64,000 nucleotides of DNA from Macrostomum lignano (lineage: Eukaryota): positions 124,001 to 188,000 of the forward strand of contig NIVC01000048.1 in the NCBI GenBank assembly GCA_002269645.1. Direction: 5' to 3'. Shown in pieces: positions 1-64,000 of the stretch; position 1 is the stretch's first letter, and every line of letters begins with the position of its first letter. The position numbers and the translations under genes were made by a program. A model generated the notes under the pieces. It was not told the DNA's origin. It worked only from the letters and a program-made list of their open reading frames with translations, and did not search any database.

Positions 1-92
1 TCCATCGAAACGGAAATAATAGTCATAGAAGATGCAGAAGACATAACATCTCAAGAATTCCCTCCGAGATATTTGAAATCTCAGCAATTCGA

Positions 93-612
93 TCCCCCAA
101 TAGCAAGCACCCCCAGATAGCAAGCATCCCCCAGATAGCAAGCATCCCCAGATAGCAAGCACCCCCAGATAGCAAGCATCCACCAGATAGCAAGTACCCA
201 CCAGATAGCAAGTACCCACCAGATAGCAAGCAATCCCCCAGATAGCAAGCACCCCCAGATAGCAAGCACCCCCCCCCCCAGATAGCAAGCACCCCACTCC
301 AGATAGCAAGCACCCCACCCCAGATAGCAAGCACCCCACCCCAGATAGCAAGCACCCCACCCCAGATAGCAAGCACCCCACCCCAGATAGCAAGCATCCC
401 ACCCCAGATAGCAAGCACCCCCTAGATAGTAAACACCCTCCAGATAGCAAGCACCCCACCCCAGATAGCAAGCACCCCACCCCAGATAGCAAGCACCCCC
501 TAGATAGTAAACACCCTCCAGATAGCAAGCACCCCACCCCAGATAGCAATCACCCCACCCCAGATAGCAAGCACCCCCTAGATAGTAAACACCCTCCAGA
601 TAGCAAGCACCC
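93..612. repeat. GATAGCAAGCA(C)n minisatellite (about 17-22-bp units), array unit I
   Basis: Tandem CCCCAGATAGCAAGCA units; flanks match 24811-25640. Confidence 0.95.
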
Positions 613-697
613 TAGCACCCCAGCGTTGCTTGTGCAATAATCCTTTTCTTAGCTAATGATAAAGAATTTAACTTATTTTATTTTATGACATTTTATG

Positions 698-1484
698 TGT
701 CCCAGGGCTCTTATTTATTCCTTTGTCTAGCCATACTTGCTGCCACCAAAGTTGTAACAGGTCTTTTGACTCCCTATGAGAATCCCACTAAATGCCACCA
801 AAGTTGTAATAAAGCTATTTCTCCTTAATAATTCTACTGGTTATTAATTGTCTTTCTACTGGTAGCGCATGTACTTCTATCGGTAGTGTATGTACTTCTA
901 TTGGTAGCGTATGTACTTCTATTGGTAGCGTATGTACTTCTATTGTACTTTCTGGCCTGAGCGGTCTAATAGCACTGTCTATTCTATTCCTATGCTTCCC
1001 CTAATATTATTCTCTCAGTCCTGGGCGTTCCCTGGATCAAAGGGTCACAGCTTATGCTCTTTCTCTGCCCTGAGGCGATCTTCTCTCGTTTTGAGGCGGT
1101 TCTCCTGCCCTGAGGCGAATTTACAATTTACTGCCCTGAGGCGGTTTCTCGCTTGTAGCGGTTTCTGATACTCCCAATTGGGGTTCTTATACTCTAAGAA
1201 ATGATTAAGTCTTTAAGCGATTTCAATATTTAGAACGAACTAAATTTGCTTATCGAAAACCGAGAGGCAGCAAACGGTTGCTTCCTCAAGTCTGCTCAGC
1301 GTGTCTATTTATACCCAAAATTCGTTATAGTTTAAACAAAATAATAATTGCAGAAATATTTTTGCAAACCACAACATTCAAACAAATATTTCGCGCAGAT
1401 TTGAATAAAGGTTTTTCTAAGAAAGGCAAACATAAAACGAGTAAAAATTCAAAAGTATTAGAGCTATTATTAATGCCTGTCTCA
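698..1484 (-). mobile_element. Solo LTR (787 bp)
   Basis: TG...CA termini; 4-bp TSD TATG (694-697, 1485-1488); the paralogous empty site GACATTTTATGCTTTACT is present near 25632-25650; TATAAATA on the minus strand at 1306-1313. Confidence 0.85.
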
Positions 1485-3653
1485 TATGCTTTACTATTTT
1501 AATATTCGTAAAAATACGTTATAACAATAAGATATTTAGCTCCTGATTTTCCTAAAAGTCATTTTTTGCCTATCTATAATCCTACTTAGCGAACGGAATA
1601 ATGGGGAGTACGAAATCTGCTATAGCAGGAAATCTGCTAGCCGAAATCTGCTAGCCGAAGTTTGCTAGCGAGAAATTTGCTTGCCGAAATCTGCTAGCCG
1701 AAGTTTGCTAGCCGAAATCTGCTAGCCGAAGTTTGCTAGCTGAAATGTGCTAGCCGAAATGTGCTAGCCGAAGTTTGCTAGCCGAAATCCGCTAGCCGAA
1801 ATCCGCTAGCCGAAATCTGCTAGCCGAAATGTGCTAGCCGAAATCTGCTAGCCGAAATCTGCTAGCCGAAATCCGCTAGCCGAAATCTGCTAGCCGAAGT
1901 TTGCTAGCTGAAATGTGCTAGCCGAAATGTGCTAGCCGAAATGTGCTAGCCGAAATCTGCTAGCCGAAGTTTGCTAGCTGAAATGTGCTAGCCGAAATGT
2001 GCTAGCCGAAATGTGCTAGCCGAAATGTGCTAGCCGAAATCTGCTAGCCGAAGTTTGCTAGCTGAAATGTGCTAGCCGAAATGTGCTAGCCGAAGTTTGC
2101 TAGCCGAAATCTGCTAGCCGAAGTTTGCTAGCCGAAATCTGCTAGCCGAAATCCGCTAGCCGAAATCTGCTAGCCGAAATGTGCTAGCCGAAGTTTGCTA
2201 GCAGGAATTTTGCTAGCGAGGATTTTGCTAGCTGCCTTGCTCTCGTAGCTGCTGCATGTTATTTGCTGTGTTTTGATTCCGATTTGAGCTGCTTTGATTC
2301 GTACGAGTAAATATATAACTTATATACCATATACTGCCACTACCAGCCATTAAGACTGAAAGTTGTGTGTATAGATAAGTTTAAATTTAACTACCTGAAC
2401 TACAGCTGCCTGAGCTACCTGAACTACGGCCTTACAGCTGATGATGCTAAAACATTATCAAATGTCTACGAGTAAAATAGGACAAAAAATATAAATGATT
2501 TTGATGATTTCCAAGTGCAGTTTTAGCATATACAGTACTTTAGCATACAGTAACACACATGTTGGTGTACAGTATCTATTGCTAGATACATGTATGTCCA
2601 AGGTACAATTTACTATAGCTATATGTATTGTTAATGTATAGATATTTTCTATCGCTTACGGCACTGTGTACAAGCAAAAACTCTATGCAGGTGTGGCCCA
2701 CAAGCTCTTACCCTGTGACCATGGATGTAAAATATTTTTTTTATTCAATAGCTTGTATATGAACTTTTCAATCCACCTACGTTAAAACCTAAATCTTATT
2801 TTCTTTTTGTCTATGACGTCATCTACTGATTGCGTTTTAAAACGTACATGTACGAGAACCCACGGAGAAGGCTAGGCGGCAGATTAAGTCGTCCAGATTG
2901 GACAATAAAAAATGTCTCTAGCAAATTACAACTTCGTAAATTGCTGTTCGCCGGTTTTGGTTAGATTATCGCTAGCAGATTTCGGCTAGCAAAATCCTCG
3001 CTTGCAAAATTCCTGCTAGCAAACTTCGGCTAGCAGATTTCGGCTAGCAGATTTCGGCTAGCGGATTTCGGCTAGCAGATTTCGGCTAGCAAACTTCGGC
3101 TAGCAGATTTCGGCTAGCACATTTCGGCTAGCACATTTCGGCTAGCACATTTCAGCTAGCAAACTTCGGCTAGCAGATTTCGGCTAGCACATTTCGGCTA
3201 GCACATTTCAGCTAGCAAACTTCGGCTAGCAGATTTCGGCTAGCAGATTTCGGCTAGCGGATTTCGGCTAGCAGATTTCGGCTAGCAAACTTCGGCTAGC
3301 AGATTTCAGCTAGCACATTTCGGCTAGCACATTTCGGCTAGCACATTTCAGCTAGCACATTTCGGCTAGCACATTTCGGCTAGCACATTTCGGCTAGCAC
3401 ATTTCGGCTAGCACATTTCAGCTAGCAAACTTCGGCTAGCAGATTTCGGCTAGCACATTTCGGCTAGCAAACTTCGGCTAGCAGATTTCGGCTAGCAGAT
3501 TTCGGCTAGCAAACTTCGGCTAGCAGATTTCGGCTAGCACATTTCAGCTAGCAAACTTCGGCTACTACTACTACTACTACTGACGGGGGGCGCAGGCGCC
3601 GCGAATAGGCCGCGAGGCCCCTATCGCAACCCCAAGGTAAAAGAGCACAAGGA

Positions 3654-8738
<5,085 letters not shown>

Positions 8739-8942
8739 TTAGCCAGCAGCCAACTACTTAGCAGCCACCTGCCCCGCAAAAAAGCAGCAGGGGGGATCCG
8801 TCCCCCACCAGCAGACCAAGACGAGGAAGCTAGCCGCTTCCACGCCAGGCCAGAACGAAAAGGAGGGGGAAGAGCCTCCTCGAAAAACGAAAAGCTGGCG
8901 GATGTCACAGAGTCCCTCGGTTTAAGTTGCCGTTTGCCCCCC

Positions 8943-10804
8943 GTTTGCTAGCCGAAATCTGCTAGCCGAAGTTTGCTAGCTGAAATGTGCTAGCCGAAAT
9001 GTGCTAGCCGAAGTTTGCTAGCCGAAATCCGCTAGCCGAAATCCGCTAGCCGAAATCTGCTAGCCGAAATGTGCTAGCCGAAATCTGCTAGCCGAAATCT
9101 GCTAGCCGAAATCCGCTAGCCGAAATCTGCTAGCCGAAGTTTGCTAGCTGAAATGTGCTAGCCGAAATGTGCTAGCCGAAATGTGCTAGCCGAAATCTGC
9201 TAGCCGAAGTTTGCTAGCTGAAATGTGCTAGCCGAAATGTGCTAGCCGAAATGTGCTAGCCGAAATGTGCTAGCCGAAATCTGCTAGCCGAAGTTTGCTA
9301 GCTGAAATGTGCTAGCCGAAATGTGCTAGCCGAAGTTTGCTAGCCGAAATCTGCTAGCCGAAGTTTGCTAGCCGAAATCTGCTAGCCGAAATCCGCTAGC
9401 CGAAATCTGCTAGCCGAAATGTGCTAGCCGAAGTTTGCTAGCAGGAATTTTGCTAGCGAGGATTTTGCTAGCTGCCTTGCTCTCGTAGCTGCTGCATGTT
9501 ATTTGCTGTGTTTTGATTCCGATTTGAGCTGCTTTGATTCGTACGAGTAAATATATAACTTATATACCATATACTGCCACTACCAGCCATTAAGACTGAA
9601 AGTTGTGTGTATAGATAAGTTTAAATTTAACTACCTGAACTACAGCTGCCTGAGCTACCTGAACTACGGCCTTACAGCTGATGATGCTAAAACATTATCA
9701 AATGTCTACGAGTAAAATAGGACAAAAAATATAAATGATTTTGATGATTTCCAAGTGCAGTTTTAGCATATACAGTACTTTAGCATACAGTAACACACAT
9801 GTTGGTGTACAGTATCTATTGCTAGATACATGTATGTCCAAGGTACAATTTACTATAGCTATATGTATTGTTAATGTATAGATATTTTCTATCGCTTACG
9901 GCACTGTGTACAAGCAAAAACTCTATGCAGGTGTGGCCCACAAGCTCTTACCCTGTGACCATGGATGTAAAATATTTTTTTTATTCAATAGCTTGTATAT
10001 GAACTTTTCAATCCACCTACGTTAAAACCTAAATCTTATTTTCTTTTTGTCTATGACGTCATCTACTGATTGCGTTTTAAAACGTACATGTACGAGAACC
10101 CACGGAGAAGGCTAGGCGGCAGATTAAGTCGTCCAGATTGGACAATAAAAAATGTCTCTAGCAAATTACAACTTCGTAAATTGCTGTTCGCCGGTTTTGG
10201 TTAGATTATCGCTAGCAGATTTCGGCTAGCAAAATCCTCGCTTGCAAAATTCCTGCTAGCAAACTTCGGCTAGCAGATTTCGGCTAGCAGATTTCGGCTA
10301 GCGGATTTCGGCTAGCAGATTTCGGCTAGCAAACTTCGGCTAGCAGATTTCGGCTAGCACATTTCGGCTAGCACATTTCGGCTAGCACATTTCAGCTAGC
10401 AAACTTCGGCTAGCAGATTTCGGCTAGCACATTTCGGCTAGCACATTTCAGCTAGCAAACTTCGGCTAGCAGATTTCGGCTAGCAGATTTCGGCTAGCGG
10501 ATTTCGGCTAGCAGATTTCGGCTAGCAAACTTCGGCTAGCAGATTTCAGCTAGCACATTTCGGCTAGCACATTTCGGCTAGCACATTTCAGCTAGCACAT
10601 TTCGGCTAGCACATTTCGGCTAGCACATTTCGGCTAGCACATTTCGGCTAGCACATTTCAGCTAGCAAACTTCGGCTAGCAGATTTCGGCTAGCACATTT
10701 CGGCTAGCAAACTTCGGCTAGCAGATTTCGGCTAGCAGATTTCGGCTAGCAAACTTCGGCTAGCAGATTTCGGCTAGCACATTTCAGCTAGCAAACTTCG
10801 GCTA
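8943..10804 (+). repeat. Direct duplicate of 1703-3564 (1,862 bp)
   Basis: Constant offset of 7240 at every block checked (1703/8943, 2281/9521, 2941/10181, 3541/10781), with the same order of minisatellite variants. Confidence 0.93.
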
Positions 10805-11324
10805 GCAGATTTCGGCTAGCACATTTCGGCTAGCAAACTTCGGCTAGCAGATTTCGGCTAGCAGATTTCGGCTAGCACATTTCGGCTAGCAAATTTCTCG
10901 CTAGCAAACTTCGGCTAGCAGATTTCCTGCTAGCAAATTTCATAGACCCGAATAATCTCCACCAGTAAATTTTTATATTAGCATACTCAGGACAATGAAT
11001 GTTGGTATATTTATTATGTACTACTCAAGAAAGTTTACCACTTGGCTAAGCTCAGAATGTCAAGTTGCGGGGCCAGACGTGCGTTCAGACGGGACTGAGG
11101 ACCTCAACAGTGACGTCTCAATGGCCTTCGACATGACAGCATCATGATATCGATATGGCCTGCAGCTACATCTGTGACGTACGCGGTTGCGGCACCCAAG
11201 ATCCGAAAAGGAGGACTGAAGCATGAGGGCGAACAAAACTTATCTCGTATGCCATAACGAAACGAGACGAGACGGATCGTCCCTTGAACATGTTTGGACG
11301 TCCAACAGCCGCAAAGAATCAACA

Positions 11325-12065
11325 AGAGAGCCGTGGTGATGAAACGGCTCATCGATTTTCTATCAATCTCTTGGAGGTCAGTACCGAGGATGGGCTGTCA
11401 CCAATTGCTGCATTCGGTACAATCGCATCTTCGATGCAGGAGCTCAAGGCTACTAAGTTTACCTGAACCTGTCGCACAGATTTTCTGACATTGACTGGCT
11501 GTCAGAGAGAGCCATTTTGAGTCCCAGGAATGACGCAGCTAATAGTATCAACTCCCAGCTGCTCAATGAGCTGCCTGGCAATATCATCAGCTACAAGTCA
11601 ATTGACACAACAATGACTGGTGACAATGCTGTAGAGTTTCCTATGTATTGAGCTCTTAAGCTCTCTAGAGCCTCCTGGAACGCCAACGCACAACCTGCAG
11701 TTAAAAGTGGGTGCACCAGTAATGCTACTGCACATTTTAAATGACCCACAGCTGTGTAAAACGGCACTAGAGGCTAATCGTCAAGCAACTCTTTCTGAAT
11801 TTGATTGAGGCAAAATTTGGGACAGGATCCGGCAAAGGGCAATCTGTGTTTATTCCCAGAATTCCAATTATACCATCGGACCCGCCTTTTCAATCGAAGC
11901 GAGTACAGTTTCCAGTGAAGGTCTGCTTTGCCATGATCATCAACAAAGCCCAAGGACAGTCGCTAAAGGTGGCCGGAATCAACTCAGTCACCCTGCTTCT
12001 CACATGGGCCAACTTTATGTTGCATGCTCACGCGTCGAAACTGCAGCTGGCCTCTTAATCCTTGC
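11325..12065 (+). pseudogene. Helitron RepHel (PIF1-type helicase) C-terminal remnant
   Basis: GDETAHRFSINLLEV, LEPPGTPTHNLQLKVGAP, VFIPRIPIIPSD, QFPVKVCFAMIINKAQGQSL, SHGQLYVACSRV; contains stops and frameshifts. Confidence 0.85.
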
Positions 12066-12234
12066 TCCCAGGGCGAAATTCCTTGTTCTAGTTTCTACAA
12101 TACAACAAGGAATTTGATTTATCCTAAAGAACTGCCTAGACTTATAGACTTATAGACTTATTGTAGACTTATAATGAGGCAAAGCCAAGGGAAGTAAGTG
12201 AGGCAAGGCTGGGGAAAACTGAAGCAGGCATAAG

Positions 12235-12867
12235 AGACCTACTTAAGCGCACTGAACAAAGTCGGATGCGCCGCTCTGTGCGCCCAGAACCAGCGCTGTC
12301 ATGCTTCAGAGTATACTGTATACATGCTTCAAGCAGCTGTTCGTGTTCGACAAGTGCAGCAAGTCGGTGAGGAGCTGCGGCTGCTCCAGGAGAGGCCGAG
12401 TGTTCGTCAAGCAGCGGCCGGGACTCGAGGCGGGCGCGCTGTGTCCGTCTGGCTACGGCATGGACCTGTGCGGAGTGAAGTACAGGCTGTACTCTGGCAT
12501 CGGGACGTGGTGGCCGAGCAGACAGAAGTGCGAGTCAGAGAGAGGTCTGGTCATCATGGCCGACGTGACTAGCGAGCAGGAGATGAGCCACGTGAACTCC
12601 ATCTACTCGAACTACAGCTCTGGACAATCGATCTGGCTCGGAGGCCGCCAGCCAGAAGGCAGTGCGGAGCCTCTGGGCGGCTGGTACTGGGTCGGCTGCA
12701 ACAACAGCGTTGATGCCGCTTTTTGGGCCGCTGGCCAGCCGAATAACAACGGTGGCGGAGAAAATGCAATTGGAAGACATTTCAATTTTATGGGTCTTAC
12801 GGATAACAGCGACACGAATGGTGCTGTTTCTAATGTTCTGTGCGAGTGCCTGTCGCCTTTTAACTGA
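12235..12867 (+). pseudogene. Lectin copy A: 5'-truncated chimeric inverted copy
   Basis: 12235-12301 resembles copy C (ETY.SALNKVGCAALCAQNQRC); 12334-12867 is the reverse complement of copy B; no signal peptide. Confidence 0.85.
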
Positions 12868-14266
12868 TTATGGGAAACTGCAGGCACCGCCAGACAAGAG
12901 GAACCGGATGGAGAGATTTAATCACAAAATTATATTTCTGAAGCTATCGAAGTGACCGTCAATAACCGTGTGAAGGTGTCCAAAATTGATTATATAACTA
13001 CATGTAATAATTCAAACATCCGGTCTGCGTATAGTACACAGATTTTTTATAAATTTCTCAATGAAAACTGACGCAATGTATTCAGAAAAATTCCAATAGA
13101 AGGGCCGAATAATAATCAATAACTGCTGGAACAGAGATGTTTAAAAGAGCTCCATTGTAAGTGTGTCTGTGGATCTCTGTCTGTTGGTTTTATCAAATCA
13201 AGTTTTTTGGAATTTGCAGCTTGTTCATTAGCCAAGCTTTTACTTCGATTTTTAAGCAAACCTTCTCTGCAATAAACGAAACTGCAGTTTGTTTTTTATT
13301 TAAAATCTGTTTGAGCTACTTAAATATAGTTGGCCTCAGTTATACTCGGAAGCATAAACAGTTTTCATCTAATGAACAAGCTGCAAATTCCAAAAAACTT
13401 GATTTGATAAAACCAACAGACAGAGATCCACAGACACACTTACAATGGAGCTCTTTTAAACATCTCTGTTCCAGCAGTTATTGATTATTATTCGGCCCTT
13501 CTATTGGAATTTTTCTGAATACATTGCGTCAGTTTTCATTGAGAAATTTATAAAAAATCTGTGTACTATACGCAGACCGGATGTTTGAATTATTACATGT
13601 AGTTATATAATCAATTTTGGACACCTTCACACGGTTATTGACGGTCACTTCGATAGCTTCAGAAATATAATTTTGTGATTAAATCTCTCCATCCGGTTCC
13701 TCTTGTCTGGCGGTGCCTGCAGTTTCCCATAATCAGTTAAAAGGCGACAGGCACTCGCACAGAACATTAGAAACAGCACCATTCGTGTCGCTGTTATCCG
13801 TAAGACCCATAAAATTGAAATGTCTTCCAATTGCATTTTCTCCGCCACCGTTGTTATTCGGCTGGCCAGCGGCCCAAAAAGCGGCATCAACGCTGTTGTT
13901 GCAGCCGACCCAGTACCAGCCGCCCAGAGGCTCCGCACTGCCTTCTGGCTGGCGGCCTCCGAGCCAGATCGATTGTCCAGAGCTGTAGTTCGAGTAGATG
14001 GAGTTCACGTGGCTCATCTCCTGCTCGCTAGTCACGTCGGCCATGATGACCAGACCTCTCTCTGACTCGCACTTCTGTCTGCTCGGCCACCACGTCCCGA
14101 TGCCAGAGTACAGCCTGTACTTCACTCCGCACAGGTCCATGCCGTAGCCAGACGGACACAGCGCGCCCGCCTCGAGTCCCGGCCGCTGCTTGACAAACAC
14201 CCGGCCTCTCCTGGAGCAGCCGCAGCTCCTCACCGACTTGCTGCACTTGTCGAACACGAACAGCTG
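12334..14266. repeat. Near-perfect inverted repeat, 898-bp arms with a 137-bp spacer
   Basis: 12334-13231 pairs with 13369-14266 (coordinate sum 26600); one mismatch seen, near 14194. Confidence 0.93.
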
Positions 14267-14479
14267 GCACGGACCGTCAGCCAGGCTGAACGCCTGACAG
14301 CGCAGCTTCTCGGAGCACAGAGTGGCGCACCCAACGCTGCTGTCCTCGTGCGGGTAGGACTCAACAAACTCATCGTTGATGCAGAGACTGCCGTCAATGA
14401 GGGTGTACACCTGTTGGCTGGCAGTGGTGAGGCCGAGGACAAGACTCATCCACGCCACAATGTTCGAAACGTTGATCAT
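13733..14479 (-). CDS. Lectin copy B: secreted PAN/apple-like + C-type lectin-domain protein (248 aa), intronless
   Basis: Hydrophobic N-terminus; CATLC...CQAFSL PAN-type cysteines; CTL hallmarks SIWLGG, WYW, FWAAGQPNN, VLCEC. Confidence 0.82.
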   Translation of the reverse strand: MINVSNIVAWMSLVLGLTTASQQVYTLIDGSLCINDEFVESYPHEDSSVGCATLCSEKLRCQAFSLADGPCQLFVFDKCSKSVRSCGCSRRGRVFVKQRPGLEAGALCPSGYGMDLCGVKYRLYSGIGTWWPSRQKCESERGLVIMADVTSEQEMSHVNSIYSNYSSGQSIWLGGRQPEGSAEPLGGWYWVGCNNSVDAAFWAAGQPNNNGGGENAIGRHFNFMGLTDNSDTNGAVSNVLCECLSPFN

Positions 14480-15091
14480 TTTTGATCGTAGCTGTCGGTA
14501 GCCTAGCTGCTGGGTTTTTTTAAAATTTGTCAAAGTATTAACAACAGACGATGCAAATGGCTGTTAACACAAAAATTTCCATTTACTAACCGATAATATT
14601 TGCTTTTTCCTGACCAATCGTGGGCTAGCTTTTGCGAAAATTTTTCATTGGTTTAAAAATTTTAATCCCCAGAGGTGAATGTCAAACCATGTTGACTGTG
14701 TCTTGGCCCTGGCAACCACGTGCAGCTAGTGCTGCGCAGGGATGTCCGTTGGTGCCGGTGTCCAGGAGGTGAATGGCTGCGCGCCCGGTAGCACTAAGGT
14801 ATCGCAGACGAGCTGGCACAACTTCTCGGGCCTGAAAACGTCAAAAAAGGTCTGGGTTCGGGCCAGAGGCAGGTGAGCTTGTCCTGAGTAAAGGCGGAAC
14901 ATTCAGAGATGAAGTCAACACCGGAAAAATGCAGAATGGGCATCCTTCACTGCAGATTTTCCCATGGAGGCGTGACCTGAGACCTGAGAGGACCATTGCT
15001 ACAGGGCCTTGATGTCCCTGCTGTTGAGTCCAAGCAGGGCCCTGTGAAAAACGAGAGATCGAGGGTCAGGGACGACCCAAAGAGGCACTGC

Positions 15092-15905
15092 TGTTGTAAC
15101 ATAATCACGAAAGACATTTTCGTGATTATCCATATCAAAATCCTAATGGTTCGTCATCTTGATGTGTTCCTTATTACCCGACTTTCGATAATCAAGGAAC
15201 AATCACTTCTAGCTCAACAGCTAGGCAACCCAGTTAGTCAAACGAAGGTATTTAATTACCTTTAATCCGGATTTGAATTTCTTGAGTAGTTCTCGCTAGG
15301 AACTCGTCAGTAGATCTCGTGTAGATCTAGTCACTGTCTTGGATCCGCTTCTCTGGTCCTGATTCTTCTTTTGCTTCCAACGAAATTACTTCCGGCCGGT
15401 ATCTGCAGTCAGGACAAATCAGAGGCCTCGTATCAACAATGGGTACCCTGCGCCGAACAGCGGTTTGAATTAAGCCTCCTTCTTCTAGTAGTGCCTTTAT
15501 GCACTCTAGGTATGGCTCCGGAAACCACTGATAGTCCTCTAAGATCTATCAGGGGCAGTCCTTCTGGAGACTGCAACCAGTAGAGTCTAAACAGACTCAA
15601 GAGTCTCAACAGACTCAAATGAACTCAAGTCTCAATAGACTTGAGTGAGACGTCTCTAACACAACGGGCGCAAATAAAGAAGGCTTACCGCAACAACTCG
15701 ACCGAGTCTCGATTGACTTGGTTGATCAGGAAGTCCTCCTAAGGCTTCCTCTTCGGAGCGCTCCTCTTCCGTGGGGAGTATGACTCCGGTACCGCTTCAG
15801 ATCGCTTGTATTTATAGGCAACTTTTTGCTCCAAAATAGTATCATGACAATTCACGTGTTGCGCTAAAAGGGGAAAATGGCTCATGGCGTATCATTTTGG
15901 TAACA
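15092..15905 (-). mobile_element. Putative LTR-like segment
   Basis: TGTT...AACA ends, minus-strand TATAAATA at 15809-15816, short internal tandem repeats, absent from the sister unit; no TSD found. Confidence 0.3.
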
Positions 15906-16315
15906 TCTTTTCCTGGTAGCGTGATTCATTCAAAGCTTAGGCGCACATGCGTGTACTTACTTACTTATAGTAGCATTATACGATTATCTTCTTTTTACCT
16001 TTTTTAACGGGAGGTAGAACACTCTACAATCTGAGAGGGTCAATGAAATGGCACTCATTTTGGCGCCAAAGGCACAAAATTCCGTGATCCTCCTTAAGTC
16101 AAGCATGCAGTGAATTCCCCTGCCAACACCCACAAGTTTTATCTGACGCTCTTGACCGAACGAACTCAGAGAAAAATGCCATCGTTGAACTGTATCATTT
16201 GGCTTTCAAGGGAGTTTTAATTGGAGAGGGTGTCTTGGTGGGCGCCCCTGTCTCAATTTATGGGCGCCGTTGTTCCAATTCCCTCCGTAAGCCTTGACAT
16301 CTCAGCAATTCGATC

Positions 16316-16632
16316 CCCCGAGCAAGCATTCCCCAGATAGCAAGCATTCCCCAGATAGCAAGCATTCCCCAGATAGCAAGCATTCCCCAGATAGCAAGCA
16401 TTCCCCAGATAGCAAGCATTCCCCAGATAGCAAGCATTCCCCAGATAGCAAGCATTCCCCAGATAGCAAGCATTCCCCAGATAGCAAGCATTCCCCAGAT
16501 AGCAAGCATTCCCCAGATAGCAAGCATTCCCCAGATAGCAAGCATTCCCCAGATAGCAAGCATTCCCCAGATAGAAAACATTCCCCAGATAGCAAGCATT
16601 CCCCAGATAGCAAGCATTCCCCAGATAGCAAG
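16316..16632. repeat. 18-bp CCCCAGATAGCAAGCATT minisatellite, unit II (continues at 17578-17927)
   Basis: Homogeneous tandem units, split by a solo LTR. Confidence 0.95.
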
Positions 16633-17577
16633 TGTGGTATCTGGCCTGTTGAGTGCTCTTGCACTTTTTAAGTTGTTTTGCGTGCGCCCTAGGCGGCCAT
16701 ACCCAGACCAGTTCTGGCTGGTTGGGGGGAGGGGGGGGGCGCTCGGCCCAGCTTGATTCTTTCCCGGCGGCGGCCACTGATTGGCTGGGCTTGTGTTTTT
16801 GTGTTTTTCTTTTTGGCCCCCAGTCAATCAGATCTGCTCGGTGGGCACGCTGATTGGCTGAGGGGTCGTCTCTTTTGTTTGGCGTCTCTCTCTCGCGCTG
16901 TCTGCCCCTCTACCCTGTTAAGTGGTATATAGTGCTCAAGCCTGGCCCAGCCAGCTCCCCGCTCTCCGTTCCGCGCCCCGTGCCTAACTCTTCAAACTAA
17001 CCTAGCGATATTCAAACGAGCCGTAAAGACGGTCTCTTACTGCGAAGAATCTTAATTTTGCATGCGATACTCAAGCGAGCCGTGTCTATACGGTCTCTTA
17101 CTGCGAGGACTTAATTGATTGGAAGCAAATAAAGCGGTCAAGTGGTGGCGATATTCGAACGAGCTCCACAGTTTCTGGCACCGGTAAGACCCCCGAGTTC
17201 AGTCGCTTCTTTAGCTTTTCCGAGGCCTTGCCGTAGCAGTGGTTCCATAGCTAGAGCATCATCACACCTGCGACTGTGATCACTGCAGCACAGCAGCGTT
17301 GTATATTGTGTATTATTGTAGTACTGTACCGGTTACTTTATATAGTGTGTACAACCTACAGTATCGAAAATAGAAGCACTCGAGAGTGTCACCACACCTC
17401 GAGCCGCATCGTGAACTCTGAGTGTCACAACACCAGAGGGATCGAACTATTATCGCAGAGCGTCGTCACGCCTGCTCGTATCTATAAAAGTACAGACAGA
17501 GCGTCACTACGCCTGTTATATTACATATAATATATTGTACTCGAGACTGGGCACCCAAACCGACCCGGGTCACGACA
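16633..17577 (+). mobile_element. Solo LTR (945 bp) inserted in the minisatellite
   Basis: TGTGG...ACGACA termini; 4-bp TSD CAAG (16629-16632, 17578-17581); GATTGG (CCAAT) boxes and a TATATAG motif. Confidence 0.8.
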
Positions 17578-18899
17578 CAAGCATAGCATAGCATAGCAAG
17601 CAAGCATTGATAGCAAGCATTCCCCAGATAGCAAGTATCTCCCCGATAGCAAGCATCCCTAGATAGCAAGAACCGATCCCCCTCCCAGATAGCAAGCATT
17701 CCCCAGATAGCAAGCATCCCTAGATAGCAAGAACCGACCCCCAAAAAAAGCAAGCATCCCCAGATAGCAAGCACCCCATAGATAGCAAGCACCCCTCCAC
17801 AAAAAAGCAAACATTCCCCATATAGCAAGCATTCCCCATATAGCAAGCATTCCCCAGATAGCAAGTATCTCCCCAGATAGCAAGCATCCCTGGATAGCAA
17901 GAACCGACCCCCCTCCCAGATAGCAATCTAGTAGTAGTCTCTTAGTCATCGAATGTAATAATTTTATCATCTATGTGCGATAATCCTTTTGTCATCTAGT
18001 GCAGTAATGGTTTTCTCATGTATTGCATTAATCACTTTTTCAGCCAGTGCAATAATCCATGTCTTAGCTAGAGATAAATAATTTAACTTTTAGTATGGCA
18101 TTGTATGCATTACTATTTTACTATTAGTAAAAATGAACTACAACTATTCGATCTTGTGCTCCTGGTTTTCATAAAAATCATTGGAAATCTATAATCCTAC
18201 TTAGCAGTCTGTACAGCAACTTTTTAATTTTTTATATACAGTGCAATGAATGTTGGTATATTTATTATGCACTACTCAAAATAGTACAGAGTAGCGCATG
18301 AGAAAATACAAAAATCGCAAGTCCACAGCCGGTACGTCTAGCCTAGCGGGGGCCCACGGTGGATCCACTTGGCTAGCCAGGGATGTCAAGTTGCAGGGCC
18401 AGCCGTGCATTGAGTCCGACACACAAACTCAGGTCAGGACTGGGGTCTGAGGACCTGTCGACAGTGGCGTCTCAGTGGCCATCGACATGACAGCTTCATG
18501 ACATCGATATGGACGTTGGCCAGGGCCTGCGGCTACATCTGTGAAGAACGCGGTTGCGACGCCCAAGACCCGAAAAGAAGAACTGCAGCATGAGGACCGA
18601 AAAAACAATAACGGGACAGGTAGTCCATTTTAAGAAATCAAACAAAAAATATAGCCTGCTTATTATCCTGTTTTCAATACATATTAAAAACGAAACCTCT
18701 GTCTGTGTGTCTGGCTGTACATGGATTGCTATGGACTCCCAAACCGCACAATCAAATGACACCAAATTTTGCACCCATCGTAAACTCATTACAGAGAAGG
18801 CTTTAGGTTACCTTGGAATCTCCTAATTTTAACTCTTCCTACTTAAAAGTGCAAAAGACTGCTAGCAAAACACGATTTTTTTAACTCAATCCTCCATAG

Positions 18900-19613
18900 C
18901 GTTGATCCACTTGCCCTTCACAGAAGCAGTATTCAACGAGGCATTGCTGCGCATTGAGGACAAATTTTAGAACTGACAGATCGTCCCTTAAACGTTTTTG
19001 GACTTCCAGCACCTGGAAAAACATCAACAAGAGAATTTGAGTAGGAAGATGCTGCGAGAAACTAGCTTTGACCGCGAGCAGCTTCGTCAGTTCATTGAGG
19101 AAAATGAGCCCCGTCTACTACCTGAGCAGGCAGAGGCGTACCAAGAAGTACTGCAAAAAGTGAATAACAATGTAGAAGGAATACTTTTCCTGGATGCTCC
19201 AGGGGCGACAGAAGAAACTCTTCTGATTAACCTCCTTCTGTCAAAGGTTAGACACGGAGGCGATATTGCAGTTGCTGTCGCTTCCTCTGGAATCGCAGCC
19301 ATGCTACTTCAAGGTGGTTGCACTGCTCACTCAGAACTAAAATTGCCACTTGATCTGTCAAGACCTGACGCTAAAGGAACTGCGCAGCAACAACCAGCTC
19401 ATGGATGGTGTCACCCTGCTGCTCTATGGAGACTTTAGACAGACGTTGCTTGTAATTCCGCGCGGCACCCCAGCCCAAGATGAGATCAATGATTGCCTCA
19501 AATCTTCTCATCTGTGGCCATCAGTTGAAAAGCTGCACTTGCGAACCAACGTCAAGGCTGCAGTTTATGGCGATGAAACGGCTCATCAATTTTCTATTAA
19601 TCTCTTGGAGGTC
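18900..19613 (+). pseudogene. Helitron helicase remnant (N-terminal helicase motifs); last motif resumes at 20461-20540
   Basis: LFLDAPGAT (degenerate Walker A), AVASSGIAAMLLQGGCTAHS.LKLP, GDFRQTL.VIPRG, LHLRTNV; FSHGQLYVACSRV at ~20490-20530. Confidence 0.85.
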
Positions 19614-20460
19614 TGTCCTGTTGTGAATTTGTAACTCAATGTACTTGCCCATACGGTAGCTCTCTCTCCCTCTGCCCACCCTCCCCGCCCTTCAATGCTA
19701 ACAACTTATTGTGAGCTATTTTCATAAAGTACTTAATTAATTTTGGGTGCCACTGCACTAGACCTAATCAATTGATGAATTATTATTGTAGTTGTTTAGC
19801 CTTTGTCTGCGATTTTCTCACCCCTGATTATTATTATCCCTCCCTTTCCGTGCCCTCTCATTGGCTGTCACTGTTATCTGCAATTCTTGTTTTCTACCCC
19901 TAGTCGCGTTCTGTGTGGCTGCAGCCAATCCCCGCTCGATCTCTCTGCCCACCCCGCCTTTTCTCTTACCCTGCAGCTTTTGCCCCACCCCATGTTGTAC
20001 TGACATATTTATTGGTGTGCGCTCCTGTCCCCTCCCCCTCGCTGACCTTTTGATCGTTTCTCCTCTGGCTCCTTCGCCGCTCCGACCATAACCAATAAAA
20101 ACAATATACAATCGTGCTAGCAATCGTATACAAACATAGACGCTTTGAGCACCGAGTGAGCAACCTACGCCCCAGTAAGTATCGTTTTGCTTTTGTTATT
20201 TGGGCTCTAGTACCATTAGGTCATCGTCACCAGGGCCTGGGCGTTCGCTGCCACCCTGGTTGCCGGCCTTCTGCCCGCCCGTTTGTGCGACAGTGGGTTG
20301 GCAAGCAGCAGGACTGGGGCTGAGTCTCCCTGCTCGTACAGAGCGCGAGACGAAGCTGGCTGGTCCGTCTCGGGATATCTTCTGTGCAGGAGCTCTCAGA
20401 GTACAGAGTAGCGCATGGGAAAACACAAAAAATCGCAAGTCCACAGCCAGACCGGAAACA
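19614..20460 (+). mobile_element. Putative LTR-like insertion replacing part of the Helitron remnant
   Basis: TGT...ACA ends, AATAAA near 20094, flanks GGTC/GGTG (imperfect TSD); Helitron sequence resumes immediately after. Confidence 0.3.
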
Positions 20461-23048
20461 GGTGGCCGGAATCAACTTGGGGTCATCCCGTTTCTCTCAC
20501 ATGGCCAACTTTATGTTGCATGCTCACGCGTTGAAATCTACAGCTAGCCTCTTCCTCTGCTCCCCGGGGGGGGGGGAATTTGGTGTATCTTCAAGCACTG
20601 CGATAAGCATCTGTGAAAGTCATTACAACTGGACTACATTCACAGACTGCATGGACTATAATATAGAAATTTTTCTAAGTCCAAGTTTTTTACGAGCTAC
20701 ATTTATCAGAAATACGAAGTTCCCTACTTTAATACGAGTAAATTTCTTGGTTACTAAGTTTTCAAACGTTCTTGACACAAGGGACCAACCCCAGAGCACG
20801 AAACTCAAAGACATTGGTTGAACTATTTGTTGCGAACCTTCTGAAGCAAGCATCAAGTAACCTTCCCTCCAGACCAGAATAGAAATTTGGCTTTGATTTG
20901 CTAAGAAATTGGCAACTTCAATACTAAATATCATTTTATCACTCCTCACACATGTTCCCTATCCAATTTTGCATTGTCTAGCATATTTACTCTGCTTAGC
21001 TTCTCTATAGTACTTAGACACTATTGTTAATTTTTCCGATTTCTCGATGTTGGAGTCTCATATTCTATTCTACGAGCTATTCTAGAAGTATACTTTTTAA
21101 AGCGAGTTTTCTCCAAGTTTTGTTTAAGTCTATTAACAAGTTCTTGTTTGAGTATGATTTTAGATTCGAGAATGTATGCAAAAATAGTTCCGGGGATCGG
21201 AATTCTGCGGGTTTCAACGGCTTATAGACTTATAATGAAGAAAAGCCAAGGGAGGCAAGAGAGGCAAGGCTGGAGAAAACTTAAGCATGCACAAATAATG
21301 AGGCAGCCAAGACAATGGAATCCAGCAAACATGTAGGGACCTCCAGTGGAATGCAGCAACGTAGGAAAAATTTACAGTAGCCATTAACCATTTCAAAGTT
21401 AATTGAAGCTCACCGGCGAGGCGGCTGACAGGGGAAGGTGGCTGCAGCCGGAGAATATTTGATGAGCCCAGCACAGGGGCCACTCTTGTGGAGGAGACCG
21501 ACGGCCAACCCCGAGGAACGTAGCAACCGAGGGATGGACGCGCGGACAAGAGGGCAGTGAAAGACTTCCCCCAAATACTCTAACTCAACCAGAGTAAATT
21601 GATGAGTCTAACCGCCTCACCCTCGCCCCCTCCCCGTAGCAACTCGCGTGTTAAATGCTAATCCTATTGCAAGCGCTGTTTGTGAAAAACTTGCCGTCGC
21701 TAACCACGCGACATCCAACTCAAACCATCAACGGCAGGGGATGAAATTGGGGGTATTTTTGAGAATAGACGGGAGCTCAGCCCTAGGGGCACTTCTTTCT
21801 TCCTCGCTTTTAAGGAGCTTAATTCACAAACTGAAGTCCCATGCTCTATTTGAGTTAACGACAAAGATGAGACAAGGAATTGAGAATATAAAAAACCGCC
21901 ATCTCGGTTGTAAGCTCTCAAGAACACAGCAGAATCCACTAGAACTAGAAGATGGCATAACATTAGAAAAATAGAGTCTTGCATGAGCGATTCCCCCTAT
22001 GAGTCCATTTCAGTAATTACCCATGAGCCTTGAATCTCAACAATTACCCATTATAAGCCTCATAAATTCCCGCCCGAGCCTTGACAGCAAAACAATTTAC
22101 CCTGTGAGTCTCATGACATCTTAGCAATTTACAATGAGTCATTTATGTTGGACAGGGTGAAGTCAAGTCTCAGTTGCAATGCAGTCTTGTTCGAATGTAA
22201 TTTGTTGTTCGAATCGTTAATTTTTCGATAATTAAAATTAGATGCACTCATACATTCATTTGAGCAATCTTTGACCCGCGAAGCCACTTGGTGGGGTAAT
22301 GCGAACCGGCCTTACACGGATAGCTTCTCAGAAATGATCCATCATCGAGTACACAGTGTTGCTTGGCGTTGTATAAAAACTCCAAACTACGAAAGAATGA
22401 TTACAAGTAGCTTTTGATGCAAACTGTTTGTGCATCAGACTATTACTGAGCTGAGGTCAACTATATTTAAGAAGATCAAACAGATTTTAAATTAAAACTG
22501 ACTGCAGTTTCGTTTATGGCAGAGATTTGTTTAAAAATTGAAGTAGAAGCTTGTCTCATGAACAAGCTGCAGCATCAAGTTAATAGCTGGATTTTTAATT
22601 GTGGCTTCACGCTCGACAAGTGCCGAAGAAAACTGTATTGAATGCACGGTACTAGGGATTTGTGCTTTTAAAAAAGTAAATGTATGTATGAGCAAGGTAG
22701 TAGTATCTAGTGCGTCGTAATAAAATTCGTTAATAACTATAAAAAATTGATTTGATAAAACCAACAGACAGAGATCCACAGACACTACAATGGAGCCCTT
22801 TTAAACATCTGCCTTCCGGCAGCTATTGATTATTATTCGGCCCTTATATTAGAGTATTTTGAATACATTGCGTAAGGTTTGTTAATAATTTAACAAAAAT
22901 CTGTGCACTGTAAGCAGACGGGATGTTTGAATTATGACATGCGGTTATATAAAAAATTTGGACGCTTACACACAGTTGTGACGAGCACTTTTGATTAAAT
23001 CTGTCCATCCGGTTCCTCTTACTTGGCGGTGCCTGCAGTGTCTCAGAA

Positions 23049-23792
23049 TCAGTTAAAAGGCGACAGGCACTCGCACAGAACATTCGGAACAGCACCGTAT
23101 GTGTCGCTACTATCCGTGAGACCCATTTTATTGACTTGTCTCGCGATTACATTTTCTCCGCCACCGTTGTTATTCGGCTGGTCAGTGGCCCAAAAAGCGG
23201 GATCAACGTTGATGTTGCAGCCGACCCAGTACCAGCCGCCCAGAGGCTCCGCACTACCTTCTGGCTGAAGTCCTCCGAGCCAGAAGTTCGAATTACTACC
23301 ATTGGTGAAGATCCAGTCCACGTGGCTCATCTCTTGCTCGCTGGTCACGTCGGCCATGATGACCAGACCGCTCTCTGACTCGCACTTCTGCCTGCTCGGC
23401 AACCACGTCCCGATGCCAGAGTACAGCCTGTACTTCACTCCGCACAGGTCCATGCCGTAGCCAGACGGACACAGCGCGCCCGCCTCGAGTCCCGGCCGCT
23501 GCTTGACGAACACCCGGCCTCTCCTGGAGCAGCCGCAGCTCCTCACCGACTTGCTGCACTTGTCGAACACGAACAGCTGGCACGGATCCTTGGGCAGGGT
23601 AAACGCCTGACAGCGCTGGTTTTGGGCGCACAGAGCGGCGCACCCGACTTTGTTGAGTGCGCTTGAGTAGGTCTCAACAAACTCATCGTTGATGCAGAGG
23701 CTGCCGTCAATGAGGCTGTACACCTGTTCGCTGGCTGTGGCGAGGCCGAGTACAAGACTCATCCAGGCCACAATATTCGATACGCTGGTCAT
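23049..23792 (-). CDS. Lectin copy C: secreted PAN/apple + C-type lectin protein (247 aa)
   Basis: Intact intronless paralog of 13733-14479. Confidence 0.82.
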   Translation of the reverse strand: MTSVSNIVAWMSLVLGLATASEQVYSLIDGSLCINDEFVETYSSALNKVGCAALCAQNQRCQAFTLPKDPCQLFVFDKCSKSVRSCGCSRRGRVFVKQRPGLEAGALCPSGYGMDLCGVKYRLYSGIGTWLPSRQKCESESGLVIMADVTSEQEMSHVDWIFTNGSNSNFWLGGLQPEGSAEPLGGWYWVGCNINVDPAFWATDQPNNNGGGENVIARQVNKMGLTDSSDTYGAVPNVLCECLSPFN

Positions 23793-24901
23793 TTTTGCTC
23801 GTAGCGTCGGTAAGGCTGCTGGGTTTTTTAATTTGTCAGAGTAATACAAATAAACCATGTAAATTGCTTTTAGCAGTAAAATTTCCAACAACTAGCCGAT
23901 TATATTTGCTTTTTTCTGACCAATCATGTGCTAGCTTTCTTGGGAAATTTTTCATTGGTGGAAGTGAAAAAGAAAATGAGGTGAGTGTCACACCATGTTG
24001 ACTGTGCCTTGGCCCTGGCAACCACGTGCACCGATGCCGCGCAGGGGGATCCGGTGGTGCCGGTGTCCGCAGCGGTGTGCCTCTCTGGAGAGTCCTGCAG
24101 GTGAATGGTCGCTCGCCCGGTAGCCCTAAGGTATCGAGGCCGAGCTGGCAGATATTTTCGGGTCTGAAAACGTCAAAGAACGTCCGGGTTTGTGCCCGAG
24201 GTAGGCGGGGCATTCACAGATGAAGTGCTGCACATTCTTGACACCGGAGATGCAGAATGGGCATCCTCACTGCAGATTTTCCCATGGAGGTAGCGTTTTT
24301 TAGCAAAGCACCCATGACCTGATAGGGCCATTGCTACCGGGCCTTGGTGTCCCTGCCGTTGAGTCCTAGCAGGGTCCTACGGAACGGGAGAGGGACAGGG
24401 GATTGCAACAAAGACTCCCCCAGTGGGAGCCAGAGAAAGAAATATTTTAGCTCCAGAGTGCCCCAGACGAGACCTTACCAAACGAAAATTAAATTCTTTT
24501 CTGGGTTCTTTTGACCACTTTGACCTCCCCGATATGGGTCCCCCATTTCAGTTGAGCCTTGACATCTTAGCAATTCCCCCAGCCTTAACATCTCATGTTA
24601 TATGTGCGCTATATGAACTATTGCGTATAAGACGCACGTTAAATTTCATCAATTCATTATGTGCTAGAATTGAGAGCTCTTAATGAGCCGCCACTAAAAG
24701 AAAGAGAAAGAACAAGCCACTGCTGCAGGATAAAAAAGAAAGTACGTTGGTAACTCGCTACAATTAAACAATCACATACTTCGACTTTAATGTCGTTAAT
24801 CTAGAAGAGTCCATCGAAACGGAAATAATAGTCATAGAAGATGCAGAAGACATAACATCTCAAGAATTCCCTCAGAGATATTTGAAATCTCAGCAATTCG
24901 A

Positions 24902-25560
24902 TCCCCCAATAGCAAGCATCCCCCAGATAGCAAGCATCCCCAGATAGCAAGCACCCCCAGATAGCAAGCATACACCAGATAGCAAGTACCCACCAGACAG
25001 CAAGCACCCCACCCCAGATAGCAAGCACCCCACCCCAGATAGCAAGCACCCCACCCCAGATAGCAAGCACCCCTAGATAGTAAACACCCTCCAGATAGCA
25101 AGCACCCCACCCCAGATAGCAAGCACCCCACCCCAGATAGCAAGCACCCCACCCCAGATAGCAAGCACCCCCTAGATAGTAAACACCCTCCAGATAGCAA
25201 GCACCCCACCCCAGATAGCAAGCACCCCACCCCAGATAGCAAGCACCCCACCCCAGATAGCAAGCACCCCACCCCAGATAGCAAGCACCCCACCCCAGAT
25301 AGCAAGCACCCCACCCCAGATAGCAAGCACCCCACCCCAGATAGCAAGCACCCCACCCCAGATAGCAAGCACCCCACCCCAGATAGCAAGCACCCCACCC
25401 CAGATAGCAAGCACCCCACCCCAGATAGCAAGCACCCCACCCCAGATAGCAAGCACCCCACCCCAGATAGCAAGCACCCCACCCCAGATAGCAAGCACCC
25501 CACCCCAGATAGCAAGCACCCCCTAGATAGTAAACACCCTCCAGATAGCAAGCACCCTAG
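24902..25560. repeat. GATAGCAAGCACCCCACCCCA minisatellite, unit III
   Basis: Tandem units; flanks nearly identical to 1-690. Confidence 0.95.
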
Positions 25561-25757
25561 CACCTAAGCGTTGCTTGTGCAATAATCCTTTTCTTAGCTA
25601 ATGATAAAGAATTTAACTTATTTTATTTTATGACATTTTATGCTTTACTATTTTAATATTCGTAAAAATACGTTATAACAATAAGATATTTTGCTCCTGA
25701 TTTTCCTAAAAGTCATTTTTTGCCTATCTATAATCCTACTTAGCGATCGGAATAATC

Positions 25758-27296
25758 GGGAGTACGAGATCTGCAGGAAATCTGCTAGCCGAAGTTTGCT
25801 AGCGAGAAATTTGCTTGCCGAAATCTGCTAGCCGAAGTTTGCTAGCCGAAATCTGCTAGCCGAAGTTTGCTAGCCGAAATCTGCTAGCCGAAATCTGCTA
25901 GACGAAATCTGCTAGCCGAAGTTTGCTAGCGAGAAGTTTGCTAGCCGAAATCTGCTAGCCGAAATCTGCTTGCCGAAATATGCTAGCTGAAATATGCTAG
26001 CCGAAATATGCTAGCCGAAATATGCTAGCCGAAATATGCTAGCCGAAATATGCTAGCCGAAATATGCTAGCCGAAATGTGCTAGCCGAAATCTGCTAGCC
26101 GAAATATGCTAGCCGAAATCTGCTAGCCGAAATGTGCTAGCCGAAATATGCTAGCCGAAGTTTGCTAGCCGAAATCTGCTAGCCGAAATCTGCTAGCCGA
26201 AGTTTGCTAGCCGAAATCTGCTAGCAGGAAATTTGCTAGCTGCCTTGCTCTCGTAGCTGTTGCATGTTATTTGCTGTGTTTTGATTCCGATTTGAGCTGC
26301 TTTGATTCGTACGAGTAAATATATAACTTATATACCATATACTGCCACTACCAGCCATTAAGACTGAAAGTTGTGTGTATAGATAAGTTTAAATTTAACT
26401 ACCTGAACTACAGCTGCCTGTGCTACCTGAACTACGGCCTTACAGCTGATGATGCTAAAACATTATCAAATGTCTACGAGTAAAATAGGACAAAAAATAT
26501 AAATGATTTTGATGATTTCCAAGTGCAGTTTTAGCATGTACAGTACTTTAGCATACAGTAACACACATGTTGGTGTACAGTATCTATTGCTAGATACATG
26601 TATGTCCAAGGTACAATTTACTATAGCTATATGTATTGTTAATGTATAGATATTTTCCATCGCTTACGGCACTGTGTACAAGCAAAAACTCTATGCAGGT
26701 GTGGCCCACAAGCTCTTACCCTGTGATCATGGATGTAATATATTTTCTTTATTCAATAGCTTGTATATGAACTTTTCAATCCACCTACGTTAAAACCTAA
26801 ATCTTATTTTCTTTTTGTCTATGACGTCATCTACTGATTGCGTTTTAACACGTACATGTACGAGAACCCACGGCGAAGGCTAGGCGGCAGATTAAGTCGT
26901 CCAGATTGGACAATAAAAAATGTCTCTAGCAAATTACAACTTCGTAAATTGCTGTTCGCCGGTTTTGGTTAGATTATCGCTAGCAGATTTCGGCTAGCAA
27001 AATCCTCGTTGCAAAATTCCTGCTAGCAAACTTCGGCTAGCAGATTTCGGCTAGCAGATTTCGGCTAGCGGATTTCGGCTAGCAGATTTCGGCTAGCAAA
27101 CTTCGGCTAGCAGATTTCGGCTAGCACATTTCGGCTAGCACATTTCGGCTAGCACATTTCAGCTAGCAAACTTCGGCTAGCAGATTTCGGCTAGCACATT
27201 TCGGCTAGCAAACTTCGGCTAGCAGATTTCGGCAAGCAAATTTCTCGCTAGCAAACTTCGGCTAGCAGATTTCCTGCTAGCAAATTTCATAGACCC
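25758..27296. mobile_element. Uninterrupted copy of the foldback element (1,539 bp)
   Basis: Same core as 2230-2970, shorter GCTAGC arms, perfect 8-bp TSD GAATAATC (25750-25757, 27297-27304). Confidence 0.85.
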
Positions 27297-27669
27297 GAAT
27301 AATCTCCACCAGTAAATTTTTATATTAGCATACTCAGGACAATGAATGTTGGTATATTTATTATGTACTACTCAAGAAAGTTTACCACTTGGCTAAGCTC
27401 AGAATGTCAAGTTGCGGGGCCAGGCGTGCGTTCAGACGGGACTGAGGACCTCAACAGTGACGTCTCAATGGCCTTCGACATGACAGCATCATGATATCGA
27501 TATGGCCTGCAGCTACATCTGTGACGTACGCGGTTGCGGCACCCAAGATCCGAAAAGGAGGACTGAAGCATGAGGGGCGAACAAAACTTATCTCGTATGC
27601 CATAACGAAACGAGACGAGACGGATCGTCCCTTGAACATGTTTGGACGTCCAACAGCCGCAAAGAATCA

Positions 27670-28190
27670 ACAAGAGAGCCGTGGTGATGAAACGGCTCAT
27701 CGATTTTCTATCAATCTCTTGGAGGTCAGTACCGAGGATGGGCTGTCACCAATTGCTGCATTCGGTACAATCGCATCTTCGATGCAGGAGCTCAAGGCTA
27801 CTAAGTTTACCTGAACCTGTCGCACAGATTTTCTGACATTGACTGGCTGTCAGAGAGAGCCATTTTGAGTCCCAGGAATGACGCAGCTAATAGTATCAAC
27901 TCCCAGCTGCTCAATGAGCTGCCTGGCAATATCATCAGCTACTAGTCAATTGACACAACAATGACTGGTGACAATGCTGTAGAGTTTCCTATGTATTGAG
28001 CTCTTAAGCTCTCTAGAGCCTCCTGGAACGCCATCGCACAACCTCCAGTTAAAAGTGGGTGCTACTGCGCAATTTAAATGCCCCAAAGCTGTGTAACGGC
28101 ACCAGGCTAATCGTCAAGCAACTCTTTCCGAATTTGATTGAGGCAAAAATTGGGACTGGATCCGGCAAAAGGCAATCTGTGTTTATTCCT
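27670..28190 (+). pseudogene. Helitron helicase remnant (paralog of 11325-11860)
   Basis: Near-identical to the unit I remnant; a degenerate GC palindrome (ACCCGGCCGGT) at ~28268 may be a 3' hairpin. Confidence 0.8.
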
Positions 28191-29291
28191 TGTTTATTTA
28201 CAAGGAATTAGATTTATCCTCAAGAACTGCCTAGACTTATAGACTTAGAGACTTAGATACGCATTAAACCCGGCCGGTCGATCGATCGATCCACTCAGCT
28301 TTAGATATAAGATTGTAGACTTATAATGAGACAAAGCCAAGGGCAGTAAATGAGGCAAGGCTGGAGAAAACTGAAGCAGGTATAAATATTGAGGCAGCCA
28401 AGACAATGGAATTCAGCAAACAAGCAGGGCCCACAGTAGAATGCAGCATCGCCGGAAAAAAACGCTACAGCAGCCACCATCCATTTCAAAGTAAAGAAGC
28501 TCAAAGGCGATGCAGCTGACAGGCGGAGAGTGGAGAATATTGAATGAGCCCGGTACGGACGCCGCTTCTATGGAGGCGTCCAAGACCGACGGCCAACCCC
28601 GAGGAGCGTAGCAACCGAGGGATGGACGCGCGGACCGGGCCGCACAAGAGGACAGTGAAGAACTCAGGACTGACTTCCCCCAAATACTCTGACTCAACCA
28701 TAGTTAGAAACGGATGAGTCTAACCGCCCCACCCTCGCTGTAAGGCTGTTGAATGCTAATTGCAAGCGCTGTTTGTGAAAAACTTTCCGTTGTTAACCAC
28801 GCGACATCCCACCCCATCGACGGCAGCTGGGGATGAACTTGTGGGTATTTTTAAAATAGATGGAAGTTCAGCCCCGAGAGGCACTTTTTCTTCCTTGCTT
28901 TTGGAGAACTTAATTCACAAAATAAATGCCTATCTGTTATTTGAGTTATCAAAAAAGATGAGACAACGAAAAATATAATAGTCTACCGCCATCTCGGTTG
29001 TAAGGTCTCAAGAACACAGCAGAATCCGTTAGAACTAGAAGAGAGTCTTACATCAGCAACCCCCTATGAGTCCAATTCAGTAATTTCCCCATGAGTCTTC
29101 ACATCTCAGCTATCCCCCTGTAAGCCTTGAAATCTCCGAAATTATCCACAAGGCTCACCGGATTATAGCAATCCCCCCCGAGACTTGACATCAAAGCAAT
29201 TTACCCTATGAGTCGCATGACTTCTTAGCAATTCCCCAATGACTTTTTATGTTCGACAGGGTTAAGTTAGTTCTAAGTTGCTATGCAGTCT

Positions 29292-31896
29292 TATGCTCTG
29301 CTTCCAAACTGTGTTTTCCAAATTGTTGACACAATTAAACTCTGAGTCACAATTCAGCGCGTCAACTGATGTTAAATAAAAAGGCTGTTGTGAAATCTTA
29401 ATCAGGAAAAGAATTCAGTCAGTCAGGCTTTTTGTTTTGCATTCATTATGATGTAACCGCCCTTGATGACCGTCCGCTCCGCGGGGAGGAGAGCGTAAGA
29501 CCATAGGGGGCAATTATGACCGTAGGCTGCCTATGACCGGGCAATGACCTGACGGACCTCCAGCACCAGACTGTCCCACTTTGGTAGCGTTGTTGTGACC
29601 ATGCAGAGGGCCAAGGACCCACATGGACCCCACCTGTAGCCAAGGTGCAATAATTGGTCACTCGGTCACAGTGTGACCGAATGGCTGCCACCACTCTATG
29701 TGACTGGCGCACCTGGATCTTACAACCAGACATTTCGAGGCTAGAGCCCCGTCTGGATTGGTTACCAGGGGATTTAGGCTAACAGGTGGGACGCATGCAG
29801 CCGAGTTACAGGGACTCTGCTTGGGGCATATTTGGGAACTCTGGGATCAATCTGGAGCATTTCTCAGCAGGGGATCCTTTGTGGCTGTGAATGAGGCGGA
29901 CTTGCGGCTTCAATTACTAAGAGTAGTGTGAGGTGAACATGTACTAGCTATAGTTTAGATTGCTCAGGGCGAAGGGACGCGTAAGTAGGGTGTTGCAACC
30001 TTTCTACTGCCATTCTGTTCCATGACTCGCTAATTACCTCTACTGCACGCACACGCGGACCCGCAGCACGCACTCACAGGCGGGCTTTGCACGGGGGAGG
30101 GCTATTAGCTTACCCAAATTTCCTTATGCTTTGCCACCCAAGGAGAAAGGCTCAGCAAGCCATGAGTGAAATGATAGTGAAGGTGTGAAAAATGAGGTGT
30201 TTAGTAATCGGTAACAATTAGACCCTTAGGCGAAATAATCAGGCAATTAGGCGGCTTAACTATTGAGTAAAATACAGCAAAGTACGGTACACAAATGGCT
30301 CAGTTCTTTAGTCAAGCAATGGAAAATAAGCAAACCCCCGATAAGCCAAGGCAATCAGAGTACAAATTAGTACAGGAACTCACCGGCAGCCTCACAGAGA
30401 GAGAGCGTTGGAGTGACCTGGGGCGGCTGTAGACTGCGGACAGTGTAGCGGCGATGCGCTGAAGCGACGAGGCGCTGATGTGGCACAGGCGATGCTGAGG
30501 ATTCTGGGTGGTGTCAGACCGCGGGCCGACAGGCGAGCTCGCTTGGGGAGCTAAAGGAACTTGGCGGTATCAGACCGCAGGCCGGCAGAGGTTCGTCCTA
30601 TAGACGAACGGGGGTCAGACCGGCGTCTGACGGCAAGTCTGAGGATACGACGAGAAGGAATCCGGTAGGCTTGAAAACCTAACCTTACCTTCCGGGAGGG
30701 TTTTACCAAAAAAAAGAAAGCAAGAAAGACTTGTGGCTCTCACGCCGAAAATCGCTTCCTCAAATAGTCCTCACGGTCGCCGCTCCGAGGTCGTTTCCAT
30801 GACTCCCTCTCTCTGATTGGCTGCCGGGAAAATGACGTCAGAATGAGTCATGATGAGAAGCATGAGATCGGCATAGCAACATGAGAAATGGGACAATTGC
30901 GCAATCCAGAGGAGGGGTGGGGGGAAATGAGCACGGCGGGGGCTCGAAGAAGTGTTGCGCAAGCAAGCATTGAGAACAATGGGATCCAGATCGAGAACAA
31001 AGGAAATGGAAATCGGGGATAATTGGGAAGAACCGAGAACAATAGAAAAGTAAACATTGGAGAAAAGGTGCTAATTGGGTGCGAACAGGAAAACAAAAGA
31101 ACTAGAAAATCTGGGAAAATGTGATAGTTAAGCAATATAAAGGTTATTGATAACAAAAGAATCAAAAACGAGAACAATAGAAGTGGAGGAGGGGTGGGTG
31201 TCACATGAGAAATCTTGAGAAGAGAACAATGGCCTGAGAAAAAGGTTGCGCAAGAGGGGGGATGAGTCATCGGGGTGAGGGAGGGGTCAGAAGCCTTGCA
31301 TCACCGTTTGGGATTCTAAAAGGATATGGGGCGATGGTGAGCACAGGCAATACTGTAAGCACGGGGTGAGAAGGGGACAGCGCAAGAAAAACATGAGAAG
31401 TACATAATACTTTGGGTGGGGCGCATCAAAAATGGGGAAGGCAGAGCCGGCAGGGGATGCAACAGAGCGGGAGTCAGTTGGCCTGGTCAGGGACCCGGCC
31501 CAGTCTCTACAGCTCTGCCCGGTGGGTCTAAGGAGATCTGGGAGATTCCGAAAAAATTCCCCCACCAGATCCTGCGACCAGAGCGTGGAAACATCAATCA
31601 GTCAAAACTTCGGCTTGACCTTTGCAATAAAGATGTTTTTAAAATATTTAATCCCCTTAGCATTGAAGAATTTCTAAGCCTCGACACTCGTCACTGAAAA
31701 CTTTCTAATCGAACGGTACATTTATTATGAAAATCGGTTGAGCATTTCATTCTGAAATCAATCATATACCTATCGACAGACAATCCGTTTTTAGTATAGG
31801 GAACAAATTTTAGTATATTTTTACAAGTTTTGTAGAGGACATTCAATCGTATGCAGTAAAGTGTTGTGCGAATTCTTTTTAACAAATTTATCTAGG
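29292..31896. other. ~2.6-kb insertion relative to the sister unit, containing an LTR-like segment (29452-~31207)
   Basis: The sister unit has only ~50 bp between the same flanks (22188-22235); TGTAAC...GTCACA ends, CCAAT and TGACGTCA motifs; no TSD found. Confidence 0.35.
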
Positions 31897-32571
31897 AAAA
31901 TTAGATGCACTCATACATTGATTTGAGCAATCTTTGACCCGCGAAGCCACTTGGCGGTGATGCGAACCGGCCTTAGCACGGATCGCTTCTCAGAAATGAT
32001 CCATTGAGTAAATTATGTTGCTTTGCGTTGTAGAAAAACTCCAAACTACGAAAGAATGATGACAAGTAACTTTCGATGAAAACTGTTTATGCTTCAGAGT
32101 ATAACTGATGCCAACTATATTTAAGTAGCTCAAACAGATTTTAAATAAAAAACAAACTGCAGTTTCGTTTATTGCAGAGAAGGTTTGCTTAAAAATCGAA
32201 GTAAAAGCTTGGCTAATGAACAAGCTGCAAATTCCAAAAAACTTGATTTGATAAAACCAACAGACAGAGATCGACAGGACACACTACAATAGAGCTCTTT
32301 TAAACATCTCTCTTCCAGCATTTATTGATTATTATTCGGCCCTTCTATTGGAATTTTTCTGAATACATTGCGTCAGTTTTTATTGAGAAATTTATAAAAA
32401 ATCTGTGTACTGTAAGCTGGGATGTTTGAATTATTACATGTAGTTATATAATAAATTTTGGACACTTACACACGGTTATTGACGGTCACTTTGATAGCCT
32501 CAGTAAAATATTTTTGTGATTAAATCTGTCCATCCGGTTCCTCTTGTCTGGCGGTGCCTGCAGTTTCCCAT

Positions 32572-32868
32572 AATCAGTTAAAAGGCGACAGGCACTCGCA
32601 CAGAACATTGGAAACAGCACCGTTCGTGTCGCTGATTTCATTAATACCCAATAGACCCTCGAATCTTCCAATTAAATTATCTTTGTCATCGTACGCTCGT
32701 AATTATTCGGCTGGCCAGTGGCCCAAAAAGCGGCATCAACGCTGATGTTGCAGCCGACCCAGTACCAGCCGCCCAGAGGCTCCGCACTGCCTGTTGGCTG
32801 GCGGCCTCCGAGCCAGATCGATTGTCCAGAGCTGTAGTTTGAGTAGATGGAGTCCACGTGGCTCATCT
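32572..32868 (-). pseudogene. Lectin copy D: 3' fragment (second half of the CTL domain) with a frameshift
   Basis: MSHVDSIYSNYSSGQSIWLGG...SDTNGAVSNVLCECLSPFN*; 5' half deleted. Confidence 0.88.
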
Positions 32869-33626
32869 AAGAATTTCTTAGGCCTCAATAATGTCAAAAA
32901 TGTCAAACCTCGTGTCCGGGTTTGGGCACGAGACGTGACTACTTAGAGGCAGAATGGGGTTGTTTTTAGGCAGATTTAACGCAAAAACCAAAATTATACT
33001 ACTATTGTAAAAAGAAGTACATGTAAGTAGTATATGGAAACGATATCCTAAGCGTACTGAATTTCAGTATCTTCTTCACATGACCACCCAAATTGCGCGG
33101 AAATTTCGGTTCGTGCAATTTTCTTGCGTAAATTTCATGTAATTGCAATTATCTTGAGGCAAAGCGTAAGAATTGCAATTTTCTTGCAAGGAAAATTGCA
33201 ATTCTCGCAATAGCTAATGTTCTTCTTACACTACTTATTTAGTAGAAATAACAGCATTTCAGCTAGCAGCTATTCCTACTCAGTAGAAATTGCTATTATT
33301 CCAGAGAAAAAAGGTTTTTGGAATACTTTTTGTCCGCAGGCACGTTCAGGTGATATGAGTTTCAATTTTCAGGTAATTTAAGGTACAAACATCTAAATCA
33401 TATACCATGAATTGCTGGAAGAACATATAATAAAAGCGAAATCTGATAAGTTTTTCTAAAAGTTTTTTTTGTAAAACCAAAATTTGTAAAAGCTACAATA
33501 TAGTTTATACGTTTTGAAATGCGCTTAAAATTATGACATGTATCTTTTGTTTTATGGTTTAAGCGAGTGAATTATTTTTTTAAAAAATTGCTTTTTTTCG
33601 TTTTCGATTTATGAAAAGTTCCGCTC

Positions 33627-33920
33627 ATGTCAGCAGGTCATGAGCGGAACGATCCTGAAATCCTCTATGAAAAGCAACAGATTGAAGAAGTCAATGAATT
33701 CAAATACCTGGGTATCATCTTTGAACCCAATAACAAATTTAAAAGATGCATTGCCTATGAGATCAAACAAAGTAATTCTGCAATGTTTTCACTGCTGCAC
33801 AAAGTCAAAGACACCACGCTGGACATCATGCTCATCGGTAGACTATTCAACTCTCTGGTCCACCAGTTAATAACGTACGGTTGTGAAATCTGGGGACCTC
33901 TAGCAATTAACCTGTACTGA
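33627..33920 (+). pseudogene. Non-LTR retrotransposon RT C-terminal fragment (CR1/L2/RTE-type)
   Basis: IEEVNEFKYLGIIF ... LFNSLV..LITYGCEIWG. Confidence 0.7.
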
Positions 33921-34682
33921 TCTCAAGAGTCAAGACCATCGACAAAATCAAACAAATTTCTACAAATACCTTCCTAACCTACCTCAAACCACTTGCAACT
34001 CTGTTATAGCTACCTGCTAGCTTTCATGTTATCCCCTTGTGCTACATCTCCTTTTTACATGTCCCTGCCTATTTTTATGTACAAATACCGATGCAATTGC
34101 TACTGCATTACGCGTCTATTCGTATACCGTAAATACTTTAATTTCTAACAATTAAAGCCTACCTAACTCTTTGTTTTAAACGCAATATTTTTGGTTATTT
34201 CCTTTTTAAAAAATATCTTTCATTCTTAGAAGCCTAATAAAGTAATATTGCCAACAGTCTTTACATTCGATGTTTGATATTGACTGATTAATACCTATAT
34301 ACCTATCTTAACCACCTAATAGATGAATTGCTCTCCACCAAGTTCATGCTGTACTTGTTTTATAATTCTTTACCAAAATCTCTTTCGTTTCATTAGCCGT
34401 TAAAGTCCGTTCGAAGATTCGTAGAAAATTTTTAGCCACTCTTTCAAGAACTATATATATATTTTTTCAAAACTCGTACTTTTACTAAATTTACCCTTTA
34501 CTGGCTTCTAGTTGAATTACTATTAAATACTGTTAAATACTGCTTTAAATAAAAATAATGCTTAACTAGTAGATTAGCAATGGTTCACCAGCAGTTTTGC
34601 AAGATTAGTATCACTCCCTTCTAGATTAGTACCATTCCCACTTAGATTAGCACCACCCCGCCAAATAGTACCACTTCCACCC

Positions 34683-35086
34683 AGATTAGAAACCACTTCA
34701 TAAGATTAGAAACCACTTCATAAGATTAGAAACCACTTCATAAGATTAGAAACCACTTCATAAGATTAGAAACCACTTCATAAGATTAGAAACCACTTCA
34801 TAAGATTAGAAACCACTTCATAAGATTAGAAACCACTTCATAAGATTAGAAACCACTTCATAAGATTAGAAACCACTTCATAAGATTAGAAACCACTTCA
34901 TAAGATTAAGAAACCACTTCATAAGATTAGAAACCACTTCATAAGATTAGAAACCACTTCATAAGATTAAGAAACCACTTCATAAGATTAAGAAACCACT
35001 TCATAAGATTAGAAACCACTTCATAAGATTAAGAAACCACTTCATAAGATTAAGAAACCACTTCATAAGATTTAGAAACCACTTCA
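34683..35086. repeat. 20-bp minisatellite AGATTAGAAACCACTTCATA
   Basis: About 20 tandem units. Confidence 0.95.
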
Positions 35087-35894
35087 TGATACTCGTACTC
35101 TTTGCAAATCAACCCTTAATTAACTAATGATTAGTATCGCTGTGTAGAAAAAAACGTTGCCCCAGAAATGTATCATTAAAAAAAAATTTTAAAACTCTCT
35201 ATGAAGCTGACTTTCTGCTTAGTCTATATGCCTGTTAATGTCTGCCAAAAACGCGGCTATTGTGCCTATTGAATGATGGTCGAAAACGGATTTATATTAT
35301 GACTTTTCATTTTACGAGCGTGTAGGGGCAGCCAGCCGCGAGCAGTCAATTACCGGTAGAGTAGAATACGCCCCTGTGCTCAAATTTTGTGGCGCAACGT
35401 ACAGTCTGCCATTATCCCCCAAGCAGTCCGCAGTTATCTGACGCACCAGTTTGCAGCTATACGCTCATAAGTATGGAGAAACTACCTCAGCAGTTTGCAG
35501 TCTGTCCCCTGTGCAGTCTGCAATGATCCCTTCGACAATCTGCTGTTCCCCTCAGCAATCTGCAGTCATTCCATTTGCAATTAGCAACTGTTCCCTTAAC
35601 AATTCTCATTTATTCCCTCATCAGTCTGCAGTTCTCGTCTCGACCGGCTCCTCAGGCTCCTCAGCAAACTGCAATTTTCCTTTTAACAATCTAAAAATTT
35701 TCGGTACATACAGGCAGTGGGATCACTAATACTCCAAGCAGCTTTTTACAAATCAAATTTGTTTAGCGACTTGTGCCGAATAGACAAAAATAGTTCATTT
35801 TTTAGTTCATTATTAAGTGTGCCTTGTTAGTTAAGCAAAAATGTTCCAAGTAGTCGATGCACAAGCTACAAAAAAATAAATTTAATTTTAACTG

Positions 35895-35974
35895 TCCGCT
35901 GTGAGGCAGACTTGAACCTGGGACCTTATATAGCCTAAACCTATTCCTAGTGCCTACAGTGCGGCTACTCCGCC
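35895..35974 (-). other. tRNA-like or SINE-head relic
   Basis: B-box-like GGTTCAAGTC and a weak A box; no convincing cloverleaf. Confidence 0.25.
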
Positions 35975-37559
35975 TATTGATCGGGGGGCAACAAAATCAG
36001 CCATATATTCTTCAGAACTGCAGTTAAATACATAGCAGTGAGAGGCTGCTCAGTGTGTACAGGTTGTGTGCAGGCGGAGGGAGCCGATGCACAGTTGAGT
36101 GAAATCTATAAATAGCAATTTTCTATAGAGCCCGCCAGTCAGACAGCCAGGGTCAGAATGTGCACACGCAGCCACTGAGCATTTTCCTCTCCCTTGCACA
36201 CAGCAGCAAGTATTGGGGCCTAAACAGTGAAGAGGGAAAAGTTGTGGCGCAATCATTTTTTAAATTGGAATTCAGCCAGTCAAGAATTCAACCTGGTTTG
36301 GTCTCCCATTAAAAGCATTGGGAAAACTCGTTTTTTAAATATTTAATACCTTTAGCATTAAAGAAGTTTTAAATGGCTTTTTACCAGATAATTACAAAAA
36401 TGTTTGCGAAAACGCCATCAAAATTGGTCAATCAGTTCAATCTCCAGAGCGTTACAGGAACACTCACACAAAGTCAGTTCGTGTAAAAGTCATACGAAGC
36501 AGCTATGACATAATCAATTACTCAGGACTGTTTCACTTTGTTGTGATGCAATCTTTATCAGAATCAGAGTTTCAACCAGTCAGTTTTTTCTCTAGCATTC
36601 TCACAATGCATTTCAAGTCAAAAAGTCTGCTTGACCTTTGCAAAAAATCATGTTTTTCGAATATTTAATCCCCGTAGCATCGAGCAATTTCTTAGCCAAG
36701 ACACATGTACCGTCACGGGAAAGTTTCTGATCGAATGGTGCAAGTTTGAAGAAAATCGGTCAAGGCAAGCGAACTCTGATATCTTCATGGACAAGCAAGC
36801 AATCAAGCAAATAAAGGTCTCTCTCGGCCTGGCTGTACAGCTGAAAACGGACACGGTATCCAAGCCACACTTTCCTTTGGCTTTCAGTGCAGCTGCTCTC
36901 CTTCCTCTCCCCGTCTCTTTCTCTTGTTTGAGCAGCTCTGAGCAATACACAATGCGGCTGAAAGTGTTACTCAGCCCTACAGGCAATGCCAACCACTCCA
37001 CTGCCAGAGTGTACATTGCTGCAATAGAGAGAGAGCTTTAATAGTATGGAATGAATGAATGCCCAGACGTCCGTCTTCAGTGTACACTGGGGCAAGATTA
37101 TAAGTACATGTACATGTACAAGTCATTAGGCTGGTGAATCAGTTACACTACAAGCAGGTTGAAACTGGATTATTTTACCAACAGGATTTGGTGCACATTT
37201 AGTATTTTAGCTCGTAACTTAATTTGAATATTGAATATATCGTGCTTTTAAAAAAAGTTATTATTGCCAATAAACACCTAAGAATTACAAGTACATTGCA
37301 AGGCTTGCTTACAACAAGGACTGCTCAAGTAGAAGGACGGAAAACTGCGTTTTTGGAAACATTTAGGAGGCAGGTTTTACCGAAAAACCATTACGACAAT
37401 ACGGAGAATGGAGGTTAATTGACTGCAGCATAATGCCAGCGTGAAGTGCCGTTGGCCCTCCTTTGATCCCCATAGTCCGAAGGAATTTTTCGTTGATTAA
37501 TCGCTTCACGCAATAGTTTGAGTGACTGAACAATCAGCCTGTACTGCGTGAAAGTGAAG

Positions 37560-38147
<588 letters not shown>

Positions 38148-38466
38148 GGATAGAGATCAGATCCACAGACAACATTATAATGGAGCCCTTTTAAACATAT
38201 CTGTATTCGAGCAGTTATTAATTATTATTCGGCATTTCTATCAGGATGATCTTAAAGTCGAGCTGATTTGCCTACCGTTTCAGATAGTTGCATTGAGAAA
38301 TTTAACAGACTACTTTATACAGGAGATTTTTTCATGAATAGTTATTCACTTTTGGAAACTATTCAAAGTTATTGATAGTCACTTTCATAACGTTAGCAAT
38401 GTAGTTTTAAGAATAAATTTCTTCATTCGACTCCTCTTGTCGGCTGGTATCTGCAGTTTCTCAGAA

Positions 38467-39210
38467 TTAAGCAAATGGCGACAGGCACTCGCACAGGACA
38501 TTGGAAATAGCATCGTACTTGCCGCCGATATCCGTAAGACCCATAAAATCCAGATACTTTGAAATTACATTTTCTCCTCCGAGGAAATTGTCGGGCTGAT
38601 CCTTAGCCCAGAAGCTGCCAACGCTGGTGTTGCAGCCGACCCAGTACCAGCCGCCCAGAGGCTCCGCACTGCCTGCTGGCTGGAGGCCTCCGAGCCAGAT
38701 CGATTGTCCAGAGCTGTAGGTTGAGTAGATGGAGTTCACGTGGCTCATCTCCTGCTCGCTGGTCACGTCGGCCATGATGACCAGACCGCTCTCTGACTCG
38801 CACTTCTGCCTGCTCAGCCACCACGTCCCGATGCCAGAGTACAGCTTGTACTTCACTCCGCACAGGTCCATGCCGTAGCCAGACGGACACAGCGCGCCCG
38901 CCTCGAGTCCCGGCCGCTGCTTGACGAACACCCGGCCTCTCCTGGAGCAGCCGCAGCTCCTCACCGACTTGCTGCACTTGTCGAACACAAACAGCTGGCA
39001 CGGACCGTCAGCCAGGCTGAACGCCTGACAGCGCAGCTTCCGGGAGCACAGAGAGGCGCAGGCCAGCTTTCTGACCACGGCTGGGTGGAACTCGACGAAT
39101 TCGGTATTGATGCAGAGACTGCCGTCAATGAGGCTGTACTGCTGCTCGTTGGCATTGGTGAGGCCAAGGACAAGAGTCATCCAGGCCACAATGTTCGATA
39201 CGCTGAGCAT
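38467..39210 (-). CDS. Lectin copy E: secreted PAN/apple + C-type lectin protein (247 aa)
   Basis: Intact intronless paralog of copies B and C. Confidence 0.82.
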   Translation of the reverse strand: MLSVSNIVAWMTLVLGLTNANEQQYSLIDGSLCINTEFVEFHPAVVRKLACASLCSRKLRCQAFSLADGPCQLFVFDKCSKSVRSCGCSRRGRVFVKQRPGLEAGALCPSGYGMDLCGVKYKLYSGIGTWWLSRQKCESESGLVIMADVTSEQEMSHVNSIYSTYSSGQSIWLGGLQPAGSAEPLGGWYWVGCNTSVGSFWAKDQPDNFLGGENVISKYLDFMGLTDIGGKYDAISNVLCECLSPFA

Positions 39211-39644
39211 TTTTGCTCGTAGCTGTCGGTAAAATGTTTTGTTTAAGAAATTGGTCAAAGTAATAACGAGAGACGATGCGAATCGCTTTTATAAAAACAT
39301 TTTTAGCAAGCGGATTCTATTTGATTTTTTTGCCCACTCGTGTCTCGTTTCCGAGAATTTTTTTATTTGTTGAAAAAATTGAATTTCCTGCGGTGAATGC
39401 CAAACTACAGTGACTTTGTCCTGACTCAGCTAGAGGGGGCCCCGCGGGGCACCGGATGCAGCTTTGAGTCTTCGCCGCCAATTTCGCTAACCCCTGGCAA
39501 CCACGGGAAGCAATGCTGCGCAGGGAGATCCGGTAGTGCCGGCGTCCTCAGCGCGGTCCTCCTCCGGAGTCCAGGAGGTGGGTGGTTAGAGAACGAGTAG
39601 AGAACGAGGTTCACGGCTGAGCTGGCTGAGCCTGCAGCTGGACT

Positions 39645-40677
39645 GCTTATTCCCCTATCAGGGACAAATTTAGAAAAGAAAATTCAGGAAGTTTCCTGCA
39701 CCGCGTCCGAAACTTTGAGAACCTCTGAAGAGTTGATTCGGGAGGTGATCAGTCCCCCGAAAACTCCCACTTCCAGACACTTAAGCCTGGGAACAAAATC
39801 AGTGATCACTTACTGTTGCGGGCTCCTCTTCTTTGTCGCGCGCGTCTGTAGAGCTCGTCTCCTTAGAGCTGTTGCTCCCGGGGTAGTCTTCTTGAAGTCT
39901 AGAATCGGCCGAAAGTGAGAGCGTAGCAATTAAATCGACGTCGCAGTATTCCTTCGAGTGCAGAATTCAATGTATTCTCGAGTGCCGAAATCAATGTCAA
40001 CGATGCGCCCTAGTAACAAAATCAACTTCAATACGAGGTCCTCCAGAAAGGGCGTCTTCTTCTAGAACTAACGGAATCGGAGTCGTGTTCTCCTATCGGT
40101 TAATCTAGGATAACCAAAATCAATCAAATCAATAATCCTCTAAGGGTATCGCAATCGGTCCGCAGATCCTATCCAATCCCTTAGGAAAAGGGAGGCCTCA
40201 AACTCAATGGAGCCCAACAAATGGAGCCCAACTCAATGGAGCCCAACAAGACTCAATAAAATCAACTGAACAGTAACGGCCGGCAATAACAATCGCTCTC
40301 AATAATCAAAATAACGAAGACTTGAACAAAGCTTACCAATTGGTGTTTATATCTTCCTCAGAGATATAGCCTCGTTGGCTGCTCTTGCAAAGCCCAATAT
40401 CTTTGGAGGCTGCTCCGAGTCTGAGATTTCAGCTCGGATTTTGCCTTTGTATTTATACACAATTTTTCGGCCTTGAGTCGACCTTGAGCTCAAAACCGGT
40501 TTTTTGATGAGTTCACGAAAGGAATTTTATTATTTGACAGGTGGGGTTTTTGAATAGAAAGGGGTGAGACTTGGGTTACATTCAGGTTAACATTTACCAT
40601 ATTTGGAAGTTCTAAAAATAGATGTCGAGAACCGGTTTTTTCGAACAATAGCATAGCCACTCGCTGTTTGCGTGACA
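39645..40677 (-). mobile_element. Putative LTR-like segment
   Basis: Minus-strand start TGTCACG, TATAAATA at 40450-40457, internal short repeats as in 15092-15905; left boundary and TSD uncertain. Confidence 0.25.
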
Positions 40678-43600
40678 TGACTGGTATTACTAAAAATAGA
40701 GTATGACCCATAGCTATTTTTAAATTTGTATTCATAACTTTATGTTACTACTTTTAGTAGGCTACTGTGTTTGAAGATCTCTACACCTCAACAGCCATTT
40801 ATATCTGATGGTGCAGGAAAGCAAAGAATTAACGATAAAGCTGGCGGTAACAAAAGCTATACTTGCAGCAAGATAACGCGACAGTCCTGGCAGATAAATG
40901 GTTATTTTTGCTTTCTTTTGGTTATTTTTATTTTTGGTTGGCAGTCGGCTTGGTCAGTAGCCCACATTTTGGGCTCCATCCCAGTGGTTTCATATCGGCC
41001 AGTTCGCACACAATATGGTGATATATCAATAATACATGTAACGAAGCGATTAAAAATATATCAATTTGGTTACTGAATGTTGTCGAAAATGAAATCTCAT
41101 TCCTTTATTTTCACATATTACAATTATCATTGGCTACAATGCAAGTACACTGTAAGCATTTATAGCGGCTTCTTTTTCCGGATATGTTAATAAATGTTTA
41201 AGGGATTAAACAAAAACTGTCAAAATTATTTTTAGTTTAGCTAACATGTGTGGCACCATTACTGAGATGCTTATCTAATAAAAATGTTTTGTGTGAACTA
41301 AGTTGAAATACTTTTCTACCAAACGTATCTTATTGTTAGTGCAAACAATAAATTATTTATTTTAACGGTATAACTTTTAATTAATTTTTCATGCGAGCTT
41401 TTCAGAAACGGTACGGTACGGTACGGTAGACCGTACACGGTAGTGCAGTCCAACTTGCAACTCTGATTGCTAAGCGAACTGCGAAATTTGAGGCCCTTCT
41501 AAAATATTTTAATAGGGTGAATGTGTTTTCTATTCTTAACCTGCCTACCGTCCCTACCGACTACGACTAGGTTTGAAAACTGCTTTTGACGCAGTTTCAT
41601 AGTACGAGCGTAGATAGAGCAAAGTATGATGATCTTTCTAGTGGTAGCGTTTTCATCTACCAGCCACGTGCCACGTTATCATCTTTTTGATAGTTTGTAG
41701 TGCCCTTCACAAGTTTTGTAGCTATGGTTCAATAGACATAGTTCATGTGTCTATTCAATATATAATAGTCGAAAATTGTGTGAATCTCAGTTTGGATTAA
41801 TGCATTATTAGTGTTAGAACCAGTCAGTCAGATAAGAATCATAAGAGTAGAATTATTTTGTTTTAAAATTTTTGATTTTTGTGGCCAAGACTTTAGTAGT
41901 TTAATAACTAGTAGTAGTTTAAGTAGTTTAATAGTAGTTTAATAATTAGTATAAGGTCATTTTTAAGATTGATTTAAATGGACAAAGGAAATTATTTTCA
42001 TTTCAGACTATTTTATTTAATCCTACTTGAACATTATTTAGCTAGTCACTGACTTACTGTGGCTTGTTTTTTAATAATTTAAATTTTTATAAGGAATATG
42101 TTTTTTTGGCTGTCAAAAGTTTTGATTTTTGATTTAAAAGAAACTTTATATTCAAGCTAAGAATGTTTTAAAAATATTTCATTACTTTTTTAATTTCAGT
42201 TTTTTCTTTGAACTCTTTTCTTCTGTCTAAATGGCATTTTATACTTCTTTTTTTCCTGTCTTAGAGTGTAAGCGAAAAATTAAGAATTTTCTTGCTTGAG
42301 ACAAAATTATATCTGCATGTAATGTTATTGCTTACTCTATATCAGTTTGCAGTATAGTTTAACTTTTTTATAAACAATTATTATGCTGAAAATTTTAAAT
42401 TATAAATTTAAAAGAAACCAAAAGTTCAATAACACTGTAAGATATAAAGTCTCATGTTTTTGGCACTTTTTGATTAGCCATATTTAGCATCAAAGAAGTG
42501 ACATTCATGTTGATCTTAATTATTGTTTAAATTTATAAGTTTAGCGTGTACTTTTTTGCTATTTTTCTGAACTTTCGAACCCTTCGTTTTTAGCCAGCAT
42601 TTTGGTTTTCAAACATTCGAGAAAATAATATTCGTAGTTAAAAATTCTAAAACAGACAGAAGACAGGAGCCATAACGGGGTTGCATGGATGACAAACAAA
42701 AGAAACTGGAGAAGATCTGCTCAAACTCTGCCCTGCTGAAATCTGTCCATCTCTCTCTCTACCGTTGCATTCTCACTCTCTCCCTAGCAAATGTAAACAA
42801 GGCTCTGGCAAACAGCGAAAAAGCACAAGCTGACTGATATCTGCTATAGACTACTGCCGTCCCACCGCTCCCTCGCTCTCTCCCCCATCTCATTTCTCAG
42901 CCCTCCTCAACCCGTTATGAGCTGACGACAAGAGAACTGGCGTACTTTGCTTCGCTTTGCACACAAAGCAGAAAAACGTCTTTTGTGGGGAGTTGGCGAG
43001 CAAGCCAGTGGTTGCTAGGGTGTGCAGGTATTTTTTTAATTATGGGGGGGTTAGAGGTAAGAGATTGAAGCCAGTTCGTTGTTTCTTAGGCTTAGCTTCA
43101 GGTGGAAGGCAGGTGAGGTGTTTGTCTGCCTTTCCAAGACTCCAAGACTGCTTCACCCCCACCCCAACCGGCCTATATTCCTCATAGGCATTTGCAGCAA
43201 CTGTACTCTTTGGCTCTTAATCTTTGCTGCCAATGCCGCTGCAGATGCGCAATGGATGAACGTAGAGCTTCATCTCATCTCTCTTTCCCTTTGAATTCAA
43301 CTGCTGCAAAATGGGCTCCTTTCATGCCTTCAGCTGGACGGTTGGTTAAGTAAAGATGCACTTCATTCTTTGCTCTGTCGCTGCCTGCCCGCCTACCTTC
43401 TTCTCGTCTCTTCGTCTCTAGCACAGTAAATCTTAGCTACTTACACTTGCTCTCCATTATTCATGGTCAGCGCAGACAGAGACTTGGTTAGACAGACACA
43501 GGCCAGGTGTTATCTGTATCCAAGCATCGACAAAATGAGTTAAAAAACGGGTTCCGAGCGTTTCAAGCCCTTTTCAAATACTTTCTCCTGAAATTCACCA

Positions 43601-43701
43601 TTTCAGTGTGGACAAAACAAACTGCGATTCAATTCCGGCATAGTTGGTTATTGAATTTCAAATTCGAGCTCAGACACAGAGCGCAGTGACTGCCGTGTGC
43701 C

Positions 43702-44399
43702 ATGACCAGCGCACTGATGGAGCACAGCGGCAATGTTGGCAGCCTCCTGGCCGCAAGACGGCAGGCCAGGGAGGAGCGTCGCCGACAAAAGCGGATAGTG
43801 ATTTTCTGCAACGGCGACATCTTCTTCAAGGGCAAGAAGGTGAGCATCACGCCGAACAGGTACGTGTCCTACAACGACCTGCTGCAGGACCTGACGTACC
43901 GGATGCCGCAGAATCTGTACCTGCCCAATGGCGTCAGGCAGCTGTTCTCGCCCAGCAGCGGCCGACGCCTTGGAAGCATCTCCGACCTGCGGGACGGCGG
44001 CGCGTACGTGTGCGCTGGCAATGAGACTTTCAAGCCTGTGAAGTATGGAGCCGCCGAGCTGCTGCCCTGGGGCAAAGGTGAGCTGATTGAGACTACTGGC
44101 AACTCACCGCATTGAGTTCGCATGTTCACACATTCACGCAGCTTTCTAACTGTCAATATTCAATTCTTCTGTTCCCTGTTTTAGAGGGTAAGAGATTTTT
44201 AAAAAATCCTTTTGCCTGCCCCTGATGCTAGGGGTTGAATCAATTTATTAGAATTCTTGCACTCACCTTGTTTAGTGCACCTTTATCATTTTAACATAGG
44301 CTGTGTTTTTTAGAAATTATCGATTTTCCTTTCGGTTTTTCATTTTCTAGTTTCAAAAGAACCTGATAGGTAGATGAGTAGACAGACAGACAGACAGAC

Positions 44400-44495
<96 letters not shown>

Positions 44496-47400
44496 CGATC
44501 CCTAACTACAGTGCCGTCTATCAAACCCTCTCAGGCGCGCAGTCCAGCGGCAACTTCGACTCCGCCATCTACACAGGCAGCAGCTCCCAATTCGCCGGCT
44601 ACAACGCGTTCCCGCCATCAAGGTTCCTGAAGCGGCAGCACCACGGCCAGCAGCAGCCGCAGGCTCTGCAGCTCAAGCACCCGCCCGAGTCCAGCCGCTT
44701 CGCCGCTCTCCGAGGATCCCGCGGACACGAGGCTGGCAGCGGAGCCGGCGCCGATGCTTCCGCTGGCATCGGTGGTGCCCCCGCCAGCCCAAGGTGATCA
44801 CCGTCATCAAGGACGGTCAGCGGCCGCGCCAGGTGGTGAAGATCCTGCTGAACAGGCGCGGGGTGCAAAGCTTCCAGCAGCTGCTGGCCGACATCTCCGA
44901 CTCGTTCGGCGGCGGACGGCGCGGCGGGCGACTTCGCCGACTGTGGAGCATCGCCGGCAGGGACGTTCGGGACGTCGGCGACCTGTTCCGCGACGAGGAG
45001 ATCTTCGTGGGCAGCTCCGGCGAGGAGGCGATGACGCTGGATCGGGTGTCCGACCTGCTGGACGAGTTGTACCCCGGGAACGCCGAAGTCAAGTCGTTGC
45101 TCCGACACTGGGAGCGCCGGCTCCGACGCCAGCAGAAGCGACGCGGCAGCAAGGGTCACGTGACCGCTCAGCAGCAGCAGCAGCAGAAGCAGTCTCGGCA
45201 GCCGCAGCAGCTGCCGCCTCCGCGCGTTGAAGAGCGAGACAGCGGCTACGAGGAGGCTGAGGGCTCGGCGTCCACCCCGACCTCCGGCGCCGCTCCGCTC
45301 CGAGGCGAGCCGCTGCGCCAGGCTCTGGCAGCCCGGCGGCATTCGAAGCCGCTGCCGCTGATCCACGAGCCGCCATCGCAGCAGCAGCAGCAGCCGCAGG
45401 AGCCGGAGGAGATCAGCCGGCAGCAGAGGCTGGCGGAGGAGCAGCGACTGGCTGATGAGGCAGCGACAGCGAAGAAGGACAAGCAGCGCCGGTTGGGTAA
45501 ACAGCGCGAGACTCCGGCAGGGAAACAACAGCAGCAACAGCAGCAGCAGCAGCAAGCCAAGGGTCGAGTTGTGTTGCCACCGATCCAAGCCTCTTCCAAG
45601 GAGCCGCAGACTGCTGAGAAATCTCGAAAAGCAGACGAGAAGCAGGCGCGCAAGGAGAAGAAGCAGCAGGAGGAGCAGCAAGAGGAGCAGCAGCAGCAGG
45701 AAGCTGATCAGGCACTGCCGTCGCTTCCGCAGCTTCCACCGGAACCTGCCGCCGTGGCAGCCGCCGACACAAAATCTCCCAAGCACCCATCGCCAAGGCA
45801 GCTTCAGCAGCAGCAGCAGCAGCAACATCAACAGTCAAGACGGTCATCCACACCGAAACCGGAAACTCCGGTGGCTCGGGTCCTGTCCCCGGTGCGCGAG
45901 GAAGAGAAGGAGGCCACGGCGGCCACAACGGCCACCACTGCCGCAGCCACTGTCACCGCCACCGCTACCGCAGCAGCCGCCACGCCATCTGATGAAGCTT
46001 CCAGCGTCCAGGAGACGCCTAGGAAGCCTGATGAAAAGAAGGACCAGCAACAGCGGGCGTCGGCCAAGGAGAAGGTCAAGAAGGAATCACCTCAACGACA
46101 AACTCTCAAGACTCCCAAGAAGAGCGCATCGAAGAAGCGTCAGTCGGAGAGTGAGAAGCCGGAAGAGCCTCAGCAGCAGCCGCCGGCCCCGCCCGACTCC
46201 CAGCGGCCGCTGATTCGCCCCATCTCATCCAGCCGGTTCATCAACGAACGCTTCGAACTGGGCAAAACCATGGGCGACGGCAACTTCGCCATCGTCCGGG
46301 CCTGCGTCAAGAAGGAGAGCCGAAACGAATACGCCATGAAGGTGATTGACAAGTCCAAGCTGCGCGGCAAGGAGCACATGGTGATCAATGAGGTTCGCAT
46401 CATGAAGATGTGCCAGCATCATAACATTGTCCGCCTGGTAGAGGAGTACGAGACTCGCACGGAGATCTACCTGGTGATGGAGCTGGTCAAAGGTGGCGAC
46501 CTGTTTGACGCCATCAGTCAGGTTGTGAAGTTCAACGAGACCCAGGCGGCTCACATGGTGGCTGACATGGCCAATGCGCTGTTCTACCTGCACAGCAGGA
46601 ATATTGTGCACCGGGACCTCAAGCCTGAGAACTTGCTGGTAAGGGACAAGTTGATACCTTGTAGGGATTACAGTAATTACTCTTTGTTGGGAGTTCAGAG
46701 TGTAGGAGCCTAATTTCTAATTTGGGGACATATTAGGGATTATGGATTTGGGATCTGGGATTTGAGAGCATTCGGGATCTGGGATTCTGGGATCTGGGAC
46801 GTGGGATTTGGGATCTGAGATCTGAGATTAGGGATCTAGGATCTTGGATCTGGGATTTGGGATCTGGTAGTGTTATGGGAATATGACGCCATTTTATCTT
46901 CCATCCGCAGGTTTACCGCACCAAAGACAATCGGATCAGCTTGAAACTGGGCGACTTCGGTCTAGCGATGGAGGTTGAGAAGCCGATTTACACAGTCTGC
47001 GGAACCCCTACCTATGTTGCTCCGGAGATTCTGGAGGAGAGAGGCGAGTATTGCTATTGCTTCACTTCTAGACGTAACCTTGATTCTCTTATGGCTAACT
47101 GGATCGGTGTTTGGAAAGAAATTAGACGGATGAAATACCGGTTTTAACTAGTGAAACATCCAATTAGACAGGTGAAACATCCAATTAGACAGGTGAAACA
47201 TCCAATTAGACAGGTGAAACATCCAATTAGACAGGTGAAACATCCAATAAGACAGGTGAAACATCCAATTAGAGTGGTGAAACATCCAATTAGACAGGTG
47301 AAACATCCAATTAGACAGGTGAAACATCCAATTAGACAGGTGAAACATCCAAGTAGAGTGGTGAAACATCCAATTAGACAGGTGAAACATCCAATTAGAC

Positions 47401-49260
47401 AGGTGAAACATCAAATTAGACAGGTGAAACATCCAATTAGACAGGTGAAACATCCAATTAGACAGGTGAAACATCCAATTAGACAGGTGAAACATCAAAT
47501 TAGACAGGTGAAACATCCAATTAGACAGGTGAAACATCCAATTAGACAGGTGAAACATCCAATTAGACACGTGAAATATCCAATTAGACAGGTGAGACAT
47601 CCAATTAGACACGTGAAACATCCAATTAGACACGTGAAATATCCAATTAGACAGGTGAGACATCCAATTAGACAGGTGAGACATCTAATTAGACAGGTGA
47701 AACATCCAATTAGACACGTGAAACATCCAATTAGACACGTGAAATATCCAATTAGACAGGTGAGACATCCAATTAGACAGGTGAGACATCTAATTAGACA
47801 GGTGAAACATCCAATTAGACAGGTGAAATATCCAATTAGACAGGTGAAACATCCAATTAGACACGTGAAACATCCAATTAGACACGTGAAATATCCAATT
47901 AGACAGGTGAGACATCCAATTAGACAGGTGAGACATCCAATTAGACAGGTGAAACATCCAATTAGACAGGTGAAATATCCAATTAGACAGGTGAGACATC
48001 CAATTAGACAGGTGAGACATCCAATTAGACAGGTGAAACATCCAATTAGACAGGTGAAATATCCAATTAGACAGGTGAAACATCCAATTAGACACGTGAA
48101 ACATCCAATTAGACACGTGAAATATCCAATTAGACAGGTGAGACATCCAATTAGACAGGTGAGACATCCAATTAGACACGTGAAATATCCAATTAGACAG
48201 GTGAGACATCCAATTAGACAGGTGAAACATCCAATTAGACAGGTGAAACGTTCAATTAGACAGGTGAGACATCCAATTAGACAGGTGAAACATCCAATTA
48301 GACAGGTGAGACATCCAATTAGACAGGTGAAACATCCAATTAGACAGGTGAGACATCCAATTAGACAGGTGAAACATCCAATTAGACAGGTTAGGCAGGT
48401 GTCAAAGTATTTACAACAGTACTATTTAAAGATTAATAATGTTTGATTACTGCAGGCTACGGTCTCGAGGTGGACCTGTGGGCTCTTGGCGTCATCACGT
48501 ACATTCTCCTGTGCGGATTTCCGCCCTTCCGAAGCCGGGAACGCCGGCAAACTGAGCTGTTCCAGTTTATCAAATCGGGCGTGTTTGAGTTCCTCAGTCC
48601 CTACTGGGATCACATCTCGCTGTGTGAGTTTCGAATTTTATCGAATATTATGGTGTTTACTGAAATAATGTACGAATGAATGTGTTTTTTATTCGTTTTT
48701 TTACTTCAACTCGTTGGCAAATTTAAATCGGTGCCAAAAACCCGGAAAATATTTTGAAGCACCAAATATCTCCTACTTTTATTTCTCGTAGGTTTCGAAT
48801 TTTTTTCTTAGAATTTTAAATAAGTTCTAGGAAGTTTCCTAGAAACTAATCAGCTACTATTTTAATAGAATTTTTCAAGCACAGATTTTGAGTCGTGTAT
48901 AATGTTATGATTTCTTGGAAAATAGTAGACTCTAAGACAGGTATGAAATTAAATAAATAAAAACGAATTTGTTTTTCTAATTACGATAATTATTTTCAAA
49001 CCGGAATTGCAGCCGCTAAAGACCTCATCCAGCGCCTGTTAGTAGTTGACAGACGCCGACGGTATACCGCAGTGGACGTGCTCTGCCATCCGTGGGTGAT
49101 CAGCGTCGGAGGCTCAAGAAAGCTGCCAGCCAATGTCACCATGAAGGAGCATCAGGCCAAGCTGAGAGAACAGCTTACCAAACAGGCAGACGAGGGCATG
49201 GCGGAATTCCTGAAGGTCAAGGCAAGCAGCATCTATGGTGGACCGGTTAGTGCAAAGTAG
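43702..49260 (+). CDS. DCLK3: Doublecortin-like kinase, DCLK3-like (two DCX domains, long Q/E/K-rich linker, CAMK-type kinase), ~1009 aa
   Basis: Exons 43702-44077, 44535-46638, 46911-47043, 48456-48623, 49013-49260; DCX2 [19 protein letters not shown]; kinase [38 protein letters not shown]; needs +1 nt at the C-run 44778-44782. Confidence 0.85.
44386..44494. repeat. (GACA)n/(GATA)n in DCLK intron 1
   Basis: Direct reading. Confidence 0.97.
46740..46868. repeat. Degenerate (GGGATCT)n in DCLK intron 2
   Basis: 7-bp units. Confidence 0.85.
47150..48392. repeat. 21-bp minisatellite GTGAAACATCCAATTAGACAG in DCLK intron 3
   Basis: About 59 tandem units. Confidence 0.97.
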
Positions 49261-50211
49261 ATCCGCTATTCAATTAAGATTAAATTGTGACACTCCCAGA
49301 ACTGTGCCTTGTATTACACTGTTTCTTGAAAGAACCAACTGCCTTTCCTTTGAGTGTCAGTTAAATGTTGTAATTGTTGATTTCATCTTAGTATTTTTGC
49401 CCTATATATCTGGCAACCTACTAATAGTACTAGATTTGCATGTACTTTTATTTTATTTCAATGGAAAAATTCTCCAAAACTGCTTCGACCTTGAAATATT
49501 TAGATTTCGCATTTTTGTACATTTCGAAGTGTACACGTGTAGTATAACTGACTGCCTCTATTTTAATGACCAATGTCCTAGAGATACTACTGCTATTTTG
49601 ATAAGTAGTGTAATTAGAGTATTCTGTGTATCTTGATTAATTAATTATATTAATTAGTGTAAAATGCGATATTTTCTATCAAAAAAACCCTTGCTAAACA
49701 GAAATGATAATTTATAGATTCGAACTATTTGTTCTACTTTCAAACCAGTATTGTACCTTGTGTACAACAGCATGGACCCTTCGGCCTTCAACAGACGAGC
49801 TAGCTACACATGTACTTCTGTTGGCACACTTTTAAAGAATATTTTAGCTTCTTAATCATTGCTCCAGTTTAGATTCCGTGTGCCTGATGATGCACAATTG
49901 ATGGCTAATGTTAGCTCACAATGCTTTATATACTACTGTATACGCGTATAGAAGCAGTAGTATATGAATTATGCTCAGAGTTCACGAATATGCCTTATTT
50001 TAAAGTCGGATTTTACATTTATTATATAGATTACCAAGATATTTTAATTATTACTATTATTTTACCTGTGCCTTGGTTATTCACACCATAAATGCGAATT
50101 ATAATAAAATTTATGCATAAATTATTATCGTAGCGCAACTATGATTTAACTTCAACTGTTTGATCTGAGAAAATTTTGACTAACCTTTTTTCATGAACTT
50201 CAATGCCGGCT

Positions 50212-51073
50212 TTTTCACCCACCCACAGATGCCTCAGTGCCGCCCCTTCACCCACCCAGTGCCTCAGTACCGATCCTTCACCCACCCAGTGCCTCAGTGC
50301 CGCCCCTTCACCCACCCACAGATGCCTCAGTGCCGCCCCTTCACCCACCCACAGATGCCTCAGTGCCGCCCCTTCACCCACCCACAGATGCCTCAGTGCC
50401 GCCCCTTCACCCACCCACAGATGCCTCAGTGCCGCCCCTTCACCCACCCACAGATGCCTCAGTGCCGCCCCTTCACCCACCCACAGATGCCTCAGTGCCG
50501 CCCCTTCACCCACCCACAGATGCCTCAGTGCCGCCCCTTCACCCACCCACAGATGCCTCAGTGCCGCCCCTTCACCCACCCACAGATGCCTCAGTGCCGC
50601 CCCTTCACCCACCCACAGATGCCTCAGTGCCGCCCCTTCACCCACCCACAGATGCCTCAGTGCCGCCCCTTCACCCACCCACAGATGCCTCAGTGCCGCC
50701 CCTTCACCCACCCACAGATGCCTCAGTGCCGCCCCTTCACCCACCCACAGATGCCTCAGTGCCGCCCCTTCACCCACCCACAGATGCCTCAGTGCCGCCC
50801 CTTCACCCACCCACAGATGCCTCAGTGCCGCCCCTTCACCCACCCACAGATGCCTCAGTGCCGCCCCTTCACCCACCCACAGATGCCTCAGTGCCGCCCC
50901 TTCACCCACCCACAGATGCCTCAGTGCCGCCCCTTCACCCACCCACAGATGCCTCAGTGCCGCCCTTCACCCACCCACAGATGCCTCAGTGCCGCCCCTT
51001 CACCCACCCACAGATGCCTCAGTGCCGCCCCTTCACCCACCCACAGATGCCTCAGTGCCGCCCCTTCACCCAC
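50212..51073. repeat. 33-bp minisatellite CACCCACCCACAGATGCCTCAGTGCCGCCCCTT
   Basis: Highly homogeneous tandem units between the DCLK and NDUFA8 3' ends. Confidence 0.97.
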
Positions 51074-51374
51074 CTGGGTTTATACAAGTACAACAAAAAA
51101 ACTACTTATAAAATGAATAAAAAGCAAACAAGTTCATGATTTGGTTCAAAACTATGCTGTCTACTATTTGATGAAGTTCTAACAACACTGTCTTTAGACT
51201 ATTAGTCAGTAGTAGAGTAAGTTCCTATAACAATAAAACATTATATTTAAATGAGCACATTAATTAATTATTTAAACGGCAATATGACTCTACATTTTGT
51301 TGTACAGTGGGACAGGTAATGGGCTTTAAGTTGTCGGTTGCACTAAGCTCTGTTTTTTAGTTTGCAATATAAAA

Positions 51375-51662
51375 CTATTTATGGATCCCATTATGGGGAG
51401 ATTTATGAATCCCATTATGGGGAGATTTATGAATCCCATTATAGGGATATTTATAAAATCCCATTATGGGGATATTTATGAATCTTATGGGGATATTAGT
51501 AATACTCCATTATGGGGATATTTATGAATCCCATTATGGGGATATTTATGAATCTTATGGGGATATTAGTAAAATTCCATTATGGGGATATTAGTAAAAT
51601 TCCATTATGGGGATATTTATGAATTCCATTATGGGGCAATTTATGAATCTCATTATGGGGAT
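51375..51662. repeat. ~24-bp degenerate minisatellite CCCATTATGGGGATATTTATGAAT
   Basis: Tandem units with a CCCATTATGGG near-palindrome. Confidence 0.9.
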
Positions 51663-51853
51663 AAAAACAAAGGATCCAAATTGAACACATTTTCAAACTT
51701 GGGACTCTAAAATGAAAAGCTACACATTACACTAACTCTATAGTAATATTGTGTGCAAATCGCAAGCAAACGAGCAAGCGGTGCCACTTAAAACCTACTA
51801 GAAGATATTTTAAGTTTCAGTTTAGCCAGTTTAGCAGTTTTCCTGTTCCGCAT

Positions 51854-53936
51854 TCACTCAGAGCTATCGTGAGCCGGTGGCACGAAGTTCCTGCTAGTAG
51901 TCCGCTCCTTGTTGAGCCTGAGCCACTCTCTGGCTCGGCGCTGACCCTCCTCCGAGGTGTCGCGGCTGTTGAAGGCGAACAGCGGGTCGGGGGTGCCGGG
52001 CGGCTCAGTGACGCTGTCCAAGTCTCGCTCTTCGATGCGCTGCGGCATGGGGGCCGGCGGAACCGGAGGGCGCGGCCGCTGGCTGTCGTGCAAGCGGATC
52101 TTGCTGAAGTAGCCGGGCGGTGGCCGCTCCTGGGGGGATTGCGGTTTGGGGGAATAAACCGGTGTCTAAAACAAATGATAACCGGTGTCTAAAACAGGTG
52201 ATAACCGGTGTCTAATACAGGTGATAACCGGTGTCTAATACAGGTAATAACCGGTGTCTAATACAGGTGATAACCGGTGTCTAATACAGGTGATAACCGG
52301 TGTCTAATACAGGTGATAACCGGTGTCTAATACAGGTGATAACCGGTGTCTAATACAGGTGATAACCGGTGTCTAATACAGGTGATAACCGGTGTCTAAT
52401 ACAGGTGATAACCGGTGTCTAATACAGGTAATAACCGGTGTTTAATACAAGTGATAACCGGTGTCTAATAAAGGTGATAACCGGTGTCTGAAACAGGTGA
52501 CAACTGGTGTCTGAAACAGGTGATAACCGGTGTCTAATACAGGTGATAACCGGTGTCTAATACAGGTGATAACCGGTGTCTAATACAGGTGATAACCGGT
52601 GTCTAATACAGGTGATAACCGGTGTCTAATACATGTGATAACCGGTGTATAATACAGGTGATAACCGGTGTCTAATACAGGTGATAACCGGTGTCTAATA
52701 CAGGTGATAACCGGTGTCTAAAACAGGTGATAACCGGTATCTAAAACAGGTGACAGGACATAGCGGTCCGCACGATCACCTACCTGTCCCAGGTGCTGCC
52801 TCACGCAGTCATCAAACGGGCCCTGCTCCCGCCGGCAGTAGGCCGGCCGGTTATAAGAGGTCGAGCGCTTCTCAAAGCAGTTCAAGTAGCGCTCGAACGG
52901 CAGGGCGCAGTGGCGCTTGATCTGGCGGAAGAACTCCAGGCCGCACTCGGTGACGGCCTTGCCCTCGGCCAGGCACTTGCGCGGGTCCTTTGAGTTGCAT
53001 TTGGTACATAGAGTAGAATGATTGAGTATGTTAGGTAGATTAAGTAGTGTATATTGAGTAGAGTTAACTGAGTAGGGGTAGATTGAGTAGGGGTAGATTG
53101 AGTAGGGGTAGATTGAGTAGGGTAGATTGAGTTAGGGGTAGATTGAGTAGGGTAGATTGAGTAAGGTAGATTGAGTAGGGTAGATTGAGTAGGGTAGATT
53201 GAGTAGGGGTAGATTGAGTAGGGGTAGATTGAGTAGGGTATATTGAGTAAAGTATATTGAGTAGGGTAGATTGAGTAGGGTAGATTGAGTAGGGGTAGAT
53301 TGAGTAGGGGTAGATTGAGTAGGGGTAGATTGAGTAGGGTAGATTGAGTAGGGGTAGATTGAGTAGGGTAGATTGAGTAGGGTAGATTGAGTAGGGTAGA
53401 TTGAGTAGGGGTAGATTGAGTAGGGTAGATTGAGTAGGGGTAGATTGAGTAGGGTATATTGAGTAGGGTAGATTGAGTAAGGTAGATTGAGTAGGGCATA
53501 TTGAGTAGGGTAGACTGAGTAGGGTAGATTGAGTAAGGGTAGATTGGGTAGGGTAGATTCAGTAGAGTAAGATTGGGTAGGGTAGATTGAGTATAGTAGA
53601 TTGAGTAGAATCAGGTTGAGTAGTAGGTTGAGTATGGTAGGTTGAGTAGGGGTATATTGAGTAGCGTAGAGATGAAGTAAGCATTGTAGAGTAGTATTGA
53701 CTAGGCAAGGCAGAGTGGAACTATAAAATTACAAAAGTAGACAGACAGCCACAGTAGGGTGAGGCATCGCCTACCTTGAGCGTCTCCTGGTGGCACAGCA
53801 TGAACTCCTTGCACTGGTTGTCGCAGAAGCGGCCCAGCTGGTGCGCGGCGGCCAGCAGCGGCATGGTGGTGATGTTGAGCTCCGGCACCTCCAGCTCGGA
53901 GGCCGCCGGCAACCAAACGTCGTTGCCAAGCACCAT
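51854..53936 (-). CDS. NDUFA8: NADH:ubiquinone oxidoreductase subunit A8 (twin CX9C), 213 aa
   Basis: Exons 53936-53775, 52987-52784, 52129-51854, all phase 0 GT-AG; AAAHQLGRFCDNQCKEFMLC, DPRKCLAEGKAVTECGLEFFRQIKRHC, ERPPPGYFSK. Confidence 0.92.
52155..52752. repeat. 23-bp minisatellite ACAGGTGATAACCGGTGTCTAAT in NDUFA8 intron 2
   Basis: Tandem units fill most of the intron. Confidence 0.97.
53015..53690. repeat. 14/15-bp minisatellite GTAGATTGAGTAGGG(G) in NDUFA8 intron 1
   Basis: Tandem units. Confidence 0.96.
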
Positions 53937-54029
53937 GACGGCGTTGCAATGGGGAATCAAACACGAGTACGTATTAAAAACTCGGCAGGATAACCAACGA
54001 GGATGAATTTTAGCTTGAGCCTTTAAATT

Positions 54030-54682
54030 GAGGATCTGGGAGGCTGGCCCAGCAACTGGGGATCTGGGAGGCTGGCCCAGCAACTGACACTCTGGGAGGC
54101 TGATGGCCCAGCAACTGACACTCTGGGAGGCTGATGGCCCAGCAACTGGGGATCTGGGAGGCTGGCCCAGCAACTGAGGATCTGGGAGGCTGGCCCAGCA
54201 ACTGAGGATCTGGGAGACTGGCCCAGCAACTGACACTCTGGAAGGCTGGCCCAGCAACTGAGGATCCGGGAGGCTGGTCCAGCAACTGAGGATCTGGGAG
54301 GCTGGCCCAGCAACTGAGGATCCAGGAGGCTGGTCCAGCAACTGAGGATCCGGGAGGCTGACCCAGCAACTGACACTCTGGGAGGCTGGCCCAGCAACTG
54401 AGGATCCGGGATGCTGGTCCAGCAACTGACACTCTGGGAGGCTGGCACAGCAACTGACACTCTGGGAGGCTGGCACAGCAACTGACACTCTGGGAGGCTG
54501 GTCCAGCAACTGACACTCTGGGAGGCTGGCGCAGCAACTGACACTCTGGGAGGCTGGCGCAGCAACTGACACTCTGGGAGGCTGGTCCAACAACTGACAC
54601 TCTGGGAAGCTAGCCCAGCAACTGAGGATCTGGGAGGCTGGCTGAGTCCCAGCAACTGAGGATCTGGGAGGCTGGCCTGGGA
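54030..54682. repeat. ~25-bp minisatellite GGGAGGCTGGCCCAGCAACTGA(GGAT/CACT)CT upstream of NDUFA8
   Basis: Tandem variant units. Confidence 0.95.
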
Positions 54683-55384
54683 TCAACTAAAGCCGATGGT
54701 TTTTGGGATTTTAATGAACAACAAAACTGCAATAACCTTTAGCGATCAAGAAATGATTTACATATTTACTTGTATAATACACTTTTATATCTAATATTTT
54801 ATAGATCGTCAAACTGATCAAACGCATACCGACAGAGCGTAACCAGAATATAAATATTAGTATATATAATCGCAAGTGAACAGAGGTTTCTTAAAACGCC
54901 TAAGAATAATTTGCAAATAGGTGGAAAACTACTCATAGTAGAATATATCTTATATAGACAGCTGAAAGTAGCTTATAGGGATTGACAGAATTTCCATTCA
55001 AGATATAACTCAGTACAATAGACAGCTTAATATTCAATTTATTGTCTTCTAACACTAGATATGACACCAAATAAAACAACGAAAAATAACTTCTATTATA
55101 TCAGAAGATGTACATATGCTGATAATATAGCAGGATATTAACAAATTGTAATGGACACCAATATTGTATGCTTTTTTATTACATCAATAGACAGAACAGG
55201 GTGCCAATAAACACACGAACTGATTACAACAGAGAGTAAAACACAGGAAAGAATTAAGATGCAATTGCAGCCTGTAGGCTGAACGCAGATCGTGTTTTAA
55301 GAGTTTTAACAGCAGAAATACCCGACAATGACTGCTTCGGACCAAGGATTGAAGGATTGATTTTTAACTACAATAACAAAAAAT

Positions 55385-55481
55385 ACAAGAGGGGAGAGGG
55401 CTGGAGAGGAGAGGGTTGAGAAGAAAGAGGAGGGAAGAGAGGTGAGGAGAAATATGATAGGAGAGAGGAGGGGAGGGAAGG

Positions 55482-55524
<43 letters not shown>

Positions 55525-55580
55525 GGAGAGGAGAGGAGAGAGACAAGAGAGGGAAGGAGAGGAGAGGAGATGAGAGAAAC
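55385..55580. repeat. Purine-rich GGAGA tract with (GATA)n
   Basis: Direct reading. Confidence 0.9.
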
Positions 55581-55731
55581 CAATGCTTTAAAATAGTTAA
55601 TCTGGGGTGAACCTGGAGTTTCTCACAGGCCCGCAGACCCCGGCCATCAGAGCTCAGACGGGCACCAGCAAGTCAATTAAAGAGCCGGCAGTCCCACAGC
55701 CCCATGAGTCATCATCAAGCAGAGCCCAAAC

Positions 55732-56196
55732 TCAAGCGTCTTGCATGAGCCAGCTCTCCTCAACAATAGCGCGGACTTTCTTCTCATATTCCCGCTTATT
55801 CTCCTGGTAGAGAGTGGCGGCAACGTTATTGGCAGGCGAGTTGGGGTTCGGCTCGTCCAGCAGAGACTGAATGGAAGTGAGGATTGCTGACACATCGTAG
55901 GTGGGGCTCCATTTGTTCTGCAGAATGTCCAAACAGATGCTGCCATCAGCGTACACATTGGGGTGGAACATTTTCGATACGAATCTAACCGTAGGCGGCT
56001 TATTGGGGTATTCCTCAGTGAACTCCATGGTCAGCTGGAAGGTGCCGTCCTCGAACGGGGTGTCCTGAGGACCGAATATGACGCAATTCCACTGCATAAT
56101 ATTGTCCTCCTTGGGTGCGCCGGACACCCCGGCTGGAGGGTCCTCTTGGAGGCGCTTGAAATCTCGGATTAAACGACGACGCGACGGGGTTGCCAT
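55732..56196 (-). CDS. UBE2A: Ubiquitin-conjugating enzyme E2 RAD6 (UBE2A/B), 154 aa, intronless
   Basis: [39 protein letters not shown] (catalytic Cys), [13 protein letters not shown]. Confidence 0.95.
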
Positions 56197-56734
56197 GACG
56201 ACTCAAAAATAGATTTGAATTTGAATTTGCATGCATGGTATGCAGTTATCCTTTGTTTGTTGACTATTATATTATAAGTTTAGTTTAACAGTACATATAT
56301 GCATTGGACACATTTTAGATTTTTTCTTAGCGTATTTTCCTTATATTTCTACTGTCAGTAGAGACTCAAAAAAGTTTAGTATAATTTATGCACTAAGCCT
56401 CTTTGACCCACAGAAGTGAGTTGCAAAATGTAAAATACTAAAATAAAATAAAATTAATATTATGACACATGCTTTGGCGCAAAAAACACCAAAGCCAAGA
56501 AAGAACACTAGATAGATTTGTTGAGAAATGGAAAAAATTTCTAAATTTCTAAATTAGATAAGGTGGCCCTTGTTTAGATAGTAAAAAAAGAGAAAGCCAA
56601 AAATCAACATTTATCAACCAATGCTCATCTGATTATAAACTTAAGCTCTAAATAGCCTTGTACATAAAAAACCAGTCACCTACCCTTAATATGCATTCTG
56701 AGTGAGAGCACTGACCAGCTTGTATTTTATAACT

Positions 56735-57760
56735 ACAAGGGGTGTCCTTAAACATTACTCTTTAAGAGGCAACAAGGGTAACAGCAACTGATTTATTTCA
56801 TAGTGCCTTTACTTACAAATGACACGAACTTATATATCATGAACTTTTCAAAAGTTATGCTTTCTTCGCTGCATTGGGATACTGCATCTCCATCCATGAA
56901 AAGGAACTTGGATGCTGCATAAGCTTTGGAGTACAAGTACCAGGAAACCGCAAGTCAGTTGTCTTTCAAAAAAAAGTTCAAATGTATTTCTCAATGGCAA
57001 CTGAGACCTCAATATAGTCACCCTTCAGTTGGATGTACATTTTCTACTAGGTAAGCATGTTGTCAATGGCATCTGCATACATCTGCCTTGGCATTTTGTG
57101 GACAAGAATCTGTATGCCCCATATCTCCCACACTTCATGTCTCCGACACTTTAAGTCTCCGATATTTCAAGTAGAGATTGTTATATTAGATATATTAGAC
57201 TACAGCTTCACTCTTCAAACCAATGGTACACCATGCTCCAAGACACTGCTTCAGACTTACAAATAAAGCTCAGCTGTGTCAAAATTCCAATTCCATTAAA
57301 CCTCACATCAGAGGATATAGGCTGAGCAATATTGTGCCATCTTTGAGTAGACATCTATGGATCCACAGATTAGAAAGACTTTCTGGCAAGCACTTGGCAA
57401 CAAAGGCTTTAGGTTACTGTATGTCTCAAAATGAGTCTCTTTCAGTGGCTATTTCAGAGTGTCACACAAGCAGAAGCAAATAAAACTTATATAAAAGATA
57501 TAGAAATAGAAAGTGATGATGTGGCACACACTAGAATTTTTTGCCCCTACTATGAGATTTCTAATTGTAGTTCAGTTTTTTGTTCATATTTGTGTATTAA
57601 GATATAGTATCCCACTGCAGTTAAGGAGGCATAACTTTTGAAAAGTTTGTGATATTTTCAAAATTCTTTCACTGTCATTTGTAAGTAAAGTGCTATGAAA
57701 TAAATCAGTTGCTTTTATTTTTGCTGACTATTAAAAAGAGTAATGTGAAAAGGGCCATTC
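56735..57760. mobile_element. Degenerate non-autonomous DNA transposon with long TIRs (Tc1/mariner-like)
   Basis: 56785-56890 is the inverted partner of 57600-57712 (ACTGATTTATTTCATAG...CTTTTCAAAAGTTATG); left end resembles TACAAGGGGTGTCC. Confidence 0.55.
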
Positions 57761-59490
57761 TATATAATTATGGTCATAACATGACAGACTATTTTTACTT
57801 ATAAAATGAAATCTAATAATAGAATATACTAAACCAATATTTCGAATGAAAGATTATTTTGTCAAGAATATATTTATAAAGTATCATATAGATATCATCA
57901 ATAGTATAGATGCTAATAAACCTTGAATGGCACTTATGGTCGTAACAACAGGATTTTTGATATATAGAAACTAAAAGGTAAAAGTCTTATAACATTTTTC
58001 ATTTTTGATATTTTGTAATATTTTTTTAAATTTGACTAAGAACATCTTTAGAAGTCATACTCTTTTATTAGAATATATAAACTCAAAAAGGCAACAAAGA
58101 TACAAAAGAAAAGGCAGCCTTATGGTTGTAACATTATGGTCGTAACATATTTTTTTGTCAATTCAGTAACTTTGAGGTACTAATATATTAAAAATATAAT
58201 AAATTATATGGTTGCTAATGTTTTTATCTGATGATGCAAGTACTATAATTTTATATAAAGTTTGTTTTAACCCTCTAAAGCTTTCCCTTTTTTAAAAGGT
58301 ACATAACTTAATGATGTCTTTTGCTTAGAAAATGTCTAATTTTTTACAAAAATAACTTTTTGCCAATTGATAACATACTAATCCAACATTTTATCATTTA
58401 TTTATTCTTAGATTGTATACATTACATATAAAAAAATTGGTAAAAAAATGGCTGATAAGGCAATGACAAGCAAAAATATTGACTTTTTTCTATTTTCCAA
58501 ATATGTTTATCTCATATGGAATGGGCCAAAAAGTCATAAGACTTTCTGGACACCCTTCATAGTACAATTTTTATTCTTTGTTTTCTGCCTATTGTTTTTT
58601 GTGCTGCCCTATGGACTCTACATTTAATGTAACTACTTTGTATACACAAAATATTTACTTACTAGCTACATTAGTTTGAATGACAAAGAATTTATAAATT
58701 CACCTTATTTACTGCTTTTTTGTTCCAAACAATATACTTAGCAATGCACTTTGGTGTGCATAATACATTGTAACACCTTACATATTGATTTCTGGCTTTG
58801 TCCTTATGACACTTTATTATTTGTTTATTGGCTATGAGTACGAGCTAAGCAATAATATAATAATAAGACTAGGCCTAAAAGATTTAATTATAATTTTAAT
58901 AGGCTTTATTTTTACTTCTTATAGTTGCATTTTGAAAATCTGCAAAAAAAGTTATAAAGACTATCAGCTACTTAATGTTAGATAAACAAAAAAATTATTT
59001 TTGAAAATTTGTACAATTATATATTTGGTAGAATCAAACATTGTCTATGCACTTCTATACTTAATAAGACTCGTATCTACACACTTTTATATGTTCCACT
59101 AATAATTAACCAACTTACAAGGGCTTATCCAAAACGTAGCCTTTTCATTATATGAGGGGCACTAAAAAGTTCTAAGCCTGACCAAGATCCCATGGTCACA
59201 AAGCACTGAAAATTGATCCTTTAACACAATATGTTAATGTTTTGACAAAAATTTCAGCTCTCTAGGCATTACTAAAGTTCCATAGGACCTTAATATTTTC
59301 AGCTACCTATGGCAAATTCTCAAGAACTAAAAATGAAGTACAGGATAGTGATCAAATTTCTGACCTTAAAGGGCTCAAAAGCTGCTGAAATCCAAAGTTG
59401 CTTGGCTGCCATATATCCTAGGGCTGCCCCCTCATATGCCACTGTCAAGCATTGGGCAGCCAAGTTCAAGCGTGGCCCCGACTCTCTCAA

Positions 59491-61037
59491 CAGGGTGACC
59501 GCGCTCCAGTAACTTTTTTCTTCCCTGACTAAACTAAATTTTCCCTGACACACTAAAAGTAATAGAAGAAGCTCAGTGATAGTTGTGCACAATAATTTTA
59601 TTGCAACAAACTGTTGCGCATTAAAAAGTCAGCAATGTTGAGATTAATTTAATTTGAATTGAAGTTGAAACAGCGCATGTATTGGCAATAATTTGTTTGA
59701 ATTAATAATGAAAAATTAATGCACCGGAAACTGACCACAAAAAACGTAGTGTTTGATAAAAAATTGCATGAAAAATATCAAGTACTAACTTTTATTGTAT
59801 GTGGCGCACAGTAAAACAAAGTTAAGAGATGTAGCACTGTAGTTAAAATTGAGTTCAATGAGGAATCGTACCTTCAAGTGCTACAATCTCTTTCTCTACC
59901 TTCTCCACTTCTTCCTTTTTCTGTTGTGCAGCACGACGCAGTGCATTTGACTTCACGAGTAGGCTCATGTTTGAATCCGTCTCACGTTGGTACACGAGGC
60001 TATCCGCATCTTTGGTGAGAACTGCAACATCAAGCAGGAGCTTCTTTTGCTTCGACTGGAGCTCCAGCACCGTTGCATCCTTCCTTTTCCTTGATTCCTC
60101 GTATTTCCGATGAGATGCTTCTGCTCGCTGCTGCTCCAACATGGCCCTGTACCTACTCCTGGCACTTCTCACACTCTTCAACATCTCCTCGGTAACTTTC
60201 GCGATGATTTCAGCGGCAGTCTTTCCCTTTTGCCACTCGTACACAAGTCGGAGAGAACGAATGCTCAATCCCTGAAGATTTGGTTCTAGGCACTCTTTGT
60301 TGACACTGAAGCCGCGCTCAACAGCAGCATTCCCATGGAAGGTTGTCAGAACCATCTTCACAATGATCTGCAAATTATTGGTACTCGTTGAATCAGTGAA
60401 GAGGGAAGCAAAGAGGACATCAAGTCGGTCTGACTTATAGTCGAATTGAGACAGCTGAAATCGATGCTCACGAACTGTAACAGTTCGAAACTGGGTGAAC
60501 TCGGACTTTGCAGCGTCAGCTTCCTGTGCAGTGATGCGTCCCTTAGTGTAGGCTTCCAGGACAAGCGCATCAAAATCCGCTTGAGCCGGTGATGAGGATG
60601 GTGGGTCACTATCCAATTCTGCCACCAGCACAGAAAAACAAAATATACACCTTTCTATTAATGGCCTGGTTAATATATTATCATAGTATGGACTATATAT
60701 TTTACTGTCAGTGTGATTAGCACAGCAATTATAGATTAGCAATATGTAGGCCTACAAGCCCATAAATTATTCATTTAAGAACAAGTATCTGCCAATTTCA
60801 AATAAATACCAGCTTTTAAAAACAAAAATACATGGAACAAACAAAACAGATTTACTATTTGAGCTACTTAGTGCTATCGATTAGCCGCTTTCTTGTCTCA
60901 CAATTTTTTTCTTCAATTTTCTAATTTACTTTCAAATTTTCCCTGACTTCCTAAGAATTTCCCTGACTTTCCCTGACTTTCCAGACCACATTTTTTTCCC
61001 TGACTTTCCCTGACTTTCCCTGACCGCGGTCACCCTG
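59491..61037 (-). mobile_element. Internally deleted hAT-like DNA transposon (1,547 bp) with a 5-bp TSD
   Basis: 13-bp TIR CAGGGTGACCGCG; TSD CTCAA (59486-59490, 61038-61042); removing it restores mariner KRGPDSLKDDPR. Confidence 0.85.
59855..60742 (-). pseudogene. C-terminal part of a hAT-like transposase
   Basis: VKMVLTTFHGNAAVERGFSVNK resembles the hAT C-terminal dimerisation motif, followed by a coiled-coil tail; N-terminal catalytic region absent. Confidence 0.6.
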
Positions 61038-61988
61038 CTCAAAGATGACCCTCGATGTGGACGCCCTAGACTGCTGTCACTGCTGATAACATCCAGCACA
61101 TCCAGGCCCTGGTTGATGGCGACTGGCGGATAAAGGTCAGGGAACTTGCAGTAGACACTGGGCTTTTTGACCTACAGGTCATTAAGATCCTGCACTAGCA
61201 TCTTCATCTGTCGAAGGTCTCAGCCTGATAGATCCCACAAATCTTGACAAGCAACCAGAAGTCCGCGTGGTTGCAGTATGTGAAGCTTGTCCTGCAAACT
61301 TACAATCTAGATCCTGCCAGCTTTTTGTCTTGCTATGTGACCAGTGATGAGACATGGATCCACCATCATGATCCTAAGTTAAAGAAAGAGTTGAAGCAAT
61401 GGCTGCCAGTTGGTGCACCTGCACCACTGAAGGCACAGTCTGGATGCAATGCAGGCAAGATAATGCTCACTATCTTTTGGGATGCCAAAGGCCCACTGCT
61501 ACTAGACTTTTTGCCACACAAGCAGACAATCACAGGTGCCTACTATGCCAATCTAATTGCCCATATGCGCGAGGCAATCAAGGAGAATTGGCGGGGAATG
61601 CTGAGCCGTGGTGGTGCTGCTGCACGACAATGCACCTGCTCACACCAATGGGCTGGCAAAGGCAGCTGTCAATATTGCAGGGTTCCAAGAGCTGCTACAC
61701 CCTGCCTATTCACCAGACCTTGCCCCAAGTGACTTTTACCTATTTCCGCATCTTAAGCCAGCACTCTGTGGGCAGCAATTTGACACCAATGAGGCACTGA
61801 AGGATACTTCAACCTTCTGGTTCAAGGGGTGCTCAAAGCAGTTCTTTCAGAGTAGCATCAAAGCACTGCGATCAAGATGTCACAAGTGCATCTTGGTCAA
61901 GGAAGACTATGTAGAAAAAACTGATTGCATTTGCCCCAATTCTCTTTTTTTCATACTGAGGCTCAGAACTTTTTTAGTGCCACTCATA

Positions 61989-62390
61989 CATGCGCAACTT
62001 TGGGAATCACCCGGCCGTTTCTATTGGCAACACACACATGTAAGTCGCTATTGGCTGAGAGCAGTCACGTGACTACTACTCCGTCCAATAGCGACTTACA
62101 TGTGTGTGTTGCCAATAGAAACGGCCGAGTGAATCCCAAGGTTGCGCCCAAGCATGGTGCCACTTGTATCTTTTGTTCTGGTGATCCATTCCAAATAATT
62201 TCATTTTACATAGTTTTATAGTAGCAACTAGAGATAGAACAAATATTTCGTTCCATTCCTTTGCAACATGCACATGTAAGTTGCTATTGGACAGAATATT
62301 AGTCACATGACTGCTTTCAGCCAATAGTGACTTACATATATATGTTGTCAATAGAAACAGCTGGGTGATTCCCAAGGTTACGCATATATG
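61989..62390. repeat. Small element with long inverted arms, each itself palindromic (MITE-like)
   Basis: 61993-62147 forms a ~60-bp-stem hairpin; 62262-62390 is a diverged reverse complement of the same unit. Confidence 0.7.
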
Positions 62391-64000
62391 GGATTGAAAT
62401 GCCTTATACATGTAAGGCATGATTGATCAATGAGCGCGCATGAATTGTGCATAATTATATACTCAAGAGCATTACCGGATATTAAGATTTGCTTTGGTTG
62501 ACTGTGCATAGTAAGGTGGAAAGGTGGGAAGGCACATTTAGTCCTTTAATTTTCACAACTCCATATGGGACTTTATAGCAATCCTTGACACATTTTGATA
62601 GGAGAAATACCCATGTTACACAGTCGCATATATGGTCGCATAACACAAATACTCAAGATTCATTAATGCCCAGATGCATATGGGTATGAGTGCACATGGG
62701 TGACGCATTTGCATAGATATTTGCATTCAAAAATTTAACGTAATGAACATACAATCTGGTGTTACAAAATTGCAAAATTTGATCATTTAAAAAAAAACAA
62801 GGCAATTAATAAAACTAGTCATTGATATAACAAAAATTGTAAGCTATATAAGATATGCAGCTGTATTAACCCATTGTAAGGAAGGTGGCTTAGTGTGTGC
62901 CAGAATAATTTTTTGGGACAATCTATGCGCCATATTTGTGCCGATTATGCATCATCTGTGCCTTTATTTTATGTATTTTATGTAATTTATAAAATTTATA
63001 TGATTTATGTAAATTATATATTTTACAATAAATTTACAAAATTCTTAGAATGCATGCAGACTCACATACATGTGCAACAGTTGGCCGAGTCGGCTAATCC
63101 AGCCAACCAAGGAAGTTGCAAAAATGCTCACCCGAAAAAGCACCAAAGTAGTAGTACTAAGTAGCTGATGAGTCACATTTTTGGCCAAAAACTACGTTGC
63201 ATTTTTGTTAAAACTAAGTTGCATAGCTAACTGAATTTTGAAGGTTGTGTTTGTATATAGACTCAATATGCTATGCCAGTTTTATGCTAATAAAGATTCT
63301 ATTCTGATTCCTTATGCACCAAAGTTGTGCACAGCACTGCATATGTCAGGGACCTTATGTGCCACAATTATGCGCCACATGCGTTAGGGACCTCAGTGTG
63401 TACCATGATTGTATGCCGATGCCATATACGCTAGGGACCTCAGTGTGCACTATGATTGTGCGCCAAGGACCCCTAGTGTGCGCCGGAATTTTCCATGGCA
63501 AAGGCCACCTTCCTGACTATGGATTTCAATTACATGCAATTACATGCATCATTCATATAATGAAAAATTTTGTCACTTTGTCAACAAGCAAATGGGAAGG
63601 ACCTAGGCATCGGTCACTTTGTCAACCACTAATAAAGTCATCCCAATACTTTGGTCACTTTGTCAACCAAGTTGACAAAATGCCAGTTGACAAAATGACC
63701 ATCACCTGGCAATTGCTCCTCCCCCCTTAGCCTAAGCCTTAAGTAGGCACTTCAGTGAGAAAATTAAATTTCAGAAATTGTTATAGGCTGCTATTTCACT
63801 AGATAGATCTTACTTTCCCATTTCCAAAATGGCCAAACTTTAGTGATTTGGTTGAGTAATAAGGAAACTACAGCTATTTTAGTAACCCCGATTTGTGCCT
63901 TTAGCCAATGGAATTTTTACATTATGGTTTGTGATCATTTTTGGCCAAAAAGTTGGCTTTTTGTCTTTGAACACTTGTAATTAATTTTCTAGCCAACCAA

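Follow-up and report, generated by a model that had tools for sequence, protein, structure and literature searches.

In Macrostomum lignano, a full-length LINE is bracketed by two identical copies of a 1,862-bp segment of its target, the interior of a foldback element. The copies are in effect a giant target-site duplication (TSD), of a size that is unusual but not unprecedented. Probably, the arrangement was produced by one recent event of target-primed reverse transcription (TPRT), primed at CTA^G with microhomology to the tail of the element and coupled to a kilobase-scale tandem duplication. The case is one instance in assembly sequence, in a window (the whole stretch of DNA that was analyzed) of 64 kb, and that both junctions lie on one molecule is read from the contig.

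Copy 1 of the duplication (1703-3564, no strand assigned) takes in the core of the foldback and, on either side of it, the inner portions of the arms (530 bp on the left, 580 bp on the right), and copy 2 lies at 8943-10804 (likewise unstranded). By exact comparison at an offset of 7240, the two form one maximal run of identity of 1,862 bp with 0 mismatches and 0 indels, which ends abruptly on both sides (A at 1702 vs. C at 8942; C at 3565 vs. G at 10805). Both copies adjoin 3565-8942 directly, with 0 intervening bases. On the plus strand the junction reads ...AAACTTCGGCTA followed by CTACTACTACTACTACTGACGGGG, and on the minus strand ...TTCGGCTAGCAAAC followed by GGGGGGCAAACGGCAAC. The bracketing repeat and the junction words at both ends of the element had been described in the initial annotation and read exactly as written there. 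A canonical TPRT duplication measures a few to a few tens of bp, which 1,862 bp far exceeds; the arrangement instead has the form of a large TSD, i.e., a direct duplication of at least 1 kb abutting both ends of a single insertion. No second long perfect direct repeat was found across the 64-kb window.

The inserted element (3565-8942, minus strand; 5,378 bp) is a full-length non-LTR retrotransposon with Pfam matches to Exo_endo_phos_2, RVT_1, and RNase_H. It is present once in the window and lacks terminal repeats (by BLAST it matches only itself), and its length is about that of its relatives. All of its parts lie on the minus strand: a 5' UTR (8394-8942), the 5' end of which carries a G6 run that may be untemplated or cap-derived; ORF1 (7470-8393; 307 aa), taken from the ORF list with its ATG at 8393, where the M. 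lignano protein matches also start; ORF2 (3654-7470), delimited by reading frames, Pfam and tblastn, with APE, RT, RNase H, and a C-terminal Cys/His motif; and a 3' tail of (TAG)5 (3565-3579), read from the junction sequence. The stop codon of ORF1 and the ATG of ORF2 overlap by one base at 7470. The earlier identification of the element as a LINE with an APE endonuclease is borne out by a match to PF14529 (Exo_endo_phos_2, E = 1.9e-21) N-terminal to the RT. The RT itself matches the full profile (1-205) of PF00078 (RVT_1, E = 4.3e-30), and C-terminal to it PF00075 (RNase_H, E = 4.5e-13) covers residues 840-968 of a 1,139-aa frame. Judged by these domains, the element is classed as an RNase H-bearing APE-type LINE. 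Two C runs in ORF2, near 7165 and 7031, have each lost 1 nt, which breaks the reading frame; tblastn places the pieces of ORF2 in frames -2, -1, and -3, the N-terminal half of the APE domain is readable in two other frames, where it matches P0001, and the intact P0001 reads through both C-run sites. The two frameshifts may be consensus errors. At the 3' junction, the plus strand of the target ends in ...GGCTA and is followed by (CTA)5, the microhomologous CTA forming a sixth repeat; the junction lies at a nick end able to pair with the RNA tail, as TPRT demands.

UniRef proteins of M. lignano, which make up all of the close matches, are 95-100% identical to those of the element, and the family is, by this measure, young and abundant. 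The best named matches to the element's proteins are uncharacterised proteins, an exact-protein look-up of P0002 and of the 1,003-aa ORF of the window returned no record, and in ORF1 no Pfam domain was found, even at E = 5, although DUF4780 is present in ORF1 of some relatives of 35% identity. One relative (L001) is 55% identical and three others (L002-L004) are 35-40% identical. The (ATG/TGA)n tail of L001 adjoins a (GTGA)n target, again a trinucleotide tail and a target that share a repeat. L002 has the tail (TTGGAAC)3, and its flanks have no common word of at least 10 nt, so that no TSD was recovered. In UniRef gene models, the LINE is fused to many host domains that are unrelated to one another, a hint that the family inserts at dispersed sites and not specifically in satellites; no hotspot is evident. 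A TTCGGCTAGC duplex is a candidate linear target substrate for the APE domain of the element.

The target is an FB-like foldback element, with long inverted arms of short tandem repeats around a central segment, and the initial annotation was correct in calling it a foldback: its arms are inverted 14-bp arrays around a 752-bp core. The left arm (1611-2232, unstranded) holds ~44 copies of a 14-bp unit (TRF 1611-2202, period 14; inverted-repeat pairs I2-I25), which reads A[T/C]TTCGGCTAGCNN on the minus strand. The core is a non-repetitive spacer of 752 bp in which no ORF of at least 80 aa was found; copy 1 of it (2233-2984, unstranded) is identical to 9473-10224 and matches 26241-26992 at 98.8% (BLAST). 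Beside the core of copy 1, the 14-bp array begins at 2971 or 2985 and runs to 3564. The right arm comprises 2985-3564 and continues at 10805-10941, an unstranded outer part of 137 bp that is present in a single copy, as delimited by TRF and by the in-phase rows of the reconstructed empty site; the TRF array in copy 2 spans 10211-10941. When 3564 is joined to 10805 to reconstruct the empty site, the array is continuous and the 14-bp phase is kept. The arms are inverted, 620-730 bp long and 85-87% complementary (13-15% divergence).

A paralogous "empty" foldback was located by BLAST and TRF at 24810-28189 (unstranded), with one core and with neither the LINE nor the duplication. Its left arm lies at 25777-26240, its core at 26241-26992 and its right arm at 26979-27288. 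Flanks common to both foldbacks are found on the two sides (1485-1610 corresponding to 25639-25764, and 10942-11856 to 27289-28189 at 96.9% by BLAST). The single-copy empty site is seen in a paralogue, 97-99% identical, and not at an allelic site. The single core of this paralogue and its lack of a LINE suggest that the duplicated state is the derived one and arose together with the insertion; because the paralogues differ by 1.2-3% and the duplication copies by 0%, the duplication is much younger than the paralogy. Both foldback copies are situated within the same larger paralogous block, and hence segmental duplication rather than transposition may explain them. From these comparisons, the simplest history would be a single insertion-coupled duplication that left a giant TSD.

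In the proposed mechanism, a very recent full-length RNase H-bearing APE-type LINE would have entered the right arm of the FB-like foldback. As the sequence itself shows, the plus strand was nicked at ...TTCGGCTA^GCAG, where the 3' CTA of the nicked strand matches the (UAG)n tail and cDNA synthesis started by TPRT. For the second strand, the 5' end of the element would have been joined to a minus-strand 3' end 1.86 kb distant, located in the opposite arm at GCAAAC^TTCGGC. Either this second break would have been made directly at the distant site, or a canonical nearby second-strand end would have been extended by ~1.86 kb on a sister or homologous template and then joined to the cDNA; the two routes give an identical final sequence. 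For human L1, an extension of this kind, resembling break-induced replication, has been put forward to explain large TSDs of 1-10 kb (bioRxiv 10.1101/2024.12.14.628481). The contribution of the foldback was probably only indirect. As a single strand, the duplicated segment has a predicted minimum free energy of -717 kcal/mol, vs. about -210 for shuffled sequences, with 491 inter-arm pairs in the fold, and displaced or nascent single strands of it would fold on themselves very stably, which may have eased unwinding or caused stalling and dissociation in the second arm. That the geometry of the foldback set the size of the duplication seems quite improbable. For this, the segment would have passed through a transient single-stranded or branched state in which the LINE endonuclease or a structure-specific nuclease of the host cut both strands close to the base of the folded arms, and the whole foldback interior would have become the "target site."

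A more specific proposal of the initial annotation was that the APE endonuclease nicked TTCGGCTA^GC once per strand in the two opposite arms, which a hairpin or cruciform had brought close together, and that the 1.86-kb stagger was filled in. We consider this doubtful, at much the same low level as the geometric reading. Both breaks do fall in the arms, in one shared unit variant (GCAA-AC TTCGGCTA GCAG), and because the arms are inverted, the strands that carry the breaks read the same sequence. GCAAAC is also found at the 5' end of the element, as had been pointed out, 6 nt inside that end, so that a nick after TTCGGCTA is conceivable if these 6 nt are counted as part of the element or if trimming removed 8 nt; without one of these adjustments the second break does not fit the motif. 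L1 ORF2p reportedly cuts the second strand at distorted helices, and the R2 protein performs second-strand cleavage on open 4-way junctions (PMC6895275). The shared motif, however, is trivial: TTCGGCTA is the satellite consensus, present in ~80% of the units (41 of ~52 in one arm, 34 of ~44 in the other), any break in either array falls at most 7 nt from it, and closeness to a break is almost uninformative. The shared unit variant makes up 11 of the 52 units in one arm and 7 of the 44 in the other, which gives a chance match a probability of roughly 0.16-0.2. The motif is present in both arms, but the breaks themselves (ACTTCGGCTA^GCAG vs. AC^TTCGGCTAGCAG) occupy different unit positions, offset 10 vs. 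2, and are 8 nt out of phase, the position of the second being uncertain by about 6-8 nt. Same-phase breaks were rejected on these offsets. Mirror-symmetric breaks were also rejected, since the two miss mirror positions by 62 nt, both in the MFE fold and in the best register, and by 50 nt in the second register; only low-identity slipped registers bring them to within 6-8 nt.

Nor would a cruciform have brought the nicks together, as had been suggested, because it would place them on two different hairpins, 62 nt apart along the stem. Their distances from the foldback ends, initially put at about 105 and 145 bp, come to about 92 and 137 bp when measured, and they would lie equally far from the junction of a cruciform. 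Spacer length and arm divergence disfavour secondary structure in duplex DNA (PMC10164571), and with a spacer of 752 bp and arms that diverge by 13-15%, extrusion of a cruciform from the duplex is unlikely. It had further been argued that nicking on both strands depended on the target being an inverted repeat. This is not supported, because the GCTAGC core of the unit is palindromic and supplies CTA^G locally on both strands of every unit, so that no inverted repeat is needed. A precise double nick of one motif is neither required nor supported. Also rejected, by reasoning alone, was a plus-strand hairpin as the target of an insertion with the canonical stagger of 8 bp: it predicts an inverted arrangement, whereas a direct one is observed.

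Other explanations dispense with a single insertion-coupled duplication. An assembly artefact, in which the multi-copy LINE served as a bridge between junctions of different molecules or alleles or in which the consensus stuttered over the foldback and its satellite, is rather unlikely. It would account for 0 differences over 1,862 bp, and the many LINE copies of 95-100% identity offer places at which an assembler could mis-join. M. lignano is moreover a hidden polyploid with a redundant, satellite-rich genome that is hard to assemble, the assemblies derive from noisy PacBio CLR reads (PacBio data underlie the public assemblies of the DV1 line; PMC5730564), and the two 1-nt deletions in C runs of ORF2 resemble leftover consensus errors. 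A mis-join would nevertheless still require two independent insertions of the same family and orientation in one 2-kb foldback, reads of ~2.5 kb suffice to anchor each junction in unique flank, and the junctions bear the ordinary hallmarks of TPRT. General assembly stutter in the window was rejected, as it contains no other long perfect direct repeat.

If the LINE had inserted twice independently, at 1702/1703 and 3564/3565 on sister chromatids, homologues or homeologues, unequal crossing-over within the LINE would then leave a product that should be indistinguishable in sequence from a giant TSD, and the family is active and abundant. This route is nonetheless very unlikely: it demands two hits in the same orientation within 2 kb plus recombination, all recent enough for 0 differences; an endonuclease that reads an oriented 8-mer should give opposite orientations in opposite arms; and the UniRef fusions hint at dispersed insertion and show no hotspot. 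It is still harder to accept that the foldback was tandemly duplicated first and that the LINE, inserting at the junction, removed what lay between the present copies, namely the outer part of the right arm of copy 1, any spacer and the outer part of the left arm of copy 2. In such a history the limits of identity would coincide with the ends of the LINE by construction. However, only one foldback stands between these flanks at the paralogous locus, unequal exchange is unable to duplicate the foldback alone because its arms are mutually inverted, the reconstructed join of 3564 to 10805 is in 14-bp phase, and zero divergence means that the duplication must be as recent as the insertion.

If reads that span the locus confirm the insertion-coupled duplication, it would provide a clean germline example of a LINE with a kilobase-scale tandem duplication outside mammals and outside the L1 clade. 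With sequence-perfect junctions and a full-length element, it would indicate that large TSDs are general to TPRT intermediates and not confined to tumours and L1. A foldback with satellite arms would, in addition, be a natural substrate for studying whether secondary structure affects the site of the second-strand break or the stop of repair synthesis. Should the geometric reading prove true and general, LINEs in inverted repeats would be a recurrent germline route by which foldback or palindromic elements are tandemly amplified, and their insertions could seed higher-order satellites.

Foldback (FB) elements of Drosophila have long inverted arms of short tandem repeats around a central loop. 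The present target resembles them in its 620-730-bp arms of inverted 14-bp units, its 752-bp core and its occurrence in at least two copies in the window; both copies here lie in the same paralogous flanks, and the likeness is one of architecture. RNase H-bearing APE LINEs with simple-repeat tails are those of the I group (I, Nimb, Ingi, Tad1, LOA, R1), such as the Drosophila I factor, which has a (TAA)n tail. The element described here shares with this group an ORF1 and an ORF2 with APE, RT, RNase H, and a C-terminal Cys/His motif, a trinucleotide-repeat tail and the one-base overlap of the ORF1 stop and ORF2 start, whereas its ORF1 has no recognised Pfam domain; the likeness is one of domains and organization. 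The TSD of R9, a site-specific RLE-type LINE of rotifers, is reportedly 126 bp. Like the present one, it lies far beyond the usual 5-20 bp, in R9 through a fixed nick stagger, and it has been described as exceptional in its length (Gladyshev and Arkhipova, 2009). The R9 duplication is, however, reproducible, site-specific and ~15-fold shorter, whereas here a single APE-type event is seen, with no evidence of a fixed stagger. R2 likewise offers a LINE protein that recognizes branched DNA, which a foldback could mimic; its cleavage of an open 4-way junction was observed in vitro for an RLE-type element, and the authors leave the matter undecided for APE LINEs (PMC6895275). The present element is of the APE type, and a branched structure at its target would be hypothetical.

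The closest parallel is found in human L1. The initial annotation had presented kilobase-scale duplication driven by a LINE as new, but tandem duplications of 1-10 kb that bracket L1 insertions have already been described as "large TSDs" in cancer genomes and experimental clones, where they are interpreted as arising from the reciprocal end (bioRxiv 10.1101/2024.12.14.628481), and a 22.6-Mb L1-bridged tandem duplication is known from PCAWG (PMC7058536). As in those cases, a direct target duplication in the kilobase range flanks a single LINE, with an endonuclease/tail signature at the 3' junction. In contrast to them, the sequence comes from the germline/assembly of a flatworm and not from somatic tumours or cell culture, the element is a full-length RNase H-bearing LINE with a (TAG)n tail and not L1, and what was duplicated is the interior of a foldback, in whose satellite arms both breakpoints fall. 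The kind of event is thus known from human L1, and what is new here is an example of a large TSD in another LINE clade and another host.

The 1,862 bp at 1703-3564 recur at 8943-10804 with 0 mismatches and 0 indels, as one maximal run in an exact comparison at an offset of 7,240, and the identity of the two copies ends at once, with a mismatch directly beyond each side. Self-BLAST of the whole 64 kb shows this to be the sole long perfect direct repeat in the window. The two copies, in direct orientation, exactly abut a LINE (non-LTR retrotransposon) at 3565-8942 on the minus strand, and the exact comparison bears out the coordinates and junction words given to duplication and element in the initial annotation. 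The element (5,378 bp) is single copy in the window, and self-comparison within the window found no terminal repeats for it. On the minus strand, a 5' UTR beginning GGGGGGCAAACGGCAAC precedes ORF1 (307 aa by ORF reading, ATG at 8393; no Pfam domain found) and ORF2 (ATG at 7470), which contains an APE endonuclease (PF14529, 1.9e-21), a reverse transcriptase (PF00078, 4.3e-30), an RNase H (PF00075, 4.5e-13) and, in its sequence, a C-terminal Cys/His motif; a short 3' UTR terminates in (TAG)5. By this domain content it is classed as an APE-type, RNase H-bearing LINE. The ORF2 ATG overlaps the ORF1 stop codon by one base (7468-7472, minus strand), an arrangement compatible with translation of ORF2 by termination-reinitiation.

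A protein search returned dozens of UniRef entries, 95-100% identical, from the flatworm Macrostomum lignano, many of them gene models joining LINE parts to unrelated host domains. These matches identify M. lignano as the host and indicate a young, abundant and dispersed family. Near 7165 and 7031, two C runs in ORF2 have each lost 1 nt (C5 to C4 at 7158-7170 and C7 to C6 at 7016-7033, minus strand), which disrupts the APE domain; the deletions were recognized against the 99% identical M. lignano protein P0001, which is uninterrupted across both frame changes (...NDTP/RAIALV... and ...DVPPP/LLQELA...). Consensus errors of noisy-read assembly, slippage of the reverse transcriptase and true mutation could each explain them. 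The public assemblies of M. lignano use PacBio CLR reads with short-read polishing. More distant relatives, on metagenomic or Logan contigs, share this ORF1/APE/RT/RNase H layout and are near 5.2 kb long in total. In the closest relative for which DNA was examined (L001, a JGI metagenome contig; 55% identity), an (ATG/TGA)n tail directly abuts a (GTGA)n microsatellite target at 4950-5211 of that contig. Judging from this junction, a simple-repeat tail with bases common to the target seems typical of the lineage, and suggests that the lineage primes on targets of this kind.

The insertion lies in a foldback whose arms are inverted arrays of a 14-bp unit (consensus GCTAGCAGATTTCG) around a non-repetitive 752-bp core; the left arm occupies 1611-2232 and the right arm 2985-3564, continued at 10805-10941. 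When 3564 is joined to 10805 to reconstruct the empty site, the 14-bp phase is preserved. The conserved core of the unit (e.g. 3023-3564) is GCTAGC, a perfect 6-bp palindrome, and within the arrays the unit variants (AG, AC, AA and GG types, plus one with TTCAG) form higher-order patterns. At 24810-28189 lies a paralogous foldback in which the same left flank and left arm are followed by one core (98.8% identical), then by the right arm and a right flank that is 96.9% identical, with neither LINE nor duplication at that locus. The paralogous block (1-11856 versus 24810-28189) comprises about 3.4 kb, 88-99% identical, in the order 21-bp satellite, short unique stretch, foldback and 0.9-kb right flank; the first locus also has a 787-bp indel at 698-1484 with TATG on both sides. 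Since the paralogue has a single core, no LINE and no duplication, the duplication appears to be derived, locus-specific and coincident with the LINE. The copies differ by 0%, against 1.2-3% between the paralogues, which points to a duplication much younger than the paralogy.

Under the geometry of target-primed reverse transcription (TPRT) for a minus-strand element, the priming nick is on the plus strand between 3564 and pre-insertion 3565 (now 10805), ...AAACTTCGGCTA^GCAGAT. Directly after the primer's 3' CTA stands (CTA)5, which complements a (UAG)n tail, and this reads as an ordinary TPRT signature. The other break (minus strand, 1703/1702: ...TTCGGCTAGCAAAC^TTCGGCTAGCAG) shows no microhomology where it meets the 5' end of the element. 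The initial annotation held that one motif was nicked on both strands, as only an inverted repeat would allow. Aligned in 14-nt rows, both breaks fall in one unit variant, AC TTCGGCTA GCAG preceded by GCAA, at unit offsets 10 and 2, that is, 8 nt apart; this variant makes up 11/52 and 7/44 units, and the chance probability of sharing it is roughly 0.16-0.2. Because TTCGGCTA occurs in 41 of about 52 right-arm and 34 of about 44 left-arm units, a position following it within 6 nt either way is uninformative: any array break would show it. A second nick at the motif further requires that GCAAAC be credited to the element or that 8 nt were trimmed. Nor is an inverted repeat needed for an opposite-strand site, since GCTAGC at the first nick is palindromic and CTA^G is present locally on both strands of every 14-bp unit.

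The best arm-to-arm register (87.4% complementary) pairs 3564 with 1765 and 1703 with 10866. Folding the reconstructed foldback as DNA to its minimum free energy gives the same pairs, and the breaks therefore lie 62 nt off mirror positions; in a cruciform, separate hairpins would carry them, at distances of about 137 and 92 bp from the junction. As a single strand, the duplicated segment forms a very stable fold of -717 kcal/mol, compared with about -210 for shuffles, with 491 inter-arm pairs. PMC10164571 names spacer length and arm divergence, here 752 bp and 13-15%, as parameters that lower inverted-repeat structure formation in duplex DNA, and describes interaction of widely spaced, diverged inverted repeats in long single-stranded DNA. 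Folding of displaced, resected or nascent strands is thus plausible, whereas spontaneous cruciform extrusion, by which the breaks had been proposed to approach each other, is not.

The sequence shows a full-length copy of the LINE, a 3' junction that matches its tail, and a direct duplication of 1,862 bp that abuts it exactly. Shorn of the motif claim, a giant target-site duplication (TSD) made in a single event probably accounts for these features. In one TPRT event, a minus-strand 3' end would have primed the second strand 1.86 kb from the first nick, either at a distant second break in the left arm or from a canonical nearby nick, whose 3' end would first have been lengthened by about 1.86 kb, with a sister or homologue as template, and only then connected to the cDNA. 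Both routes yield identical final sequence. Extension of this kind has been put forward to explain the tandem duplications of 1-10 kb ("large TSDs") at human L1 insertions (bioRxiv 10.1101/2024.12.14.628481), and larger L1-bridged tandem duplications are also known (PMC7058536). Conjecturally, the foldback may help by self-pairing of displaced strands or by stalling synthesis in the second arm.

The precise double-nick and cruciform version is improbable, its most novel claim gaining no support from the phase and register analysis. An assembly artefact is unlikely, though slightly less so, the interior of the LINE being a multi-copy, near-identical repeat; a mis-join would nevertheless need two insertions of like orientation within a single foldback of 2 kb. 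Two insertions of this kind followed by unequal crossing-over would also give the observed structure, a history that is very unlikely. Least credible is a foldback tandem that came first and then received the LINE with a deletion, given the one core of the paralogue, the in-phase array across 3564-10805 and the zero divergence between copies.

Elsewhere in the window, a near-perfect inverted repeat occupies 12334-14266; its 898-nt arms (12334-13231 and 13369-14266) are 99.8% complementary and enclose a spacer of 137 nt. Its family is also represented by diverged copies at 22741-24378, 32072-32868 and 38343-39405. On the minus strand, 14733-15050 and 24011-24373 weakly match C-terminal parts of other LINEs at the protein level. 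A long open frame at 44794-46713 (plus strand), in the GC-richest part of the window, encodes a doublecortin domain and the N-terminal half of a protein kinase domain, and is probably an exon of a doublecortin-like kinase host gene. Mini- and microsatellite density is exceptional, with periods of 4, 14, 18-21, 23, 28 and 33 bp; arrays lie at 94-612, 16321-16632, 17609-17912, 24938-25557, 34683-35087, 37560-38154, 47151-48391, 50214-51074, 52157-52753, 53034-53670 and 54029-54677. Among them are (AGAT)149 and a CCCCAGATAGCAAGCA family that recurs. This density fits the M. lignano genome, which is reported to be satellite-rich.

At 1,862 bp, the duplication departs from the canonical short TSD. 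It is also longer than the TSDs of R9 and other site-specific RLE elements, that of R9 reportedly being 126 bp. The R2 protein cleaves four-way junctions, a lead for structure-dependent second-strand cleavage, although PMC6895275 leaves the point undecided for APE LINEs. Tandem duplications of kb scale coupled to LINE insertions are a documented class, represented by the large TSDs of human L1, and this insertion fits it. Compared with those, this case, striking and clean yet single, would be a germline, non-L1 example from a flatworm, and a curious one in that a foldback interior is what was duplicated.
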